Shown: positions 1 to 64,000, counted from the stretch's first letter. The stretch is DNA of 64,000 bases from Takakia lepidozioides (GCA_030704615.1 CM060732.1:57474001-57538000); one strand, 5' to 3'. Numbers and translations are program-made. Notes: a model not told the origin generated them from the letters alone.

Positions 1-207
1 TAGTAATATCAAAGCCTCTTTAGTTCCAGCCCACTACTTATTACACTATTTATCTCAAGCCACATAACTCGGTAGACAATGGATAGACACCCTGACCACC
101 ACCGCAAGCACCTTCAACATGACACCAATTAAATGGTGATGTAAATAGTTAAGTGAAAGCTGCCATCTGAATGGTTGGAGATGGTAAGGTTCATGTTGCT
201 GACTCAC

Positions 208-3200
208 AACTTGCTGGGGGGGATTGCCAACTGGGTGCAGCTGGTTGGCCACCGGCTGCAGAGCATTGCCCTCTTGCTGACTGGAAAATTGTTGTGGCTG
301 CACATGCGGATGGTGAGTAACCTGTTGATTTAACAGGAGTTGCTGCTGCTGGCGCTGAACAGCTTGGTGTTGATGCTGAAGAACTGCAACCTGCTCCCAA
401 TGTAAGTTATTGTTAGCCCAGTGTATGTTGTATACTCACACAGCAAAACTCTGCTCTTTAAGCCATGTGGCTATAGCACCCAGCTTGGCATACACAGCAG
501 TGTGGGACCTGACTCTATATATACAGCTGGCTCTGGGTCTATGCAGTGTCTTTCTGATGCTTGTGAGGATGGCACCTGGTTCTAATGGATACCCTCTGCA
601 TAGCAAATAGAAACATCACCACCATGCCCATAGGATCCATTTTTCTCAGCTGCATTGCATGTGGGTGTGTGACACAGAAGAAGCACAGGGACTTTGCTTC
701 GCATCACAATTTGGGAGGGTTGAGAAGACTTTATGGTGGATATCACACAAAACTCTGCCAACGATCAGCAATATGGTACCTGATGCTGGAGAGGGGGTCC
801 GACAACCTGGGCGGTCTGTTGTTGCTGCTGCTGAATTGCTGCTTGCTGTTGCATGAAGTTCACCACTTGGGTTTGGAGCTGCTGCTGGTTCTGAGCCACC
901 ACCTGAGCAGAAGGGTACACATTTCAGCACTACACTCCACTCACATACTTTTGCAAATCCAGCTCCAAACCACAATTTTCATGGACACATCTAACCAAAC
1001 CAGGTAAAATGGCATGCAAGCAAAGCTCACATGGAAACCACACACATTATTGAGAACAATAGTCAATCTGGGGAAGGCAAAGCTGCAAAACCAAGACCAA
1101 GACCTGAAGACGGCAGCCTTACCACCGTACAGCTAAACAGTATGTACCCTAGTATATACCCTGGGTTCCCAGCAAATCTATAAAAATATCAAAGACTTAG
1201 AACAGAGACCAACTTGAGGAATATGGATTGAGAGTTGGCATTTCCTTGCAACTGAAGAACGGATGCCACACTTAAGGCTCAGTAGCTATACCTCTAAGAA
1301 AACCCGGAAGGTATTGCAGGCTCTTATGTTAAGGGAAAATATACATGCTAGCAGAGAACACACATGCAAGGAAATAAAACTCAGAATAAAAGACCCTAAC
1401 TCCAATAAAAACGCCTTTAATCTTTTGCGTAGGTATTAGGAGCTTACATCAGTTCACTGACAAATATGTAAAACCTCAGGGATCATGGAAAGACCTTCTA
1501 AAGTGATTGAACATAGACCATTTTCCATGAAATCCAGGGGTGCGCAAACTGACTTCCTATTGAAGAAACAGAAATAAATCCCACACCTGTGCAGTCTGCT
1601 GCTGCTGTTGCAACTGGTGCACTGCTTGTTGGTGAAGAGCAGGCTGGCAGGCTTGCTGGTTTGAGGGAGGCAAGGGCTGCGGCCGGGGACTTCCAGACTG
1701 TGTCAGTTTTTGCAATACAGATACGGCAGGCTGCTGCTGCAAGCCCAAATGGGGAGCCCGCTGAAGTCCCTGGGAGGGGAACACTGGCGTTGCCCCATGG
1801 TGGAACAATGGAAAGAGGCCAGGAGCGGTAGCTTGTGTAAATCCATTTGCAGAACACATTTGACGGATGAATTTTTGTATACCGTTGATACTCGCTGGGT
1901 CTTGATCAAGAGACTGACCTCGCTGACCAAACCAAGTAAGTGCAAGGCTGTCAGCCCCCACCACTGCAGTGGCCACGCCCATAGTTGCTCCCATAAGTGG
2001 TGGAGCAACCATGCCTGAGTTGACCTTCTGAGGACCAACGTCCACCTCTGCAGAAGATATCGAGCCACCCTTCACATAATTCATCGAAACCCCGGAGCCT
2101 GCATTGTTGCTACTGGTGTCACAATCATCAGCCTTTCGCTTGCGGCTTCCACCCCCCCTTCCCCCAGTATTCCCCGTTCCATCTAGGGGTGCAAACCCCA
2201 GCTTTGCCTTCGAGTTCTGGAAATATGTCTTGATCTGTGTTAGTGACTTTGCTGGCAAGCTTTCATGCAGCAATGTCCAGTCCTTACCATATTTCCTTAT
2301 AATCTCTGCAAACTTCTCCTTCTCTTCTTGTGTCCACGAGGTTGGTTCTCGCCTGGGCTTAACCTCCCCTCCAGGCCCCACTCTCCCAGCCTTCTCCCTG
2401 GGCTGCTGTGCACTGTGGACCACTGCTGTTGTTGAGATCAAGGCAGCTGCCGAATGCACTACACTTGGAGGCACTGGAGGCAAGTAGCCTGCCTCTATAG
2501 TTGCAGAAATAGCTGCAAGCTCAGGCTTAACAATAGCTTTACATGTTGCTTTCAGCTCCTCCTGATCTTGAACCATCCCAGAAATTTTGACTAATGCAGC
2601 TGCTGCCTCATCCACTACCCTCTCTCTTTCAACCTCAGGGGGAGCCAAGGTAGTTTCATCACCCTTGGCCACTTCACTGTTTATTTCCTTTCTGAGCATC
2701 CCAGTAGTTGAATCATCTGCAGCAACTGCTGTGGCTGCAACATCACAATGGTCACCCTCCTTGTCCTCCAATTGTCGTACTTGCTCAGGGCGGCAGCACC
2801 CTGACATAATGACTGTGCTGCTTAACGCTTCTATCTTCACTTTATCCACCACTACTGCCGCAGCAACCACACCATCTAATACCAGATTTGCTGCCAATCT
2901 ATCTGACCGATTTTCGCGGCTCTCTTGCATACTGTCAACAGTAACTATATCATCTGATCCAACCATTACGGCCCCATCTAATCCCTCAACTATCTTGGCT
3001 TCATCTACAGCAACCGTGCCAGTAACCCCTTCCTCAGGTTTTTCAGTCACAAACTTATCCCTTTCACCTTCACTGGCACAACCTATGTCCCTTCCGCTGC
3101 TAACAAAATCCTTCATATTCTCATCAACTGTGGCCTTGGCCTGCCCCATCAGGCCCCCTGCAGGCTTGGAATCCTGGGGGTTGAAGGCAGCTTCTGCATT

Positions 3201-6200
3201 GGCAGAAGCTGCTTGAAGCTGCTCCACCAGCCAGTCAAGCCCCAGGCGTTTGCGAGCCTTGCTGAAGAAACATTTACATTGAACTTGGCTTTTAGAAGTA
3301 ACATGCAGAGCAATGCTTTGAAAATCTTTGCCAAACATAGCTATCGCCTCGGTGAAAAGTTGTCGCTCATCATCAGTCCACCGAGAATCCATCTGGAGAA
3401 TGTAAACAATGTCTTTCAATATCTGCTCTCCCACTTAGATACCAATGCATTTCAAGGTCAAACAACCTGGCATAGCTCATTGCAAGTCATAACAATTATG
3501 ACTGGCAGGTGTTCATTCATGACTTATATCTCCTTAGTTAGAATGTATGACAAGCAGTTCAAGCACCCAAGATTGTTGAAACTCCATGAAAATAAACAAG
3601 CTTGAAACTTCTTTACCCACCTCTTCTCCAGCTGGCTTGGAAGGCTCCCGCCGCACATGAATGCTCCGAGCACCCTTGGATCCAACCGGGTGCTGATCCA
3701 GGTGGCAACTTCTGACCGTTGAAGGCCCAGCAACTGAGGCATTCTTCAACGGGTTTCGCTCCCGACAGCTCTTCACTGAAGTAGGTGTAGCAGAGCTAAA
3801 ACCACATGGGGTGGTCCCCAAGGAAGAGACAGCTGCTGCAGCAGCTACCAAAGATGGTATGGAAAGAGGGTTGCTTGCAGAAGCCTTGTTTGCACTGACA
3901 GATCTGCTGATCTCAAGACAAGAGGGAAGATTTGTCAAATCAAGAGTGGGTATGTTCGCCCTAAAACGATCAACCACCTTGTGATGACTACTACTTCTAA
4001 CGGCTTTTGCACCCACAGATGCAGCAGATGCAGCCGCAGCTACCATACTCAAGGCATCCACACGGGCAGCATTAGCTTCGCGATGCCGGCTGCTTGCTTG
4101 GGTATTTGTTGCAAGGTATGAAGCACTTGACCGTGAATAGTCCCGCCGTTTCTTCAACTGCTGCCTGCGGCGAATCTTTTCGAAGTCCTCAGATTTCTGA
4201 TTCCGGTAGTAATATTCCACGCAATCAGCTGTAGTCTTGTGGTCCAAGTGCAAAGCAATTTTATTGAAGTTCTTGCTGTACAATCCAAACTTCTCCAAAA
4301 ATATTTTCTTTTCCTCTGTTGTCCATGGATTAATAGTTTTGCGCTCACGCTCCACCATGATAGGGTCCTCAACAAGTGCATTCCTATTTACAAATCTTCG
4401 AAAAGATCGCTCCTTCTCATCCAGGATCATGGCTGGCATTTTCTGGACAGACCTTAAGTGCTCCACACGTGGCTCAGCCATTACTTTCTTCATTGCCTGG
4501 ACCTCCTCAGATGCTGCATCTAGCCTACCTGAGCCTGTCACAAAATACAAAAACGGATTCTTGGTTGAGAAGTATGTGGACAAAGAGGGGCTTTCACTAG
4601 ACTCTTCAAGTCAAGACACAGGACCTCCATCAGAAAGCATGTCTCATATGCCGAACGAGTAGAAATAAACAGACATGATCAGCTGCTAAGAAAGTTAACT
4701 CTAGAGTGAATAGCACCAATAGATACCTTCCAAGAACCAGCTACCCTAGCAGCTAGTGAACTATGTAACATTTGTGGCAAAAGTGGGCGTGTCATTGGTC
4801 CCGTCCAACTCAGGGTTTCAATCATCTCCAGCAGACCATGAGAAGACCAACCAGCCCCTCAGAGGAAAAGAGGTACATAGACTGCTCATGCTATCAAAAG
4901 GGAAAAACCTCAAGCTATCGACAATTTTGAGACACCTGACTGGATGGGCCGCAATCGCAGTGACGCACACTGGCTAGGTGGAATAACACCATTCCGGCAA
5001 ACAGCCTTGTTTCGGTCCCTTCGCTGACAAATCCCGCAATGCTCCTGCCTCCATACATCTTTCAGTGCTCGCAACCTCATGGTCAACACTTGCTCCTTGA
5101 ACCTCAGACGATGGTGCTGCTCAGCGACCTTCTCCAGCATTCGGTCATAATTCTTTTGATGGCTTTCCACATTATGCTGCCAGACAGGTGCTTCCACAGG
5201 GGAGTAATACAACGGCCCTGTACCTAGCATAAGCTCCTCAGGAAGGAGGTGCAAGAATGGGTCAGCGGCATGCCTTGCTTGATTCTCTAGTACCAAACTG
5301 TTGGCGAAACTCCTAGGACCTCGTACCACCTGAGCCCCCATCTCACTTTTCAGTGGACAGCTCTCCAGCTGTGCCATTGGCCCATCAATCAACTCTACAC
5401 CAGGACCAGGGATAGGGAGCAGGTGACTCTGCTCGCACTCCCATCCCCACTCTATGGATAGCCCCCTTGATGTAGCCTTCTGTTCAGCCATATTTTCTTT
5501 CAGCTCTCTTTCCTGCAGAACAGGCACAAGCTCTCTTCCCCCAACATTGACAACATCAAGTAAAACCTGTGTTTGTCCTCTAGTCACCATATCAAGCTCT
5601 GCCTCAACAGATCCTTCATTTCCTTGCAGGACTCTGCTATTTGATAGGCGCTCTGTCAGCGGAGAGGAGGCTGCAGCTGGGGGCTCTGCAGGCAACAACC
5701 GAGGCTCTCCACCCTCACCTGCAATACAAGACAGTGCTGGAGCTGATGGATCTTCACCTGTTACAAATTTGGAAAGCCCATCTGCAACCTCCCTGCTGCT
5801 CTCAAGTTCCAACTTTGCTATCTCCTTCTCAACCTGGTCAATCTCAAATTCCACCTTCTCAACCCTCTGCAAAATAGTCTCCTTCGTCCAACTGACAGGG
5901 TACCCTTCCCACAAGACATCAGGTGCTGTGATAATCACGTCCTTGGTGGTGTGCAGTTCAGAAGTACACTCTGTTCCTAATGAGTCTGTTCTGTCTGCTT
6001 CCTTCCCTGGAGCTGCAACTTCAGTTGTCTGGAGCAGAACAGCTGGCTGAGTAATCAGAAGGAGGGCACAATCAGCAGGTTTGAATGTCCCCTTCTCAAC
6101 TGGTGAGCAGCCCCGTGCTGTTCCATCCAGTTCATCCTGACCTACTCCATGAATTAACTGAACAGTTGTATCCTGCTCCAAAGATCGGCAGTCAACAGTT

Positions 6201-8486
6201 GATAGACCTACACACCCCAGAAGTATAACATCAGTAAAGACAAATAGCCAAGCAGTACGCTTGGGGATTAGAATTACATGAATGAAACTACGCTATTAAG
6301 CAATGGATGTACAAAACCTGTTGCTCTTCTACAATAGTTTCCCAAAAAATTATATTCCCCAAAGACTGCTTACTCATGTCTCCAGGTCAAAAATAGGGAG
6401 AAGAGAGGCTACAAAAACCAGATGTACATCAAAACAGAGCTGCAAGGGCTCTGCAGTGACAAGGAAAATGCAGATTGAAATTTCTTCTCACCCAAAGTTT
6501 TAAGAAGCCAAAACAGACAGAGGCAGCTCTCACAATGTGTAAGTCTTTCCTCTCTGGATTCTAAGCGAGAGTCAAAGAAAAGACTCAACATACCAACTTA
6601 TTTCTCAAAAGGGGCTGCCCAGGGTAAAATATGAACCCAAACATTTGCAAAATCCCTTGTAACCATGCTTCATTTAGTTTCTGAGAATTTCCCCATAATA
6701 AATATATTTTGGTGCAGTTCTTGCAAACATACAAAATTATAGATTTAGTAAGCTTTATAGATCTAAAATGTGCACTATATGGAACCTGACCACAAACTCC
6801 ACACAAAACTAAAACCTCGCCTTATGGTCAGAAAAAAAAAACACTTACTGTCAATTGGCTGGTTTGAAGGTGAGATTGGGGCAGCAACACTTGTCTGAGC
6901 AGGAGAGCAAGGAGAGCACGGAACAGAAGGTAACACTATCTCCTCAACAGTAGTTGGCATGGTATCAACCCCACTGTGAGGCCCAGAGGCCACACCACCT
7001 CCAGAAACCCCACTTCCAGGGACCTCATCAACATCCCCAACTTTCTTCTTCTCGTACTTTGCAAGCCCTTGGCCCCACCCCAGACGTGGACGCTTTGGTG
7101 GGGAAGGGTGGTTGCCATCGTCACGGCCTGGATCTAGGGTAGCTGAAGGTGGGGTCGAATGAGGTGAATGCTGTGGGGAGGCAGATGTATCCAGCCCATG
7201 GCCTCTGGCCCCAGGTTCCTTGGACCTCCCATTACCAGCAGCAAATGACGAGCCCCATGAGCTTGCAGATCCGGTCCATTCGCGAACTCGCCAGACATGA
7301 GCTGTATCTTTGCTGCCACTCAGCGAGTCTCCCAAAAAGCTGTCCCGACTAGTACTGCCATACCTATCGAGCCTGCCTCCCTCTAGCTCATTGTCACCGA
7401 AAGTCCAATCCCTTGCAGCATCAAACTGTGAGGATGTCCCCACCCTCCTGCTGTACAAATCAGCGTTGCTACGTAGTCTGTCTCGATGGTCTCTCTCTGA
7501 TCTTTGGGACAACTCCCAATTGACACTGCTGCTCACTCCTTTTGATCTGTCTCGATCCCACAGCAAATTATCCAAGTCCAAATTCACCTGTGACTGATAG
7601 GGCCGCACCACCTGGTCTGTGGCAGCAGAGCTGCCCACATCCCTTCCATCCCCTGAAGAGAGGTATGGTTCCCGACTATGCGGTTCTTCCAAATCTTTTG
7701 GCCGACAGTCATTACCAAAACCTCCATTGAAACCTGGACTCACTGCAGTTCCCGCATATGCCTGTTCCCGCTCAAATTTCCGGGGCAGGCTATTCTCCAA
7801 TGCTGCACCAAAATTGGGTGCAGGTTCTACTGCCCGGCTTGCTGCAGCAATGTAGCGCCCATTCTCAGTAAAGAAGCTGATATGCCGACCTACAATACAG
7901 ATGAAACATAAAAACTGCAAGCATAAGGTCATGAAACTACTGCTCTAACGCTCCTACAATGACAGGTGCAGAAATTTGCTTGATCCTTCCAAAAAAAGAA
8001 GAAGCTCCTAGTTTGTTCCTTGTATATATGGCCAACCTCCCGGTTATAAGGACTTCAGACAGCCAAACCAAGAGTCAAAACCCTCAGCCCATCTGATAAG
8101 GGAAATGAAACAGACTCGGGCAATTTGAAAGATGATGCAGAAACAAAAGAAAACCTCTATCTATAAGGGCAGGCTTGCATACTCCCCTCCAAGAGTAAGA
8201 GACATACAAAAACCTTGCAGCAGATGAAAAAAAGGGCGTCTGGAAGTACACAACCTACAGAACAACAAGAGCGCTTACCTTGGGCTCTTCGCTTGGTTGG
8301 AGGGGCTAAGGAATTGCCATTTACACATGCTCCTCCGATGCCTCTTTGAAAAGGTGTGATAGTAGAAGTCCGTTCTCCATTCCAGTCCCTCTTTCCTGTC
8401 ACAACCCTGTCCCTGTCTACTCTGTCTAGTCTCACATCCCTGTTATATGGCTCCCTCTGCCAGGTTGGAGCATGGTCGGTAGGCAT
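208..8486 (-). CDS. PWR: POWERDRESS/NCoR-like SANT-domain protein (HDAC co-repressor), multi-exon, 3' end probably beyond the left edge
   Basis: N-terminus MPTDHAPTWQRE, motifs KRPRLGWGQGLAKYEKKKV, SKETIL..VEKVE.EID, RFKEQVLTMR and SANT repeats (PWTTEEKKIF, RWTDDERQLF, SWTQEEKEKF). In-phase GT-AG exons: 8486-8279, 7889-6849, 6207-4936, 4534-3621, 3392-1587, 902-780, 390-~208. The last donor is uncertain and an alternative Met lies at 8555. Confidence 0.85.
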
Positions 8487-9331
8487 GGAAGTGGTCGTAT
8501 CGCGGGCATTTGGTGGGGCTAACACTCGTGCGTCGCCTCCACTCGGACTATACATCTGCTCTTTTCTCACCGTTTATCCCTCTCACTATCTACTTCCGAA
8601 AAAAGGCGACCAGGAAGAAGAGGCATGAGACCAGCCTTCGATGCAAGATGCTTCCACCGCATAGCTTCGAACTTGACACCTCGACTGCCTTTTTTCTTTC
8701 TCGTTCAAGATCACGCAGGACGCACCACCGGTGTGGGCTGGTTTGAAGTGAAGAGGTCCCCTCCTGGCCTGCCAATCACATCCGTCGTAATCTATGTCTT
8801 TCTGCCTGCTGGTCTCTGCGGAGCTTTCTAGGTGGGGAGAGTTATTATCTAAGCGTGTAAGGTGATTCTGAAGTGAGAGACGCCAGCTTCTGATGCACAC
8901 ACGCATAAATCTGACATGCAAAGGCCCTGCCACCGACAGAGCGCTATTTTCATGGCTGCTTTCCCATGACCTAACCAGGAAAGAAGCAGGAAGTTGCGAA
9001 AAGAGTCAGTGGATTGCAGGTCATCCCCATTTTCCCATATCTCGAAACTGGAATGTACCTTGCCCTCCTCACCCTCCTCACCCACTTACATCGCTTTATC
9101 AACCACATCAACACCACAGAAATCCCACAAACAGAGAATAGACGATTAAGAGAAGACAAAGGTTCACAACATAGCACCCCTTACTACTCATCCACAAGCT
9201 CAAATGTTGTCCCTATCTCAAAGCTTAACCCTACTGCACTCAAACTGTGCATTTCCTAGCACAGGCACTGTTTATTGTTGCAAGAGCTGCATGCAAATTC
9301 TCGCGGTCGCACGAGAGCGGCAGCTCCACAG

Positions 9332-9370
9332 CCGCAACCGGAACCGAAACAGAAACCAAAACCAAAGCCG
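9332..9370. repeat. Degenerate hexamer repeat (ccgcaa/ccggaa/ccgaaa/ccaaaa) in the presumed 5' UTR of the PWR-like gene
   Basis: Seen directly in the sequence. Confidence 0.5.
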
Positions 9371-10972
9371 TCGCGCTGCAGCACAGCAAAAACTAGCAGT
9401 CTTCCCCCTGTTCTTGCACTCAGAACCATCAGCTTCCAAGACAAACACGCACCAAACCACCTTCCAAAACTCCTCCTGGTACTTCTCCTTTTTCCAACGC
9501 GGCCCCTAGACCGCCGAGCACCACCCCACCAAGTCTGGCTGCAGAAACCTCCCTCCGCCCCTCCGTCCCTCCCTGCCTCAAAACCTAATCCACGCCAACA
9601 CGAACCGCCTCTAAGCAGAGACCACAGCGCACCACAGCGCCTTCCGGCTCGTCTTGTGTAGCTTGAGGCAGCCCCGCGAGCCTGGAGCTCTGGCTATCTA
9701 ACCCTCGCTCACACCCTCACCACACTGTTGCGCTTTGCAGCGCGCACTGTCGGTTGCATCTACTCTTCTCTTACTGCCTCCGTCGCCCTAGACCTCCACA
9801 GTCCTTACCCCCAAGTGAAAAAGGGTGAACTCCTACCTGCCCAGCCGGTCACTGGCTCTTCTCTGTTCATCTATCTAGGGTTTCTCAGGATTTTATTTAT
9901 CGCAACTGCATTGACTTCAACAATTTGGTTGGTTCTAGGGACATTTCAGCACACATGGATGGATGCGTTATATATTTCATGCATATGGTAATTTATCATC
10001 CACGTACTCAACCGCTGATCAGGATGACCTGCTAACCGGGATATCGGGTGAGACAATGCAAAGCGGAATCACGGTGACATGTAAATACATGATGTACGTA
10101 TTCAGTGTGGGATTTGTATAAAGTGGAATACAAGCATATACACATATAAAAAAGGTGAAACATGTCCCCTTTTATACTGGAGCTTCTTCTTTTGTTTTGT
10201 TTTTTGGAGCTTCTTTTAGGCGAGGCAGCTACAAAGTTATTTATAATAAAGTAATATTTATTATTTTAATAAGGCAACTAAGTATTATATTTGGCCACCC
10301 TTTTGGATAGTGTTTAAGTTATTGGAATCGAACAGAATTTATATGGCTTATAACTTTTTTATTATAAAGATAGGAGACATCAATCGACGAAGCGGAGCGA
10401 TGATGGAAAACTCATATTATTAACCATAGCTTTTTAAATTTGATAATACCCTACTCTCACCCTCCCAATTTATTTTTTTAAAGGGAAGGAAGCCCTATAA
10501 CTCCCAATTTCACATTGTTTACACATTAAATATCCGGATTATTATGCTTTCTTAAGGGGATTTTCAAGGGGGAAAGTAAACCAACAATCTATTTTGTCTT
10601 GTTTTGCGGCAGGACACTCGGTATGGCTTATGGCTTTGTGAGGTTACCTATTTACCAAAAATTGATTCCCCCCATTTCATACCAATTTACTTTTACATGC
10701 AGGTCACGACGTGTAACGATATGCATAATCCTACATTCCATCCATCCATGCAGTTATTTCCTTTTTGCCATTTTAGCATGTGCCTATTTCGAGAAATCAT
10801 TGAGCGCTCCTTTTATAACACTCTTACATATTTGATTGGTCTTTTATTGGGACTTTGATGGGACTAGTGCCAATAATATTCCTCCATTTCATTATTGGCT
10901 TTCATTGGGCAGCGCGTCCATTGCCCTATTTTATTTTGATGTTTTAACACGACAACAATAATAATATAGCAA

Positions 10973-11054
10973 GGCTGCGGCCCGTAAGCCACTCGTGTAT
11001 TGGCTTGTGGGGTGCGGGGTTCAACCCCCTGTCATCTCTGTCTCTCTGCCTTCG
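10973..11054 (+). mobile_element. tRNA-derived SINE-like head, degenerate copy
   Basis: Clear homology to 18697-18780 (gtaagcca.tcgtgta.tggc...ggggttcaa...tctgtctct.tgccttcg), with B-box-like GGTTCAA. Confidence 0.5.
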
Positions 11055-12949
11055 CTTGTACGACAAGTGTGTCGTGCTGGGCCATCCCCTTGGATACCGA
11101 GGAATCTAGGGTTCGATCTGCGAAATGGGCATCCAACGCGGGAGTCGGAGGACGCAATTGTCGGGATCACAAAGGGCAGGCGTTCACCCGACAACACAGC
11201 CTTTTACTCATCCGTCCTACCCGTGGACTGGCCGGATGACGGATGGATATCGTCAGCAGAACTCATCCGGACTCTCCTCTTCCGCCAAAATCGGGTCACG
11301 GGTGCAAGCCCTAGATCGGACGGTCAGAATGCTGGGATTGATTAGAGCACGTTCAGCAATTAGGACAGAAAGGTCCGTGTACTCAATGCAACTCTGCCAC
11401 GTTTCAAACGTTTTTTGCAGCACGAAGAATTATCGACCACACTTTTTATTGGCAAAGGGTTTTGATGCTTAGCATCGATGCTCGATGCTGGAATATTTCA
11501 TCCACATGTGAAAATGAATGAACTCCCGGGATGAATAAATTTATGCATGCATGACAAGTTGTGCTGAGCAGGGCAGGGCTTGTATGTATTCCATGCAGTT
11601 TGTTCTGTATATTCTGACGCCTCTCACGTAAGATTATGTATGGCCAGGCAGCAGTGTGCACATGATGTAAGCGCGACGTTGGGAGTTCTAAGAGGTGGAG
11701 GCGCGAACGTCCTCCATCTGAGTAACTTCGGGCAGAAGGAAAGATGGCGACATGGTGAAGGGTGCACCGGCTGAACTTCATGAGTTTAGTAGATTGACGT
11801 TTGGATTCTTGACGTTGTGTCCATCCTAGCGGCCAGCCTGCAGGTTGATTTCCACAGACGGCATGGAAATCAGTCGCATTGCAGATATTCTGCTTGTAAT
11901 CATCCAGAACCTTCAGGATTAGAGCCTAGTTTCTTCCAGCCTGGAGACGTTTCAAGTTTCAGAGATCCAGTCATCAGCACTGTTCAAACTTTTTACAACA
12001 ATTCGACCAATCCCACCTAGTCCAGCCTATCGTGAGTGCAAACGACTGGCTTCCATGTAAACAGCTAGGGCTTTCTCTAAGGAAACAGTTTTGTCCATTG
12101 TCAAGATCTTGATTTACGGAGGCGGTCTTCATAAGGTTATCAAGACTGTTCTCGAGGCTCTCCTGATACGTGCTGCTCGGGTAAGGTGTCAGTCAATATA
12201 GTAAGTGACAGGAAACTGATACCAATGCAGTGTGAACATCAAAGGTATGTGATTGCTATCATAAGCCTTCCCACACTCCAATGCTTGTATATTGCAAGTA
12301 AATACAAGCCTTGTTGATCCTCATATTCTATGAGATGCACAAGTTGAAATGTCACTTCATTATCAAAACCCTCATCCCCACAGCTTAACAGCATAAGAGG
12401 CTACAATCATTGCAAATAGATTTAGAGGTTAGATTGATCACTGATGTGCGGAAGCCACAAGCTGTCCTATGCTGTAGGTTCTTGACATGAAGTATCAAAG
12501 ACGTAGCAAAGTGTGGCCTACACCATCAACCTTCTCAACCCAATCACATGTTTCATGCATCCTTAGTGCTTCAAGCCCTGCTTATTTTGGTGTGCAATAA
12601 TTCTGCAGCTCAGTCCAATCCAGTTCTAGTAAGTGGCTTCTCAGACAACTTTACTTAAAAAAACCAGAGGTGCTACACATGATACCCTGAGTTCTGATGT
12701 CTCTCTCACCCTCCACTGCAAAGCCATGAACTTCTAATATATTTGGAAAGAATACATGTGGAAAGAGTCGCACATGTCGTGGAGTACTAATGTAAGCCAT
12801 TGCTTGACATGTTCTTTCAAATTTATACAACAGAGGAAAATGCTAACCATCATCATCGCCATGGATTATCCACTGCTTCCAGTGCTCTGTCAATAATGCT
12901 ATAATGGCAGCCTCGTCATAGTTTAACCACATATTGATGCAGTGATGTG

Positions 12950-15900
12950 CTACAAGTAGATAGGAAAAAGTTCCTCCATACTGCAAAGCCATCCACATTC
13001 CATGTCACACAATAGATTTGTCAAAAGGCCTAATTGCAGAAGCTGCAAGACTGACTACCACAGAGCATCCACAATGCGATGTACATCAGTTTTTTGAGCT
13101 GGGCCTCAAATAGCAGCGTCTGCACAAAGTCTGAAGGTACTAGTTTCCTAGTCAAGACCACGGATGACTCAAACTTTGCGTTCTTTTCATTGGAGGTGCA
13201 TCCACGTGACCAGTAGTCAAAATTTTACGGATATCTTTGCACCATTTATCTCCAAAACAGCTCAATTTTGTTAGGGTAGGTCCCATGATATTTAGTTGGC
13301 GTGACTTTTGGGAAAGTGAACTCACTTTCATAGATGATCTCTTAGTAGGTGGGAGTCAAAGGCAGGTAGATGAAAGAGATAAAGATGTCAACCTCTGCCC
13401 AAGACAGTCGATGATATTGCCAGTGACGGTGCTACGCCGGTGAAGTAAAAATGCTTTGTAGGCTGCTTGCCGAACTAGTATGGATGCAGACAATGCACCA
13501 ACCATTGTTGGGTTGCTTGATATCCTGTCAATCGAATACCACTAATCAGTGGACATCAGTGGACATCTTAACAATAATTTGGCAGCTGTGATCTCATCTA
13601 GTGTGGGAGCACAGTTTGTGAACTTCGATTGAGAGGCACTGCAGATCGGATAGTTCAACGATATTTAAACATCAGTCCTAAGCATCAGTCGCCTCCAGTC
13701 TCTCACTGTGACAGCAAATGGGATCACAGAAAGCACTGACCTTTCTTCAATCTGCTTTTTCTCTTTAGAATTGTCCTTACTCCAGTATTGTCTTGCCCAT
13801 GCGACAAACACACCAGTGCTACATTCACATAAAGACCATGCACATTTCACACCATCAGAGCAATTATATTTATATACTGTTACACAGAGCTATGCGTATG
13901 CCACTGGACTCTGCTGAAAATGGCCTTCAGTTTCAGGTTACTTTGTAAAAGTTGCTTGCTAGGAATCTTGTAGAAGACGTGTCCGTATGGAGCCAATCCG
14001 TTAAGCATGATGGAAGTCCATCTATGATTTTGTGTTGCAGGTTATTTGACCTGCACAAAGCTTCAATTGTACATCTTACAGCAATCGATTCAGGATCAAG
14101 TAGAGTCTAATAAGGCCCTCCAGCCAGTTGTGCGAAATTTACAACTCTTACACCTTCCATGCACATGGTGGGACTCATGAAGAGGTTTTGGTGTAAACAA
14201 GTGGCCATGCTTGCTTACCTCCCAGACAAGATATCACCTTGACCCCCACAGCGACGAGGCGATCCAAAATAATCTGAACTGATAACTGCAGTGACAGCCC
14301 CAATCCATTAGAATTTGGAGAACTGTTTTGTGCTTCAGGCCATAAAATCAAATGCAACCTACATAGGCAGCTGGCTATTTAATATATGCCCTTTTGGACA
14401 AACCTGCTGTACCGTCACTGATGTAATCCGTCTTGCCCTTCTGTACAATTGTAACTCCTCCCATCCTGATTCCACATTCACACAATAGTGTTAACATCTT
14501 TAACACCTCCTGACTGAGTACACTTGATGACAACTTGATGAGGTACTGGCACAAGCTAATCAAGGAATCTGTCTCTTAGGGAAACTAATAGTATTTACTT
14601 GAAGGAGTAGAAATAAAATCTCCTTATTCAGTGATATAGGGACCCGACAAGTGGTAATGATTTGTGGACAGCCGCACTCCCGAAACATATACCTCTTAAA
14701 GAGACTGTAGAAAAAGCTGCATAGAATCAGGTGATCTGCACATTGAGTTCCACATTGTGACCTAGAAGGAGGAGGGGAAGATAGAAAAAAAGGAGCTTAC
14801 TTTTTAGCAAGTGCTTGCAACTGGCCAGTGCGGTCTTCATCAGGTACTTCACGCCAATTCACAGGACCTTCATGATTTTTCTCTCCAATAACTTTAGCTA
14901 CCAGACGTTTGTACTCATTGGCATTGGGAGTTAAAACAGCAAGTGGATATCCCATCACTAGTTCTGGCTGGTTGGTCACGACAAATAGCCCATCCTGTGA
15001 CCAAAAATGCTTTAGGAACAACTCAACCTCCAATGTAAAAGGCAAGCCTTTGAGCCAGCTGACCCCATTTCGTGACAGTGGTGTAATTCAGCATGATAAT
15101 AACACCTCTAAACAGGCAATGGGACCATTTAACGACATAGATATGACGCGTGTGTGGGGTTGCACTGCCAGATGCTGAGGGGATCAAAGAGTAGACTGTA
15201 CCCTACATCATGTGACTGCACTGCCATTAGCCCTGTAGGAACCAAGGAAATGAGGAAAGACAACTTATTCAAACAGAACTTCAGATTGAAGTTGAAAACA
15301 AAATATGAGAGGAAGGAGAAACCACAACGAAAACAAACAAAGAAAGCTGACTGCTTATTGCTAACACAAGACATGGAAGTCCAGAGGATTACCCCATCAA
15401 CAACAAGAGGAATCTTGAAGGATTTAGCGATTTGAATAATCTCCACTACACAGTCCTGATTCCGTTGCAAAAGAGACAATTTAATCAAAGCAGCTGGCAC
15501 TATGCGTTCCCAGATCTCTCCTCACATCCTCCCACCGCCCTGGTCATCTATAGCAGTGACATGCTTAAACCCTGAGTAAGTTTCAATCTCTGGGGTCCTA
15601 CTTGTACTTGAAGTTGTAAACATGACACCCACCAGCCACTGTGTTGAGCTTCATTGTGTTAGCTGTCCTGTCTAATCCACATTCCCAAGCCATCACGAAA
15701 GGTAGAAAATCACGACTTTTGTATATATCTTTGCACCAAGCATTCTCCCAGACTAGGTGGTTTGACTTGGGGATCTCAACAAGAGCTGTTTAATTTATCA
15801 AGACACCACCTAATTTTTCATCTCTTTCAAGCTGCCAGAAAGTCATCAAGGATGAAAGAGAAGCATATCATGCCATCTTTCACCTGGATATACCTACCAG

Positions 15901-17371
15901 CAGCAGTTACGACAACAAGAGAGAGCTATGTATGCGCACCAGGAGAAAAGCATCACGACCAAGGCCTGGTCCAATGACGAAGCAATCAAAGCGCTGCAGC
16001 CATTTTTCCACATCCTCGATTACCTTCGCTTTCAGCTCACATCTCTCTTTCACTCCAAGTTCCCTGCATTGCACTAAGTAGGGAAGTCAGTCAGTCTTGT
16101 CCCATAAGCCTTCCTGTCTCTCGCTCTCCAAGTTCCCTGCGTTGTATAGAAAACAGAGGAGGATTGTGCACATTGCACAGCAAGGTACTGAAAACAGGCC
16201 AGACTAGACTTACCCAGTGTCATGTGATTCATGCAGTACGGGATGAACAATTAACTCAGGGCTGTAACTCTTTATTACAGTAGCAGCACCAGCGGTGCAG
16301 AACACGTGTGCAAGATCTGCCCCCTGCATGCAGGCAATAATTTAGTATGCAAGAACCCCTCCGTTCTTGACACTTACCTGCTTGAGGTAGAGTCCCTGCT
16401 AAATAAAGAATGCTTCCTCCACTGAAAATGAGTATGTAGAGGAAATTGAATGTTAAAACCATAAATGAATCAGAATCAAAATCCATCTGGTTGCAGTGGC
16501 CTGCATCATCCATGCCTACATCCTTGTTGCCAAGTGGTAGCTATTAAGTTGAATGAAATGGAGCAGTGTTGAGAGTGTTACTATAGCAAGGTCCAAGCAA
16601 TTCCATTCCAAAGACATCCCTCTTACAAAGCAGGTGTAAAGCATCCATGCACAGAGGAACCACATCCTCTTGAGATGAATATTTCCCAGGCAAGCTGTGG
16701 CAGGAGAGGATGGGAGTGAGGAGAGCAGAGGGGCAGAAAAAAGATCTCAAATGAAGATGGTTGGTTCAAGGACAGATAGGAACAAGGAGGATGCGATTTC
16801 AGACCACTTTCAAAGCAGAGATGGCAGAAAAAAATGGTGCACCAGTGTACTCCCGGCAGCCTCCAATCACAGCAATCTTGCCTACACCCCAGTTTGATAG
16901 TACTTAGTTGGTGAGTCATTTCTACAATTTGGCCTTTCACTTAACAAAACCTGTGATAGGCAAGTGAACACTTTCAAACACTTTCAATACAGGACTAAGC
17001 AGCTACAATGCTAGTTACAGTCTCCCAGAAGAACATGACAAAGAAGAAACGAGAAACACACCAGCTTCTCCTTTATGTTGTCCTTGGGCGAGAGATGGTA
17101 CAGTAAGTTGCAACGCAGGTAAAATGTTTTCCAGCTTAGATTTTCCCTCCATGGTTATCAGATCACTGCTTCCTTGCACAGGAACCTGGTGTAAAGGGCC
17201 ACTTGCAGTTGGCCGGACTTGTAGACGGTTGGCAAACAGACCGGGCTTTGATGGAACTAACAATCTCAAGAGCTGTGGGGGGTGGGAAGGAATTCGACTG
17301 AAGTAGTCTGGACACTCCAGTAGGTTTAGTCTTACCGCCCTCCCCAAGGCTACAGAGAAGCCACTCTGCAT
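12950..17371 (-). CDS. NAXD: ATP-dependent (S)-NAD(P)H-hydrate dehydratase (YjeF C-terminal/carbohydrate kinase family), multi-exon
   Basis: Exon peptides HKGEAG|[28 protein letters not shown]...[26 protein letters not shown]|[58 protein letters not shown], and last exon [10 protein letters not shown] (12980-12950). Confidence 0.92.
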
Positions 17372-18696
17372 CCCCTCACTGTCAAGCCTAGGTTTCCACC
17401 TCAGTAATTCAGAAGACTGAATTCAAGTCTCTTATTATTGACAATCATATGAGAAATAAAATTTCATCTTTTCTGCACAAGTCTTTGAGCATACATGAAA
17501 TTTGTGGCAATCCTCTAGAGCAACATTACATTAAGTAGAGTAGTGCAAACGGAAAACATCTTGTTAATAAGAATGGGCAGGGGAGCAAGATAGGAGGACA
17601 GATAGAGATGAACTTCTCAAAGCAGAGTCAAATCAGTTATATAGTGAGTGTATGTATACAGTTGTGCCCTAATATGACATCATAAGCCTCTAAGAACCGA
17701 AGATTCGAATGCTACTCTTAATACAAAATGGTTTGGCTTCTTATCGGCTTTGCCAATGGATATTCCACTCTTGGCATGCCCAAGAATAACCATCGTATGG
17801 ATTCTGTAAATGTTCCCCTCTTGTTCGGGCTCGTTATCGTTGATTCTTGTTGAACTTAATACTAATTTCGTGATGATGATGCAAACACTGGAAATGTCAT
17901 GCAGGTCACTCCTGCTTTAGTCGATGCTTCATCATCCTTGCTACACGAATAAATGAGGAAATTAAATTGATGAATTTTATAGCGTTGCTCCACAAATAAA
18001 TGCAAACTATCAAGATGTAAATCTAACAGGAAACCTAGACGGATGTTTATTTTTGGCATCAATGCATAACTTGACCTGAAAATCCCTGCAAAAAAGTTTC
18101 TTGGGATCCAAATTCAAGGCCATCTTAAGGCGACTGCATAACGCAATCAAGTAAACATACAGGTCCTATGAAATTCCGATGAACTTTTCAAATAGGAGTA
18201 GGCAGTATGCTTCAGCTCCAGCTAAATTTCTCGTTCACTTTCCGTATACTCTGTGAATCGCTGAAAGTTCGTTCTTCCCTTTCCTTCATTATATCAACCT
18301 CCTGGGGAACTGCATTCTTTTTCTGTAACACCATCAAGGAAGACATCACAATCGGTGCAGGAAATAAATCAAAACTTACAAGAAAGCGCTGCCGCCTGTC
18401 TTCACCTTCCTGGAACGAAGCCAACTCGCTTCAACACGCACCAACGTACCATTGCGCAGTGTCACGGTGGACCAGGGTGACCTCTGGAAAGAGGTCGCCA
18501 AGTGTACAGTAAAATTCCAAGGCTTGCAAAGCCATCTGTTCCACTCCAGGCCCAAACGTACTAGTTCTTCCTCTCCTTTCTTGCCAGCTGCTGCGCTTAC
18601 ATGCATGTGCTACTTACCAGTATTTTCAACGAACAGAAGAACATGCCAGGTTGATAACCTACCCAAAGTGGAAACAATTCAATAAAACGCACAACA

Positions 18697-18780
18697 GGGC
18701 TGGCCCGGTGGGTAAGCCAGTCGTGTACTGGCCTGCGGGTCTGGGGTTCAAATCTCTGCGATCTGTCTCTGTGCCTTCGG
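18697..18780 (+). mobile_element. tRNA-derived SINE-like head
   Basis: A-box TGGCCCGGTGG (18701) and B-box GGTTCAAATC (~18745) at tRNA-like spacing. No cloverleaf acceptor stem. Homologous copy at 10973. Confidence 0.55.
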
Positions 18781-18960
18781 GCTGGGGCTCTGCCCCCTGC
18801 GACCTGCGAACTGCGAACTGGCATCTGGAGCCTGATTTTGCCTACATGGACTTGTAGAAACATGCCACCTGTTTTATAGCAACTTGTCTAACCCTGCAAC
18901 CTTGTTAGTCTTGCCACCTCGTTCATGGGTGCGGGGTAGAATTTGTATGCACGTGAGCAG

Positions 18961-19045
18961 GTAAGCCCAGTGGTTGGGTGTGTGTGCCTTGCCTGTGCGT
19001 AACCTTAGTGATCCTGGGTTCAATCCTTCAATATGTGCCTTCAGA
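18961..19045 (+). mobile_element. Second SINE-like Pol III head
   Basis: A-box-like TAAGCCCAGTGG and B-box GGTTCAATCC, followed by the same tgtgccttc motif as the 18697 copy. Confidence 0.4.
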
Positions 19046-20585
19046 CCGTCCATTGGTTGATGGCCTGTGTGTTGAGCAGTAGGCTCTGTAAATTCACTGG
19101 ACGATAAAGAAACTTTATCTTATCTTTATGTAGCCCTTGTGGCGATTGAACCAATCCAAGGGTACTACAAGGAGTGGATATGTGTCAACTAGTTACTTCA
19201 TGTGTAGGTACCTAAGGATTTATAACTTTGGGGGAGTTTTGGGCAATCATATTATCCAATAAAGCAGTTCATTCCGGCCGGTTAATTCTAGAGTGGTCCA
19301 GGAATTAGGGTGGTCCAGGAGTTAAAAGAGGGGTCAGTGTAATAAGGCCACCTGTATTAATTAACGAAATGAAGGGTCTGAAAATTAAGGATCCCAAGAC
19401 GTTAATTGGAAAGGTCCGAAAAAGGCGAATGGCCCAGCCAACCGGGAGGACGGGCTGGGCCGCTGGAATGTGCAAACAATGAGGGCGGGTGTAGGTCCCT
19501 GGTAGAAATAGGGGAAAGTTCTAGAAAAAACGGCAGGGCGGTGGGCTCTGGAACATTCTAGAACAACCTTCTGGAGCTTTGAAGAACGACGACAGGAGTG
19601 GTGGGTGGGAGATAGGATAGTGGGACCTAGTGGGGTTGGCTGCTCCTGGACATCGTAACTCGTAATAACGAGCACCCTTTTTAGATATGTGGTTCAATCA
19701 ATCCTGCAGTGCTTAAAGGTGCATAGTGTAAGTAGATCAAAAATGGGGGTTGTGTTTCAGCTGTAGTTGTCACCATGGCTCGTTAGGCTCTCAATCGAAA
19801 TGACCTCCTTTATTATATAAGGTTGCTCTTTGGGGATTGTGTCACTTGGCCTGGGCTTGCCGGTGAGTGCAACTGAGTTTGTAGAGAGTCTGACATCTGA
19901 CTGTCTTTTCTACAAAAAATCTCTCTCTTGCTATGTGAACTGTTTAAACTGTTTATATTTATATTTGTATAGGAACCGAACCATCAGCTATTTAATGGAA
20001 AGCTCAATAAGGAGATAAAGAGTCAACCATTAGAAGGTGTCTACAAAAAGATAGTAGCACTTCAGAGACCATAATTTACGCTAGCATCCACAACATCAAC
20101 CTTATTTTGCTAAAGAATCCCAATGAAACTTCATATAACATTTTACATTCCCCCCTCCCCTTTTGACCTGACATTCCGTCAGGTAAGCTCCTGAAAATAC
20201 AAAGGGAAAAAACCTTTACGCCTAGGTTTAAGTGCTCTACAGCTTAAGAAATGAGCTTGAGATCAGCTCTGGGCCAGCAATTAATCACGTTAACAGCATA
20301 GGTGAAGAGCAAGGAATCAGAACAATTAAGGTCCAAATCGGCAGGTGAGAGGAAGCTACTGTAAGACAGGTCTTGGGCAAAGAATCTGTACAAAAGTATC
20401 AATTTGTGAGCCTGATTGTTAGCTCAAACAAACAATGAGGAAGATGTCCAGTTCTTGAAAAGGAGTATACGAGTTGGATTAGAATACGAGTTGCAGATGA
20501 GCCCCTCAAATCAGGAGGAACCTTTTGAGAATGAGCACAAAAACTTGCGAGTGCACGGCTGAAGAGTCAACATCTTGCAAGAAGA

Positions 20586-23500
20586 TCAAGCCACTGCCAC
20601 TCCCTTCAATGTCAAGGGAGGGTCAATCCCTACTGCAAGAATGGAGGTGGCAGAGGGTTGCCGCAGTTGACGTGCGACTGTCACCGTCTCCAAAATATAG
20701 TCCACTATCACACCATCCACTCCGTATTCTCCCTGGCACCGTAGAGCTTCCTCAACATTGCTGCATGGATCATAGCATCATGAAGTGAGTTTGATGATGA
20801 CAGCATTCCTACTGTAAACACTGGTCACTTGCAAAACTATTGCAGATGGTAGATTATAGTGAGCCTTGTCACATGTAATGTCTTCTCCAACAATGTCTCT
20901 TTGTCACCTTCCTTTTCTTTAGTTGATGATACAGCACTACTTCACCACTGAATTCACAAGTAAATATTTGACGACTGTTAGTATAATAATGTCACACTCA
21001 CTTGAGATCGCCGTAAGTGAAGAGGCAGAGGCCTGCATTCTTGACCAGCGACACAAGACTGGGCCTCTGAAGAATGGCCTTCACTTCCGTAACTACGCCT
21101 TGCAATCCGCCTGGATTTGCAAACAAACAAATATACCAAGATTCCAGAAAACCCATTAGGAACAGTGTATGAAGTATCTATACTGTAACCAAGTCTCAGT
21201 TAGTGAAACAGATGTGGACCACATACTTATGCACAAATACACATATTTGGAAACTGCTTTGTCACAAAACAACCAAACAAAAAGACCCACATTGCTGGCA
21301 GACTTCAATAGCTGCCTCCACTGAATTCCTTCGGGCATCTGAGTAGAAAGCAGTCCCTCCATCAGTGAGAAAGAAGACCTGTAGAACCAGTGTGCAACCC
21401 AAATCAGAACTAAAATGCAAGGCCACACATGCTAGCCCCATAAATGCCGAGTGATTAGCATGCCTCCTAATTGCATAACAGGGAGCTTATTTAAGAGCTC
21501 TTTGTCAACCCTCAACATGCTCATGCCAATGAGAGGTTACAACACTCGTATTCTAAAGAGCATATGGAGGCACTGCACAACTTCGGACATCATAATCTTT
21601 TTCTCAGTCAAGAAACTATTTCACAATGGTTTGCAGCTCAACCATGAAAACCATCTGCATAATCCTTTTCTGGACATGAAACAATATCTTCCAAACCAAC
21701 TGCCGTGGGTTGTAAGATCTTAACTGATTCCTCTGCAACCAAGAAAAACTCTACATGTAGTATCTTCATCACAAGCATTCATTGAGATCTAACCAGTGTA
21801 TCACATGGATGCTTACTGGATATGACTGCTCCTTGTGCAGAATGTCAACAGCATCGGGATGGAAACTTGAGAAGAAAATCCTCCGTCCGTTTGCAAAGCG
21901 TCTCACATTCTGTAGAGCCATCTCATGAGTTAGAAAGGAGAAAAGCTTTGTCAAAGCTGAGTCAAGCCAGCCATCAACTTTTGGAGAAGTTAAGATAAAC
22001 CCACTGGACATAGACAGAGGAGAGTGGAGTAAGCACAAGGTAAACTTACTTCAACAATGGCAGTGACCACTCGCCTCAACTCCAAATCAGAAGTTTCAAT
22101 TTCATCATCGAATTTGACTTCAATGTTGAAACCCACAGAATGCTGCACATGTGTGAATAGCTCCTCAAGGGTGCAGTGAGAGTCCTCAACAGATGCAGTC
22201 CAGAGACATATTGATCCATCACTGGCCTTCCGGTAAAGAGGTCTGCCAACCTGAATATTGAGACCACAAAATATTATCTTTAATGAGAAAATTGAAGGCC
22301 CTGAAAGATCTGTACATGTTACCAGTACAGTTTTCAACCAAAGGTAAATGCAATTCCAGATCGGATATGATCATCAATGCAAGGTAGATGCAGTTTGTTA
22401 CATGAAGACAACAAGTTACAGTTCCACCTGCTTTAAACTACGATCAATAGCAACATATTGTCTGAGGTAAAGCTCCCTTCCCTTGCTCTTATCCCCTTCT
22501 GTGCGATAAGGTCAACAGATGTATTCTGAACTAAGGGTCAAGATTTGAAAATACCTTGTTTGCATCCTTTTGAGGACCCATGGAAAGAAACTCTTGAAGG
22601 GTAATATCTCCAATTCGCCTGGGAACCTGCAAAATACCTTGAATATAAGATACGTACACAGACACAACTGATCAGGAAGATGATTAGAATTCAACCCACA
22701 CCCAAAATTGTAATGACATGAGTGAACCACATCCACAATACATCCACACTTATACTTAATCCAGCCTTAAGCATAATCTCAAAGCCAAGGAAACAAGGAA
22801 TATGACTCTAGAAATTCTCAAATCAGGTATCAAATTATACAAAAACAAACCACACTTAGGTATAATCCATTATAGCACAGAACACGGAAGTGAGTGAAAG
22901 AACCCAGATAGGACTTCCCCTACCCGGAAAAATTTCTTCTTTGGATGGGAAGAAAACAGAAATAGCTTAACCATACCTTATCATCTGAGATGATGTAGTC
23001 GTCATGGAAAACAATTGCATGCCCATCCTTGGTCACCTGGCCCCAAATCATATCCATACTTTCAGACTCCATCACCCCAGTTTATAGCACCAATGAAGCA
23101 TCTTAGAATGGGACTCCAAAACAAGATACTGGACAGACCCCAGGTAAGCGTGTATGATTGTCACCTGGACATCAAATTCAACCAAATCAGCACCATTCCT
23201 GGCAGCCATATTGAAGGAAGCAATAGTATTCTCTCGGATTGAGGGTCTGGCCTCCGGTACTTCCCCCGGAGTTATCATCTTGTTTTTCCCACACCCACGG
23301 TGACCAACCACCACTAAACTTGTCTTCCCTGTGGAATCTGTATACAACAGAGGCTGGCTTAACTACTCTATCCTATCATCGGACTAAGCACGACTAAGGT
23401 ATTCTACTGAATTTTCGAACACCACACCTCAGAACAGGTATGACTAAGACTGAAAGGAGAATGTGCAAAAGTAATTCTGTATATCAAATATAACCATAAA

Positions 23501-23702
23501 CTTAAATTTTCACTAAGACCAGCATATACTCCCAAATTTCAACTTAATATTTTGACTGTCGAGAAAATCGAAGTTCACCTTCCGGAAGAGTCCCAGAAAG
23601 CCGGCTGGCACTATTGCATCCGGAGTATCCTGAAAATCCAAGGTGCACTGACGACAGAGCCTGTGTTGAATCTGCCTCTGGTTTTAGCATGTCTGCATCC
23701 AT
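20586..23702 (-). CDS. GDPD1: Glycerophosphodiester phosphodiesterase, GDPD1-like, multi-exon, 5' end uncertain
   Basis: VVGHRGCG, RENTIASF, VEFDVQ|VTKDGHAIVFHD, GFNIEVKFDD, IFFSSFHPDA, VFFLTDGG, LFTYGDLNN, GVDGVIVD. Stop TGA at 20588-20586. Further upstream exons up to ~24.7 kb are possible. Confidence 0.9.
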
Positions 23703-25453
23703 TCCATCTGCACACAAATAGGAACGCCACCCTAACTATGACATTGAACACAGGGGCCAAAGCGGAAAGAGACAGCAAACATACAAATCTGTGCGTGAAG
23801 AAAGACATTTACAGTGTCGACAACTCCCTCAGGAAAAGGTACAACTCCGGTAAGAAATTTCCACGCAAGCTCGAACAACAATTCCCCTCCTCAGGCCAGC
23901 TTCCGTGTCGAAGTTTTCTTGGACAAAAAGGGAAATAAGCGATGAAACTAGATGGTCCTATTGCAAGACATGGCATTCGGATATCCGGTCATTCTTTCAG
24001 GACTAGCAAATGATTGTTTCACACAGGTCAACCATCCATAAATACACTTCATAGTGTCTTCCATTGAACCATAATCATCAACCTTCACCCTCTATCAAGC
24101 AGGAAATGATATACCCGAGAGTGCACAACATCCGTATCAACAGTCTCCATGCGAACAAATTAATACCACGGCCTAAGACCGAGACAAAATCCTCCCTCCC
24201 AATATCTTCAACGGAACAATGTCACATGCAAACAGCAGTTTCCAGATCAGAGAGCGAATCACGCATGCTTACCAGCTTGCAAACAAGGCTCCATACCCGT
24301 CTCTTCGCAAGCAACACAGTCTGGATGCTTGGTCACCTCAGTCACAACCGGCAAATTCTAAAATTCTTGAGAGGTACAAAACTTCTGGTCAGCTGTTTGT
24401 ATGCTCAACCAAATGAACTGTTGAGACAGGGATGTCGTAGAGCAAGCACTTAGTGACACAGGCAACACTATTGTGCACACGGAGATGTAGAAGCCGGCTA
24501 TGAATAATTTCTCCTTCCCTCCACGCTCTCCCAATTGTGGAGTAGCGCGTTGAGGGATCAGGATACGCATCCTGGCATATTCCTGACATGATGAGCATAA
24601 ATTCTCGGCAGGATTTTCAACAAGCTGCGACATCGCAGCTTCTATCCTGCCTTCTCTCTCCTTCCAACGAACCGGCGCCCATGACGTGGATCCACATATG
24701 CCCTCACGCCCGTCGTGTGCTACAAGCCAACTTCTTTTTCTTTTTCTTTTTCCTTTTTCGGCCAACTTCGCATCCCTTCATGATTCTCCAATTTGTAACT
24801 AACGACTTCTCGACTTCCGGCGTTCGAAGAATGAGAAAAACAAAGGAATCTACAGTTACATCCATCCATCCGCAAAATAAAAAACCAGTAATATCAACTT
24901 GCTTTATATTTAATTTATATTTTTTCTAAAATGTTCCCCAGTGCTGATCATTGGACGACCGTTTATCAATCCTCGACCATCAAGATATTAATACCATGAG
25001 ATCTATGGATATTACACGACAGCCTTCCAAGGGATAACTTTGTCCTAACTTTGGAACAGATAAGAATTCTCGAATTATCCCTTAACGATTGGCCACAACT
25101 TGGTGCTACAAAGCTATATAAGCGCTGCACAACACCTAAGAAGTCACGAGTCCTTAGCGAGGGCGAAGGCGACAGTTCAATGACCGTCTAGGGACGGACT
25201 GTCGTGCTGACACCCTGCCTCTGAACACACACTCTCTGCGGGGTCCAAGCGGCCCTACTTAGGCCGCTCCCGCAAATTTTTGGAGCTTCTCTGAAGCCAC
25301 ACCCCATCACGTGTGTCCAACACAGACTTCACGTTGTGACTTTGTTCGCCGAATGAATCTACAAGTAACTTCTGTTCCTGGAGTTCTGAATAGTGAGTGA
25401 AGCATGACCAGAACTTTCTATGGAAGCTTCTCGTGTTTAACAAACTCTGCCCC

Positions 25454-28379
25454 CTATTTGTCTGTTCTCCTCAGTCCTGTACTCCCTTCCACTGTGTCAG
25501 ACAAGGGCCGGCCATTGGTCTCTATGGGGAAGAACAAAACGGCAACAGAGGCAAGTAGTGGAACTGCCGAAAAAAGGGACACAGCCAGTCCCTGCTGACA
25601 ACTCCCCACCAGCTCAACTGCTACCAAGGGGCATACAAGGCCTCCCACCCGTGCAAACGTATTCGCAATCCCCAGGCCTGTGGAACGTGAATTTGTTGGA
25701 TAGACCTGCACAAATTCCATTGCCAATAATTCACAAACTGAATTTTTGCCAAACTGAAGTTCACAGTGTGTCCAACAGGCAAGTAAGGGAGAGCAAGAGA
25801 CAGACATGCTCCCACCTCAGGCGCATAGATGTACAGGACAGTGAAGGCTCCCATAATGCATGCCCGTGCTCCAAACAGAAGAAATGTAGTCAAATATTCA
25901 TTCTGCACTTGCACTAATGGTAGAAGAAAAAGGCCACAAAGCGCAAACAGTGCTGCCATGGACCGCTTTCTTCCTAACCGGTCCACAATTGCTGCTGCCA
26001 CAGCTAGCCCAGGAAACTCTGCACCACATGCTCAATGTAAACACAAAATGCTACCAGTCTATGAGAGCACCTAGAAAGGGATACAAGATCAAATACACTG
26101 AGAAGAGAAGAAAACCAACTTTGAACATTCTCAGCTATGCCTTCCTGAACCGAAAGTGCAACAAAAGAAAAAATTGCCAAGATAATCCAAACAGATTGGC
26201 AAGGACTACACCATTGGAGGTGTCAAGGAACATCCCACTTTTACCACATTTAGTTCTCACAGGACAGAGCCAACTTCTACTAGCCTGATTCGGATCATTT
26301 CTGAGTTAACCACTTTACCTGCAATACTCGTTAAAAAAATGTCTCTGTAGAGATTGCTGCCGGAAGAATCTATGGCAGTGGGAGCAGCCATATCCACCCC
26401 ACAAACCCTTCCTCCGCTCAATTCTGATGTGAGCAGCACAAGCCCATAGTATGTGAATGCATTGGCAAAGAACACCGACCAAAGAAGAATTGTGGACGAG
26501 ATCAGGGGTGGTGACAGCAGGGTAGAAAACATAGAAAACACGTCTGCCACAATGAATTTACCCTTCCCCTGTCCAGGAAGCCCCTCCTCCCCATGCTCTT
26601 GCAAAAGGTTCATCTCCTCTATGTCAGTCGAGGGCAAATCCTTAACCACCTGCCCATTCACACTTGCTAAAGTTTGCTCAACTTCCATCCCTCTAGTTGC
26701 GTCCTTGGACCCCACTAGCCTTCCAGCAGGGAGCAACCTGCCGTTCATGCTAGCCATTTTCTGGAGTATTGCGTTTGCTCTCAGGGTCTCCCCTTTGGCA
26801 GCAAGGTATCTCGGAGACTCAGGTACAATAGGGTAAAATAGGAGCAGAATGGCCAGTGGAAATGAAGAGAGGCCTAGAAGCCACCGCCAACCGAGATTCG
26901 GCATCACTGCCTGTGCCCACAGCACACCCCATCCCTTCAGACTCACCCCGTAAAGCAGCCTCAATGCTCACTGGAGACAGGCTGTTACATCTAGAAGGAC
27001 TGTGGGCCAAACAAGGCTACTGCCATAGGCAATATACTATCTCATAGGCACAAAGCCACAGAAGCCACAGTTGATTGCCGATAAATTTCCAAAGAAGTAC
27101 ACCATGGACAAGGCTTTGATGGAAAAAGCCGCACTTGTTCAGTAAAAGCCTGGTATGCACAGGGCCAGATCAGAAATGCAATCTCACCAGAAATCTCAGA
27201 AGGTTACGTGTGCAGGGACACACATAACACGGGCAAAATAACTATAGACAAAGTTAACTGCGTAGTCTGCTAAATGCAAGCTAAAACCTTTTGCTACAAA
27301 GAGATGGAGAAAAAAGAACGGAGAGAGAATATATAATATAAGTGCCATGAGAACAAACCCAAGCCAGTGAGGCCTCAGCAACGGAGCCCAAAGTCCAAAA
27401 AAGAGTCATGATAACCATCCACAAGCCACGGTTCGTAGATGGGATAAACTCCATGAACCATGCTGAAACTACAGGGCCGCCTCCAAGCCCAATACCAACT
27501 AAACCCCGTAGCAGCAGCAGTGTCATATAATTTGGGGACACTGCACTCAATAGGCCTGCCACAAATGTTAAGACCGCTGTCGCAAAGAATCCAAACCTGA
27601 TGACATAAAAGAAGTGATGCATCAGTACATCTGTGACCACTATGCAGTTTGAAGTTAAAATAATTAATACATTCTGGGAATGTTCCCTGCACTCCTGAAA
27701 GGTGGGCCTTGCTCCATTCCAAGATATGGATGACTACCGTTTAGAAAAAAGCCCACTAACTGATTACAGTTCAGTATACTCGACCCTCCAGGCAATCTGA
27801 TGGAACCCCTACTAACAAAGAACCCTGGGGGTGCAATCTGCAGTGTCCCCTCAATGGTAGCCCAGTGGAAAACTCTGGAGTGGAGTACAGGTTGTAAAGT
27901 AGCTGTTGAAACACATGCAGCATCATCATTGGGCTCACTTCCACCGCAGGGCTTTAAGTGCAATCAGCAAGTCCCTAAGCTTGAATGATCCCTGATCGAA
28001 AGAGAAACATTTAAGCAGTATTATTATCAATACCAATCACCTTCGAGATGGGTCCATCATATTTGGTAGCACACGTGAAGAAATACAGGAAAAGGGGGTG
28101 CTACCTCCGGCCTTTCAAGTCAGATAGGACACCCCAAGAATAGGCCCCAATCATCATGCCTGCAAAAACAACGCTTGCTATTGCACTTTCTTGACGGCTT
28201 GACAAATTCCAATCAATCTGGACTGCAGGTCCCACAAATGAAAGCAGCATCATCTCCATAGCTTCTGCTGTCCATGACATGCCTGCATATGCCAGCAGCC
28301 ATCCCTGGTAGGAACCAAATCCCAGCCCCTCGATTGCATCCTCAACTGTAAATGTTGCTCCATCACTGTCATCCTCCAT
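25454..28379 (-). CDS. OCT7: MFS organic cation/carnitine transporter 7-like (SV2-related), five or more exons
   Basis: FTVEDAIEGLGFG.YQ, EAMEMMLLSFVGP, SDLKGRR, WFMEFIP, GWRWLL, PESPRYL, FTYYGLVLL, DRLGRK, YAPE|VYPT..RSTGLG. Exons ~28379-28105, 27596-27361, 26910-26319, 26018-25816, 25705-25454. Confidence 0.9.
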
Positions 28380-29430
28380 CTGGAATAAATATGTGTCATC
28401 AAGCAGAAGTCAAGGGACTTGGGCTCCCCATTCTTAATGCATGCCAGTCCTGGCCAACCCTAAATCTGAAGTAGTTCAAAATTCACCACTCAGCTTGCTC
28501 TGTGACAATCCTACAACTGGATTAGGAACGATTCACTCATGGAGGATCTTGGACTATATCCAAGCAAACAAATGCCAGAGAGGTAGAACACGAACCTTAT
28601 CCAGCTTCGTGAGGGTCAAATCGTCAGGCAGAGGGCGTTGGCTACTGTTACAGACAGCTCCTTGCCTGAGAGATCCTCCATTCAACCTCTCTAATTTTCT
28701 ATTTTGCTGCAGTGTAGCCAGGCTATGTGAGAGCACACTGGTCTCGCTGGACTGCCTTCTTAAAATTGGCTGCATATAGCGACTCCTGGCTGATGGGTTG
28801 AGATACAAATTTGCCTTGGGTGCAGACAAGAAGTTGTTGTAATGTGCAAGATGAAAGTCCCCCAAATGACCAAAATCTGCATGGATGGAGGCTATCTTTG
28901 AATGCAAAAGGAGAGAGCATCGGATGCAGGCAGTAGCTAGCACAGAAGGTGTGAAAGAACATAGAGGATACCCCTGCCCACCCCTCATTAGAGGAAACCT
29001 GTAGCTCTTGCTGTAGCTGGGATAGTATTTGATTTGCTTGGAAACTTGGGAGCTATGCTCACTCTCTTGGGCCTTAGAGGTAAAATTTGACAACTGCTGG
29101 TATCCCACTTCGTAAAAAACAGGCTTTTTAGGAATCAATTCAGACCCAGGACTCTCTCACCAAATCTCCAGAGATTTAATCACCAATTGCACTGTTCTTG
29201 TATTCCCTTCCCAATGGTGGATGCCACCCATACAATGAATTGGCAGCAAATCCTAGCTCAGAATCACAATATCACAAATTCAATGTCTCCCCTTGACCAT
29301 AGCATACTTTTCCCATCGCAATTCAGGAAGGCTACCAACAGCCTTATTTAGGCAGATTAAGGTCTGCAGAATAGAGAGGAAAATAAACAAAGCATGTAGA
29401 AGATGTTGTCTCACAGGTAAGAAAATGGAT

Positions 29431-30111
29431 TCACTTGGAGCCAGGTCGTGGGCAAGGCCATTTCCTCCTCCGATCACTGGAAAAGGACACATGCGTTGTT
29501 TCTATCTTCTGAATAGGGTAACCCACGCGAGCCACAAGGCGGCTTTCATCCACAGGCAAGACGATGGGTAAATTTTGAGAGTAAGATACAAAAGTGTACT
29601 GGCGAACGTTGTCAGGGCCTGTCCTGCAGGATCCCAGACTGGAGTTCGGTCTGCCAAATGCAGGACTGAAGCTTGACCTGCCAAATGTCTGAGCGGAAGT
29701 TGGCCTGCGACACGACGGACGGCACTTATCAGGATTCGGCTGTTCGTGTGTCGAGAAAGACTTCCAAGTGAGCTGAGGAATGCTGTGTGGCACAATCAGC
29801 TTCAATTTCTCTGAAAGAGTGTCGATTTGGTGCGACGTAAGATCTAAAGAGGGATAAAAGGCTTTGACAAACTCGTATGCAGTGCGAGGGGATTGACGAA
29901 CTGTGTTCGGCCGGAAGAGAGGGCTCAATGGTTTTCTTTCACCTGGGTAGTGCAGGTAGGTGGTTGAGCAACCTGCGGCATGGCCTCCTTCCATTGATCT
30001 TTGCCAGAAGGGTTCCTCATCGATGTATCCCACAAGGGTTCGTTCCCAAACAAGTCTGGTTTTGAATGCGACCAATCCCCAGCAACTCCAACAGACTTTT
30101 TGTCTCTTCAC
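29431..30111 (-). CDS. Hypothetical coding exon of unknown function
   Basis: 226-codon open frame of protein-like composition ending at a possible donor (CCAA|GTGAAT). No domain recognised. Confidence 0.3.
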   Translation of the reverse strand: MKRQKVCWSCWGLVAFKTRLVWERTLVGYIDEEPFWQRSMEGGHAAGCSTTYLHYPGERKPLSPLFRPNTVRQSPRTAYEFVKAFYPSLDLTSHQIDTLSEKLKLIVPHSIPQLTWKSFSTHEQPNPDKCRPSCRRPTSAQTFGRSSFSPAFGRPNSSLGSCRTGPDNVRQYTFVSYSQNLPIVLPVDESRLVARVGYPIQKIETTHVSFSSDRRRKWPCPRPGSK

Positions 30112-31175
30112 CAGAAATTGTGTTCAGATCACTTTCCCTTCTTTCAAACTCGGCGGCAATGATTCACATAGCGGACAAATGTTTAAACGAAATAGCTATA
30201 CTAAGGGAGACTGGTTGTGCTTAATCCGTTCAAAGTGCACCTCTAGCCACAAAGAGAACCACAAGGAGAGCAATCGTGAAAGAGGCAGTGTACAACCTTA
30301 CTAATTCATCCCGCTCAAGCAAAGAATTAGGAGACAATGAATTGCAGAGAGTAGATGTCTTCAGAATACAATCTACTGAGCAGAAACCAAGGAGTATTCG
30401 TCACATTGTACCTCAAATGTAATCAGCTTCAAATCTGAACTCCACCCCAAAAAAGAAAATTCAAATCCCTCTTATCAGAGAAACCTAAATTCATGTGTGC
30501 ATTCAGAAACCCCCGAGATTCATTGAGGCACAAAGAGGCAGCTCGTGTTTTGGTCCTAGCAAACACAAGCGTCCACACAGGTGGCCGTCACACAATCTGC
30601 TACACGTCGTCAGGTAGTTAGCCCATCTCACCCATCCTCCATCCTATTTTTTGGTTCATCCTGCTGGATCACTTTCTAACGGTACCGCAAGTAGCAGGTG
30701 TCCTGATTTTCTTTTTGCTTCTTGTTACCCAATTTCAATGGAAGTGCCTCCAGTTTTTGCAGATAGATGAGGGAGGTACTGGCAGCTACCGTTAAAGATC
30801 CATGATTCCATACATTTGCAGCCTCAGTATGATCAGCTTCACAACTAACACTGCTCGAACCTTCTGTAGGACATCTTAACACCGGCTTTTACAGCGAATA
30901 CCCAGGGTTGCACCTTATTTATGCGACTCTGACACCAGTTCATGTCAGACGTATAATCCAGTGTTGGTCTGGTATCTGGGTTTCGCAGGGGCAAAAACCC
31001 GGGCATCAACCCGGGTCTCTCCTAACCTCCTTTTCTCTGTTCCCGTAAACATTTGTAGTACCGGTTATTGAGGGCTGTCCCCCAAATCCTAACAGGCGGC
31101 GGTTAGGGTTCTCCTTTCCCCGGCCCCTTGACTCGTCCCTGCAGGTCTGTTCGGATATCATGTTAATATGGGGGT

Positions 31176-31248
31176 TGGTATCCTATGAGATCGAACCTAC
31201 AACATTCAGATTATGAGCCTGACGAGTTACCAATTACTCTATCCCGCG
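31176..31248 (-). pseudogene. trnfM: Organellar (mitochondrial-type) tRNA-fMet(CAT) relic with non-pairing 3' end
   Basis: Minus strand reads CGCGGGA TA GAGT-AATTGGTA-ACTC G TCAGG-CTCATAA-TCTGA ATGTT GTAGG TTCGATC TCATA GGATACC A. D and anticodon arms pair; the 3' sides of the T and acceptor stems do not. Confidence 0.65.
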
Positions 31249-32515
31249 AACATAATAAAGAGCAAGTTTCCTTGTGGTTTTCTTGAATATTCAAATGGCC
31301 ATCTGAACCGTTCAAATGGCCATTTCAATATTGAATTTGAATTTGAATACTAGAACCATTTTTATTTTATTATTTTTTAATACCATATCCGAGTTCATAT
31401 TTCTAGGTTATTGACATTCAGATACCATTGCTCATATCCGGATTGAATTTTTCTTAAACCATTCTATGCATACCACATTCATACTTGAAAAAATCAGGGG
31501 CTGCATTATTGGAAAACCTACCTGCCTTAAGAAATTCAGCACTGCATACCAGGACCCTTCTGGTATTTCCAATTCAAGATACCACACCAACACTGGTATA
31601 ATCTTCCTCCAACTTCAAGTACAGCGAAAGTTCACTTCAAGAGGCACACAAAAACTATAATACACAACCAGATCAAAAGCTTCAGGCGCTTTGCATCTCT
31701 TATCATGCTTGCAAACCATGCATATTCCTTCCCAATCTACCGGCACAAGTGATCAACAGAACAGCAAGTTCATTGTTGACTCTGCTTCTCCACTGCCCAC
31801 GGGATCTTTGTCGACACAGTGTGTGCGTCTCTGTGTGTTAAATGCTCAAGAGGGAAAGACCAGAATGGGCGATATGAACTCACATACAATTGCATGCCGT
31901 ACCCTACACTGTTGATCCTCAAAACTGACTATTAGTTCATGCCTGCAAATGGGTGTACCAATGGCGACACACTAGTTCGAAGCATTTGCATTGTGAGGGT
32001 CGTGCATGCTCCCTGGGATGCAAGCATTTGGATAGTGACTCAACCAACTGCAGTGATTCCATGCGAGACAAGTAAACTTGAAGAGTGGTGGATCTTTGAT
32101 AACATCTTGCAGAGCCGAAACTGCCAAACTGACATGATACTGTAGACTCTAAGAAAGTTGGCTGCTGCAAGCAAAGTTGTCACTAACATCCACTTGTGCA
32201 TAATCACAACATGAAACATCCCCAGGGTGCACCTGTCTACAGTTGTGCGTCGGTTCATTGGATTGGAGACATTAATGTCAAAATTGCAGGTTTTGTGGCC
32301 ATGGCCAGGGGCAGTTTGACTTCTGGAAGAAATCCATGAGAAATTACTACCTGAAGTAGCACATATGTACCTTTATTCCACAAAACCCATCTTCAAAATT
32401 GTGATAGATTTGGACGACTGAGACTCAAACCTACTTCAACCAAGTCATGTCATGCTGAGGACCATTCAGTATCACTACATTGGACACCAGGCGGATCCCA
32501 CCTTGGTGTTATCAG

Positions 32516-35500
32516 CTAGTCTTTTGGATCTGGTAATGAATACATTTCAACATGAGGAGGTCCTGAAACATCAGTGTGACTGGCAAAAGATAGGTAGACA
32601 TTCCATGCTAGAGCTACCACGTTGGCAAAGGCTACCTGCAACCACCCCCACAAACCTTTACCCATTATTACTGGATCTGTCTTCGGCTGATGTCCCTTCC
32701 TTTCTGCACAGAACCTACCTCCTGCCTTCTTCCCAGGTGAAAGTTCCTTCCAGCAGAAACAAAAATGTCTTTTTTTCTCTCAAAGATAAAATGAACGAAA
32801 ACAGCAGAGGTTGCAAGATGTTGCTCAACTAACAACATTGTTCTTTTCACACGCAACAGAGGCATCAAAGCATGGCCCTGTTGGGTGGACCGTACATCTA
32901 AGCTTGAAGCAATGCAATGATGCATGGTTGCCAACTGACAACATCATACCCTGGTTCGAGGGCAAAGAAGCCCTCTACTGTTTCAAAAGCATGCTGCACA
33001 TCGTGGGCTTGTGGTGAGGCGAAGTTTGATTTGAGCGAATCTATGTTGAAGATGTGAGAGAAAAAGAAAGAGATGTACTGTGGCCACAGGACGCTCAGAA
33101 AGAGATTTGAGACAGAATATTCAGAGGAGGCCTATGCAACAGTAGGACAACAAGAGACCTAAAAAGAGCACATAAGATAGAGGTGTGAGATGGAGACCTG
33201 AAGCTGTTGGGGAATGAAGAGAAAATTGATGAACTGGAATGGGATCCATAGTTTCCAGTTTGCTAAAACTGCGGCGCCCCAATCCTGCATTCCACATTAT
33301 GCACAACATGCCCTTAGTCCCTATCAACCATCAAAGTAGTATATCACTGTGCTAGCCGATCAGTTTGACCTCATCAAGCAATAGAACTAATATAACATCT
33401 GCATGGAAACCAGCTATTATTTATTCAATACTTTTTCCAGGAAAGGGGCAGAGCCCAGATAATTCAAATGACTGGCCATCAAAGCCCCAGAGGATCTCTT
33501 ACCTGCTGAAGCTTTGGGCCAATGTCAGAGGCCCGCCCCTCCAATGTCAACAGCGCCGTGAAAAAGACTGCAATAAATGCAGGTGAAAAGACAAACTGCA
33601 ACCACATTTGATGAATTATACACCAGTACAATCTCTCTCTCTCTCTCTCTCTCTCTTTGGCATTCCGTCCTTAAGCTCCCGACGAGATGAATTCAAGGTC
33701 AGATGGTGGGGTCAGCTGCAACATATGCCCAACACCAGATATCCTAAGTTAATCGACTCTATATCTTGGAAACAGGACCGCCCTGTCAAACAGGCTAAGT
33801 CCTGGCAGAAGAGAGTAGAAGAGATCCTCAAGGACCTGGACCTGGATCCGCAAGTCTTGACCCTGCTGGATAAATCTGACTTAGAGGCTGTAGTGTCCTC
33901 AGCAATGTCTGTTGCCATGAGATTGTCTGATGAAAATGAAGTTAGGCAGAAAACTTCCCTGAACTAATTTCCAGTCTGTGACATGGGGGAGGACATCTTG
34001 GATGACCTCAAGGGTCTACCCACTCTCGGCACTAGACTGAAATTTAAACTCCGGGCAGGAAGCCTACCTTTGAACAGCAAACAGAAGCAGAGAGGAAAGG
34101 GAGAGTGCAATTGCCCGTTGTGTGGGCAATCTGAATACAGTATTCATTTTCTGATACACTGTCCGGGGTTCTCTCACCAAAGAGACGCTCTCTTCAAATC
34201 TATTAAGGGAATTGTGCCTGTACCCCTGTTTACCAACTTTGAAAGTCTCGAGGCTGAGCCAAAAGCCCAGGCCCTCCTGAGGCCTAGTTTTTGGGCAAAT
34301 CACACACAGCAGATTGATGCTTGTGTGAAGGGATTTCTAGAGGATATCTGGAAAACCCGGATTAATTCTTTATATGGAGGTAAGTCTTACTACCAACGTC
34401 AGCCCCTGACAGAGGTAGGTTCTGTCCCTTTTGTTCCCGCTCAAACTGGGCGCGGGGTCAATGGCCACAAGGCTACGGCAAACATCGTCTTATGAGTACA
34501 ATGTCTCTCTCTCTTTTTCCTCGAATGTGGCCAGGTCCCTACTTGCCACTAAAAGTTGTCTGATCCACTTATTCTGTTGAGAACTTTGTCCACATTAGAA
34601 CCCAAAAACAGAATGACTAATTAGGATTTCCCTAGGTCATACCCTACAGCAGCTGCCCACTATTTTAGAAGACCCTGCTAATCTTCTCATTTGGAAGACG
34701 AGCACCAAGAGCTGAAGGGGCAGTCACCTTACTCCTGGACTATGTCTACAATCAAGGTGCTCATCCCGGCTCTGTGAGCACATTGAAGTGCATAGAATGC
34801 CACTCAGTATGGCTACACAAAGAGAGGACGATGTGAGTTTACATCAACTTGACTAGCCCTACTCTGAATCTGTGAATACTATTGCAAGCTTAGGGCTTCT
34901 GCATGTGACCTTGCTTGAGTACATGGCTCTAGTAACACCTTGGGTGCTTACTGATGAGGAGATCACCACCCCTCCCTCTGGAGAGTGGGCTCACATAGGT
35001 GCTTACTGCGAGCTCTGATTACTACAGGCTGAAATGGCTGTAAGTACCTCCCTTCTCTTTGTTAGTATGACCTGCTACAGTGATGACATCGATAACAAGT
35101 GTGAGGTAATTTAATCCTGAGGTTCTACAGACCTTCACCTTCTATTGTTGCTGGGTTTGCTACTAAGGGCAAGAGACAAAGGGAAGTTAAAGCTTTGAGC
35201 ACTTCCAGATATTGGATGACCAAGTGTGTATGCATTCTTTTTTAAATCCACAATCACCTTTGATTGATGGTGGAAAGACGTAAGAGCATGTGGAAACACA
35301 GAAGGGTTTTAGCCTAAGGATTCAAACTATACATGAATTTGCTACCGTTGCTTCTGCTTCCGAGGATATGAAAGTGACAAGCAAACCTTTTTTGCTGTGA
35401 CCTGCATATCTAGTGTGCATCTGATTGCCACTTAGAACACCCTACATCTTAAGATATGCCAGAGGGAGGTATTGAGGCAAATTTCAGTCGAGGCACTTTA

Positions 35501-38500
35501 ATGATGCCTATGAAAAAAGAGGTGGACACGACATGTATTTCATGTTTCTTTGTCTAGCATGGACATGCTTTGTCACTCTCTGTCTGAGCACCTGCACCTC
35601 TGTTCAGCAACTTCTAAAGTCTCGAGGCTGAGACTAAATTCCTGGCACTGTTGGGGAGGCAGATCACACACAGCAAATTGATGCTTGTGTTAAAGGCTTT
35701 CGAGAGGAAATCTGGAAATCAAGAACAAATTGTTTATATCAAGTGAAGTTCCCACTACTGGAGAGAGCCCCTCAACGGAGATAGTATCTGTTCCCTCATG
35801 TTCTGGGCGCTGTAAAGATACTTCACAACAACCGGACAAGGTGTGGCTTTCTTGATGTACGATGTGAAGAAGTTTGTCTGTTCTGAGAATGTGGGCTCTC
35901 CCTGTCAGTGTCATGATTTGGTATTTCTCCTAGTGCTTACTAGGTACTCGGGAGGGTCAACTTGGTCTTATGACGCCGTGTTTATATCCATGGCTGTTCA
36001 GCTTTTCTCACAGACCAATCCGAGATCACCTGACTGTAGACAACCAGCACACACAAGAGGTCCTTTTGGGTTGATGGTCAGTTGAATCCTCTGTGAGTGA
36101 AAGAAAAGCTAGCTGCTTTCAAGACACAAGGTCGAGGACAACGTAGTGAGGGCACCTTCTTCAGTACATTTCAGCCTTTTTTACCCTCTTATCAAAGTTA
36201 TCCCCAATTAATCATGTTCAACTCTGCAAGTTCGCCCGTTCGGTGCATGTATGGTGGTTTGGAGAGTATTGACATGTTACTGCCAATGTGGCAATAGGAA
36301 CGTATCCAAAACCGGTAACAGACATGAGGAAAAGCTTTGGAAGGAATATTTTCCACACCCAGAAAATGGTGGGACAAATGAGGCAAAAAAGGTGAATGCC
36401 TCTTAGATTACAGAGAGAAGCAGACAACAAGATGCAATGCAAAGACTTGTTTGAGATTCTCATCCTTTCTCTCCCCAGCACGTTTTTGAAGTCTTGGGAG
36501 CAATTCAGCATAGGCACTAGTGTGTGATAAGTAAGGTTGGTAGCTGTCATTGTCAGCTGCTAGCAGCAAAGCGACGATCTATGTGCAGAGGCAGGGATAG
36601 CTGAAGGCGCAGGGATATACTGTCGGTCCAAATTCATCCAAGAGGGCCAGATTCCAAGCACAAAATTACCAACGATTCCCCATGGATAGCTACAAGAAAC
36701 CTGCATGGTAGATGGTAAACAGGAAACAGCAGCCGCGGCGGCACAGTTGATAAAATCAGGCACCTTTACAATGACCACAGCTAAGAGGACCAAGAGAGGG
36801 AGTCCACAATGCCTCTTCTGGCACTTCTGGGCATGTGAGGATGCTATGTGAGGCAGAGCGACTCAAAGAGGCTCTACAGACTTTAAAGCCAAGGCGACGT
36901 TTCGGCAGATTCACATACTTATGTCTGTCTCTTGCATAATTGCATCAAGATGAAAGGCCTGGAAGCTGGAAAGCAGGTGCATGCTCACATTATCCAAAGT
37001 ACATTCCAAGCCAAACATTTTTCAACACAACACTCTTGTCAACGTGCATTTTAAGAGCAGGAGGATCACGGATGCTCACCAAGTGTTCAACATAATGTCT
37101 GAACACAGTTTGATCACATGGAATATTATGATTGCCGGATTATCAAGCATGGATGTGGTAAGAATGCCTTGGAGACATAATAGGGTAAGGTGTGCAAGCC
37201 TGGCAGCGCTGGGAAAAGGCCAAGAGGTTCATGGTGTTTTCATCAAAGCACAAACCATACCAGATGTCCTTCTGAACACTCTGCTGATGAAAATGGATGC
37301 CAAAGGCAGAAACATCAAGGATGCAAAGGGAGTGTTCGACAATATGGCTGAACAAGATGTGGAGTGCAATGTCACGGGATATGCCCAGCATGGGTGTGGG
37401 ATGGAAGCTTTGTAGACCTATTGGGTGAAGCCCGACTACATCACATTTGTTTGTGTTTGCCATGTGTGTGAGCCTGGTAGCCCTGGAAAGGACAAAGGTG
37501 ACATTGTCAAAGCTGGAAATGTACTGGATGTTATTCTGAACATTGCCCTAGTGGCCATGTATGACAAATGTGGAATCATGGGCATGTGCAAAGAGAGCGT
37601 TCAACCTTGTGGGCAAAGTTGATGTGGTGTACTGGAGTGCCATGATCGCAGGATGTGCACACCAGGGTGGGATGGAGGCTTCGGAGACCCATGAGCAAGT
37701 GATGTGGGAACGGGTGAAGCCCAACCACATCATGTTTGTTTGGCTTTGCAATACGGTAAATGTCTTCTACAAACATTCTTTAACCCATTGCCACAAAACA
37801 GCCCGACTTTCAGTTATCTGCAGCTCTGTAGCTATCAAGCTCATCATCTCAACCATAACCAAGCTCATCAAGCTCAACAGTGGGAAGAAATCAAGACACA
37901 TAGTCCTTGGACTTTCTTGTGTGCACCGGAGGCCAGCCAGCTTGATTCACGAAGACCAACAAAGAACAAGAATGCACTCATAAGACGTTGTTTGCCGTAG
38001 CCTTGTGGCCATTGACCCCGCACTCAGTTTGAGCGGAACACAAAGGTACAGAAACTACCTTTGTCAAGGGCTGAAGCCGGTGGTATGACTTACCTTGGAA
38101 CAGACTATTCATCCGGGTTTTCCAGATATCCTCTAGAAATCCCTTCACACAAGCATCAATCTGCTGTGTGGTTTACCCAATAACTAGGCCCCAAGGTGAT
38201 GATGTTCAAGATGATTAGACACGTAATCAGAATCACCTAATAATTCTTGCACAAAAGTGTACCCATCCCTTCGATTGATAGTACATGCAGCTTATTTCTA
38301 TGATCAATGGTCTTGCAATAATCTCTCCCTCTGTCTCGCGCCAGGTTTGTTTATCTTGAGATCAGAGCAAACTATCGTGGGCACTCTCAAAGATGGCTCG
38401 CCCTTGGCAGAGGCAAAAGAGCACCAGAAGTGCAGAGCGTTTGAGGTTTTTCTTGACAGCTCGCAACTTGTAGGTAGTTCGATTTAAGTTACTGCAGTCC

Positions 38501-41500
38501 TGATCATGAAGACGACAGCAGGGAGAGCTGTAGGTCGCAAGGGCAGGGCAGGTTCATCGGGCGCCACTGCTTTCAGCAACACAAGTTATCTACAAGAGTT
38601 GATTAATTAAACAACGGAGGTGGGCATATTATTGAAGGAGTCTCCTTCCTAAAGACGGTTTCTCAAAGCTTGATGTCCACTGCAAGACTTTGCACACTCG
38701 TATGTATGCAAACACCTGACATAATGCGTGTATGTGCCAAGATGTTGTCCTGACCATTTCAGACAGATCGACCAGTGAAACCACAGGTCTACTAGATCCG
38801 TTCAAACTTCGGATGGATTGTCAGTTCAAAGCACACACCACTTCTGGGTGGCGATCATGTCATTCGAGATAAGACTCACCGAGGTTGTCTAGAAGTTAAG
38901 AAGCTATCTGATGTTATCTAGATGTCAGCGTTGTCTACTGACAGTGGATGCCTACTACGTTTTGGAGGGCACACGGTCACAAGGTGGCAGAAACAGTCAC
39001 CTTAGAAGGCTCACATGGCCAACAAGTGGAAGGTCGACAGAAGCAGGTCCAGATGTCGTATGAACAAATGTTGTTTCGCGATTGGCAGCTGGAGGGAGTT
39101 TGCATTCGACCACGACCTCAAAATCGGAGACCAGCTTGTCTTCACTCTCATTTCACACTCTTGTTTTACCGTTCGAGTGTTTGACAAGTTTGGCAAACGA
39201 GGGCAGGTAACTCCACCACCTAGGGAGTATCCTTGGATCCATATTGGGGTGGATTCATGGCTCCGTAGGATTGGTATCCACCGCTGGGCCAAAAACTTGC
39301 CAAAGCGCAAGTACACAATCGAGACTGAATCCGGCCTCAAAACATTGTGGAAGCCACATACTAATGTTCCACACAATGTAACTAACATGATGAAGTCATT
39401 CCCAACGCATGTTTCCAGCAGGGGTTCCGTTTCCGACGACGCGAGGGCTACGGTGGTAATGGAGGGCAGGGCATACGCACGGCAGATCAAACCCCCAATT
39501 TCATGCTGATTATGAGAGACCCTCAAGTCCACGGCAAGTCTTCGTTGGTGGGTTCTTACTTTTCACCATCCTGGTTCTTTAGCAGCATTAGAACTTGATT
39601 GAACAGAAGCGCATTGCGTGATCAATAGATTAAATTGTCTCTGAGCATGCATGTATGGCAGGAAATACCTTTCGAATTCATCAAGGAATCCAGGATGCCA
39701 CCAAAGAAGTTTAGTATGCGTCTGAACAATTGCACTGGAAAAGTGTGGAATCCTCAATGCGCAGGGGAGCACCTTACAGTCGGGAGCTGGACTCTCAAGC
39801 TTGGGCACAATTTGCACTCCACCAGTGCCTTGAGGAAGGAGATGTGTTTTTGAGCTAACCCATAACACTGACTTCACAACACCAGTCCGCATCTTCCCGT
39901 TAGTGGAAGTCACTGAAAATGCTGGATGGGACAGCCATCTTGCAAACAAATCTATCAACAACGAGGTTTAGTGTTCTCACTTTCATCCGGCCTTTGTGCG
40001 CAGCTGATCATGACTACACTTTAAAAGCAGTAGCCAGGTGACAGACATGGCTTTGCACACTACCACCTCTAAGTCAGATTTATCCAACAGGGCCAAGACT
40101 GCTTAGATTCAGATCCAGAGAATCTCTTCTCTGGTAATGACAAGAAATTATGGTTGGCCCTTCAACGTTTGTACAAGCCGCAAAACGGTCAGCAAGTACA
40201 AGCGCTGAAGACTACTAAAGGTGCAGTGGTGACTTCATCGGTTGACATTGTCAAAACCTTTGAAACTCACTACAGTATCCTTGGCAGAACTTCTAGGTCT
40301 AACAGTGAGGGGTCTTCTGCTGAATGGAGGGACACAGTTGGAAAAACTGTTCCTATGATTCAAAACAGCCCTGATGAACTGGAGTATATTTCAATGGCTT
40401 ATAATGCTCCCATTAGTTCTTCTGAGATTGTGGAAGCAATTGAACATTTAAATGGATATAAAGCTGGTGGACCTGATGGTATTGTCAACGAGCTTATCAA
40501 ACACGGTGGCGATCCCATGATAGAGGCCCTAGTTCTCCTCTTTAACCTTATCTGGAAGACTGAAATGATCCCCTTTTGCTGGCGACAGGGGGTCATTGTC
40601 AATCTATACAAGAAGGGTGACAGAGAAGAACCGGGGAACTACCGTGGCATCACGCTCCTCAATGCTGTTGGCAAGACATTCTGCAGAGTTATAAGTACTC
40701 ATCTCGAGGTTGATCTGGAGTCTAGAGGTTGTTTCCACGAAGGCCAAGCTGGCTTTTGGCGAAACAGGGGCTGTGTGGATCATATCTTCACTCTAAGCCA
40801 GATTATCCAGGGAAGGAAAAAAGAAGGGAAACCCTCTTATGTCTTTTTCCTGGATGTCAAAAAGGCTTATGACACAGTGTGGAGAGATGGCCTATGGTTC
40901 CGCCTCTGGTCTTGTGGGATCAAGGGAAAGATGTGGAGAGTTGTCCACAACTTGTATGCTCACACCAAAAGCTGTGTCACTGTTAACGGACAGAAGTCCA
41001 ACTTCTTTGACATAGACCAAGGTGTAGCTCAAGGATGTACTCTCTCCCCTCTGCTCTTCAATGTTTTCATCAATCAACTCCTCGAGGATGTGGAAAGTGA
41101 GGGATTTGGGTTAAGGGTGGGTGATACCACCATACCAGCCCTTATGTTTGCGGATGACTTCGCAGGCATAGGGGAGACTCCAACCAATCTCCAGGAGTTG
41201 ATTGATTGTGCGAAGAGATACTTTGATCTTTGGGGGCTAGAGGCTAATGTCAGCAAATGTGCAGTGGTAGCATTCAACGACAGAGGAGAGGGAGGAAGTG
41301 ATCTTAAGTGGCAGTGGGGTAGCCAAGAGATCCCGGTCCTCCCTTCCTACACTTACCTGGGCGTTGAGTTCTCCTCCAATTGTAATTGGGATGCTCATAT
41401 CCGGAAAGTTGTTCAAACTGGCAAGGGCAAAGCTCTGGGGCTCACTAAATTTTTCCACTGCAGAGGGGTCAACTCTGAGGTTAAGAAAACCATGCTTTGT

Positions 41501-44500
41501 CGCGTTATTAGACCTGCCTTGGAGTACGGATCTGCTATATGGGTTGATAACTCCAACCAGGCTAAGTATCTAGAATCCATTCAAGTGAGGGTGCTTAAGG
41601 AGTGTATGTCAGCATGCTCCAAAACAGCCAATGTGGCTGTTCGGGGTGAGTTTGGCATTCCGTCCTTAAGCTCCCGACGAGATGAATTCAAGGTCAGATG
41701 GTGGGGTCAGCTGCAACATATGCCCAACACCAGATATCCTAAGTTAATCGACTCTATATCTTGGAAACAGGACCGCCCTGTCAAACAGGCTAAGTCCTGG
41801 CAGAAGAGAGTAGAAGAGAACCTCAAGGACCTGGACCTGGATCCGCAAGTCTTGACCCTGCTGGATAAATCTGACTTAGAGGCTGTAGTGTCCTCAGCAA
41901 TGTCTGTTGCCATGAGATTGTCTGATGAAAATGAAGTTAGGCAGAAAACTTCCCTGAACTTGTTTCCAGTCTGTGACATGGGGGAGGACATCTTGGATGA
42001 CCTCAAGGGTCCACCCACTCTCGGCACTAGACTGAAATTTAAACTTCGGGCAGGAAGCCTACCTTTGAACAGCAAACAGAAGCAGAGAGGAAAGGGAGAG
42101 TGCAATTGCCCGTTGTGTGGGCAATCTGAATACAGTATTCATTTTCTGATACACTGTCCGGGGTTCTCTCACCAAAGAGACGCTCTCTTCAAATCTATTA
42201 AGGGAATTGTGCCTGTACCCCTGTTTACCAACTTTGAAAGTCTCGAGGCTGAGCCAAAAGCCCAGGCCCTCCTGAGGCCTAGTTTTTGGGCAAATCACAC
42301 ACAGCAGATTGATGCTTGTGTGAAGGGATTTCTAGAGGATATCTGGAAAACCCGGATTAATTCTTTATATGGAGGTAAGTCTTACTACCAACGTCAGCCC
42401 CTGACAGAGGTAGGCTCTGTCCCTTTTGTTCCCGCTCAAACTGGGCGCGGGGTCAATCGCCACAAGGCTACGGCAAACAACGTCTTATGAGTACAATCTC
42501 TTCCGCCAGGACTTAGCCTGTTTGACAGGGCGATCATGCTTCCAAGCTATAGAGTCGATTAACTTAGGATATCTGATATTAGACATGTTGCAGCTGACCC
42601 CACCATCTGACCTTGAATTCATCTCGTCGGGAGGTAAGGAAAGGATGCCAAACTCACCCCGAACAGCCACATTGGCTGTTTTGGAGCATGCTGACATGCA
42701 CTCCTTAAGCACCCCCACTTGAATGGATTCTAGAGACTTAGCCTGGTTGGCGTTATCAATCCATACTGCAGATGCATTACTCCAAGGCAGGCCTAATAAC
42801 GCGGTAAAGCATGATTTTTTTAACTCAGAGTTCATCCCTCTGCAGTGGAAAAATTTAATGAGACCCAGCGCTTTGCGCTTGCCAGATTGCACGACTTTTT
42901 CAATATGTGCATCCCAATTACAGTTGGAGGAAAACTTAACACTAAGGTATGTGTAGGAAGGGAGGACCAGAATCTCTTGGCTTCCCACTGCCACTTCAGA
43001 TCACCTCCTCCCACCCCTCGGTCGTTGAATGCCACCACTGCACATTTACTGACGTTAGCGTCTAGACCTCAAAGGTCAAACTCTCTCTTCGCCCAATCAA
43101 TCAACTCCTGGAGATTGGAAGGAGTCTCCCCTATGCCTGCGAAATCATCCGCAAACATAAGGGCTGGTATGGTGGCATCACCCTCACTTTCCACATCCTC
43201 AAGGAGTGGATTGATGAAAACATTGAAGAGAAGAGGGGAGAGGGTACATCCTTGAGTTCTATGTCAAAGAAGTTAGACTTCTGTCCATTAACAGTGAGAC
43301 AGCTTTTGGTGTGGGCATGCAAATTATGGACCACTCTCCACATCTTTCCCTTTATCCCAGATGACCAGAGTCGGAGCCATAGACTCTCTCCACACTGTCA
43401 TACAAGAGAGGGGGGCAATGCACTCGAGAAACTTTTGCTGGAAGCTAGAACGTAGACCCTGCACTTGGTGAAGATGAAGCAGAACATTACAAAAAGTGGG
43501 GACTGCTGCACAGCAGTGTGATGTCCCTTTGAAAATGAGTGAGAGAGAGAAAGAAAGTTCTGAGCGAGAGATAAAGACCTGATCAAGGACAACCCGAATA
43601 AAGGTGCCTGGGACCCCGCCTGCTGTCACCAACTTGCTTAAAGCCAAGTACCTGCAGCCACGGATGCCATTCTCTAGCAAAATGGGTCAACAAATGGGTC
43701 AACACATCTTAAGCCTAAAACATCCAGACCCATCTATCGTCGATACAAACCCCCTCAATCGATACTACCCCTCCCAGAGTAAGTTGCAACAGTGGAAAAC
43801 TCAGCCTATGTTGCAGAAAGCACTGACGGAAAATCTCGTTAGAGGATTGCTGTGAGTGTTGGTTTGAATAGGGGAGTTGAGGCCTACTACAAATCAGAAT
43901 GCTAAATCCAGCATTGCTAATCCTCTGCTTGATGCATATGTGACACATCTGTCCTTCCTGTACTGCAGTCAACTTCAAATTGGTCACAGGGTTGAGAGAA
44001 GACTTACTTAAGCTTTAGAATCACATTTAACAACATCAAGTTGATGCAAACTCTGCTTATCCCGTCTTAAAACCAGTGGGTGTGTTTGTTGGGAGGCAAA
44101 ATCTATAGTCTAATAGAAGTAGCTGAGTGCAAAGTGGCACATTTCAACTAATAGAAAACAATTTATGCTTTAAGGTAGGGTTATCCTTACCAAGTATGTA
44201 GAGTGGGGCCAACCAGCATAAACCCAATGAAGGTGATCAAAGCTGTTCGTTTCAATTCCACCTTTCCTTTTTTCTCAACAACTAACTGCCATTATACCCC
44301 CCCCAAGACAGACATTAATAAGTTGACATAATCTGCAGCCCCAAGTAAACCCAGGAGAGTAGACTGTTACCAACCTAACAGAAACCTACAATTAAATGAG
44401 CTAACCTACTAAGCCTTGATACAAATCTAGAGGCATGTGAGAGAGAGGTAACCTGACAGAAAATATCTCCCAAAAAGTTGAGGATGGCTGCTGTGATGGC

Positions 44501-47500
44501 TTTGGTTCGCACGGGATACTGGTCAGTGAGTGCCAAATACCTGAAAATTCCACAAACACCCGTACACTAAGGAGCACGGCAAAAACGAATAAACCCACAA
44601 AAAGACCATCAACAGTGCAGGGAGGACTAGAGAAGACACAAGAAGAGGCAAAGAATCATCGACATTGAAATATGGTGTTAAGAGTTAGGTTCAACTATTT
44701 CCCCAAATCTTGAATAAAAAATGGAAGGCACTCAGAACCTATAAGGAGTCACAAAGTGGGTGCATCAGAAACATGCAGAATATTATAAGGAGGACTGCTT
44801 CTGTCCATCATCTTTCTCTATCTCTCTGTTGTTCCGCCCGAACTGGGCACAGGGTCTATGGCCACAAGGCTACGGTAAATAACGTCTTAAGAGTACGTTC
44901 TCATATGTTCTCTCTCTCTGTCTCTCTCTCTCTCTCTCTATTCTCTCATCTCTCAATGGCCACAAGGCTACGGCAAACAACGTCTTATGAGTACAATCTC
45001 TCTCTATTCATTTTCTGATACACTGTCCGGGGTTCTCTCACCAACCGACAGGGCCATTATTACAAAAGTAATATGCAGTCTCCCGTCGGCCTGGGACAGT
45101 GTGAACAACTCTCTTCAAATCTATTAAGGGAATTGTGCCTGTACCCCTGTTTACCAACTTTGAAAGTCTCAAGGCTGAGCCAAAAGCCCAGGCCCTCCTG
45201 AGGCCTAGTTTTTGGGCAAATCACACACAGCAGATTGATGCTTGTGTGAAGGGATTTCTAGAGGATATCTGGAAAACCCGGATTAATTCTTTATATGGAG
45301 GTAAGTCTTACTACCAATGTCAGCCCCTGACAGAGGTAGGTTCTGTCCCTTTTGTTCCCGCTCAAACTGGGCACGGGGTCAATGGCCACAAGGCTACGGC
45401 AAACAACGTCTTATGAGTACAATCTCTCTCTCTCTCTCATAAGGAGGACTGCTTCTGTCCATCATCTTTCTCTATCTCTCTGTTGTTCCGCCCGAACTGG
45501 GCACAGGGTCAATGGCCACAAGGCTACGGCAAACAACGTCTTATGAGTACAATCTCTCTCTCTCTCTCTCATAGGGGAGACTCCTTCCAACCTCCAGGAA
45601 TTGATTGATTGCGCGAAGAGATACTTTGATCTTTGGGGGCTAGAGGCTAATGTCAGTAAATGTGCAGTGGTGGCATTCAATGACAGTGGAGAGGGAGGAA
45701 GTGATCTTAAGTGGCAGTGGGGTAGCCAAGAGATTCCAGTCCTCCCTTCCTACACATACCTGGGCGTTGAGTTTTCCTCCAACTGTAACTGGGATGCACA
45801 TATCCAGAAAGTTGTTCAAACTGGCAAGGGCAAAGCGTTGAGTCGCACTAAATTTTTCAACTGCAGAGGGATTAACTCTGAAACCTTGCTTTGCCGCGTT
45901 ATTAGACCTGCCTTGGAGTACGGATCTGCTATATGGGTTGATAACTCCAACCAGGCTAAGTATCTAGAATCCATTCAAGTGGGGGTGCTTAAGGAGTGCG
46001 TCAGCATGCTCCAAAACAGCCAATGTGGCTGTTCAGGGTGAGTTTGGCATCCCTTCCTTAAGCTCCCGACGAGATGAATTCAAGGTCAGATGGTGGGGTC
46101 AGTTGCAACACATGTCAAACACCAGATACCCTAAGTTAATCGACTCTATGTCTTGGAAACAGGACCGCCCTGTCAAACAGGCAGGGAAGAGAGTAGAAGA
46201 GATTCTCAAGGATCTGAATCTGGACCCGCAAGCCTTGACCTTGCTGGATAAATCTGACTTAGAGATGTAGTGTCCAAAGCCATGTCTGTTACCAGAAAAT
46301 TGTCTGATGCAAATGAAGTTAGGCAGAAAACTTCCCTGAACCTGTTTCCAGTCTGTGACATGGGGGAGGATATCGTGGATGACCTCAAGGGTCTACCCAC
46401 TCTCGGCACCAGACTGAAATTTAAACTCAGGGCAGGAAGCCTATCTTTGAACAGTAAACAGAAGCAGAGAGGAAAGGGAGAGTGCAATTGCCCGTTGTGT
46501 GGGCAACCCGAAGACAATATTCATTTTTTGATTCACTGTCCGGGGTACTCTCACCAGAGAGAAGCTCTCCTCCAATCTAGAATTGTGCCTGTACCTCTGT
46601 TTACCAACTTTGAAAGTCTCAAGGCTGAGCCAAAAGCCCAGGCCCTTCTGAGGCCTAGTTTTTGGGCAAATCACACACAGCAGATTGATGCTTGTGTGAA
46701 GGGATTTCTAGAGGATATCTGGAAAACCCGAATCAATTCTATTTATAAAGGTAAGTCTTACTACCAATGTCAGCCCCTGACAGAGGTAGGTTCTGTCCCT
46801 TTGGTTTCCACTCAAACTGGGCGCGGGGTCAATGGCCACAAGGCTACGGCAAACAACGTCTTATGAGTACATTCTCTCTCTCTCTCAAGTTCCGCTCAAA
46901 CTGGGCGCGGGGCAATGGCCACAAGGCTACGGCAAACGTCTTATGAGTACATTCTCTCTCTCTCAAGCCAAAGGCCCAGGCCCTTTTGGGGCCTAGTTAT
47001 TGGGAAAACAACCCACAGCAGGTTGATGCTTGTGTAACGGGATTTCTAGAGGATATCTGGAAAACCCAGATCAATGGTTAATTGTTTATTCCAAGGTAAG
47101 TTTTACAACCGGCACCAGCCCCTGACAGTTCTGTCCCTTTGTGTTCTGCTCAAACTGGCTGCGGGGTCAATGGCCACAAGGCTACGGCAAACAACGTCTT
47201 ATGAGTACATTCTCTTCCAAGTATAGTTTTGCCTTTATCCACTTGTCCTTCCTCACGTTTTTTCCATTAATCAGATGGACAGACGGCAATAGATAGAATG
47301 CTTAGACTGAAGGACACAGATCCCTGGATACTAGTGATTGGGCTTTTAAAGTTCAGTGATTGTAAGACCTTCCTCATGCCAACTGGAGACCTATCTCAAT
47401 TCTGAGGGTTTCTACATGCCAACTTGACTTCAATAAAAGGCTTGAGTTGGTGGCTCTTCAATGTGCATGATCTCTTCACTTGCACCTTTCCATGCCACTA

Positions 47501-48956
47501 AGGTGTGTGGTAAGAAGAGAAGCAGTTCAGGCTATATTCCTCAAGGAAGGAAGGTGCTATCAGGATGGGTGAAACTAGACATTGACAGACATGGCCTCTT
47601 CCTCAAGCAACACTCGGGTAGAGGGCATGAGCTAATAGGTTTTCCTTACCACTTCCTAGTGCATTGATCTATATGCTAGAAATTTGCAAGGCTATTATGT
47701 TTGATTGTGATTTAGACTTAGCTCCATTGTATGTTTCTTGGTGTGGATAACAACTAGGTGAGGATGACGCAGCCTGTTATTCCTCTCTAACCACCAACCA
47801 TTATCTGTGGCTATGGATGAGGATGGGAGCAGGTGAGGCTTCTATGGCAACAAAGTCTCATGAGCATATTCCCTCTAGAGTGAAATTTAAACTCAGGGTG
47901 GGGAGTCTACCTTTGAACAATACACAGATAGAGGGGAGTGCCTGATATGCTGGCGGTCTGAAGACAATATCCATGTTCTCATACAATGTCCGTGGTATTC
48001 TCAGCTGCCCTGCTCAGGACCATCAAGAACATAGTCCCTGCACCTCTGTTCACCTACTTCCAAAATCTCAAGGCTAAGCCTAAAGCCCTTGCCTTGTTGG
48101 GGTATCTCACACACGGCAGATTGATAATTGTGTGAAGGTCTTTCTAGAGGAAATCTGAAAAGCACGGACCCATTGTTTATAGTTTATACCAAGGTAAGTC
48201 CCACTACTGGAGGGCTTGGAGTAAGCCCCTCACAAAGGTACTGTCTGTTCCCTCTTGTCTCTATCCTGCATGAAAGAGATGGGGCTCGTCAACTAGTGCA
48301 CGTATTCCATTTCCATCTCCTCATGGCTGTCTGTATGAAAATAACACACGTGCACATTTGAGTTTAAAAGCCCCCTTCGCGACTGCATTCCTTCATTGCA
48401 ACGTCCCAGACGATGATTTTGGCCAGACCATCAGAAACGGAAGGCGAAGATACAAAGAAGTCAGTCTATAGGCATAAACAAAAGCATAAAGTGCAGGTAC
48501 ACGGGTGTACCAAGACAGGAGACCGGTTGGATGCGGCAATTTCCCGTTATTCTCTCCATTGTCCTCTGACCCATCATCGCCCCCTCCACCACCGCCTCTT
48601 CCAATATCCCCCCCTCCACCTCCGTCACCCCCACCTCCTGTTGCTGTAGCAAATCTCGCAACCGGCAATGCTCTCGTCCCCATTGGCTCCAACCCTAAAC
48701 CTCTCCATAAAGAAAAGGCGCCGACTCTTTGGGAGTCGATGAGACCACCGTCGCCACATCCTCCCTCCTCAGCTATGGAGAAGACGGAGCTAGTGATGGC
48801 TTTCACTGATCGGCTAAATGAGACTGGTGAAATGGAAATGGAGATTTTAGTCGCACAGCAGCCAGCAACCTGCCCTAGAGCGAGAAAGGAAGACTTCGAC
48901 GATGGGGGAGCCACAAGCGCAGAGAACAGGAATGGACTCAACTTCTTCACCTCCAT
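32516..48956 (-). CDS. Mpv17/PMP22 family membrane protein with transit-peptide-like N-terminus and Gly-rich linker; seven exons
   Basis: In-phase GT-AG exons: 48956-48511 (..GLLSW), 44540-44453 (YLALTDQYPVRTKAITAAILNFLGDIFCQ), 44285-44191 (..KRTALITFIGFMLVGPTLHTW), 43651-43579 (YLALSKL..RVVLDQ), 33595-33503 (FVFSPAF..LLTLEGR), 33284-33198 (DW..ANWKLWIPFQFINF.FIPQQLQ), 32635-32516 (VAFANVVALAWNVYLSF..*). Confidence 0.9.
33656..34514 (+). mobile_element. 5'-truncated LINE copy (family A), flanked by CT runs
   Basis: Nearly identical to 41651-42500. Premature TAA near 33965. C-terminal CPLC..H..C motif. Preceded by AGTACAAT(CT)12 and ending TGAGTACAATG(TC)n. Confidence 0.92.
35590..35800 (+). 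mobile_element. Old degenerate 3' fragment of LINE family A
   Basis: Recognisable cacacacagcaaattgatgcttgtgt..ggaaatctggaaa similarity to the family 3' region. Confidence 0.7.
36880..37750 (+). pseudogene. PLS-class PPR pseudogene inside intron 4 of the Mpv17/PMP22 gene
   Basis: HNTLVNVH..ITDAHQVF, TWNIMIAG, GQEVHG, DAKGVFDNMAEQDV, GYAQHG.G.EAL, KPDYITFV, ALVAMYDKCG, DVVYWSAMIAG, broken by frameshifts and deletions. Confidence 0.85.
37975..38190 (-). mobile_element. Short diverged 3' fragment of LINE family A, reverse orientation
   Basis: Reverse complement of the family terminus (ctcataagacgttgtttgccgtagccttgtggccattgacccc). Confidence 0.85.
38506..39900 (+). pseudogene. Multi-B3-domain (REM-like) pseudogene nested antisense in intron 4
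   Basis: SFLKTVS..RL|WMPTTF..VTLEGSHG / NKWKV..GSWREFAFDHDLKIGDQLVFTLISHSCFTVRVFD, and a later EIPFEFIK..GKVW..GSW repeat. Frameshift near 39018, in-frame stops, and GT-AG introns retained (38700-38944). Confidence 0.75.
40040..43400 (-). mobile_element. Older antisense copy of LINE family A, split into 40040-40132 and 42498-43400 by the young copy
   Basis: Both flanks are reverse-complement matches to adjacent parts of the family sequence (..KSWRK | EILKDL..LDKSDLE..). Confidence 0.85.
40133..42500 (+). mobile_element. Young 5'-truncated LINE (family A, RTE/RTEX-like) with an open 778-aa RT plus C-terminal Cys/His ORF; endonuclease missing
   Basis: KAGGPDG, NYRGITLL, QAGF, FLDVKKAYD, GVAQGCTLSP, MFADD, YTYLGV, CPLC..HFLIHCP. 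The stop is followed by GTACAATCTC. Clade assignment is an inference. Confidence 0.93.
44785..47215 (+). mobile_element. Head-to-tail array of seven 5'-truncated family A LINE copies separated by CT runs (intron 1 of the Mpv17/PMP22 gene)
   Basis: Terminal motif ggccacaaggctacgg at ~44860, 44958, 45384, 45514, 46834, 46917 and 47172, each followed by gagtac..(ct)n and then the next fragment. Confidence 0.92.
47875..48260 (+). mobile_element. Old degenerate family A-related LINE 3' fragment
   Basis: tgaaatttaaactcagggtggggagtctacctttgaac and gaagacaatatccat..tgtcc match the RLKFKLRAGSLPLN..EDNIHF..CP region. Confidence 0.75.
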
Positions 48957-49119
48957 TTCTACCTAACCAAAACTGCCTAACTTACGCCTCTCTTCTCCTT
49001 CCCTACATGTTCTCAAACATTTCTAACTTGACAGGGAACATATTCCCCAACATACGGCACAGATGTGGATGATCATCCACATTCTCAATGTGCATTTGTT
49101 ACAATTTCGCTCGTTCAAG

Positions 49120-50024
49120 TTGTCAAACTAATTTTTCTCTTAAGTATAGGGTAATGCCCTGAGTGGAGGGCATTCCCGGATTTGAGGGCCGGACACCGAG
49201 GGCGGTAGCCCAAGGGGAGGGCCTAAAAAACGGGAATGCCCCACAAAGAGGGGTATTACCTGCGTAAAGATGAGTTTCCCTCCTTTGCTGGTTGGTTATC
49301 TTCGTCCAGTCCTCCAGCTCATCATCAAATACTGGGTTTGAGTAGCATTCTCCATCCCAGATCTTCGTGTAGGCTTCTTTGATGAAACCATCTGTCATAT
49401 CCTTGCGATTGAGATCTTGGTACTATTCAAGATCTGCTTCATCTTGGAGTTCATCCTCCCAGATATCAAGGCACTTCATGTACTCTTCCATTGCTTCCCG
49501 GTCCCAGTATAGACCTTCATCCCCCTCCTCATCAGTGTCTTCAGTAGAGTGGGAACTCATATTGTCGTTCATGTCTGATTCACAATCAGATAGCCCATCT
49601 TCATCCATGGGCGTCAATAAGCTTTGATTGATGCGGAGACCTTGTGCTTGTTCAAGTGTCCTTACCTCCGTTTTGTTTTGATTATCGTCACCCAAAGGTT
49701 CCACGGCCAAGTTTTTGCAGAACTCATGGAAGTTGTCGTTGGCTTCACTTGGTTCATGGTGTGAAGTGGAGAGTAAGCCACATTTAAACTAGACCCATAC
49801 CTGACTCGTAATGTTTCTGTTTCCGTATCAACTGCTGCTCCGAACTTCTTCAAGAATAATCCAAGCAGCATGTTGTATGTGTCAGTGTTCACTACCATGA
49901 AGCTGATTATGTTAGTTAGTTTTCCTACTGTAACCTTCAGATTGTCGAGTACACCCATTGTTGTTTCTACAGCACCTGAAGCTACCCTATATGACATCTC
50001 TCGATCTGTCAATACACAGCCCAT
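49120..50024 (-). mobile_element. Degenerate LTR-retrotransposon remnant (retroviral-type aspartic protease C-terminal part)
   Basis: YRVASGAVETTMGVLDNLKVTVG..FMVVNTDTYNMLLGL.FLKKFGAAVD fits the gag-aspartic protease pattern. Confidence 0.6.
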
Positions 50025-51701
50025 GAGTCCCCCTACTCAGATGGCTTGCCTGCGGCAAGCTCGGCTATCAGTACAAAACCTCCTCAAGCGGCATATCTGC
50101 CGCAGCATACGCAGACGACCTCGCTATTCTCGCACATATACCGCAACATCTAAACAGACAAGTCTCCAAACTATTTAGATTCAATCAATGATCAGGCATG
50201 GAACTAAGCTTACACAAATGTGTTGTCACAGCCGCCACACACCACAGTCAACTCACTAAAACCTCCATCGCTTCACACTGTAAACTATATGTCCATTACC
50301 ACATTCTTTCTGTACTTGCCAAGTGAGATAATGTATTAATTGAATTCCTAGATAAGTGTATGGCTCATCCGGCCCTAGGAAGGGGAAGGGTTTGTTTTCC
50401 AAACTCGTTGACAAAAGCTTGGCCCTACTCAAATCCCCAATTGTCATTCGCCCCAAACTATCAATTATTCAATCAATACAATGAAGAGATAAGGGCTTAA
50501 GGTGTCTCCTTGGATAGTGCCTCGTAATATTGGAATAGGTGGGGTGGAGACATAATGTGCTTCAGAGTACTTTGTTGTATTATTTGTATAGATGTTATCT
50601 ATGAGTTGGATGACATCAATGGGGTATCCAAGATCAGTCATAATAGAGAGTAGTCTTGCGTGATCTAGAGAGCCAAAGGCGTTTTTAAAATCGATATATA
50701 GAAGATATGTGTCTTGCTTAGTGAGTTTGGCGTCTTCAAGGGCAGATAGTACATATTGTATTTGTCGGGTTGTGCTGCGCGTAGCTCGGAATCCTTCTTG
50801 GGGGTCACTTAGAATGCGGTGTTATTCGTTAGAGTTGGACAGCATGGTGGTTAACGTGCTGGTAAATAGCTTGTATATGGTATTGGCTAAGCTATAAGTC
50901 TGTAGTTGCTCAGATCCGTTGGGTCACCTTTTTTAAAGAGTAGGATGGTGCGACTATGTTTCCAGGTGTGTGATATGCATTGTAGCTTATAACACAGCTG
51001 AATTTTTTTGAAAATGAGGTGGTGGAGTTGTGGGTCAAGTGCTTGAAGTATAGCCAAGTAGTCGTTACATATTGATGGGATTGGGGAGATAGTAATGATT
51101 AGTGAGAAGAGAATGTGATGTTGAGGATATAAATGGAATTTATGAGTGACAGTGACTAGCGTTAAGTTTTGGCAGACTGGGATTCCAAAAGTGGCTATAA
51201 TTGGCTGTGTGGGTGGACGTGTATTGGTGGAAGAGCTACGGAGAAAAGGGGAGAAATGGTCGCTTAGGTATAGGTGATCTGCGGGAGCTAGAGAGACTGT
51301 GTCTTTTTGAAATTATAGTTTATATCGTTCTTTGTGGTCCTTTGATAGGTTGTTAATGCTACTGGTGATGGTAGGGGGTCCCGGGTTGGGGTGGATGTCC
51401 CTGCAACGTAGTAACATAATCTGTACGCATGCTTGTTGGTGGGTCTTGTGGTGGGGTGGGTGATGGCGGGAGTGTTTGGATGCAGGTGGCCGGCAGTGGT
51501 ATTTGCCATGTGGACAGTGGGTTAGGAGGTATCTGTTGAGTGGTCTAGGGGCAGGGAAATTTGGGGGGTGAGCAATGTATGAAAATATGTGGAGGGTGAT
51601 TTTTACGGCATCGTAGTGGGTATAGGTGGAGCTGGTTGCTCGCGTATGAATGGGTGGGCTAATGGTATTTAGGTTATTGAGAGTGCATGTCGTGCAGTCA
51701 G

Positions 51702-52426
51702 TGTCGCGCACCTCACTTCGGTAAACTCCCCTTCAAGTCATAGATAACCGCTTTGATGCGCGCGCCTGACTCCCAACCTGGCCGCCGGGCCAACTTGGAG
51801 TTTCGGCTACTCACCGGGACATAACGGTCCCCATTCGCTTCCTCTAAAACCCTCCACCTATTTGGGACTAGGAGAATTCCCTTTGGTAGATGGCAGTCCG
51901 GAACAGCTCCCCACTCTTTGGTCGCTTTCCGGCTCGCACGATTACTCACTAGTTTTTGGTCACCAACGGGCTTGCACCGTTCTCGGGGTTACTACTCCCC
52001 TATATATACTTCTGTAGCTGTCCGCGGGGGTTTCATAACCAGCCATGCCATTTTATGGCGAACCACCACGAAAACCCTCGACTCCCGGTGGTGAGTCGCG
52101 GTGAGTCTTGGCCCACTCACCGCGGCCCCAATGGACCATGATGAGTCCCAAGACTCCCCACGACTCCCACCTCGAGGTCTCCACCCCATGGTGAGTCCTA
52201 TGCCACCCCCACTAAGTCCCACTAAGCTACCACCACCCCTTGTGGAGCCACCTCCACCGCAACCCGGTGTGCGGGGCTCCACCTAGTGAGCGCCTCCGCC
52301 TCCTTGAGTGCCTTGGGCACTCAAGGGTGCTTCAGCCCCCCATACCTATCGTCGCCGCTGCCCCCACCACAGGGGCAGCCCCTCATGTGTCCCGACCCCC
52401 TGCCCTCAAGGCAAAGGGCCGCGACA
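51702..52426 (-). repeat. 3' LTR
   Basis: Direct repeat of 57947-58671 with TG..CA termini. Confidence 0.97.
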
Positions 52427-53332
52427 CACACCCCTACCAACAGGGAGTCGATGTCCTCATCGACTTGTCCATTTTGTAGAAACGAACATCCAAGTTGTGG
52501 CGTCCCACATCAAGGAGTTTGTTTCCGTACCATGGCGTCCCATGGCAAAGAACCAAACCCCACACTTGACTCCACTCTCCACTAGCTAGTTCGGCCGACT
52601 TCCTCCAAGTCCCGGCCAAGGGTGGAGCCTCTCCAGCTCCTCCCAGTGCACTCTTCTTGGCCTACTTCAAGGCCAAGGAACGATCCTCCCCGAGGATCGA
52701 ATCGCCTTACTGCAACAACATTGCTTGCGATCGCTCATGATGCCGCTTTTGGCATCACCTTGAGCAAGGGTTCACCTGGAACCCTCTTTGACTAGGAAGA
52801 TAACCTTGAACCAACCGTGCGCCCCAATCACTACAATTGGGTCCGCCTTGGAATGCTGGCCTGAGGTACAGGAACACGCCGAAGCCGCACTACGACTTCG
52901 TCCCGAGGCTACACGATTATAGTACGTGAACGGAAGCACGTAGCTTCCGCGTTAGCCCGCACTACAAGGCAACCCCCTCGGTAGCGCAGTTATAGTACGC
53001 GCACGCGCCAGGTGCGCACTAGCACGTGAACTCCCAAATAAGGCGCAAGTTTCCTTGCCCCTTGGATGGGAGTCACCCGATTTCGGCACTGCGCAAACAC
53101 ACGATTAACTCAATTTACCTCTCCTACTTTTGTAAGCTAGCATGCATTCTACACACTAGTCAACCACACCATGCATCACCATTTCAAACACAATAGGACG
53201 CACAATATTTGGAACCCATTTCCTTTATAACAAATTTTTGTACAATACAAGTTTTTGCAATCGGATTCCTGAGCTAGCTAAACCGGGCTAAGTATGCATT
53301 TCCTCCCCCACGCTCCAAGGTTGATGTCCCCA

Positions 53333-56300
53333 TCAACGTTTCTTCCGCTTTTGAGGTCGCCCTTCGAACGCTGCAACTGCCTCGGATGCGTTTCCCATTT
53401 CTGAGGCACGCACCCAAGATGCCTCCACAAGATGATAGCCCTTCCATTTGACGAGATACTCCGTTTCTCGGTTCTTGAACCTCCTCGACTTAAGTATTGC
53501 CTCCACCTCGTACTCGGGTTCATTTTCATGATCCAACAGCATAGGTGGCGGACGCAACACTTGCTGCCGATTCGGACGTGCTTCATCTTTGAAGTAAGGC
53601 TTCAAAAGGGAGACATGGAATACTGGGTGCACCTTGCTGTTTGCCGGCAGCTCCAATTCATACACATCCTCATTCATAACCCTCCGAATGCGAAAGGGAC
53701 CCGCATACGGAGGTACGAACTTCGGACTCACTTCCGGAGGTAGTCGAAAATTCTTGATGTTCAACCAGACCTCTGTGCCTGCCTCAAACTTCACTTCCCT
53801 CCGCTTCCGATTCGCCTGCCTTTCATACCGTTTCCTAGCTTTGGCAATGTTGTACTTTGCGAGCTTCAACAAACGCTCGCGTTCTTCCAGCACCGCCGCT
53901 ACTGCCGGTTCCTCAACGTCCTGGGCGGCCCAACTTGTCGGCACCAGAGGTGCTTTTCCATAGACCAACACAAAAGGGGAAATTCCCGTCGCGGAGTGTT
54001 CTGTGTTATTATAACAGAACTCTGCCGCGTCTAAGTGTTCCATCCAGTCTGATTGGTCTGCCGACACGTAATTCCGCAAGAATTGCTTCACTACGGAATT
54101 CACTCTTTCCGTTTGGCCGTCCGTCGTAGGTCGGAAGGCGGTGCTCATCTTCAGCCTCGTCCCCATCTTCTTCCAAAGTGCTCTCCAAAATTTACTCGTA
54201 AACTTTGGGTCGCGGTCCGAGACAATATCCTTCGGGACTCCATGATGCTTTAAGACGTGGGCGAAGTAAAGTCGCCCTGTCTCCTGCGCCGTTGCCGTCT
54301 CCTTGGTGGGGATGAAATGGGCCATTTTACTGAACCTATCTACCACCACCATGATTGCATCGAATCCTTTTGACAGCGGCATAGCAGTCATGAAATCCAT
54401 CGAGACGCTTTCCCAAGTCCCCTCTGGAATCGGCAAGGGTTGTAACAGCCCCGCTTGCTTTTTGTACTCGCTCCGGTTTTGTTGGCATGTGGTGCATGTC
54501 TTGACATACTCCTCTGCCTCCTCCCTCAGTTTGGGCCAGAAATACTCTTTCTTCAAGAGTGCCGCAGTGCGCTTGGCTCCGCCGTGGCCCGCAAGCAGGC
54601 TATCATGGCATTCTCTCAAGAGGCTATCTCTGATCCCTCCCTTTGGCACATAGAGACGTTTTTGCTTATACCGGAGCAGTCCTTTTGCAAGTGGAACTGC
54701 GATTTAACCCCCATTCTCAAGTCCTGCATCACGCGCTTTGCCAGCTCATCCTTCCGGCAAGCCTTCCGGATCTTCCTTTGGAGCGCCGTCTCGCCCTTGT
54801 CCAACAAGAGCTGCTGCTTTCTACTTAAAGCATCGGCCACCACATTGTCCCGTCCCGGTTTGTACTGGATATCCACGTCGAACACTGCCAAAGTATCTTG
54901 CCACCTAAGTTGTTTTGGGGACAACTTGGGCTGCGTGGCAAAATACTTCACCGTGACATTGTCCGTGAACACCTTCACTGGGTTGGAACCAACATAGTGG
55001 CGCCAGAGTTCAAGGCAATGCACCACCGCCTTCATCTCTTTTTCGTGCGTCGGCCACCGTCGCTCCACTTCATTCAGTTTCTTACTTTCGTAAGCCACTG
55101 GTCGTCCATCTTGCATAAGTACACCCCCAATCGCGAAGTCCGATGCATCTGTATGAATCTCAAACGGACGATCGAACTCCGGGATTTTCAAGACTGGAGC
55201 TTCCGTCATCCGCTGCTTCAATTCAGCAAAAGCTTGGCCACAAAATGTGTTCCATACCCAGACTTTGGATTTACACAGAAGGTCCGACAGCGGCCCCGCG
55301 ATCTTGGCGAAATTTCTCACATACTTTCGGTAATAGGAGGCGAGTCCTAGGAAGGATCGCACTCCCGGGACCGAAGTCGGAGGCTCCCAGTCCAAGATCG
55401 CCCTCACCTTTCTGTCATCCATTTTGATCCCATCCTGTGTAATCACATGCCCCAGGAACTCCACTTTTGTGACCCCGAATTCGCACTTTGAAGCTTTGGC
55501 ATACAGCTTCCCGTCCCGCAATTTTTGGAACACCCTTTTGAGGTGCTCCAGGTGCTCCTCCTTTGTTTTCGAGTACACCAAGATGTCGTCGATGTACACG
55601 ATCACAAAGTCATCCAACCACTCCTGGAAAAGGCTGTTCATCAGCGTGCTAAATGTCGCTGGTGCATTGGTGAGCCCAAAAGGCATCACCAAGAACTCAT
55701 ATGAACCATACCTTGTCCTGCACGCGGTCTTCTCCTCATCTCCTTCTGCCACCCGAATTTGGTGATAGCCGGAGCGCAAGTCGATCCGGCTGAAATACTT
55801 CGCTCCTGCCAACCGATCGAAGAGGTCGTCGATCCTTGGCAAAGGGTACCGGTTTTTGATAGTCACCTTATTCAAAGCCCTGTAATCGACACACATCCGC
55901 AGCGTCCCATCCTTCTTGTCTGCGAATAGCACCGGGGCTCCGTAAGGTGACTTACTCGGCCGGATGTACCCCTTTGACATTAGATCCTTGAGCTGAGTCT
56001 TCAGCTCGACCAACTCTCTGTGGCTCAACCGGTAGGGCGCCTTGGCAGGCGGTTCCGATCCCGGTATCACCTCAATCTTGTGGTCAACTCCTCTTCGCGG
56101 TGGCAAGCCGCTTGGTAAATCCTCCGGCATCACATCCTGGTATTTCTCCAAAATCCCTTTGATCCAATCTGGGCTCGGCTCCCCATCGCCTTCTCCTTTC
56201 ACTTCTCTAATGTAAAGCAAAAACTGGGACTCGTGTGCCTCCTCCACGGCCCACTCCTTTGCTGACAGAAGGTTTATTCGCCCTCCCACGGATTTTGGCG

Positions 56301-57891
56301 TTTCCGACACTCGTAAAACTTCACCACCATTCCCACATGGCAGCGTGACTACTCTCTTGCGGCCATCTATGACCGCTCCGGATTTGCTCAAAAAGGTCAT
56401 CCCCAAAATGAGATCCACTCCATCGATCTCGCAGATAGTGAAGTTCTCACGTCCCTCCCAACTCCCCAGTTGAAGAGGAACATCAAACGCCAACCTTGTC
56501 GCCAACTGAGGTTCTCCTTTGGCAGAGCGCACCTCAATAGAGGCCCCCACGTCACTTGTCGGGAGTCCCAACTTTCGCGCCGCCGCCGGCGTCATGAAGG
56601 AGTGCGACGCTCCTGTGTCCACCAACAACGACACGTTAGTTCCGGATATTATCCCATCCACGAACAATAACTGACTCCCTTTACGCAGGGCGCCAGTTTC
56701 CTGATACAACTCACAAGAATAGTTGCCTACCTTGCAAGTCCTGGCGACTACCGCTTCCACCAAACGACTGATGGTATCTTCCGACAGCTCCGTGGTCGCC
56801 CGAGTCATGTTCAATTGCCGGGGCTTCGTGCACTTCTTGGCCATGTGCCCGGGCTCCCCGCAATTGAAACACACTCCATCAAAGGTCGCCTTCTGTCCGC
56901 CATAAGCCGCTCCACCCGCTTTTCCTTTCGAAGCACCGGGTGCCGCCTTGACGTGTGAAGGCCCTCCCTTCGATTTCCACGTGCCATTTTCGCCGCGTGG
57001 CCTATCCCACTTCTTTTCCGGTCGGGAGGAGTCACCTTCCCGCCGGGTCTTCTTGTGGTTCAGCTCCGTACGGCCTTGTCTCTCACCCCTAGGGACATCC
57101 GAGAAACATTCAGCTCTCTCAATTGCCTCGTTCAAAGTCTTGGGTGGCTTCTCCTCCAACTTCCGCCTAGCCCATGGGGCCAGTCCCGCCACAAAGTTGA
57201 AGACCATTTCTGGTTCCGCCATGTCCGCGACTTCGAGCAACAGCACATTGAAAGCCTGGACATACCCCCGAATGTCATCTGTTTGCTTCAAATTCCTCAT
57301 CTTGTCCCGGGCAAGCCAGGATGCGTTGAGGGGCACAAACTGTCTCTTCATCAATTCCTTGAACCCACTCCAGTTCAAGGTTTCCGGGCTTGGGCCTCGG
57401 TCGTGAAGGCGTTTCTGCCACCATTGTTGAGCATAGCCCCTCAAATAGGTGGGAGCCACTTCCACCCGATCCTCGTCACTCAACTTGGCCGCCCGGAAGT
57501 ACTGCTCTAGCTCCAGGAGCCAGGTGTTGAGTGCCTTCCGGTTTCGAACGCCCTCAAAGGTGCCGGGTTCCTTAGGCTTCACCTTAAACTTTGCCTTAGT
57601 GGAAGTGGCATTAGCCGCCTTCAACACGTCTTTCAACGCCCCGCCAAACTGCGCCAACAACCCTTCCCAAAAGGCTGCTGGCATGGGAGGCATCTCTTGG
57701 TTTGTCGGAGCTCTCGAGGATTCCTCGGGCTCCGACTCCTCGGATTCCTCCCGCTCTTGAGCGGCCTCGTTTTCGGAAACATTCATCGCTTCCTCAAACG
57801 GCCGCCTCGGTGACACGTCGCCCCCATCGGGCTCACCGGGATCATCATCTTTTGGGCCGTTCCGCTTTCGCTTCGGCTTGCCCGACCCCAT
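53333..57891 (-). CDS. Gag-Pol polyprotein with one frameshift near 54685
   Basis: [44 protein letters not shown], integrase HHCC and SMDF/SDRD/TDGQTE, GPF, chromodomain [17 protein letters not shown]. Confidence 0.95.
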
Positions 57892-57930
57892 GATGAGGCC
57901 GATCCCAAGGACGATCGCGTACTGAACTCT

Positions 57931-57944
57931 AAGCTCTGATACCA
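57931..57944 (-). promoter_or_regulatory. Primer-binding site for initiator tRNA-Met
   Basis: TGGTATCAGAGCTT lies 2 nt inside the 5' LTR boundary. Confidence 0.93.
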
Positions 57945-57946
57945 AA

Positions 57947-58671
57947 TGTCGCGCACCTCACTTCGGTAAACTCCCCTTCAAGTCATAGATAACCGCTTTG
58001 ATGCGCGCGCCTGACTCCCAACCTGGCCGCCGGGCCAACTTGGAGTTTCGGCTACTCACCGGGACATAACGGTCCCCATTCGCTTCCTCTAAAACCCTCC
58101 ACCTATTTGGGACTAGGAGAATTCCCTTTGGTAGATGGCAGTCCGGAACAGCTCCCCACTCTTTGGTCGCTTTCCGGCTCGCACGATTACTCACTAGTTT
58201 TTGGTCACCAACGGGCTTGCACCGTTCTCGGGGTTACTACTCCCCTATATATACTTCTGTAGCTGTCCGCGGGGGTTTCATAACCAGCCATGCCATTTTA
58301 TGGCGAACCACCACGAAAACCCTCGACTCCCGGTGGTGAGTCGCGGTGAGTCTTGGCCCACTCACCGCGGCCCCAATGGACCATGATGAGTCCCAAGACT
58401 CCCCACGACTCCCACCTCGAGGTCTCCACCCCATGGTGAGTCCTATGCCACCCCCACTAAGTCCCACTAAGCTACCACCACCCCTTGTGGAGCCACCTCC
58501 ACCGCAACCCGGTGTGCGGGGCTCCACCTAGTGAGCGCCTCCGCCTCCTTGAGTGCCTTGGGCACTCAAGGGTGCTTCAGCCCCCCATACCTATCGTCGC
58601 CGCTGCCCCCACCACAGGGGCAGCCCCTCATGTGTCCCGACCCCCTGCCCTCAAGGCAAAGGGCCGCGACA
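57947..58671 (-). repeat. 5' LTR
   Basis: Direct repeat of 51702-52426, adjacent to the PBS. Confidence 0.97.
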
Positions 58672-58930
58672 GTCAGGGTATGGGTGGAGGGCGGCCTTCG
58701 GGTATGAGGTGGGTCTTGGCTTTAGATAAAGAGGGAAGAGGTAGGTAGGTGGGTCCTTTAGAAGAATGTATTCATATAAATATACGGATGGAGTTGATTG
58801 GATGAAGTGTTTCTTTTGAGGGGTTTGTGGCAGGGTCGGGAGAGCAATATGAGAGCAATCCCCGTGGGAAACCATGCGTGAGGCATTTGTGGGTTGGGGT
58901 GATGTGGTTTCATTTAGGGAGGGGGTTGAT

Positions 58931-59869
58931 GGGAGGGCAGCTAGGTCATGAGCCCAGCCCCATGAGCCTGGGAGTTGGGCTCACGTTTAGCGCAGTAAGC
59001 GTGAGCCTAGGCTCACGCTTGGTAAGCATGAGCCCAGGGTCTAGGATGTATTGAAAACGGCACATATTCCCGATGACCTGAGAACAGGAGCTTATTCCCG
59101 TTGGAATGGCCAACACTACCTTCAACTGCACAGCGCAATAAGAGAATCCAAGAGCATTTTTGGGAAACGAACGACAGCACAATCCATGTCTATGCAATGA
59201 TAGAATATCACCATGTATTACATGAGTTGCATAGGACCGGCACATGAGTTAGTGATTGAATGAAGACATGCATTGAAGCACCACTATGTTATTGCTTCAT
59301 TGTTACTCAATTTCTGCGCATAGTATGAAATGCAGATAAGCAGTACGCCTACTACTTAAACGGTCTCGGGCCTGTCACGTTGCAGAAGAGTATGGACTTC
59401 ACCAAGTGATAGCATGGCCTGGTGAATGTACTGGTCTCTTTAGGGGTCACAACACATCCTGCGCACAAAAATGTAGTACAGGTGCTTGCAAAGAACACAC
59501 TTCTTCTTCTTTCCCAAGCTGTCTTCATGCATGCAAAAGAAATCCGGGCAAGTGCAGTACGGACAGGTGTCAATTGTAACCTGATACGCCTTATCTTGAA
59601 GAAGCGAACCGGAAGTGATCATTGTGTATACACGACCAAATCCAGGGAGAGAGACTTACATGATAGATGTCACCCTTGCTTGCAACATCGCCTGTCCATC
59701 TTTAGTACAACACTCCGGCATCTGCGCCCATCTCGTGAACCCGTGAGCCCAGCGAATGCACTTTTGGCAGGATCCCACACAGATGCCCTGAAAGTAGTGT
59801 GCGGCACCGCACACTAGTTTTAGGGCATCTGCAGTGCTTGTTTTCTTTGCAGCTGCCCATCCCACACAC

Positions 59870-59908
<39 letters not shown>

Positions 59909-60967
59909 CCATTCCCACGTAGATACCCTGAAAACAGTGTGCGGTGCCGCATAGTGTTTTCAAGGCATCTGTGGTGCACGTTTTCTCTAAAGATGCACAT
60001 CCCACACACGTTTTTTTTTTTTTTTTCGTTCCCTAGCAGATGCCCGGAAAACATTGTGCGGCATCGCACACTGATTCAGAGCATCTACGGAGCATGTTTT
60101 CTCTGCAGATGCCCATCCCACACAAGAATTTTTTATTTTATTTTTTATTTTATTTTTTCGTTTTTTCGTTCCCTGGCAAATGCCCGGAAAACAGTGCGCG
60201 CAACGCACACTGTTTCAGGACATCTGCGGAGCAAGTTTTCTCTGCAGATGCCCATCCCAAAAGGTTTTTTAAATAATAATAATAATAATTATTATTATTA
60301 TTATTTATTTTTTACCCTCCCATGAATTGGCCACGTTGTGTATGTACGCACATATGCAATCCCTCCACATGTACGCACCCAATAATGCATAGACAATCAT
60401 AGAGGGTTCAAGAATCCGATATAGGGAAGGATGTGGTCAGATAGGGAAGGAGGGATGGACGATGGCGGGGTGGAGTGAGATGTGTCTGTATAGGTTGATT
60501 TTTTTAGAGGAACGGATGGAGTAAGCAAGAAGGGTGCGGTGCTGTGAAGCTTTTGTGCAGCTGCCTATCCCCAGCAGGCAAGGGTGGAAAAAAAATGTGT
60601 GTGGGATATGCAGAGAAAACTTGCTCCACAAATGCCCTGAAAACAGTGTGCAGCACCGCACACTATTTTGCGAGCATCTGCATCCACATCCACTATTTCG
60701 TCCCTAACATGTCGGATGATGTTTCATTCAAACACAACTACATTCATCCATTTCGTGGCATGCAAGGACTTGGTACGTAAACCACATCTAAATGGATGAA
60801 ACAATAGATGGAATGGATGTAACAAATGTGATCTGGAATAACTGAAAACGGTTAATGTATCCGCGAAAATAGACGTCTCTGGCGGAATAGGCCCTGCAAG
60901 TTCCGGATTCCATGCTGACGTGGCGTCACGCCTATCTTAGGCTCACGCTCATGATCTAGCATTCCCC
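58931..60967. mobile_element. Non-autonomous TIR DNA transposon (Mutator-like?) with a SWIM zinc-finger fragment and palindromic repeats
   Basis: Inverted ends GCTAGGTCATGAGC (58940) and GCTCATGATCTAGC (60947). Flanking direct repeat GGGTTGATGGG/GGGTTAATGGG. Minus-strand YQVTI..CTCPDF..CKHLYYIF at 59440-59622. Confidence 0.6.
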
Positions 60968-61549
60968 GGGTTAATGGGGTTTGGGCAACAGTTTGAGAGG
61001 TGGTAATATGTGGGCAAAGTGATCTAGGGATGAGTAGTGCATAGTGAGGACTCGGGGCATACTGATTGGGAGATAAAGCCAATCCACTCTATGGTTATTT
61101 GGGGTTGAGATGTCTGGGGTGCACCATGCTTGATGGTATGTTTTTGGCATACAGGTCTTGGTATGCGGTCTGTGCAATACATTGAGTAGAGGATGGGTGG
61201 TAGCTGTTTAGGAGATGACGACGAGTAGAGAATGGGAGTCGTGTGGTGGTATTTGGGTTAGGAGGATTTTTGTTACCCACAAGGTATTTATGAAGGCGAA
61301 CAGTGCATGGGTAGGAATATTAGACATGTATATGCAGCAGATTGAGGATAGGGATTGTGACGACATATAGCATGGCCTATGGTTAAATTTGGTATGGGCT
61401 TTAGGCAGAGGATGGGGATGAAAGTGACAGGTTGGATGATAGAGGGTATGGATGAGGCCTTCGAATGAATGGCAGCGGGGCCCAGTTTGGGTGGGATGAA
61501 TGGTTGTGGGTGGAATATATTTCGTGGGTAATGCACTGGTGAGTAAAAA

Positions 61550-61881
61550 CAGATACATGTCATACGTATTATGAGCTGGAGAGAAATTGCGTGGATCACT
61601 ACGTAAAATCATGACTTGGGGAGAGACATATGAATGTGAAATTGAGTATGACTCAGGGAGCCAGTAGATCACACAATACATGACATATGTATAATGAGCT
61701 GGAGAGAAATTGCGTGGGTGACTATGTAAAATCATGACTTGGGAAGAGGGATACGAATGTGAAATTGGGTATGGCTCCGGGAGCCGGTAGATCACACAGA
61801 TACCTGTCATACGTATTATGAGCTGGAGAGAAAATGCGTGGGTCACTATGTAAAATCATGACTTGGGGAGAGAAATATGAA
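61550..61881. repeat. Tandem repeat, ~123-bp unit, ~2.7 copies
   Basis: atgagctggagagaaa at 61571, 61694 and 61818. Confidence 0.9.
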
Positions 61882-61894
61882 AGTTTACATGTGA

Positions 61895-62335
61895 AGTGAT
61901 TTTCGAAGTGATTTTCAAAATGATTTTCAGAGTGATGTCCAGAGTGATTTCCAGAGTGATTTCCAGAGTTGCATGAACCCCCGCAGGTGAGGTGCATTGT
62001 ATAGCAAAAGTAGGAAGGAGGACCTTCCCATGGTAACCAGTATACCCAAATCATTTTTGAAGGGGCCCGAGGTAACAATTTCCCAAAGTAGCATTTTCCC
62101 AAGGTAGCACTTCCCCAATGTAGCATTTTCCCAAGGTGGCACATTCCCAAGGTAGCGTTACCGCAAAGGTAACATTTACCAGAGGTAACATTTTCCCGAG
62201 GTAACAATTTCTTGAGGTAACAATATCCAGTGGTAACAATTTCCTGAGGTAACAATTTCCCGAGGTTTCAAAATCCCAAGGTAGCAATTTCCAAAGGTAG
62301 CAATTTCCCGAGGTAGCATTTTCCCAACGTAGCCA
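61895..62335. repeat. Minisatellites: 12-bp gtgatttccaga (~6 copies, 61895-61970) and ~18-bp cccgaggtaacaattt (over a dozen copies, 62065-62335)
   Basis: Seen directly in the sequence. Confidence 0.85.
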
Positions 62336-62812
62336 GTAGTTCCGAGTATCTTGCACAAGAGAGTGGTAATGTGTTCAAGAAATAGCATGGAAGAGCACTG
62401 TGGGGGAGATAACGGTAGTGAGGCCTGTACATGAATATCTGGATAAATGTATTTTAGATCAATGGTATCGAGGGCAAAGGCCCTTAAGTGACAAATAAGT
62501 GAGTTGGAGCAACAATTCACAGTTTTTGTAAACTGAACAAACAGTTGATCACGATGCGAGAAGAGGTAATACATAGCAGTGGTGACTAGGGCAGAAGCTC
62601 TTGAGTGATAGATCTGTGGGTAGCAGCAATTCACAATACTTTCAGCAAGAGAAAACATTTATCAATGAGTGGAGAAAGATGTTTCACAGCAATGGAGATG
62701 AGGGCAAAAGCTCTCGAATAACAGACATGATGGGAGCAGCAATTCATAGGATTTGGAACAAGAACAGGTTGTCTGAGGCCAGATTTACAGCTAATAGGGG
62801 TGAGAACATGCC

Positions 62813-63913
62813 TTAAGGGGGTGGGGGCAATTTCTTGTGCAGGGGGGCTGCCTTCATATCTGAGTCGTATGGATGCGGTGTCCAACGGCGTGTTCCTTGA
62901 GGTGTGGTCAGCCAGCTGTTGTGCCCTGTCAGTTCAGTCCAGTCATTATGGTAAGAGCATGCAGGCATTACAGGGTTCGTAAATCCAAGTGTATACAACG
63001 TGAGCTGATAGTTGGAATGGAAAGCACGAGAGATAGCATATGCAGAAGGTAGAGTTACTTCCCTTGGTTGGTTGTCAGGAGTGTTTGGTACAACTACAGC
63101 AAAACCAGCTCTGAAGATGTCGCCATGGACCTCTTTGCCCTTTTCCAGATCTGCCAGGGCAGTGTGCAGAGTGACATTTGGTACAACTACAACAAAACCT
63201 GCAAGTGTCGCATTCCACGACACCACAACTCGTTCAGCCATAGTGTCAAACACTCCCTTTGCATCGTCGATGCACCCACATTTTGCATACATGTCCACCA
63301 GGGTATTGTTCAGAATGACAGTTGGTACAATTCCAGCTCTGAAGATGTCGCCATGGACCTCTTTGCCATTTTTCAGATCCAGGGCAGTGTGGAGAATGAC
63401 ATTTGGTACAACTGCAGCAGGACCTGCAAGTATTGCCTTCCACGACACCACATCTTGTTCAGCCATAGTGTCAAACACTCCCGTTGCATCGTCAGTGCAC
63501 CCACATTTTGCATACATGTCCACCAGGGTATTGTTCAGAATGACAGTGGGGACAATTCCAGCTCTGAAGACGTCACCATGGATCTCATTGCCCTTTTCCA
63601 GATCTGCCAGGGCAGTGTGTAGAATGACATTTGGTACAACTGCAGCAGAATCTTCAAACATTGCATTCCACGACACCGTATCTCGTTCAGCCATAGCGTC
63701 AAACACTCCCTTTGCATCCTCGATGCACCCACATTTTGCATACATGTCCACCAGGGTATTGTTCAGAATGACAGTTGGTACAATTCCAGCTCTGAAGATG
63801 TCGCCATGGACCTCTATGCCCTTGTCCAGATCTGCCAGGGCAGTGTGCAGAATGACATTTGGAACAACTACAGCTTTGATGATGTCATCAGGTACAGCTT
63901 TGCGCTTTTCCAT
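62813..63913 (-). CDS. PLS-type PPR-derived ORF made of ~3.4 tandem 228-bp units; possibly a pseudogene
   Basis: Repeated VVPNVILHTALADLEKGKEVHGDIFRAGIVPTVILNNTLVDMYAKCGCIDDAKGVFDTMAERDVVSWNA. No E or DYW domain. The frame stays open to the window edge. Confidence 0.65.
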   Translation of the reverse strand: MEKRKAVPDDIIKAVVVPNVILHTALADLDKGIEVHGDIFRAGIVPTVILNNTLVDMYAKCGCIEDAKGVFDAMAERDTVSWNAMFEDSAAVVPNVILHTALADLEKGNEIHGDVFRAGIVPTVILNNTLVDMYAKCGCTDDATGVFDTMAEQDVVSWKAILAGPAAVVPNVILHTALDLKNGKEVHGDIFRAGIVPTVILNNTLVDMYAKCGCIDDAKGVFDTMAERVVVSWNATLAGFVVVVPNVTLHTALADLEKGKEVHGDIFRAGFAVVVPNTPDNQPREVTLPSAYAISRAFHSNYQLTLYTLGFTNPVMPACSYHNDWTELTGHNSWLTTPQGTRRWTPHPYDSDMKAAPLHKKLPPPP

Positions 63914-64000
63914 GGCTGCTAGGCTCTTGTGATGTGTCCGGGGACTATGGGTGATAAGCAGAGCTAAGTGAAACAGAGACGAGTTGAGGCATAGAGGCAA

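Follow-up and report, generated by a model that had tools for sequence, protein, structure and literature searches.

The window, a stretch of 64,000 nt from Takakia lepidozioides, contains several 3' ends of one LINE family stacked at 44785-47218, together with further copies of that family. It also holds a plant-specific B3-domain fragment, PPR and MYB genes and a chromovirus. The features other than LINE copies were as follows.

1557-7932 (-), Myb/SANT domains in four consecutive long ORFs (625, 349, 423 and 385 aa) that probably form a single large regulator gene with several exons
36981-37983 (+), PPR fragments, degenerate-looking
39015-39509 (+), B3-domain fragment (E 4e-7), adjoining LINE copies
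44449-44545 (-), exon-like segment with AG/GT borders, encoding ..YLALTDQYPVRTKAITAAILNFLGDIFCQ (by eye)
48393-48956 (-), upstream ORF ending ..GLLSW beside a GT (by eye)
53333-57945 (-), Ty3/gypsy chromovirus, apparently intact; one ORF of 1109 aa (gag, protease, RT, RNase H) and a second of 438 aa (integrase and chromodomain)
62813-64000 (-), PPR ORF running off the window end

By eye, the segments at 44449-44545 and 48393-48956 resemble the start of a Mpv17/PMP22-type membrane protein gene, and Pfam gave no match for these candidate host exons on either side of the stack. If they belong together, the stack would lie in the first intron of this candidate gene and antisense to it; this placement is unproven, and so is the intron inflation that the earlier note had expected from the element.

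Seven co-oriented 3' ends in one array

Reading of the region 44300-47700 revealed seven stretches that share a terminal sequence of about 48 nt followed by TGA, GTACA(A/T)T and a CT run. A blastn comparison with the longest copy in the window (c5) as reference returned seven matches, all on the plus strand and all reaching the 3' end of the reference (44823-44902, 44953-45000, 45005-45426 and 45477-45556 for U1-U4; 45570-46876, 46892-46956 and 46966-47214 for U5-U7). The array thus consists of the following units.

44785-44954 (+), U1, the array founder: body to 44902; its CT-rich tail, about 52 bp to 44954, is degenerate
44955-45005 (+), U2: 42-nt 3' end to 44996, then (TC)4.5; 98% identity (blastn)
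45006-45438 (+), U3: 417-nt 3' end to 45422, then (TC)8
45439-45570 (+), U4: body to 45552, then (TC)9; 44-nt head and four derived substitutions in common with U1
45571-46886 (+), U5: 1.3-kb 3' part to 46872, then (TC)7; 91% identity (blastn)
46887-46964 (+), U6: 66-nt 3' end to 46952 with deletions of 1 nt and 3 nt, then (TC)6
46965-47218 (+), U7: 246-nt 3' end of an older subfamily to 47210, then TCTCTTCC to 47218

Every unit ends with the stop codon, GTACA(A/T)T and (CT)n, and only 0-2 nt separate the CT tail of one unit from the start of the next; unique DNA begins after TCTCTTCC of U7. The earlier note had described seven co-oriented 3' ends, each abutting the CT tail of the previous one, and both the direct reading and blastn bear this out. 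A 41-nt terminal motif of the family occurred eight times in the window with at most 3 mismatches, compared to 0 matches expected from shuffled sequences. The unit bodies measure about 118, 42, 417, 114, 1302, 66 and 246 nt from U1 to U7. The description of all units as variably 5'-truncated is correct for five of the seven, which have different breakpoints, but U1 and U4 begin at the same point.

The founder U1 is composed of a 44-nt head that has no LINE match and about 75 nt of LINE 3' end, the latter 83% identical to the young reference, and its tail is decayed and interrupted as compared to the pure tails of the inner units. Within that tail (44903-44954) we noticed ATTCTCTC and ATCTCTC pieces, which resemble the terminal 2-3 nt of the element joined to a tail and may thus be near-zero-length insertions similar to a mini copy found at 33625. 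The start of U2 coincides with the conserved hairpin module described below. U5 contains the end of the RT domain, the CCHC motif and the C-terminus, with the reading frame in three pieces. As a separate observation, about 64 bp in U3 (45045-45108) stand in place of 7 nt of the reference and include an inverted copy of the neighbouring ACACTGTCC motif; this piece has the appearance of a hairpin-templated filler or of a minor rearrangement.

Dispersed copies and the origins of the array units

The remaining family copies in the window are listed below.

33625-34514 (+), second stack: a mini copy, then the 848-nt copy c2 with its own tail
33625-33656 (+), the mini copy: only AGTACAAT and a 25-nt TC run
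33657-34503 (+), c2, the 848-nt copy, abutting the mini copy; 11-nt TC run at 34504-34514
35587-35870 (+), c3, old solo fragment, about 68-72% identity; CTCTCTGTCT immediately 5' of its start
37969-38193 (-), c4, a 3' end of 225 nt, solo and of the older subfamily; its tail is decayed and its 5' junction lacks CT
40131-42496 (+), c5, the longest copy, 5'-truncated, with RT and CCHC and without the endonuclease part
42497-43398 and 40041-40130 (-), older inverted copy split by c5, 87% identity
47876-48270 (+), c13, old fragment, about 68-74% identity, 660 bp 3' of the array

Twin priming had been considered for the minus-strand piece at 40041-40130 and was rejected, as this piece and 42497-43398 belong to a single older antisense copy that c5 has cut in two. 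A degenerate 3' end suspected by eye at 47800-47875 had no blastn support and was not counted.

To establish whether the units have a common origin, we compared the last 244 nt of the copies. U3 was 98.4-98.8% identical to the dispersed copies c5 (ending at 42496) and c2 (ending at 34503), and U5 was about 95% identical to the same two copies. U7 was only 85% identical to the young copies and 89.7% identical to the dispersed minus-strand copy c4, with which it shares several diagnostic changes. Since the units differ in subfamily and age, and each has relatives elsewhere, a single duplication or a single integration event is ruled out as the source of the array; for the same reason of differing subfamilies, a collapse or expansion artefact of the assembly is unlikely. 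Judged from these comparisons, at least five separate insertions are needed: one each for U1, U4 and U7, one for U5, which may include U6, and one for U3, which may include U2. Along the array, the age of the units rises from U2, the youngest, to U7, the oldest. This age order of six units fits a repeated landing of new copies in the long tail of the founder, which is suggestive only.

Tandem or segmental duplication of DNA, by unequal exchange or slippage between CT tracts, would produce similar arrays, and the earlier note had named identical breakpoints as its signature. Such a breakpoint does exist: U1 and U4 have the same start, an identical 44-nt head, found nowhere else in the window, and four derived substitutions in common. 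Similarly, the end of U5 together with U6 can also be read as an 80-bp tandem repeat with 1.9 copies and 93% matches. However, breakpoints and lengths differ in five of the seven units (42 to 1302 bp), and the array combines several subfamilies, members of which are also found dispersed in the window. Even for the two pairs, several details speak against duplication. The neighbours of U1 and U4 differ on both sides, colinear homology of the U1-to-U3 and U4-to-U5 blocks beyond the units was not seen at the array, and all six differences between U1 and U4 are U1-specific departures from the family consensus; U6 has the consensus base at a site derived in U5, in addition to its own two deletions. 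We therefore regard DNA-level duplication as highly improbable for the whole array, while it may have produced the U1/U4 pair. Alternatively, this pair may represent a short non-autonomous derivative or a retrocopy of the U1 locus.

The R2 enzyme is known to jump end to end between templates. If the reverse transcriptase of the present family, on reaching the end of its template, likewise moved on to the 3' tail of a second LINE RNA, truncated copies would be concatenated in one or a few integration events. The neighbours of like age (U2/U3, U5/U6, and the mini copy and c2) and a junction microhomology of merely 0-2 nt agree with this. Nevertheless, the array comprises at least three age or subfamily classes, whose identity to the young reference ranges from 82% to 98% and whose dispersed matches differ, and the whole array is therefore not the product of one event. 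We consider this explanation very unlikely for the array; template jumping may apply to some neighbours of the same age (U2/U3, the mini copy and c2). In general, local duplication or single-event concatenation may contribute in part, given U1/U4 and U5/U6, to a stack otherwise built by successive insertions.

Clade of the family and its 3' module

The coding capacity of the family was studied with c5. Its ORF (40154-42490, 778 codons) is intact and matches RVT_1 with E 1e-31. The stop codon TGA at 42488-42490 is followed by 7 nt and then by the CT run, so the very short 3' UTR and the simple-repeat end without poly(A) are real, as had been claimed. A close relative of the ORF was not found among the proteins searched: the best match was 52% identical and came from a metagenome contig (L001), and the named matches in the protein collection were all from Ectocarpus. 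One of these (P0011) was 39% identical over 93% of the length (E 2e-160), and its C-terminus matches the printed protein of the curated element RTEX-1_Ec32. That element has been classed as RTE-X because RTEX elements from Nematostella and Branchiostoma were its best match in Repbase (PMC12477816). For comparison, human L1 ORF2p scored E 1e-33 and R2 scored 1e-28; the match to L1 ORF2p is thus only at the level of the R2 match, and the best named kin are curated RTE-X elements. An L1/Tx1 assignment, suggested by the CCHC motif, had been dropped once the link to Ectocarpus RTEX-1 was found. In ESM Atlas only generic RT clusters were retrieved, and an exact 30-nt family motif had no match in the metagenome collection. 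By its similarity to a curated element, we file the family as a putative RTE-X-type non-LTR retrotransposon, which agrees with the RTE/RTEX-like plant LINE of the earlier note. Full-length relatives have an N-terminal AP-type endonuclease and an RT (PF03372/PF14529 and PF00078). No endonuclease domain or full-length copy was present within the window, and the longest copy starts between endonuclease and RT.

To characterize the 3' end, we compared the window element with five relatives: L001 and L076 (metagenome contigs), L002 (TARA ocean metagenome), L003 (Ectocarpus, CACKRE030000925.1) and L004 (a 1.1-Mb ENA contig). All five share with the window element a module that consists, in this order, of GCGNGGTCAATGG, a 4-bp hairpin (GGYN, a loop of 4-5 nt, N'RCU), a short spacer, (T/A)GAGTA and a simple repeat. 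The module was located at the following positions.

window, 42443-42497
L001, 3018-3072
L002, 4222-4272
L003, 4473-4535
L004, 4242-4290
L076, 888-936

The terminal repeat varies with the lineage, being (CT)n in the window element and (C)n, (TTA)n or (TTTA)n in the relatives. In a seven-row alignment, 92.9% of the cells could pair in the hairpin versus 21-46% with the partner slid, and one pair was seen as C-G, A-U and G-C. This gives modest support for a conserved 4-bp hairpin, considering the small sample and the short helix. For single copies, the folds of the final 85 nt did not surpass those of shuffles (z -1.0 to +0.4), and there was no Rfam match in the window. The module and the final codons of the ORF overlap, and this accounts for the conservation of the terminal ..VNG..A.. 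peptide. The stop codon precedes ATGAGTACA in L001 but is inside ATGAGTACA in the window element, and this difference in stop position points to selection at the nucleotide level. A degenerate pattern of the module had 122 matches in the loci examined; an RTE-X-like ORF was found upstream in three, one of them new (L076), and the remaining matches were chance hits.

The Ectocarpus locus contains a further structure of its own. Directly 3' of the (C)6 tail of the RTEX-1-like copy, at 4536-4660 of L003, there are two tandem units of about 57 bp that are about 85% alike, with (C)8 after the first. The arrangement looks like tail stacking of the kind seen in the window, here in a brown alga.

CT tracts, target choice and mode of insertion

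At eight of the family's 13 5' junctions, (CT)3 or more occurs in the 14 nt upstream, compared to a base rate of 0.6% outside the family in the window (binomial P about 2e-15). The CT enrichment at 5' junctions that the earlier note had set as a test for all genomic copies is evident here, but the CT of seven of these eight junctions belongs to family tails, and this sample says little on targets outside the family. The terminal repeats of young copies are (CT)4-12. On the plus strand of the window, all eight (CT)n tracts of at least 10 bp are family tails, and an unoccupied tract of this size was not found. This indicates that the element makes the microsatellites that are later used, in accordance with its proposed role as a source of CT microsatellites. 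The array and the stack at 33625-34514 likewise uphold the proposal that the (CT)n tail is the landing site for later copies, which gives rise to co-oriented head-to-tail stacks.

The nearest thing to an empty site in the window is the target of c5, which we rebuilt from both antisense halves of the split copy, aligned with uninterrupted copies in reverse complement. The element entered between ATCTCTTCT and (AC)TCTCTTCTGCC, in an imperfect TC-rich stretch of 20 nt. Two nt of the target are unaccounted for, and there is neither a target duplication nor a tail distinct from the target.

These data bear on whether the element is a strict (TC)n-microsatellite LINE of the Kibi kind, whose endonuclease recognises and cuts the repeat and which needs a pre-existing CT microsatellite. 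The strong CT enrichment at 5' junctions and the CT on both sides of copies inside the stacks would be expected from such an element, and LINEs of this kind are known in fish: Kibi elements of zebrafish and pufferfish are (TC)n-specific LINEs of the Tx1 clade (Kojima and Fujiwara 2004, cited from PMC3812793). However, the founder and solo copies U1, the mini copy at 33625 and c4 have no CT at their 5' side, and a CT repeat on both sides of the great majority of insertions including solo ones, the hallmark of microsatellite-specific LINEs such as Kibi, Koshi, Dong, Waldo and Mino, was not found in the window. Moreover, the only target that could be reconstructed is the imperfect TC-rich stretch and not a microsatellite. 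Since none of the long (CT)n tracts is unoccupied, the repeats appear to be derived from the element, and twelve shorter CT/AG tracts (8-10 bp, (CT)4 repeats included) that are not tails of the family are all unoccupied. The putative clade differs as well. Strict specificity of the Kibi kind is therefore unlikely in our view, a pre-existing CT microsatellite was not seen in the window, and the earlier term 'CT-microsatellite-directed' was too strong. We read the pattern as tail-guided priming at TC-rich, self-renewed sites.

Taken together, the likely explanation of the whole locus is an RTE-X LINE that stacks by tail-primed insertion into TC-rich sites and into its own tails. At its 3' end, the RNA of the element would carry the small hairpin module, then the stop codon and 7 nt, and finally (CU)n in place of poly(A). 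The endonuclease would nick the strand that reads AG-rich, and the freed AG-rich 3' end would pair with the (CU)n tail and prime reverse transcription. The orientation would be fixed because only the AG-rich strand can pair with (CU)n, and the same pairing would explain why no boundary separates tail and target, why the targets are TC-rich and how the site renews itself. Copying would mostly halt early, resulting in 5' truncation, and the cDNA end would be joined to the upstream DNA via microhomology of 0-2 nt. Every insertion would leave a fresh (CT)n at its 3' side, presumably a better landing site than the one just used, and later copies from different source elements would land in these tails, building a co-oriented head-to-tail stack along with CT microsatellites. 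The site preference could result from the pairing itself or from a loose preference of the endonuclease, rather than from strict microsatellite recognition, and the hairpin may play a role in insertion. A more far-reaching interpretation would be a true, independently evolved (TC)n-seeking plant LINE whose endonuclease itself prefers (GA)n.(TC)n, and which would at the same time be the main source of CT microsatellites, measurably drive intron growth in the lineage, have a short non-autonomous partner with a head of the U1/U4 type and keep, from brown algae to land plants, a 3' recognition hairpin encoded within the final ORF codons; as a whole, we find this combination conceivable, though doubtful.

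The closest known system is that of Ectocarpus, with RTEX-1_Ec32, RTEX-2_Ec32 and the non-autonomous RTEX-N1_Ec32 (PMC12477816). The curators' entries for these RTE-X elements give '(C)n 3'', a TSD that is 'C-rich' and 'can be present in tandem' (PMC12477816, supplement 3). Apart from the protein identity given above, the Takakia family has in common with them the CCHC motif followed by the terminal ..VNG..A.. peptide, a stop codon a few nt before a simple-repeat tail, tail-matching targets, tandem copies and the 3' module. It differs in having a (CT)n instead of a (C)n tail, and a land plant instead of a brown alga as its host. Green-algal RTEX families carry the same clade label and a simple-repeat 3' tail in place of poly(A), but with other motifs, such as (CA)n, (CAA)n and (CCAT)n, and target behaviour is absent from the table that lists them (PMC3747384, Table 3). 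LINE/RTE-X elements have been annotated in Marchantia (bioRxiv 10.1101/827881), and the literature searched, with incomplete coverage, contained no description of (CT)n tails or stacking in land-plant RTE-X.

Three other groups resemble the family in part. The self-insertion behaviour of Zepp is known, and in both cases copies accumulate in and beside one another in dense clusters. Zepp and Zepp-like LINEs of the L1 clade pile up in clusters in green algae (bioRxiv 10.1101/2024.02.27.582245); they have poly(A) and telomeric or centromeric clusters, whereas the present family forms short, ordered head-to-tail stacks via CT tails. LINEs of the RTE clade seed a share of the microsatellites in Lepidoptera (PMC2887409); they are of the single-ORF type, as is presumed for the present family, and likewise have an extremely short simple-repeat 3' UTR and many 3' partial copies. 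Their clade is RTE and not RTE-X, and PMC2887409 does not report stacking into tails. Finally, Kibi (PMC3812793) is an APE-type LINE, as is presumed for the present family, and is similarly associated with TC repeats on both sides of its copies; it belongs to the Tx1 clade, unlike the putative RTE-X family. In the window, the founder copies are without CT on their upstream side, and the element itself seems to produce the repeats. The 'novel system' proposed in the earlier note is thus not sustained. Tail-matching targets and tandem copies are on record for Ectocarpus RTE-X (PMC12477816, supplement 3), and microsatellite-targeting LINEs (PMC3812793) and the birth of microsatellites from RTE tails (PMC2887409) were already known.

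The locus is a clear case of behaviour known from related LINEs and reveals no new mechanism. It presents, in compact form, a self-renewing landing site in which the tail of a retrotransposon draws further copies, fixes their orientation and creates microsatellites. CT microsatellites and short 'orphan' 3' fragments of this genome are to be annotated as products of one LINE family, which will confound microsatellite markers and comparisons of intron size in the genome. The family adds a land-plant example to a rule drawn from brown-algal, green-algal and animal RTE/RTE-X elements, and a small 3' module of hairpin, stop codon, short spacer and simple repeat has been kept across very distant hosts.
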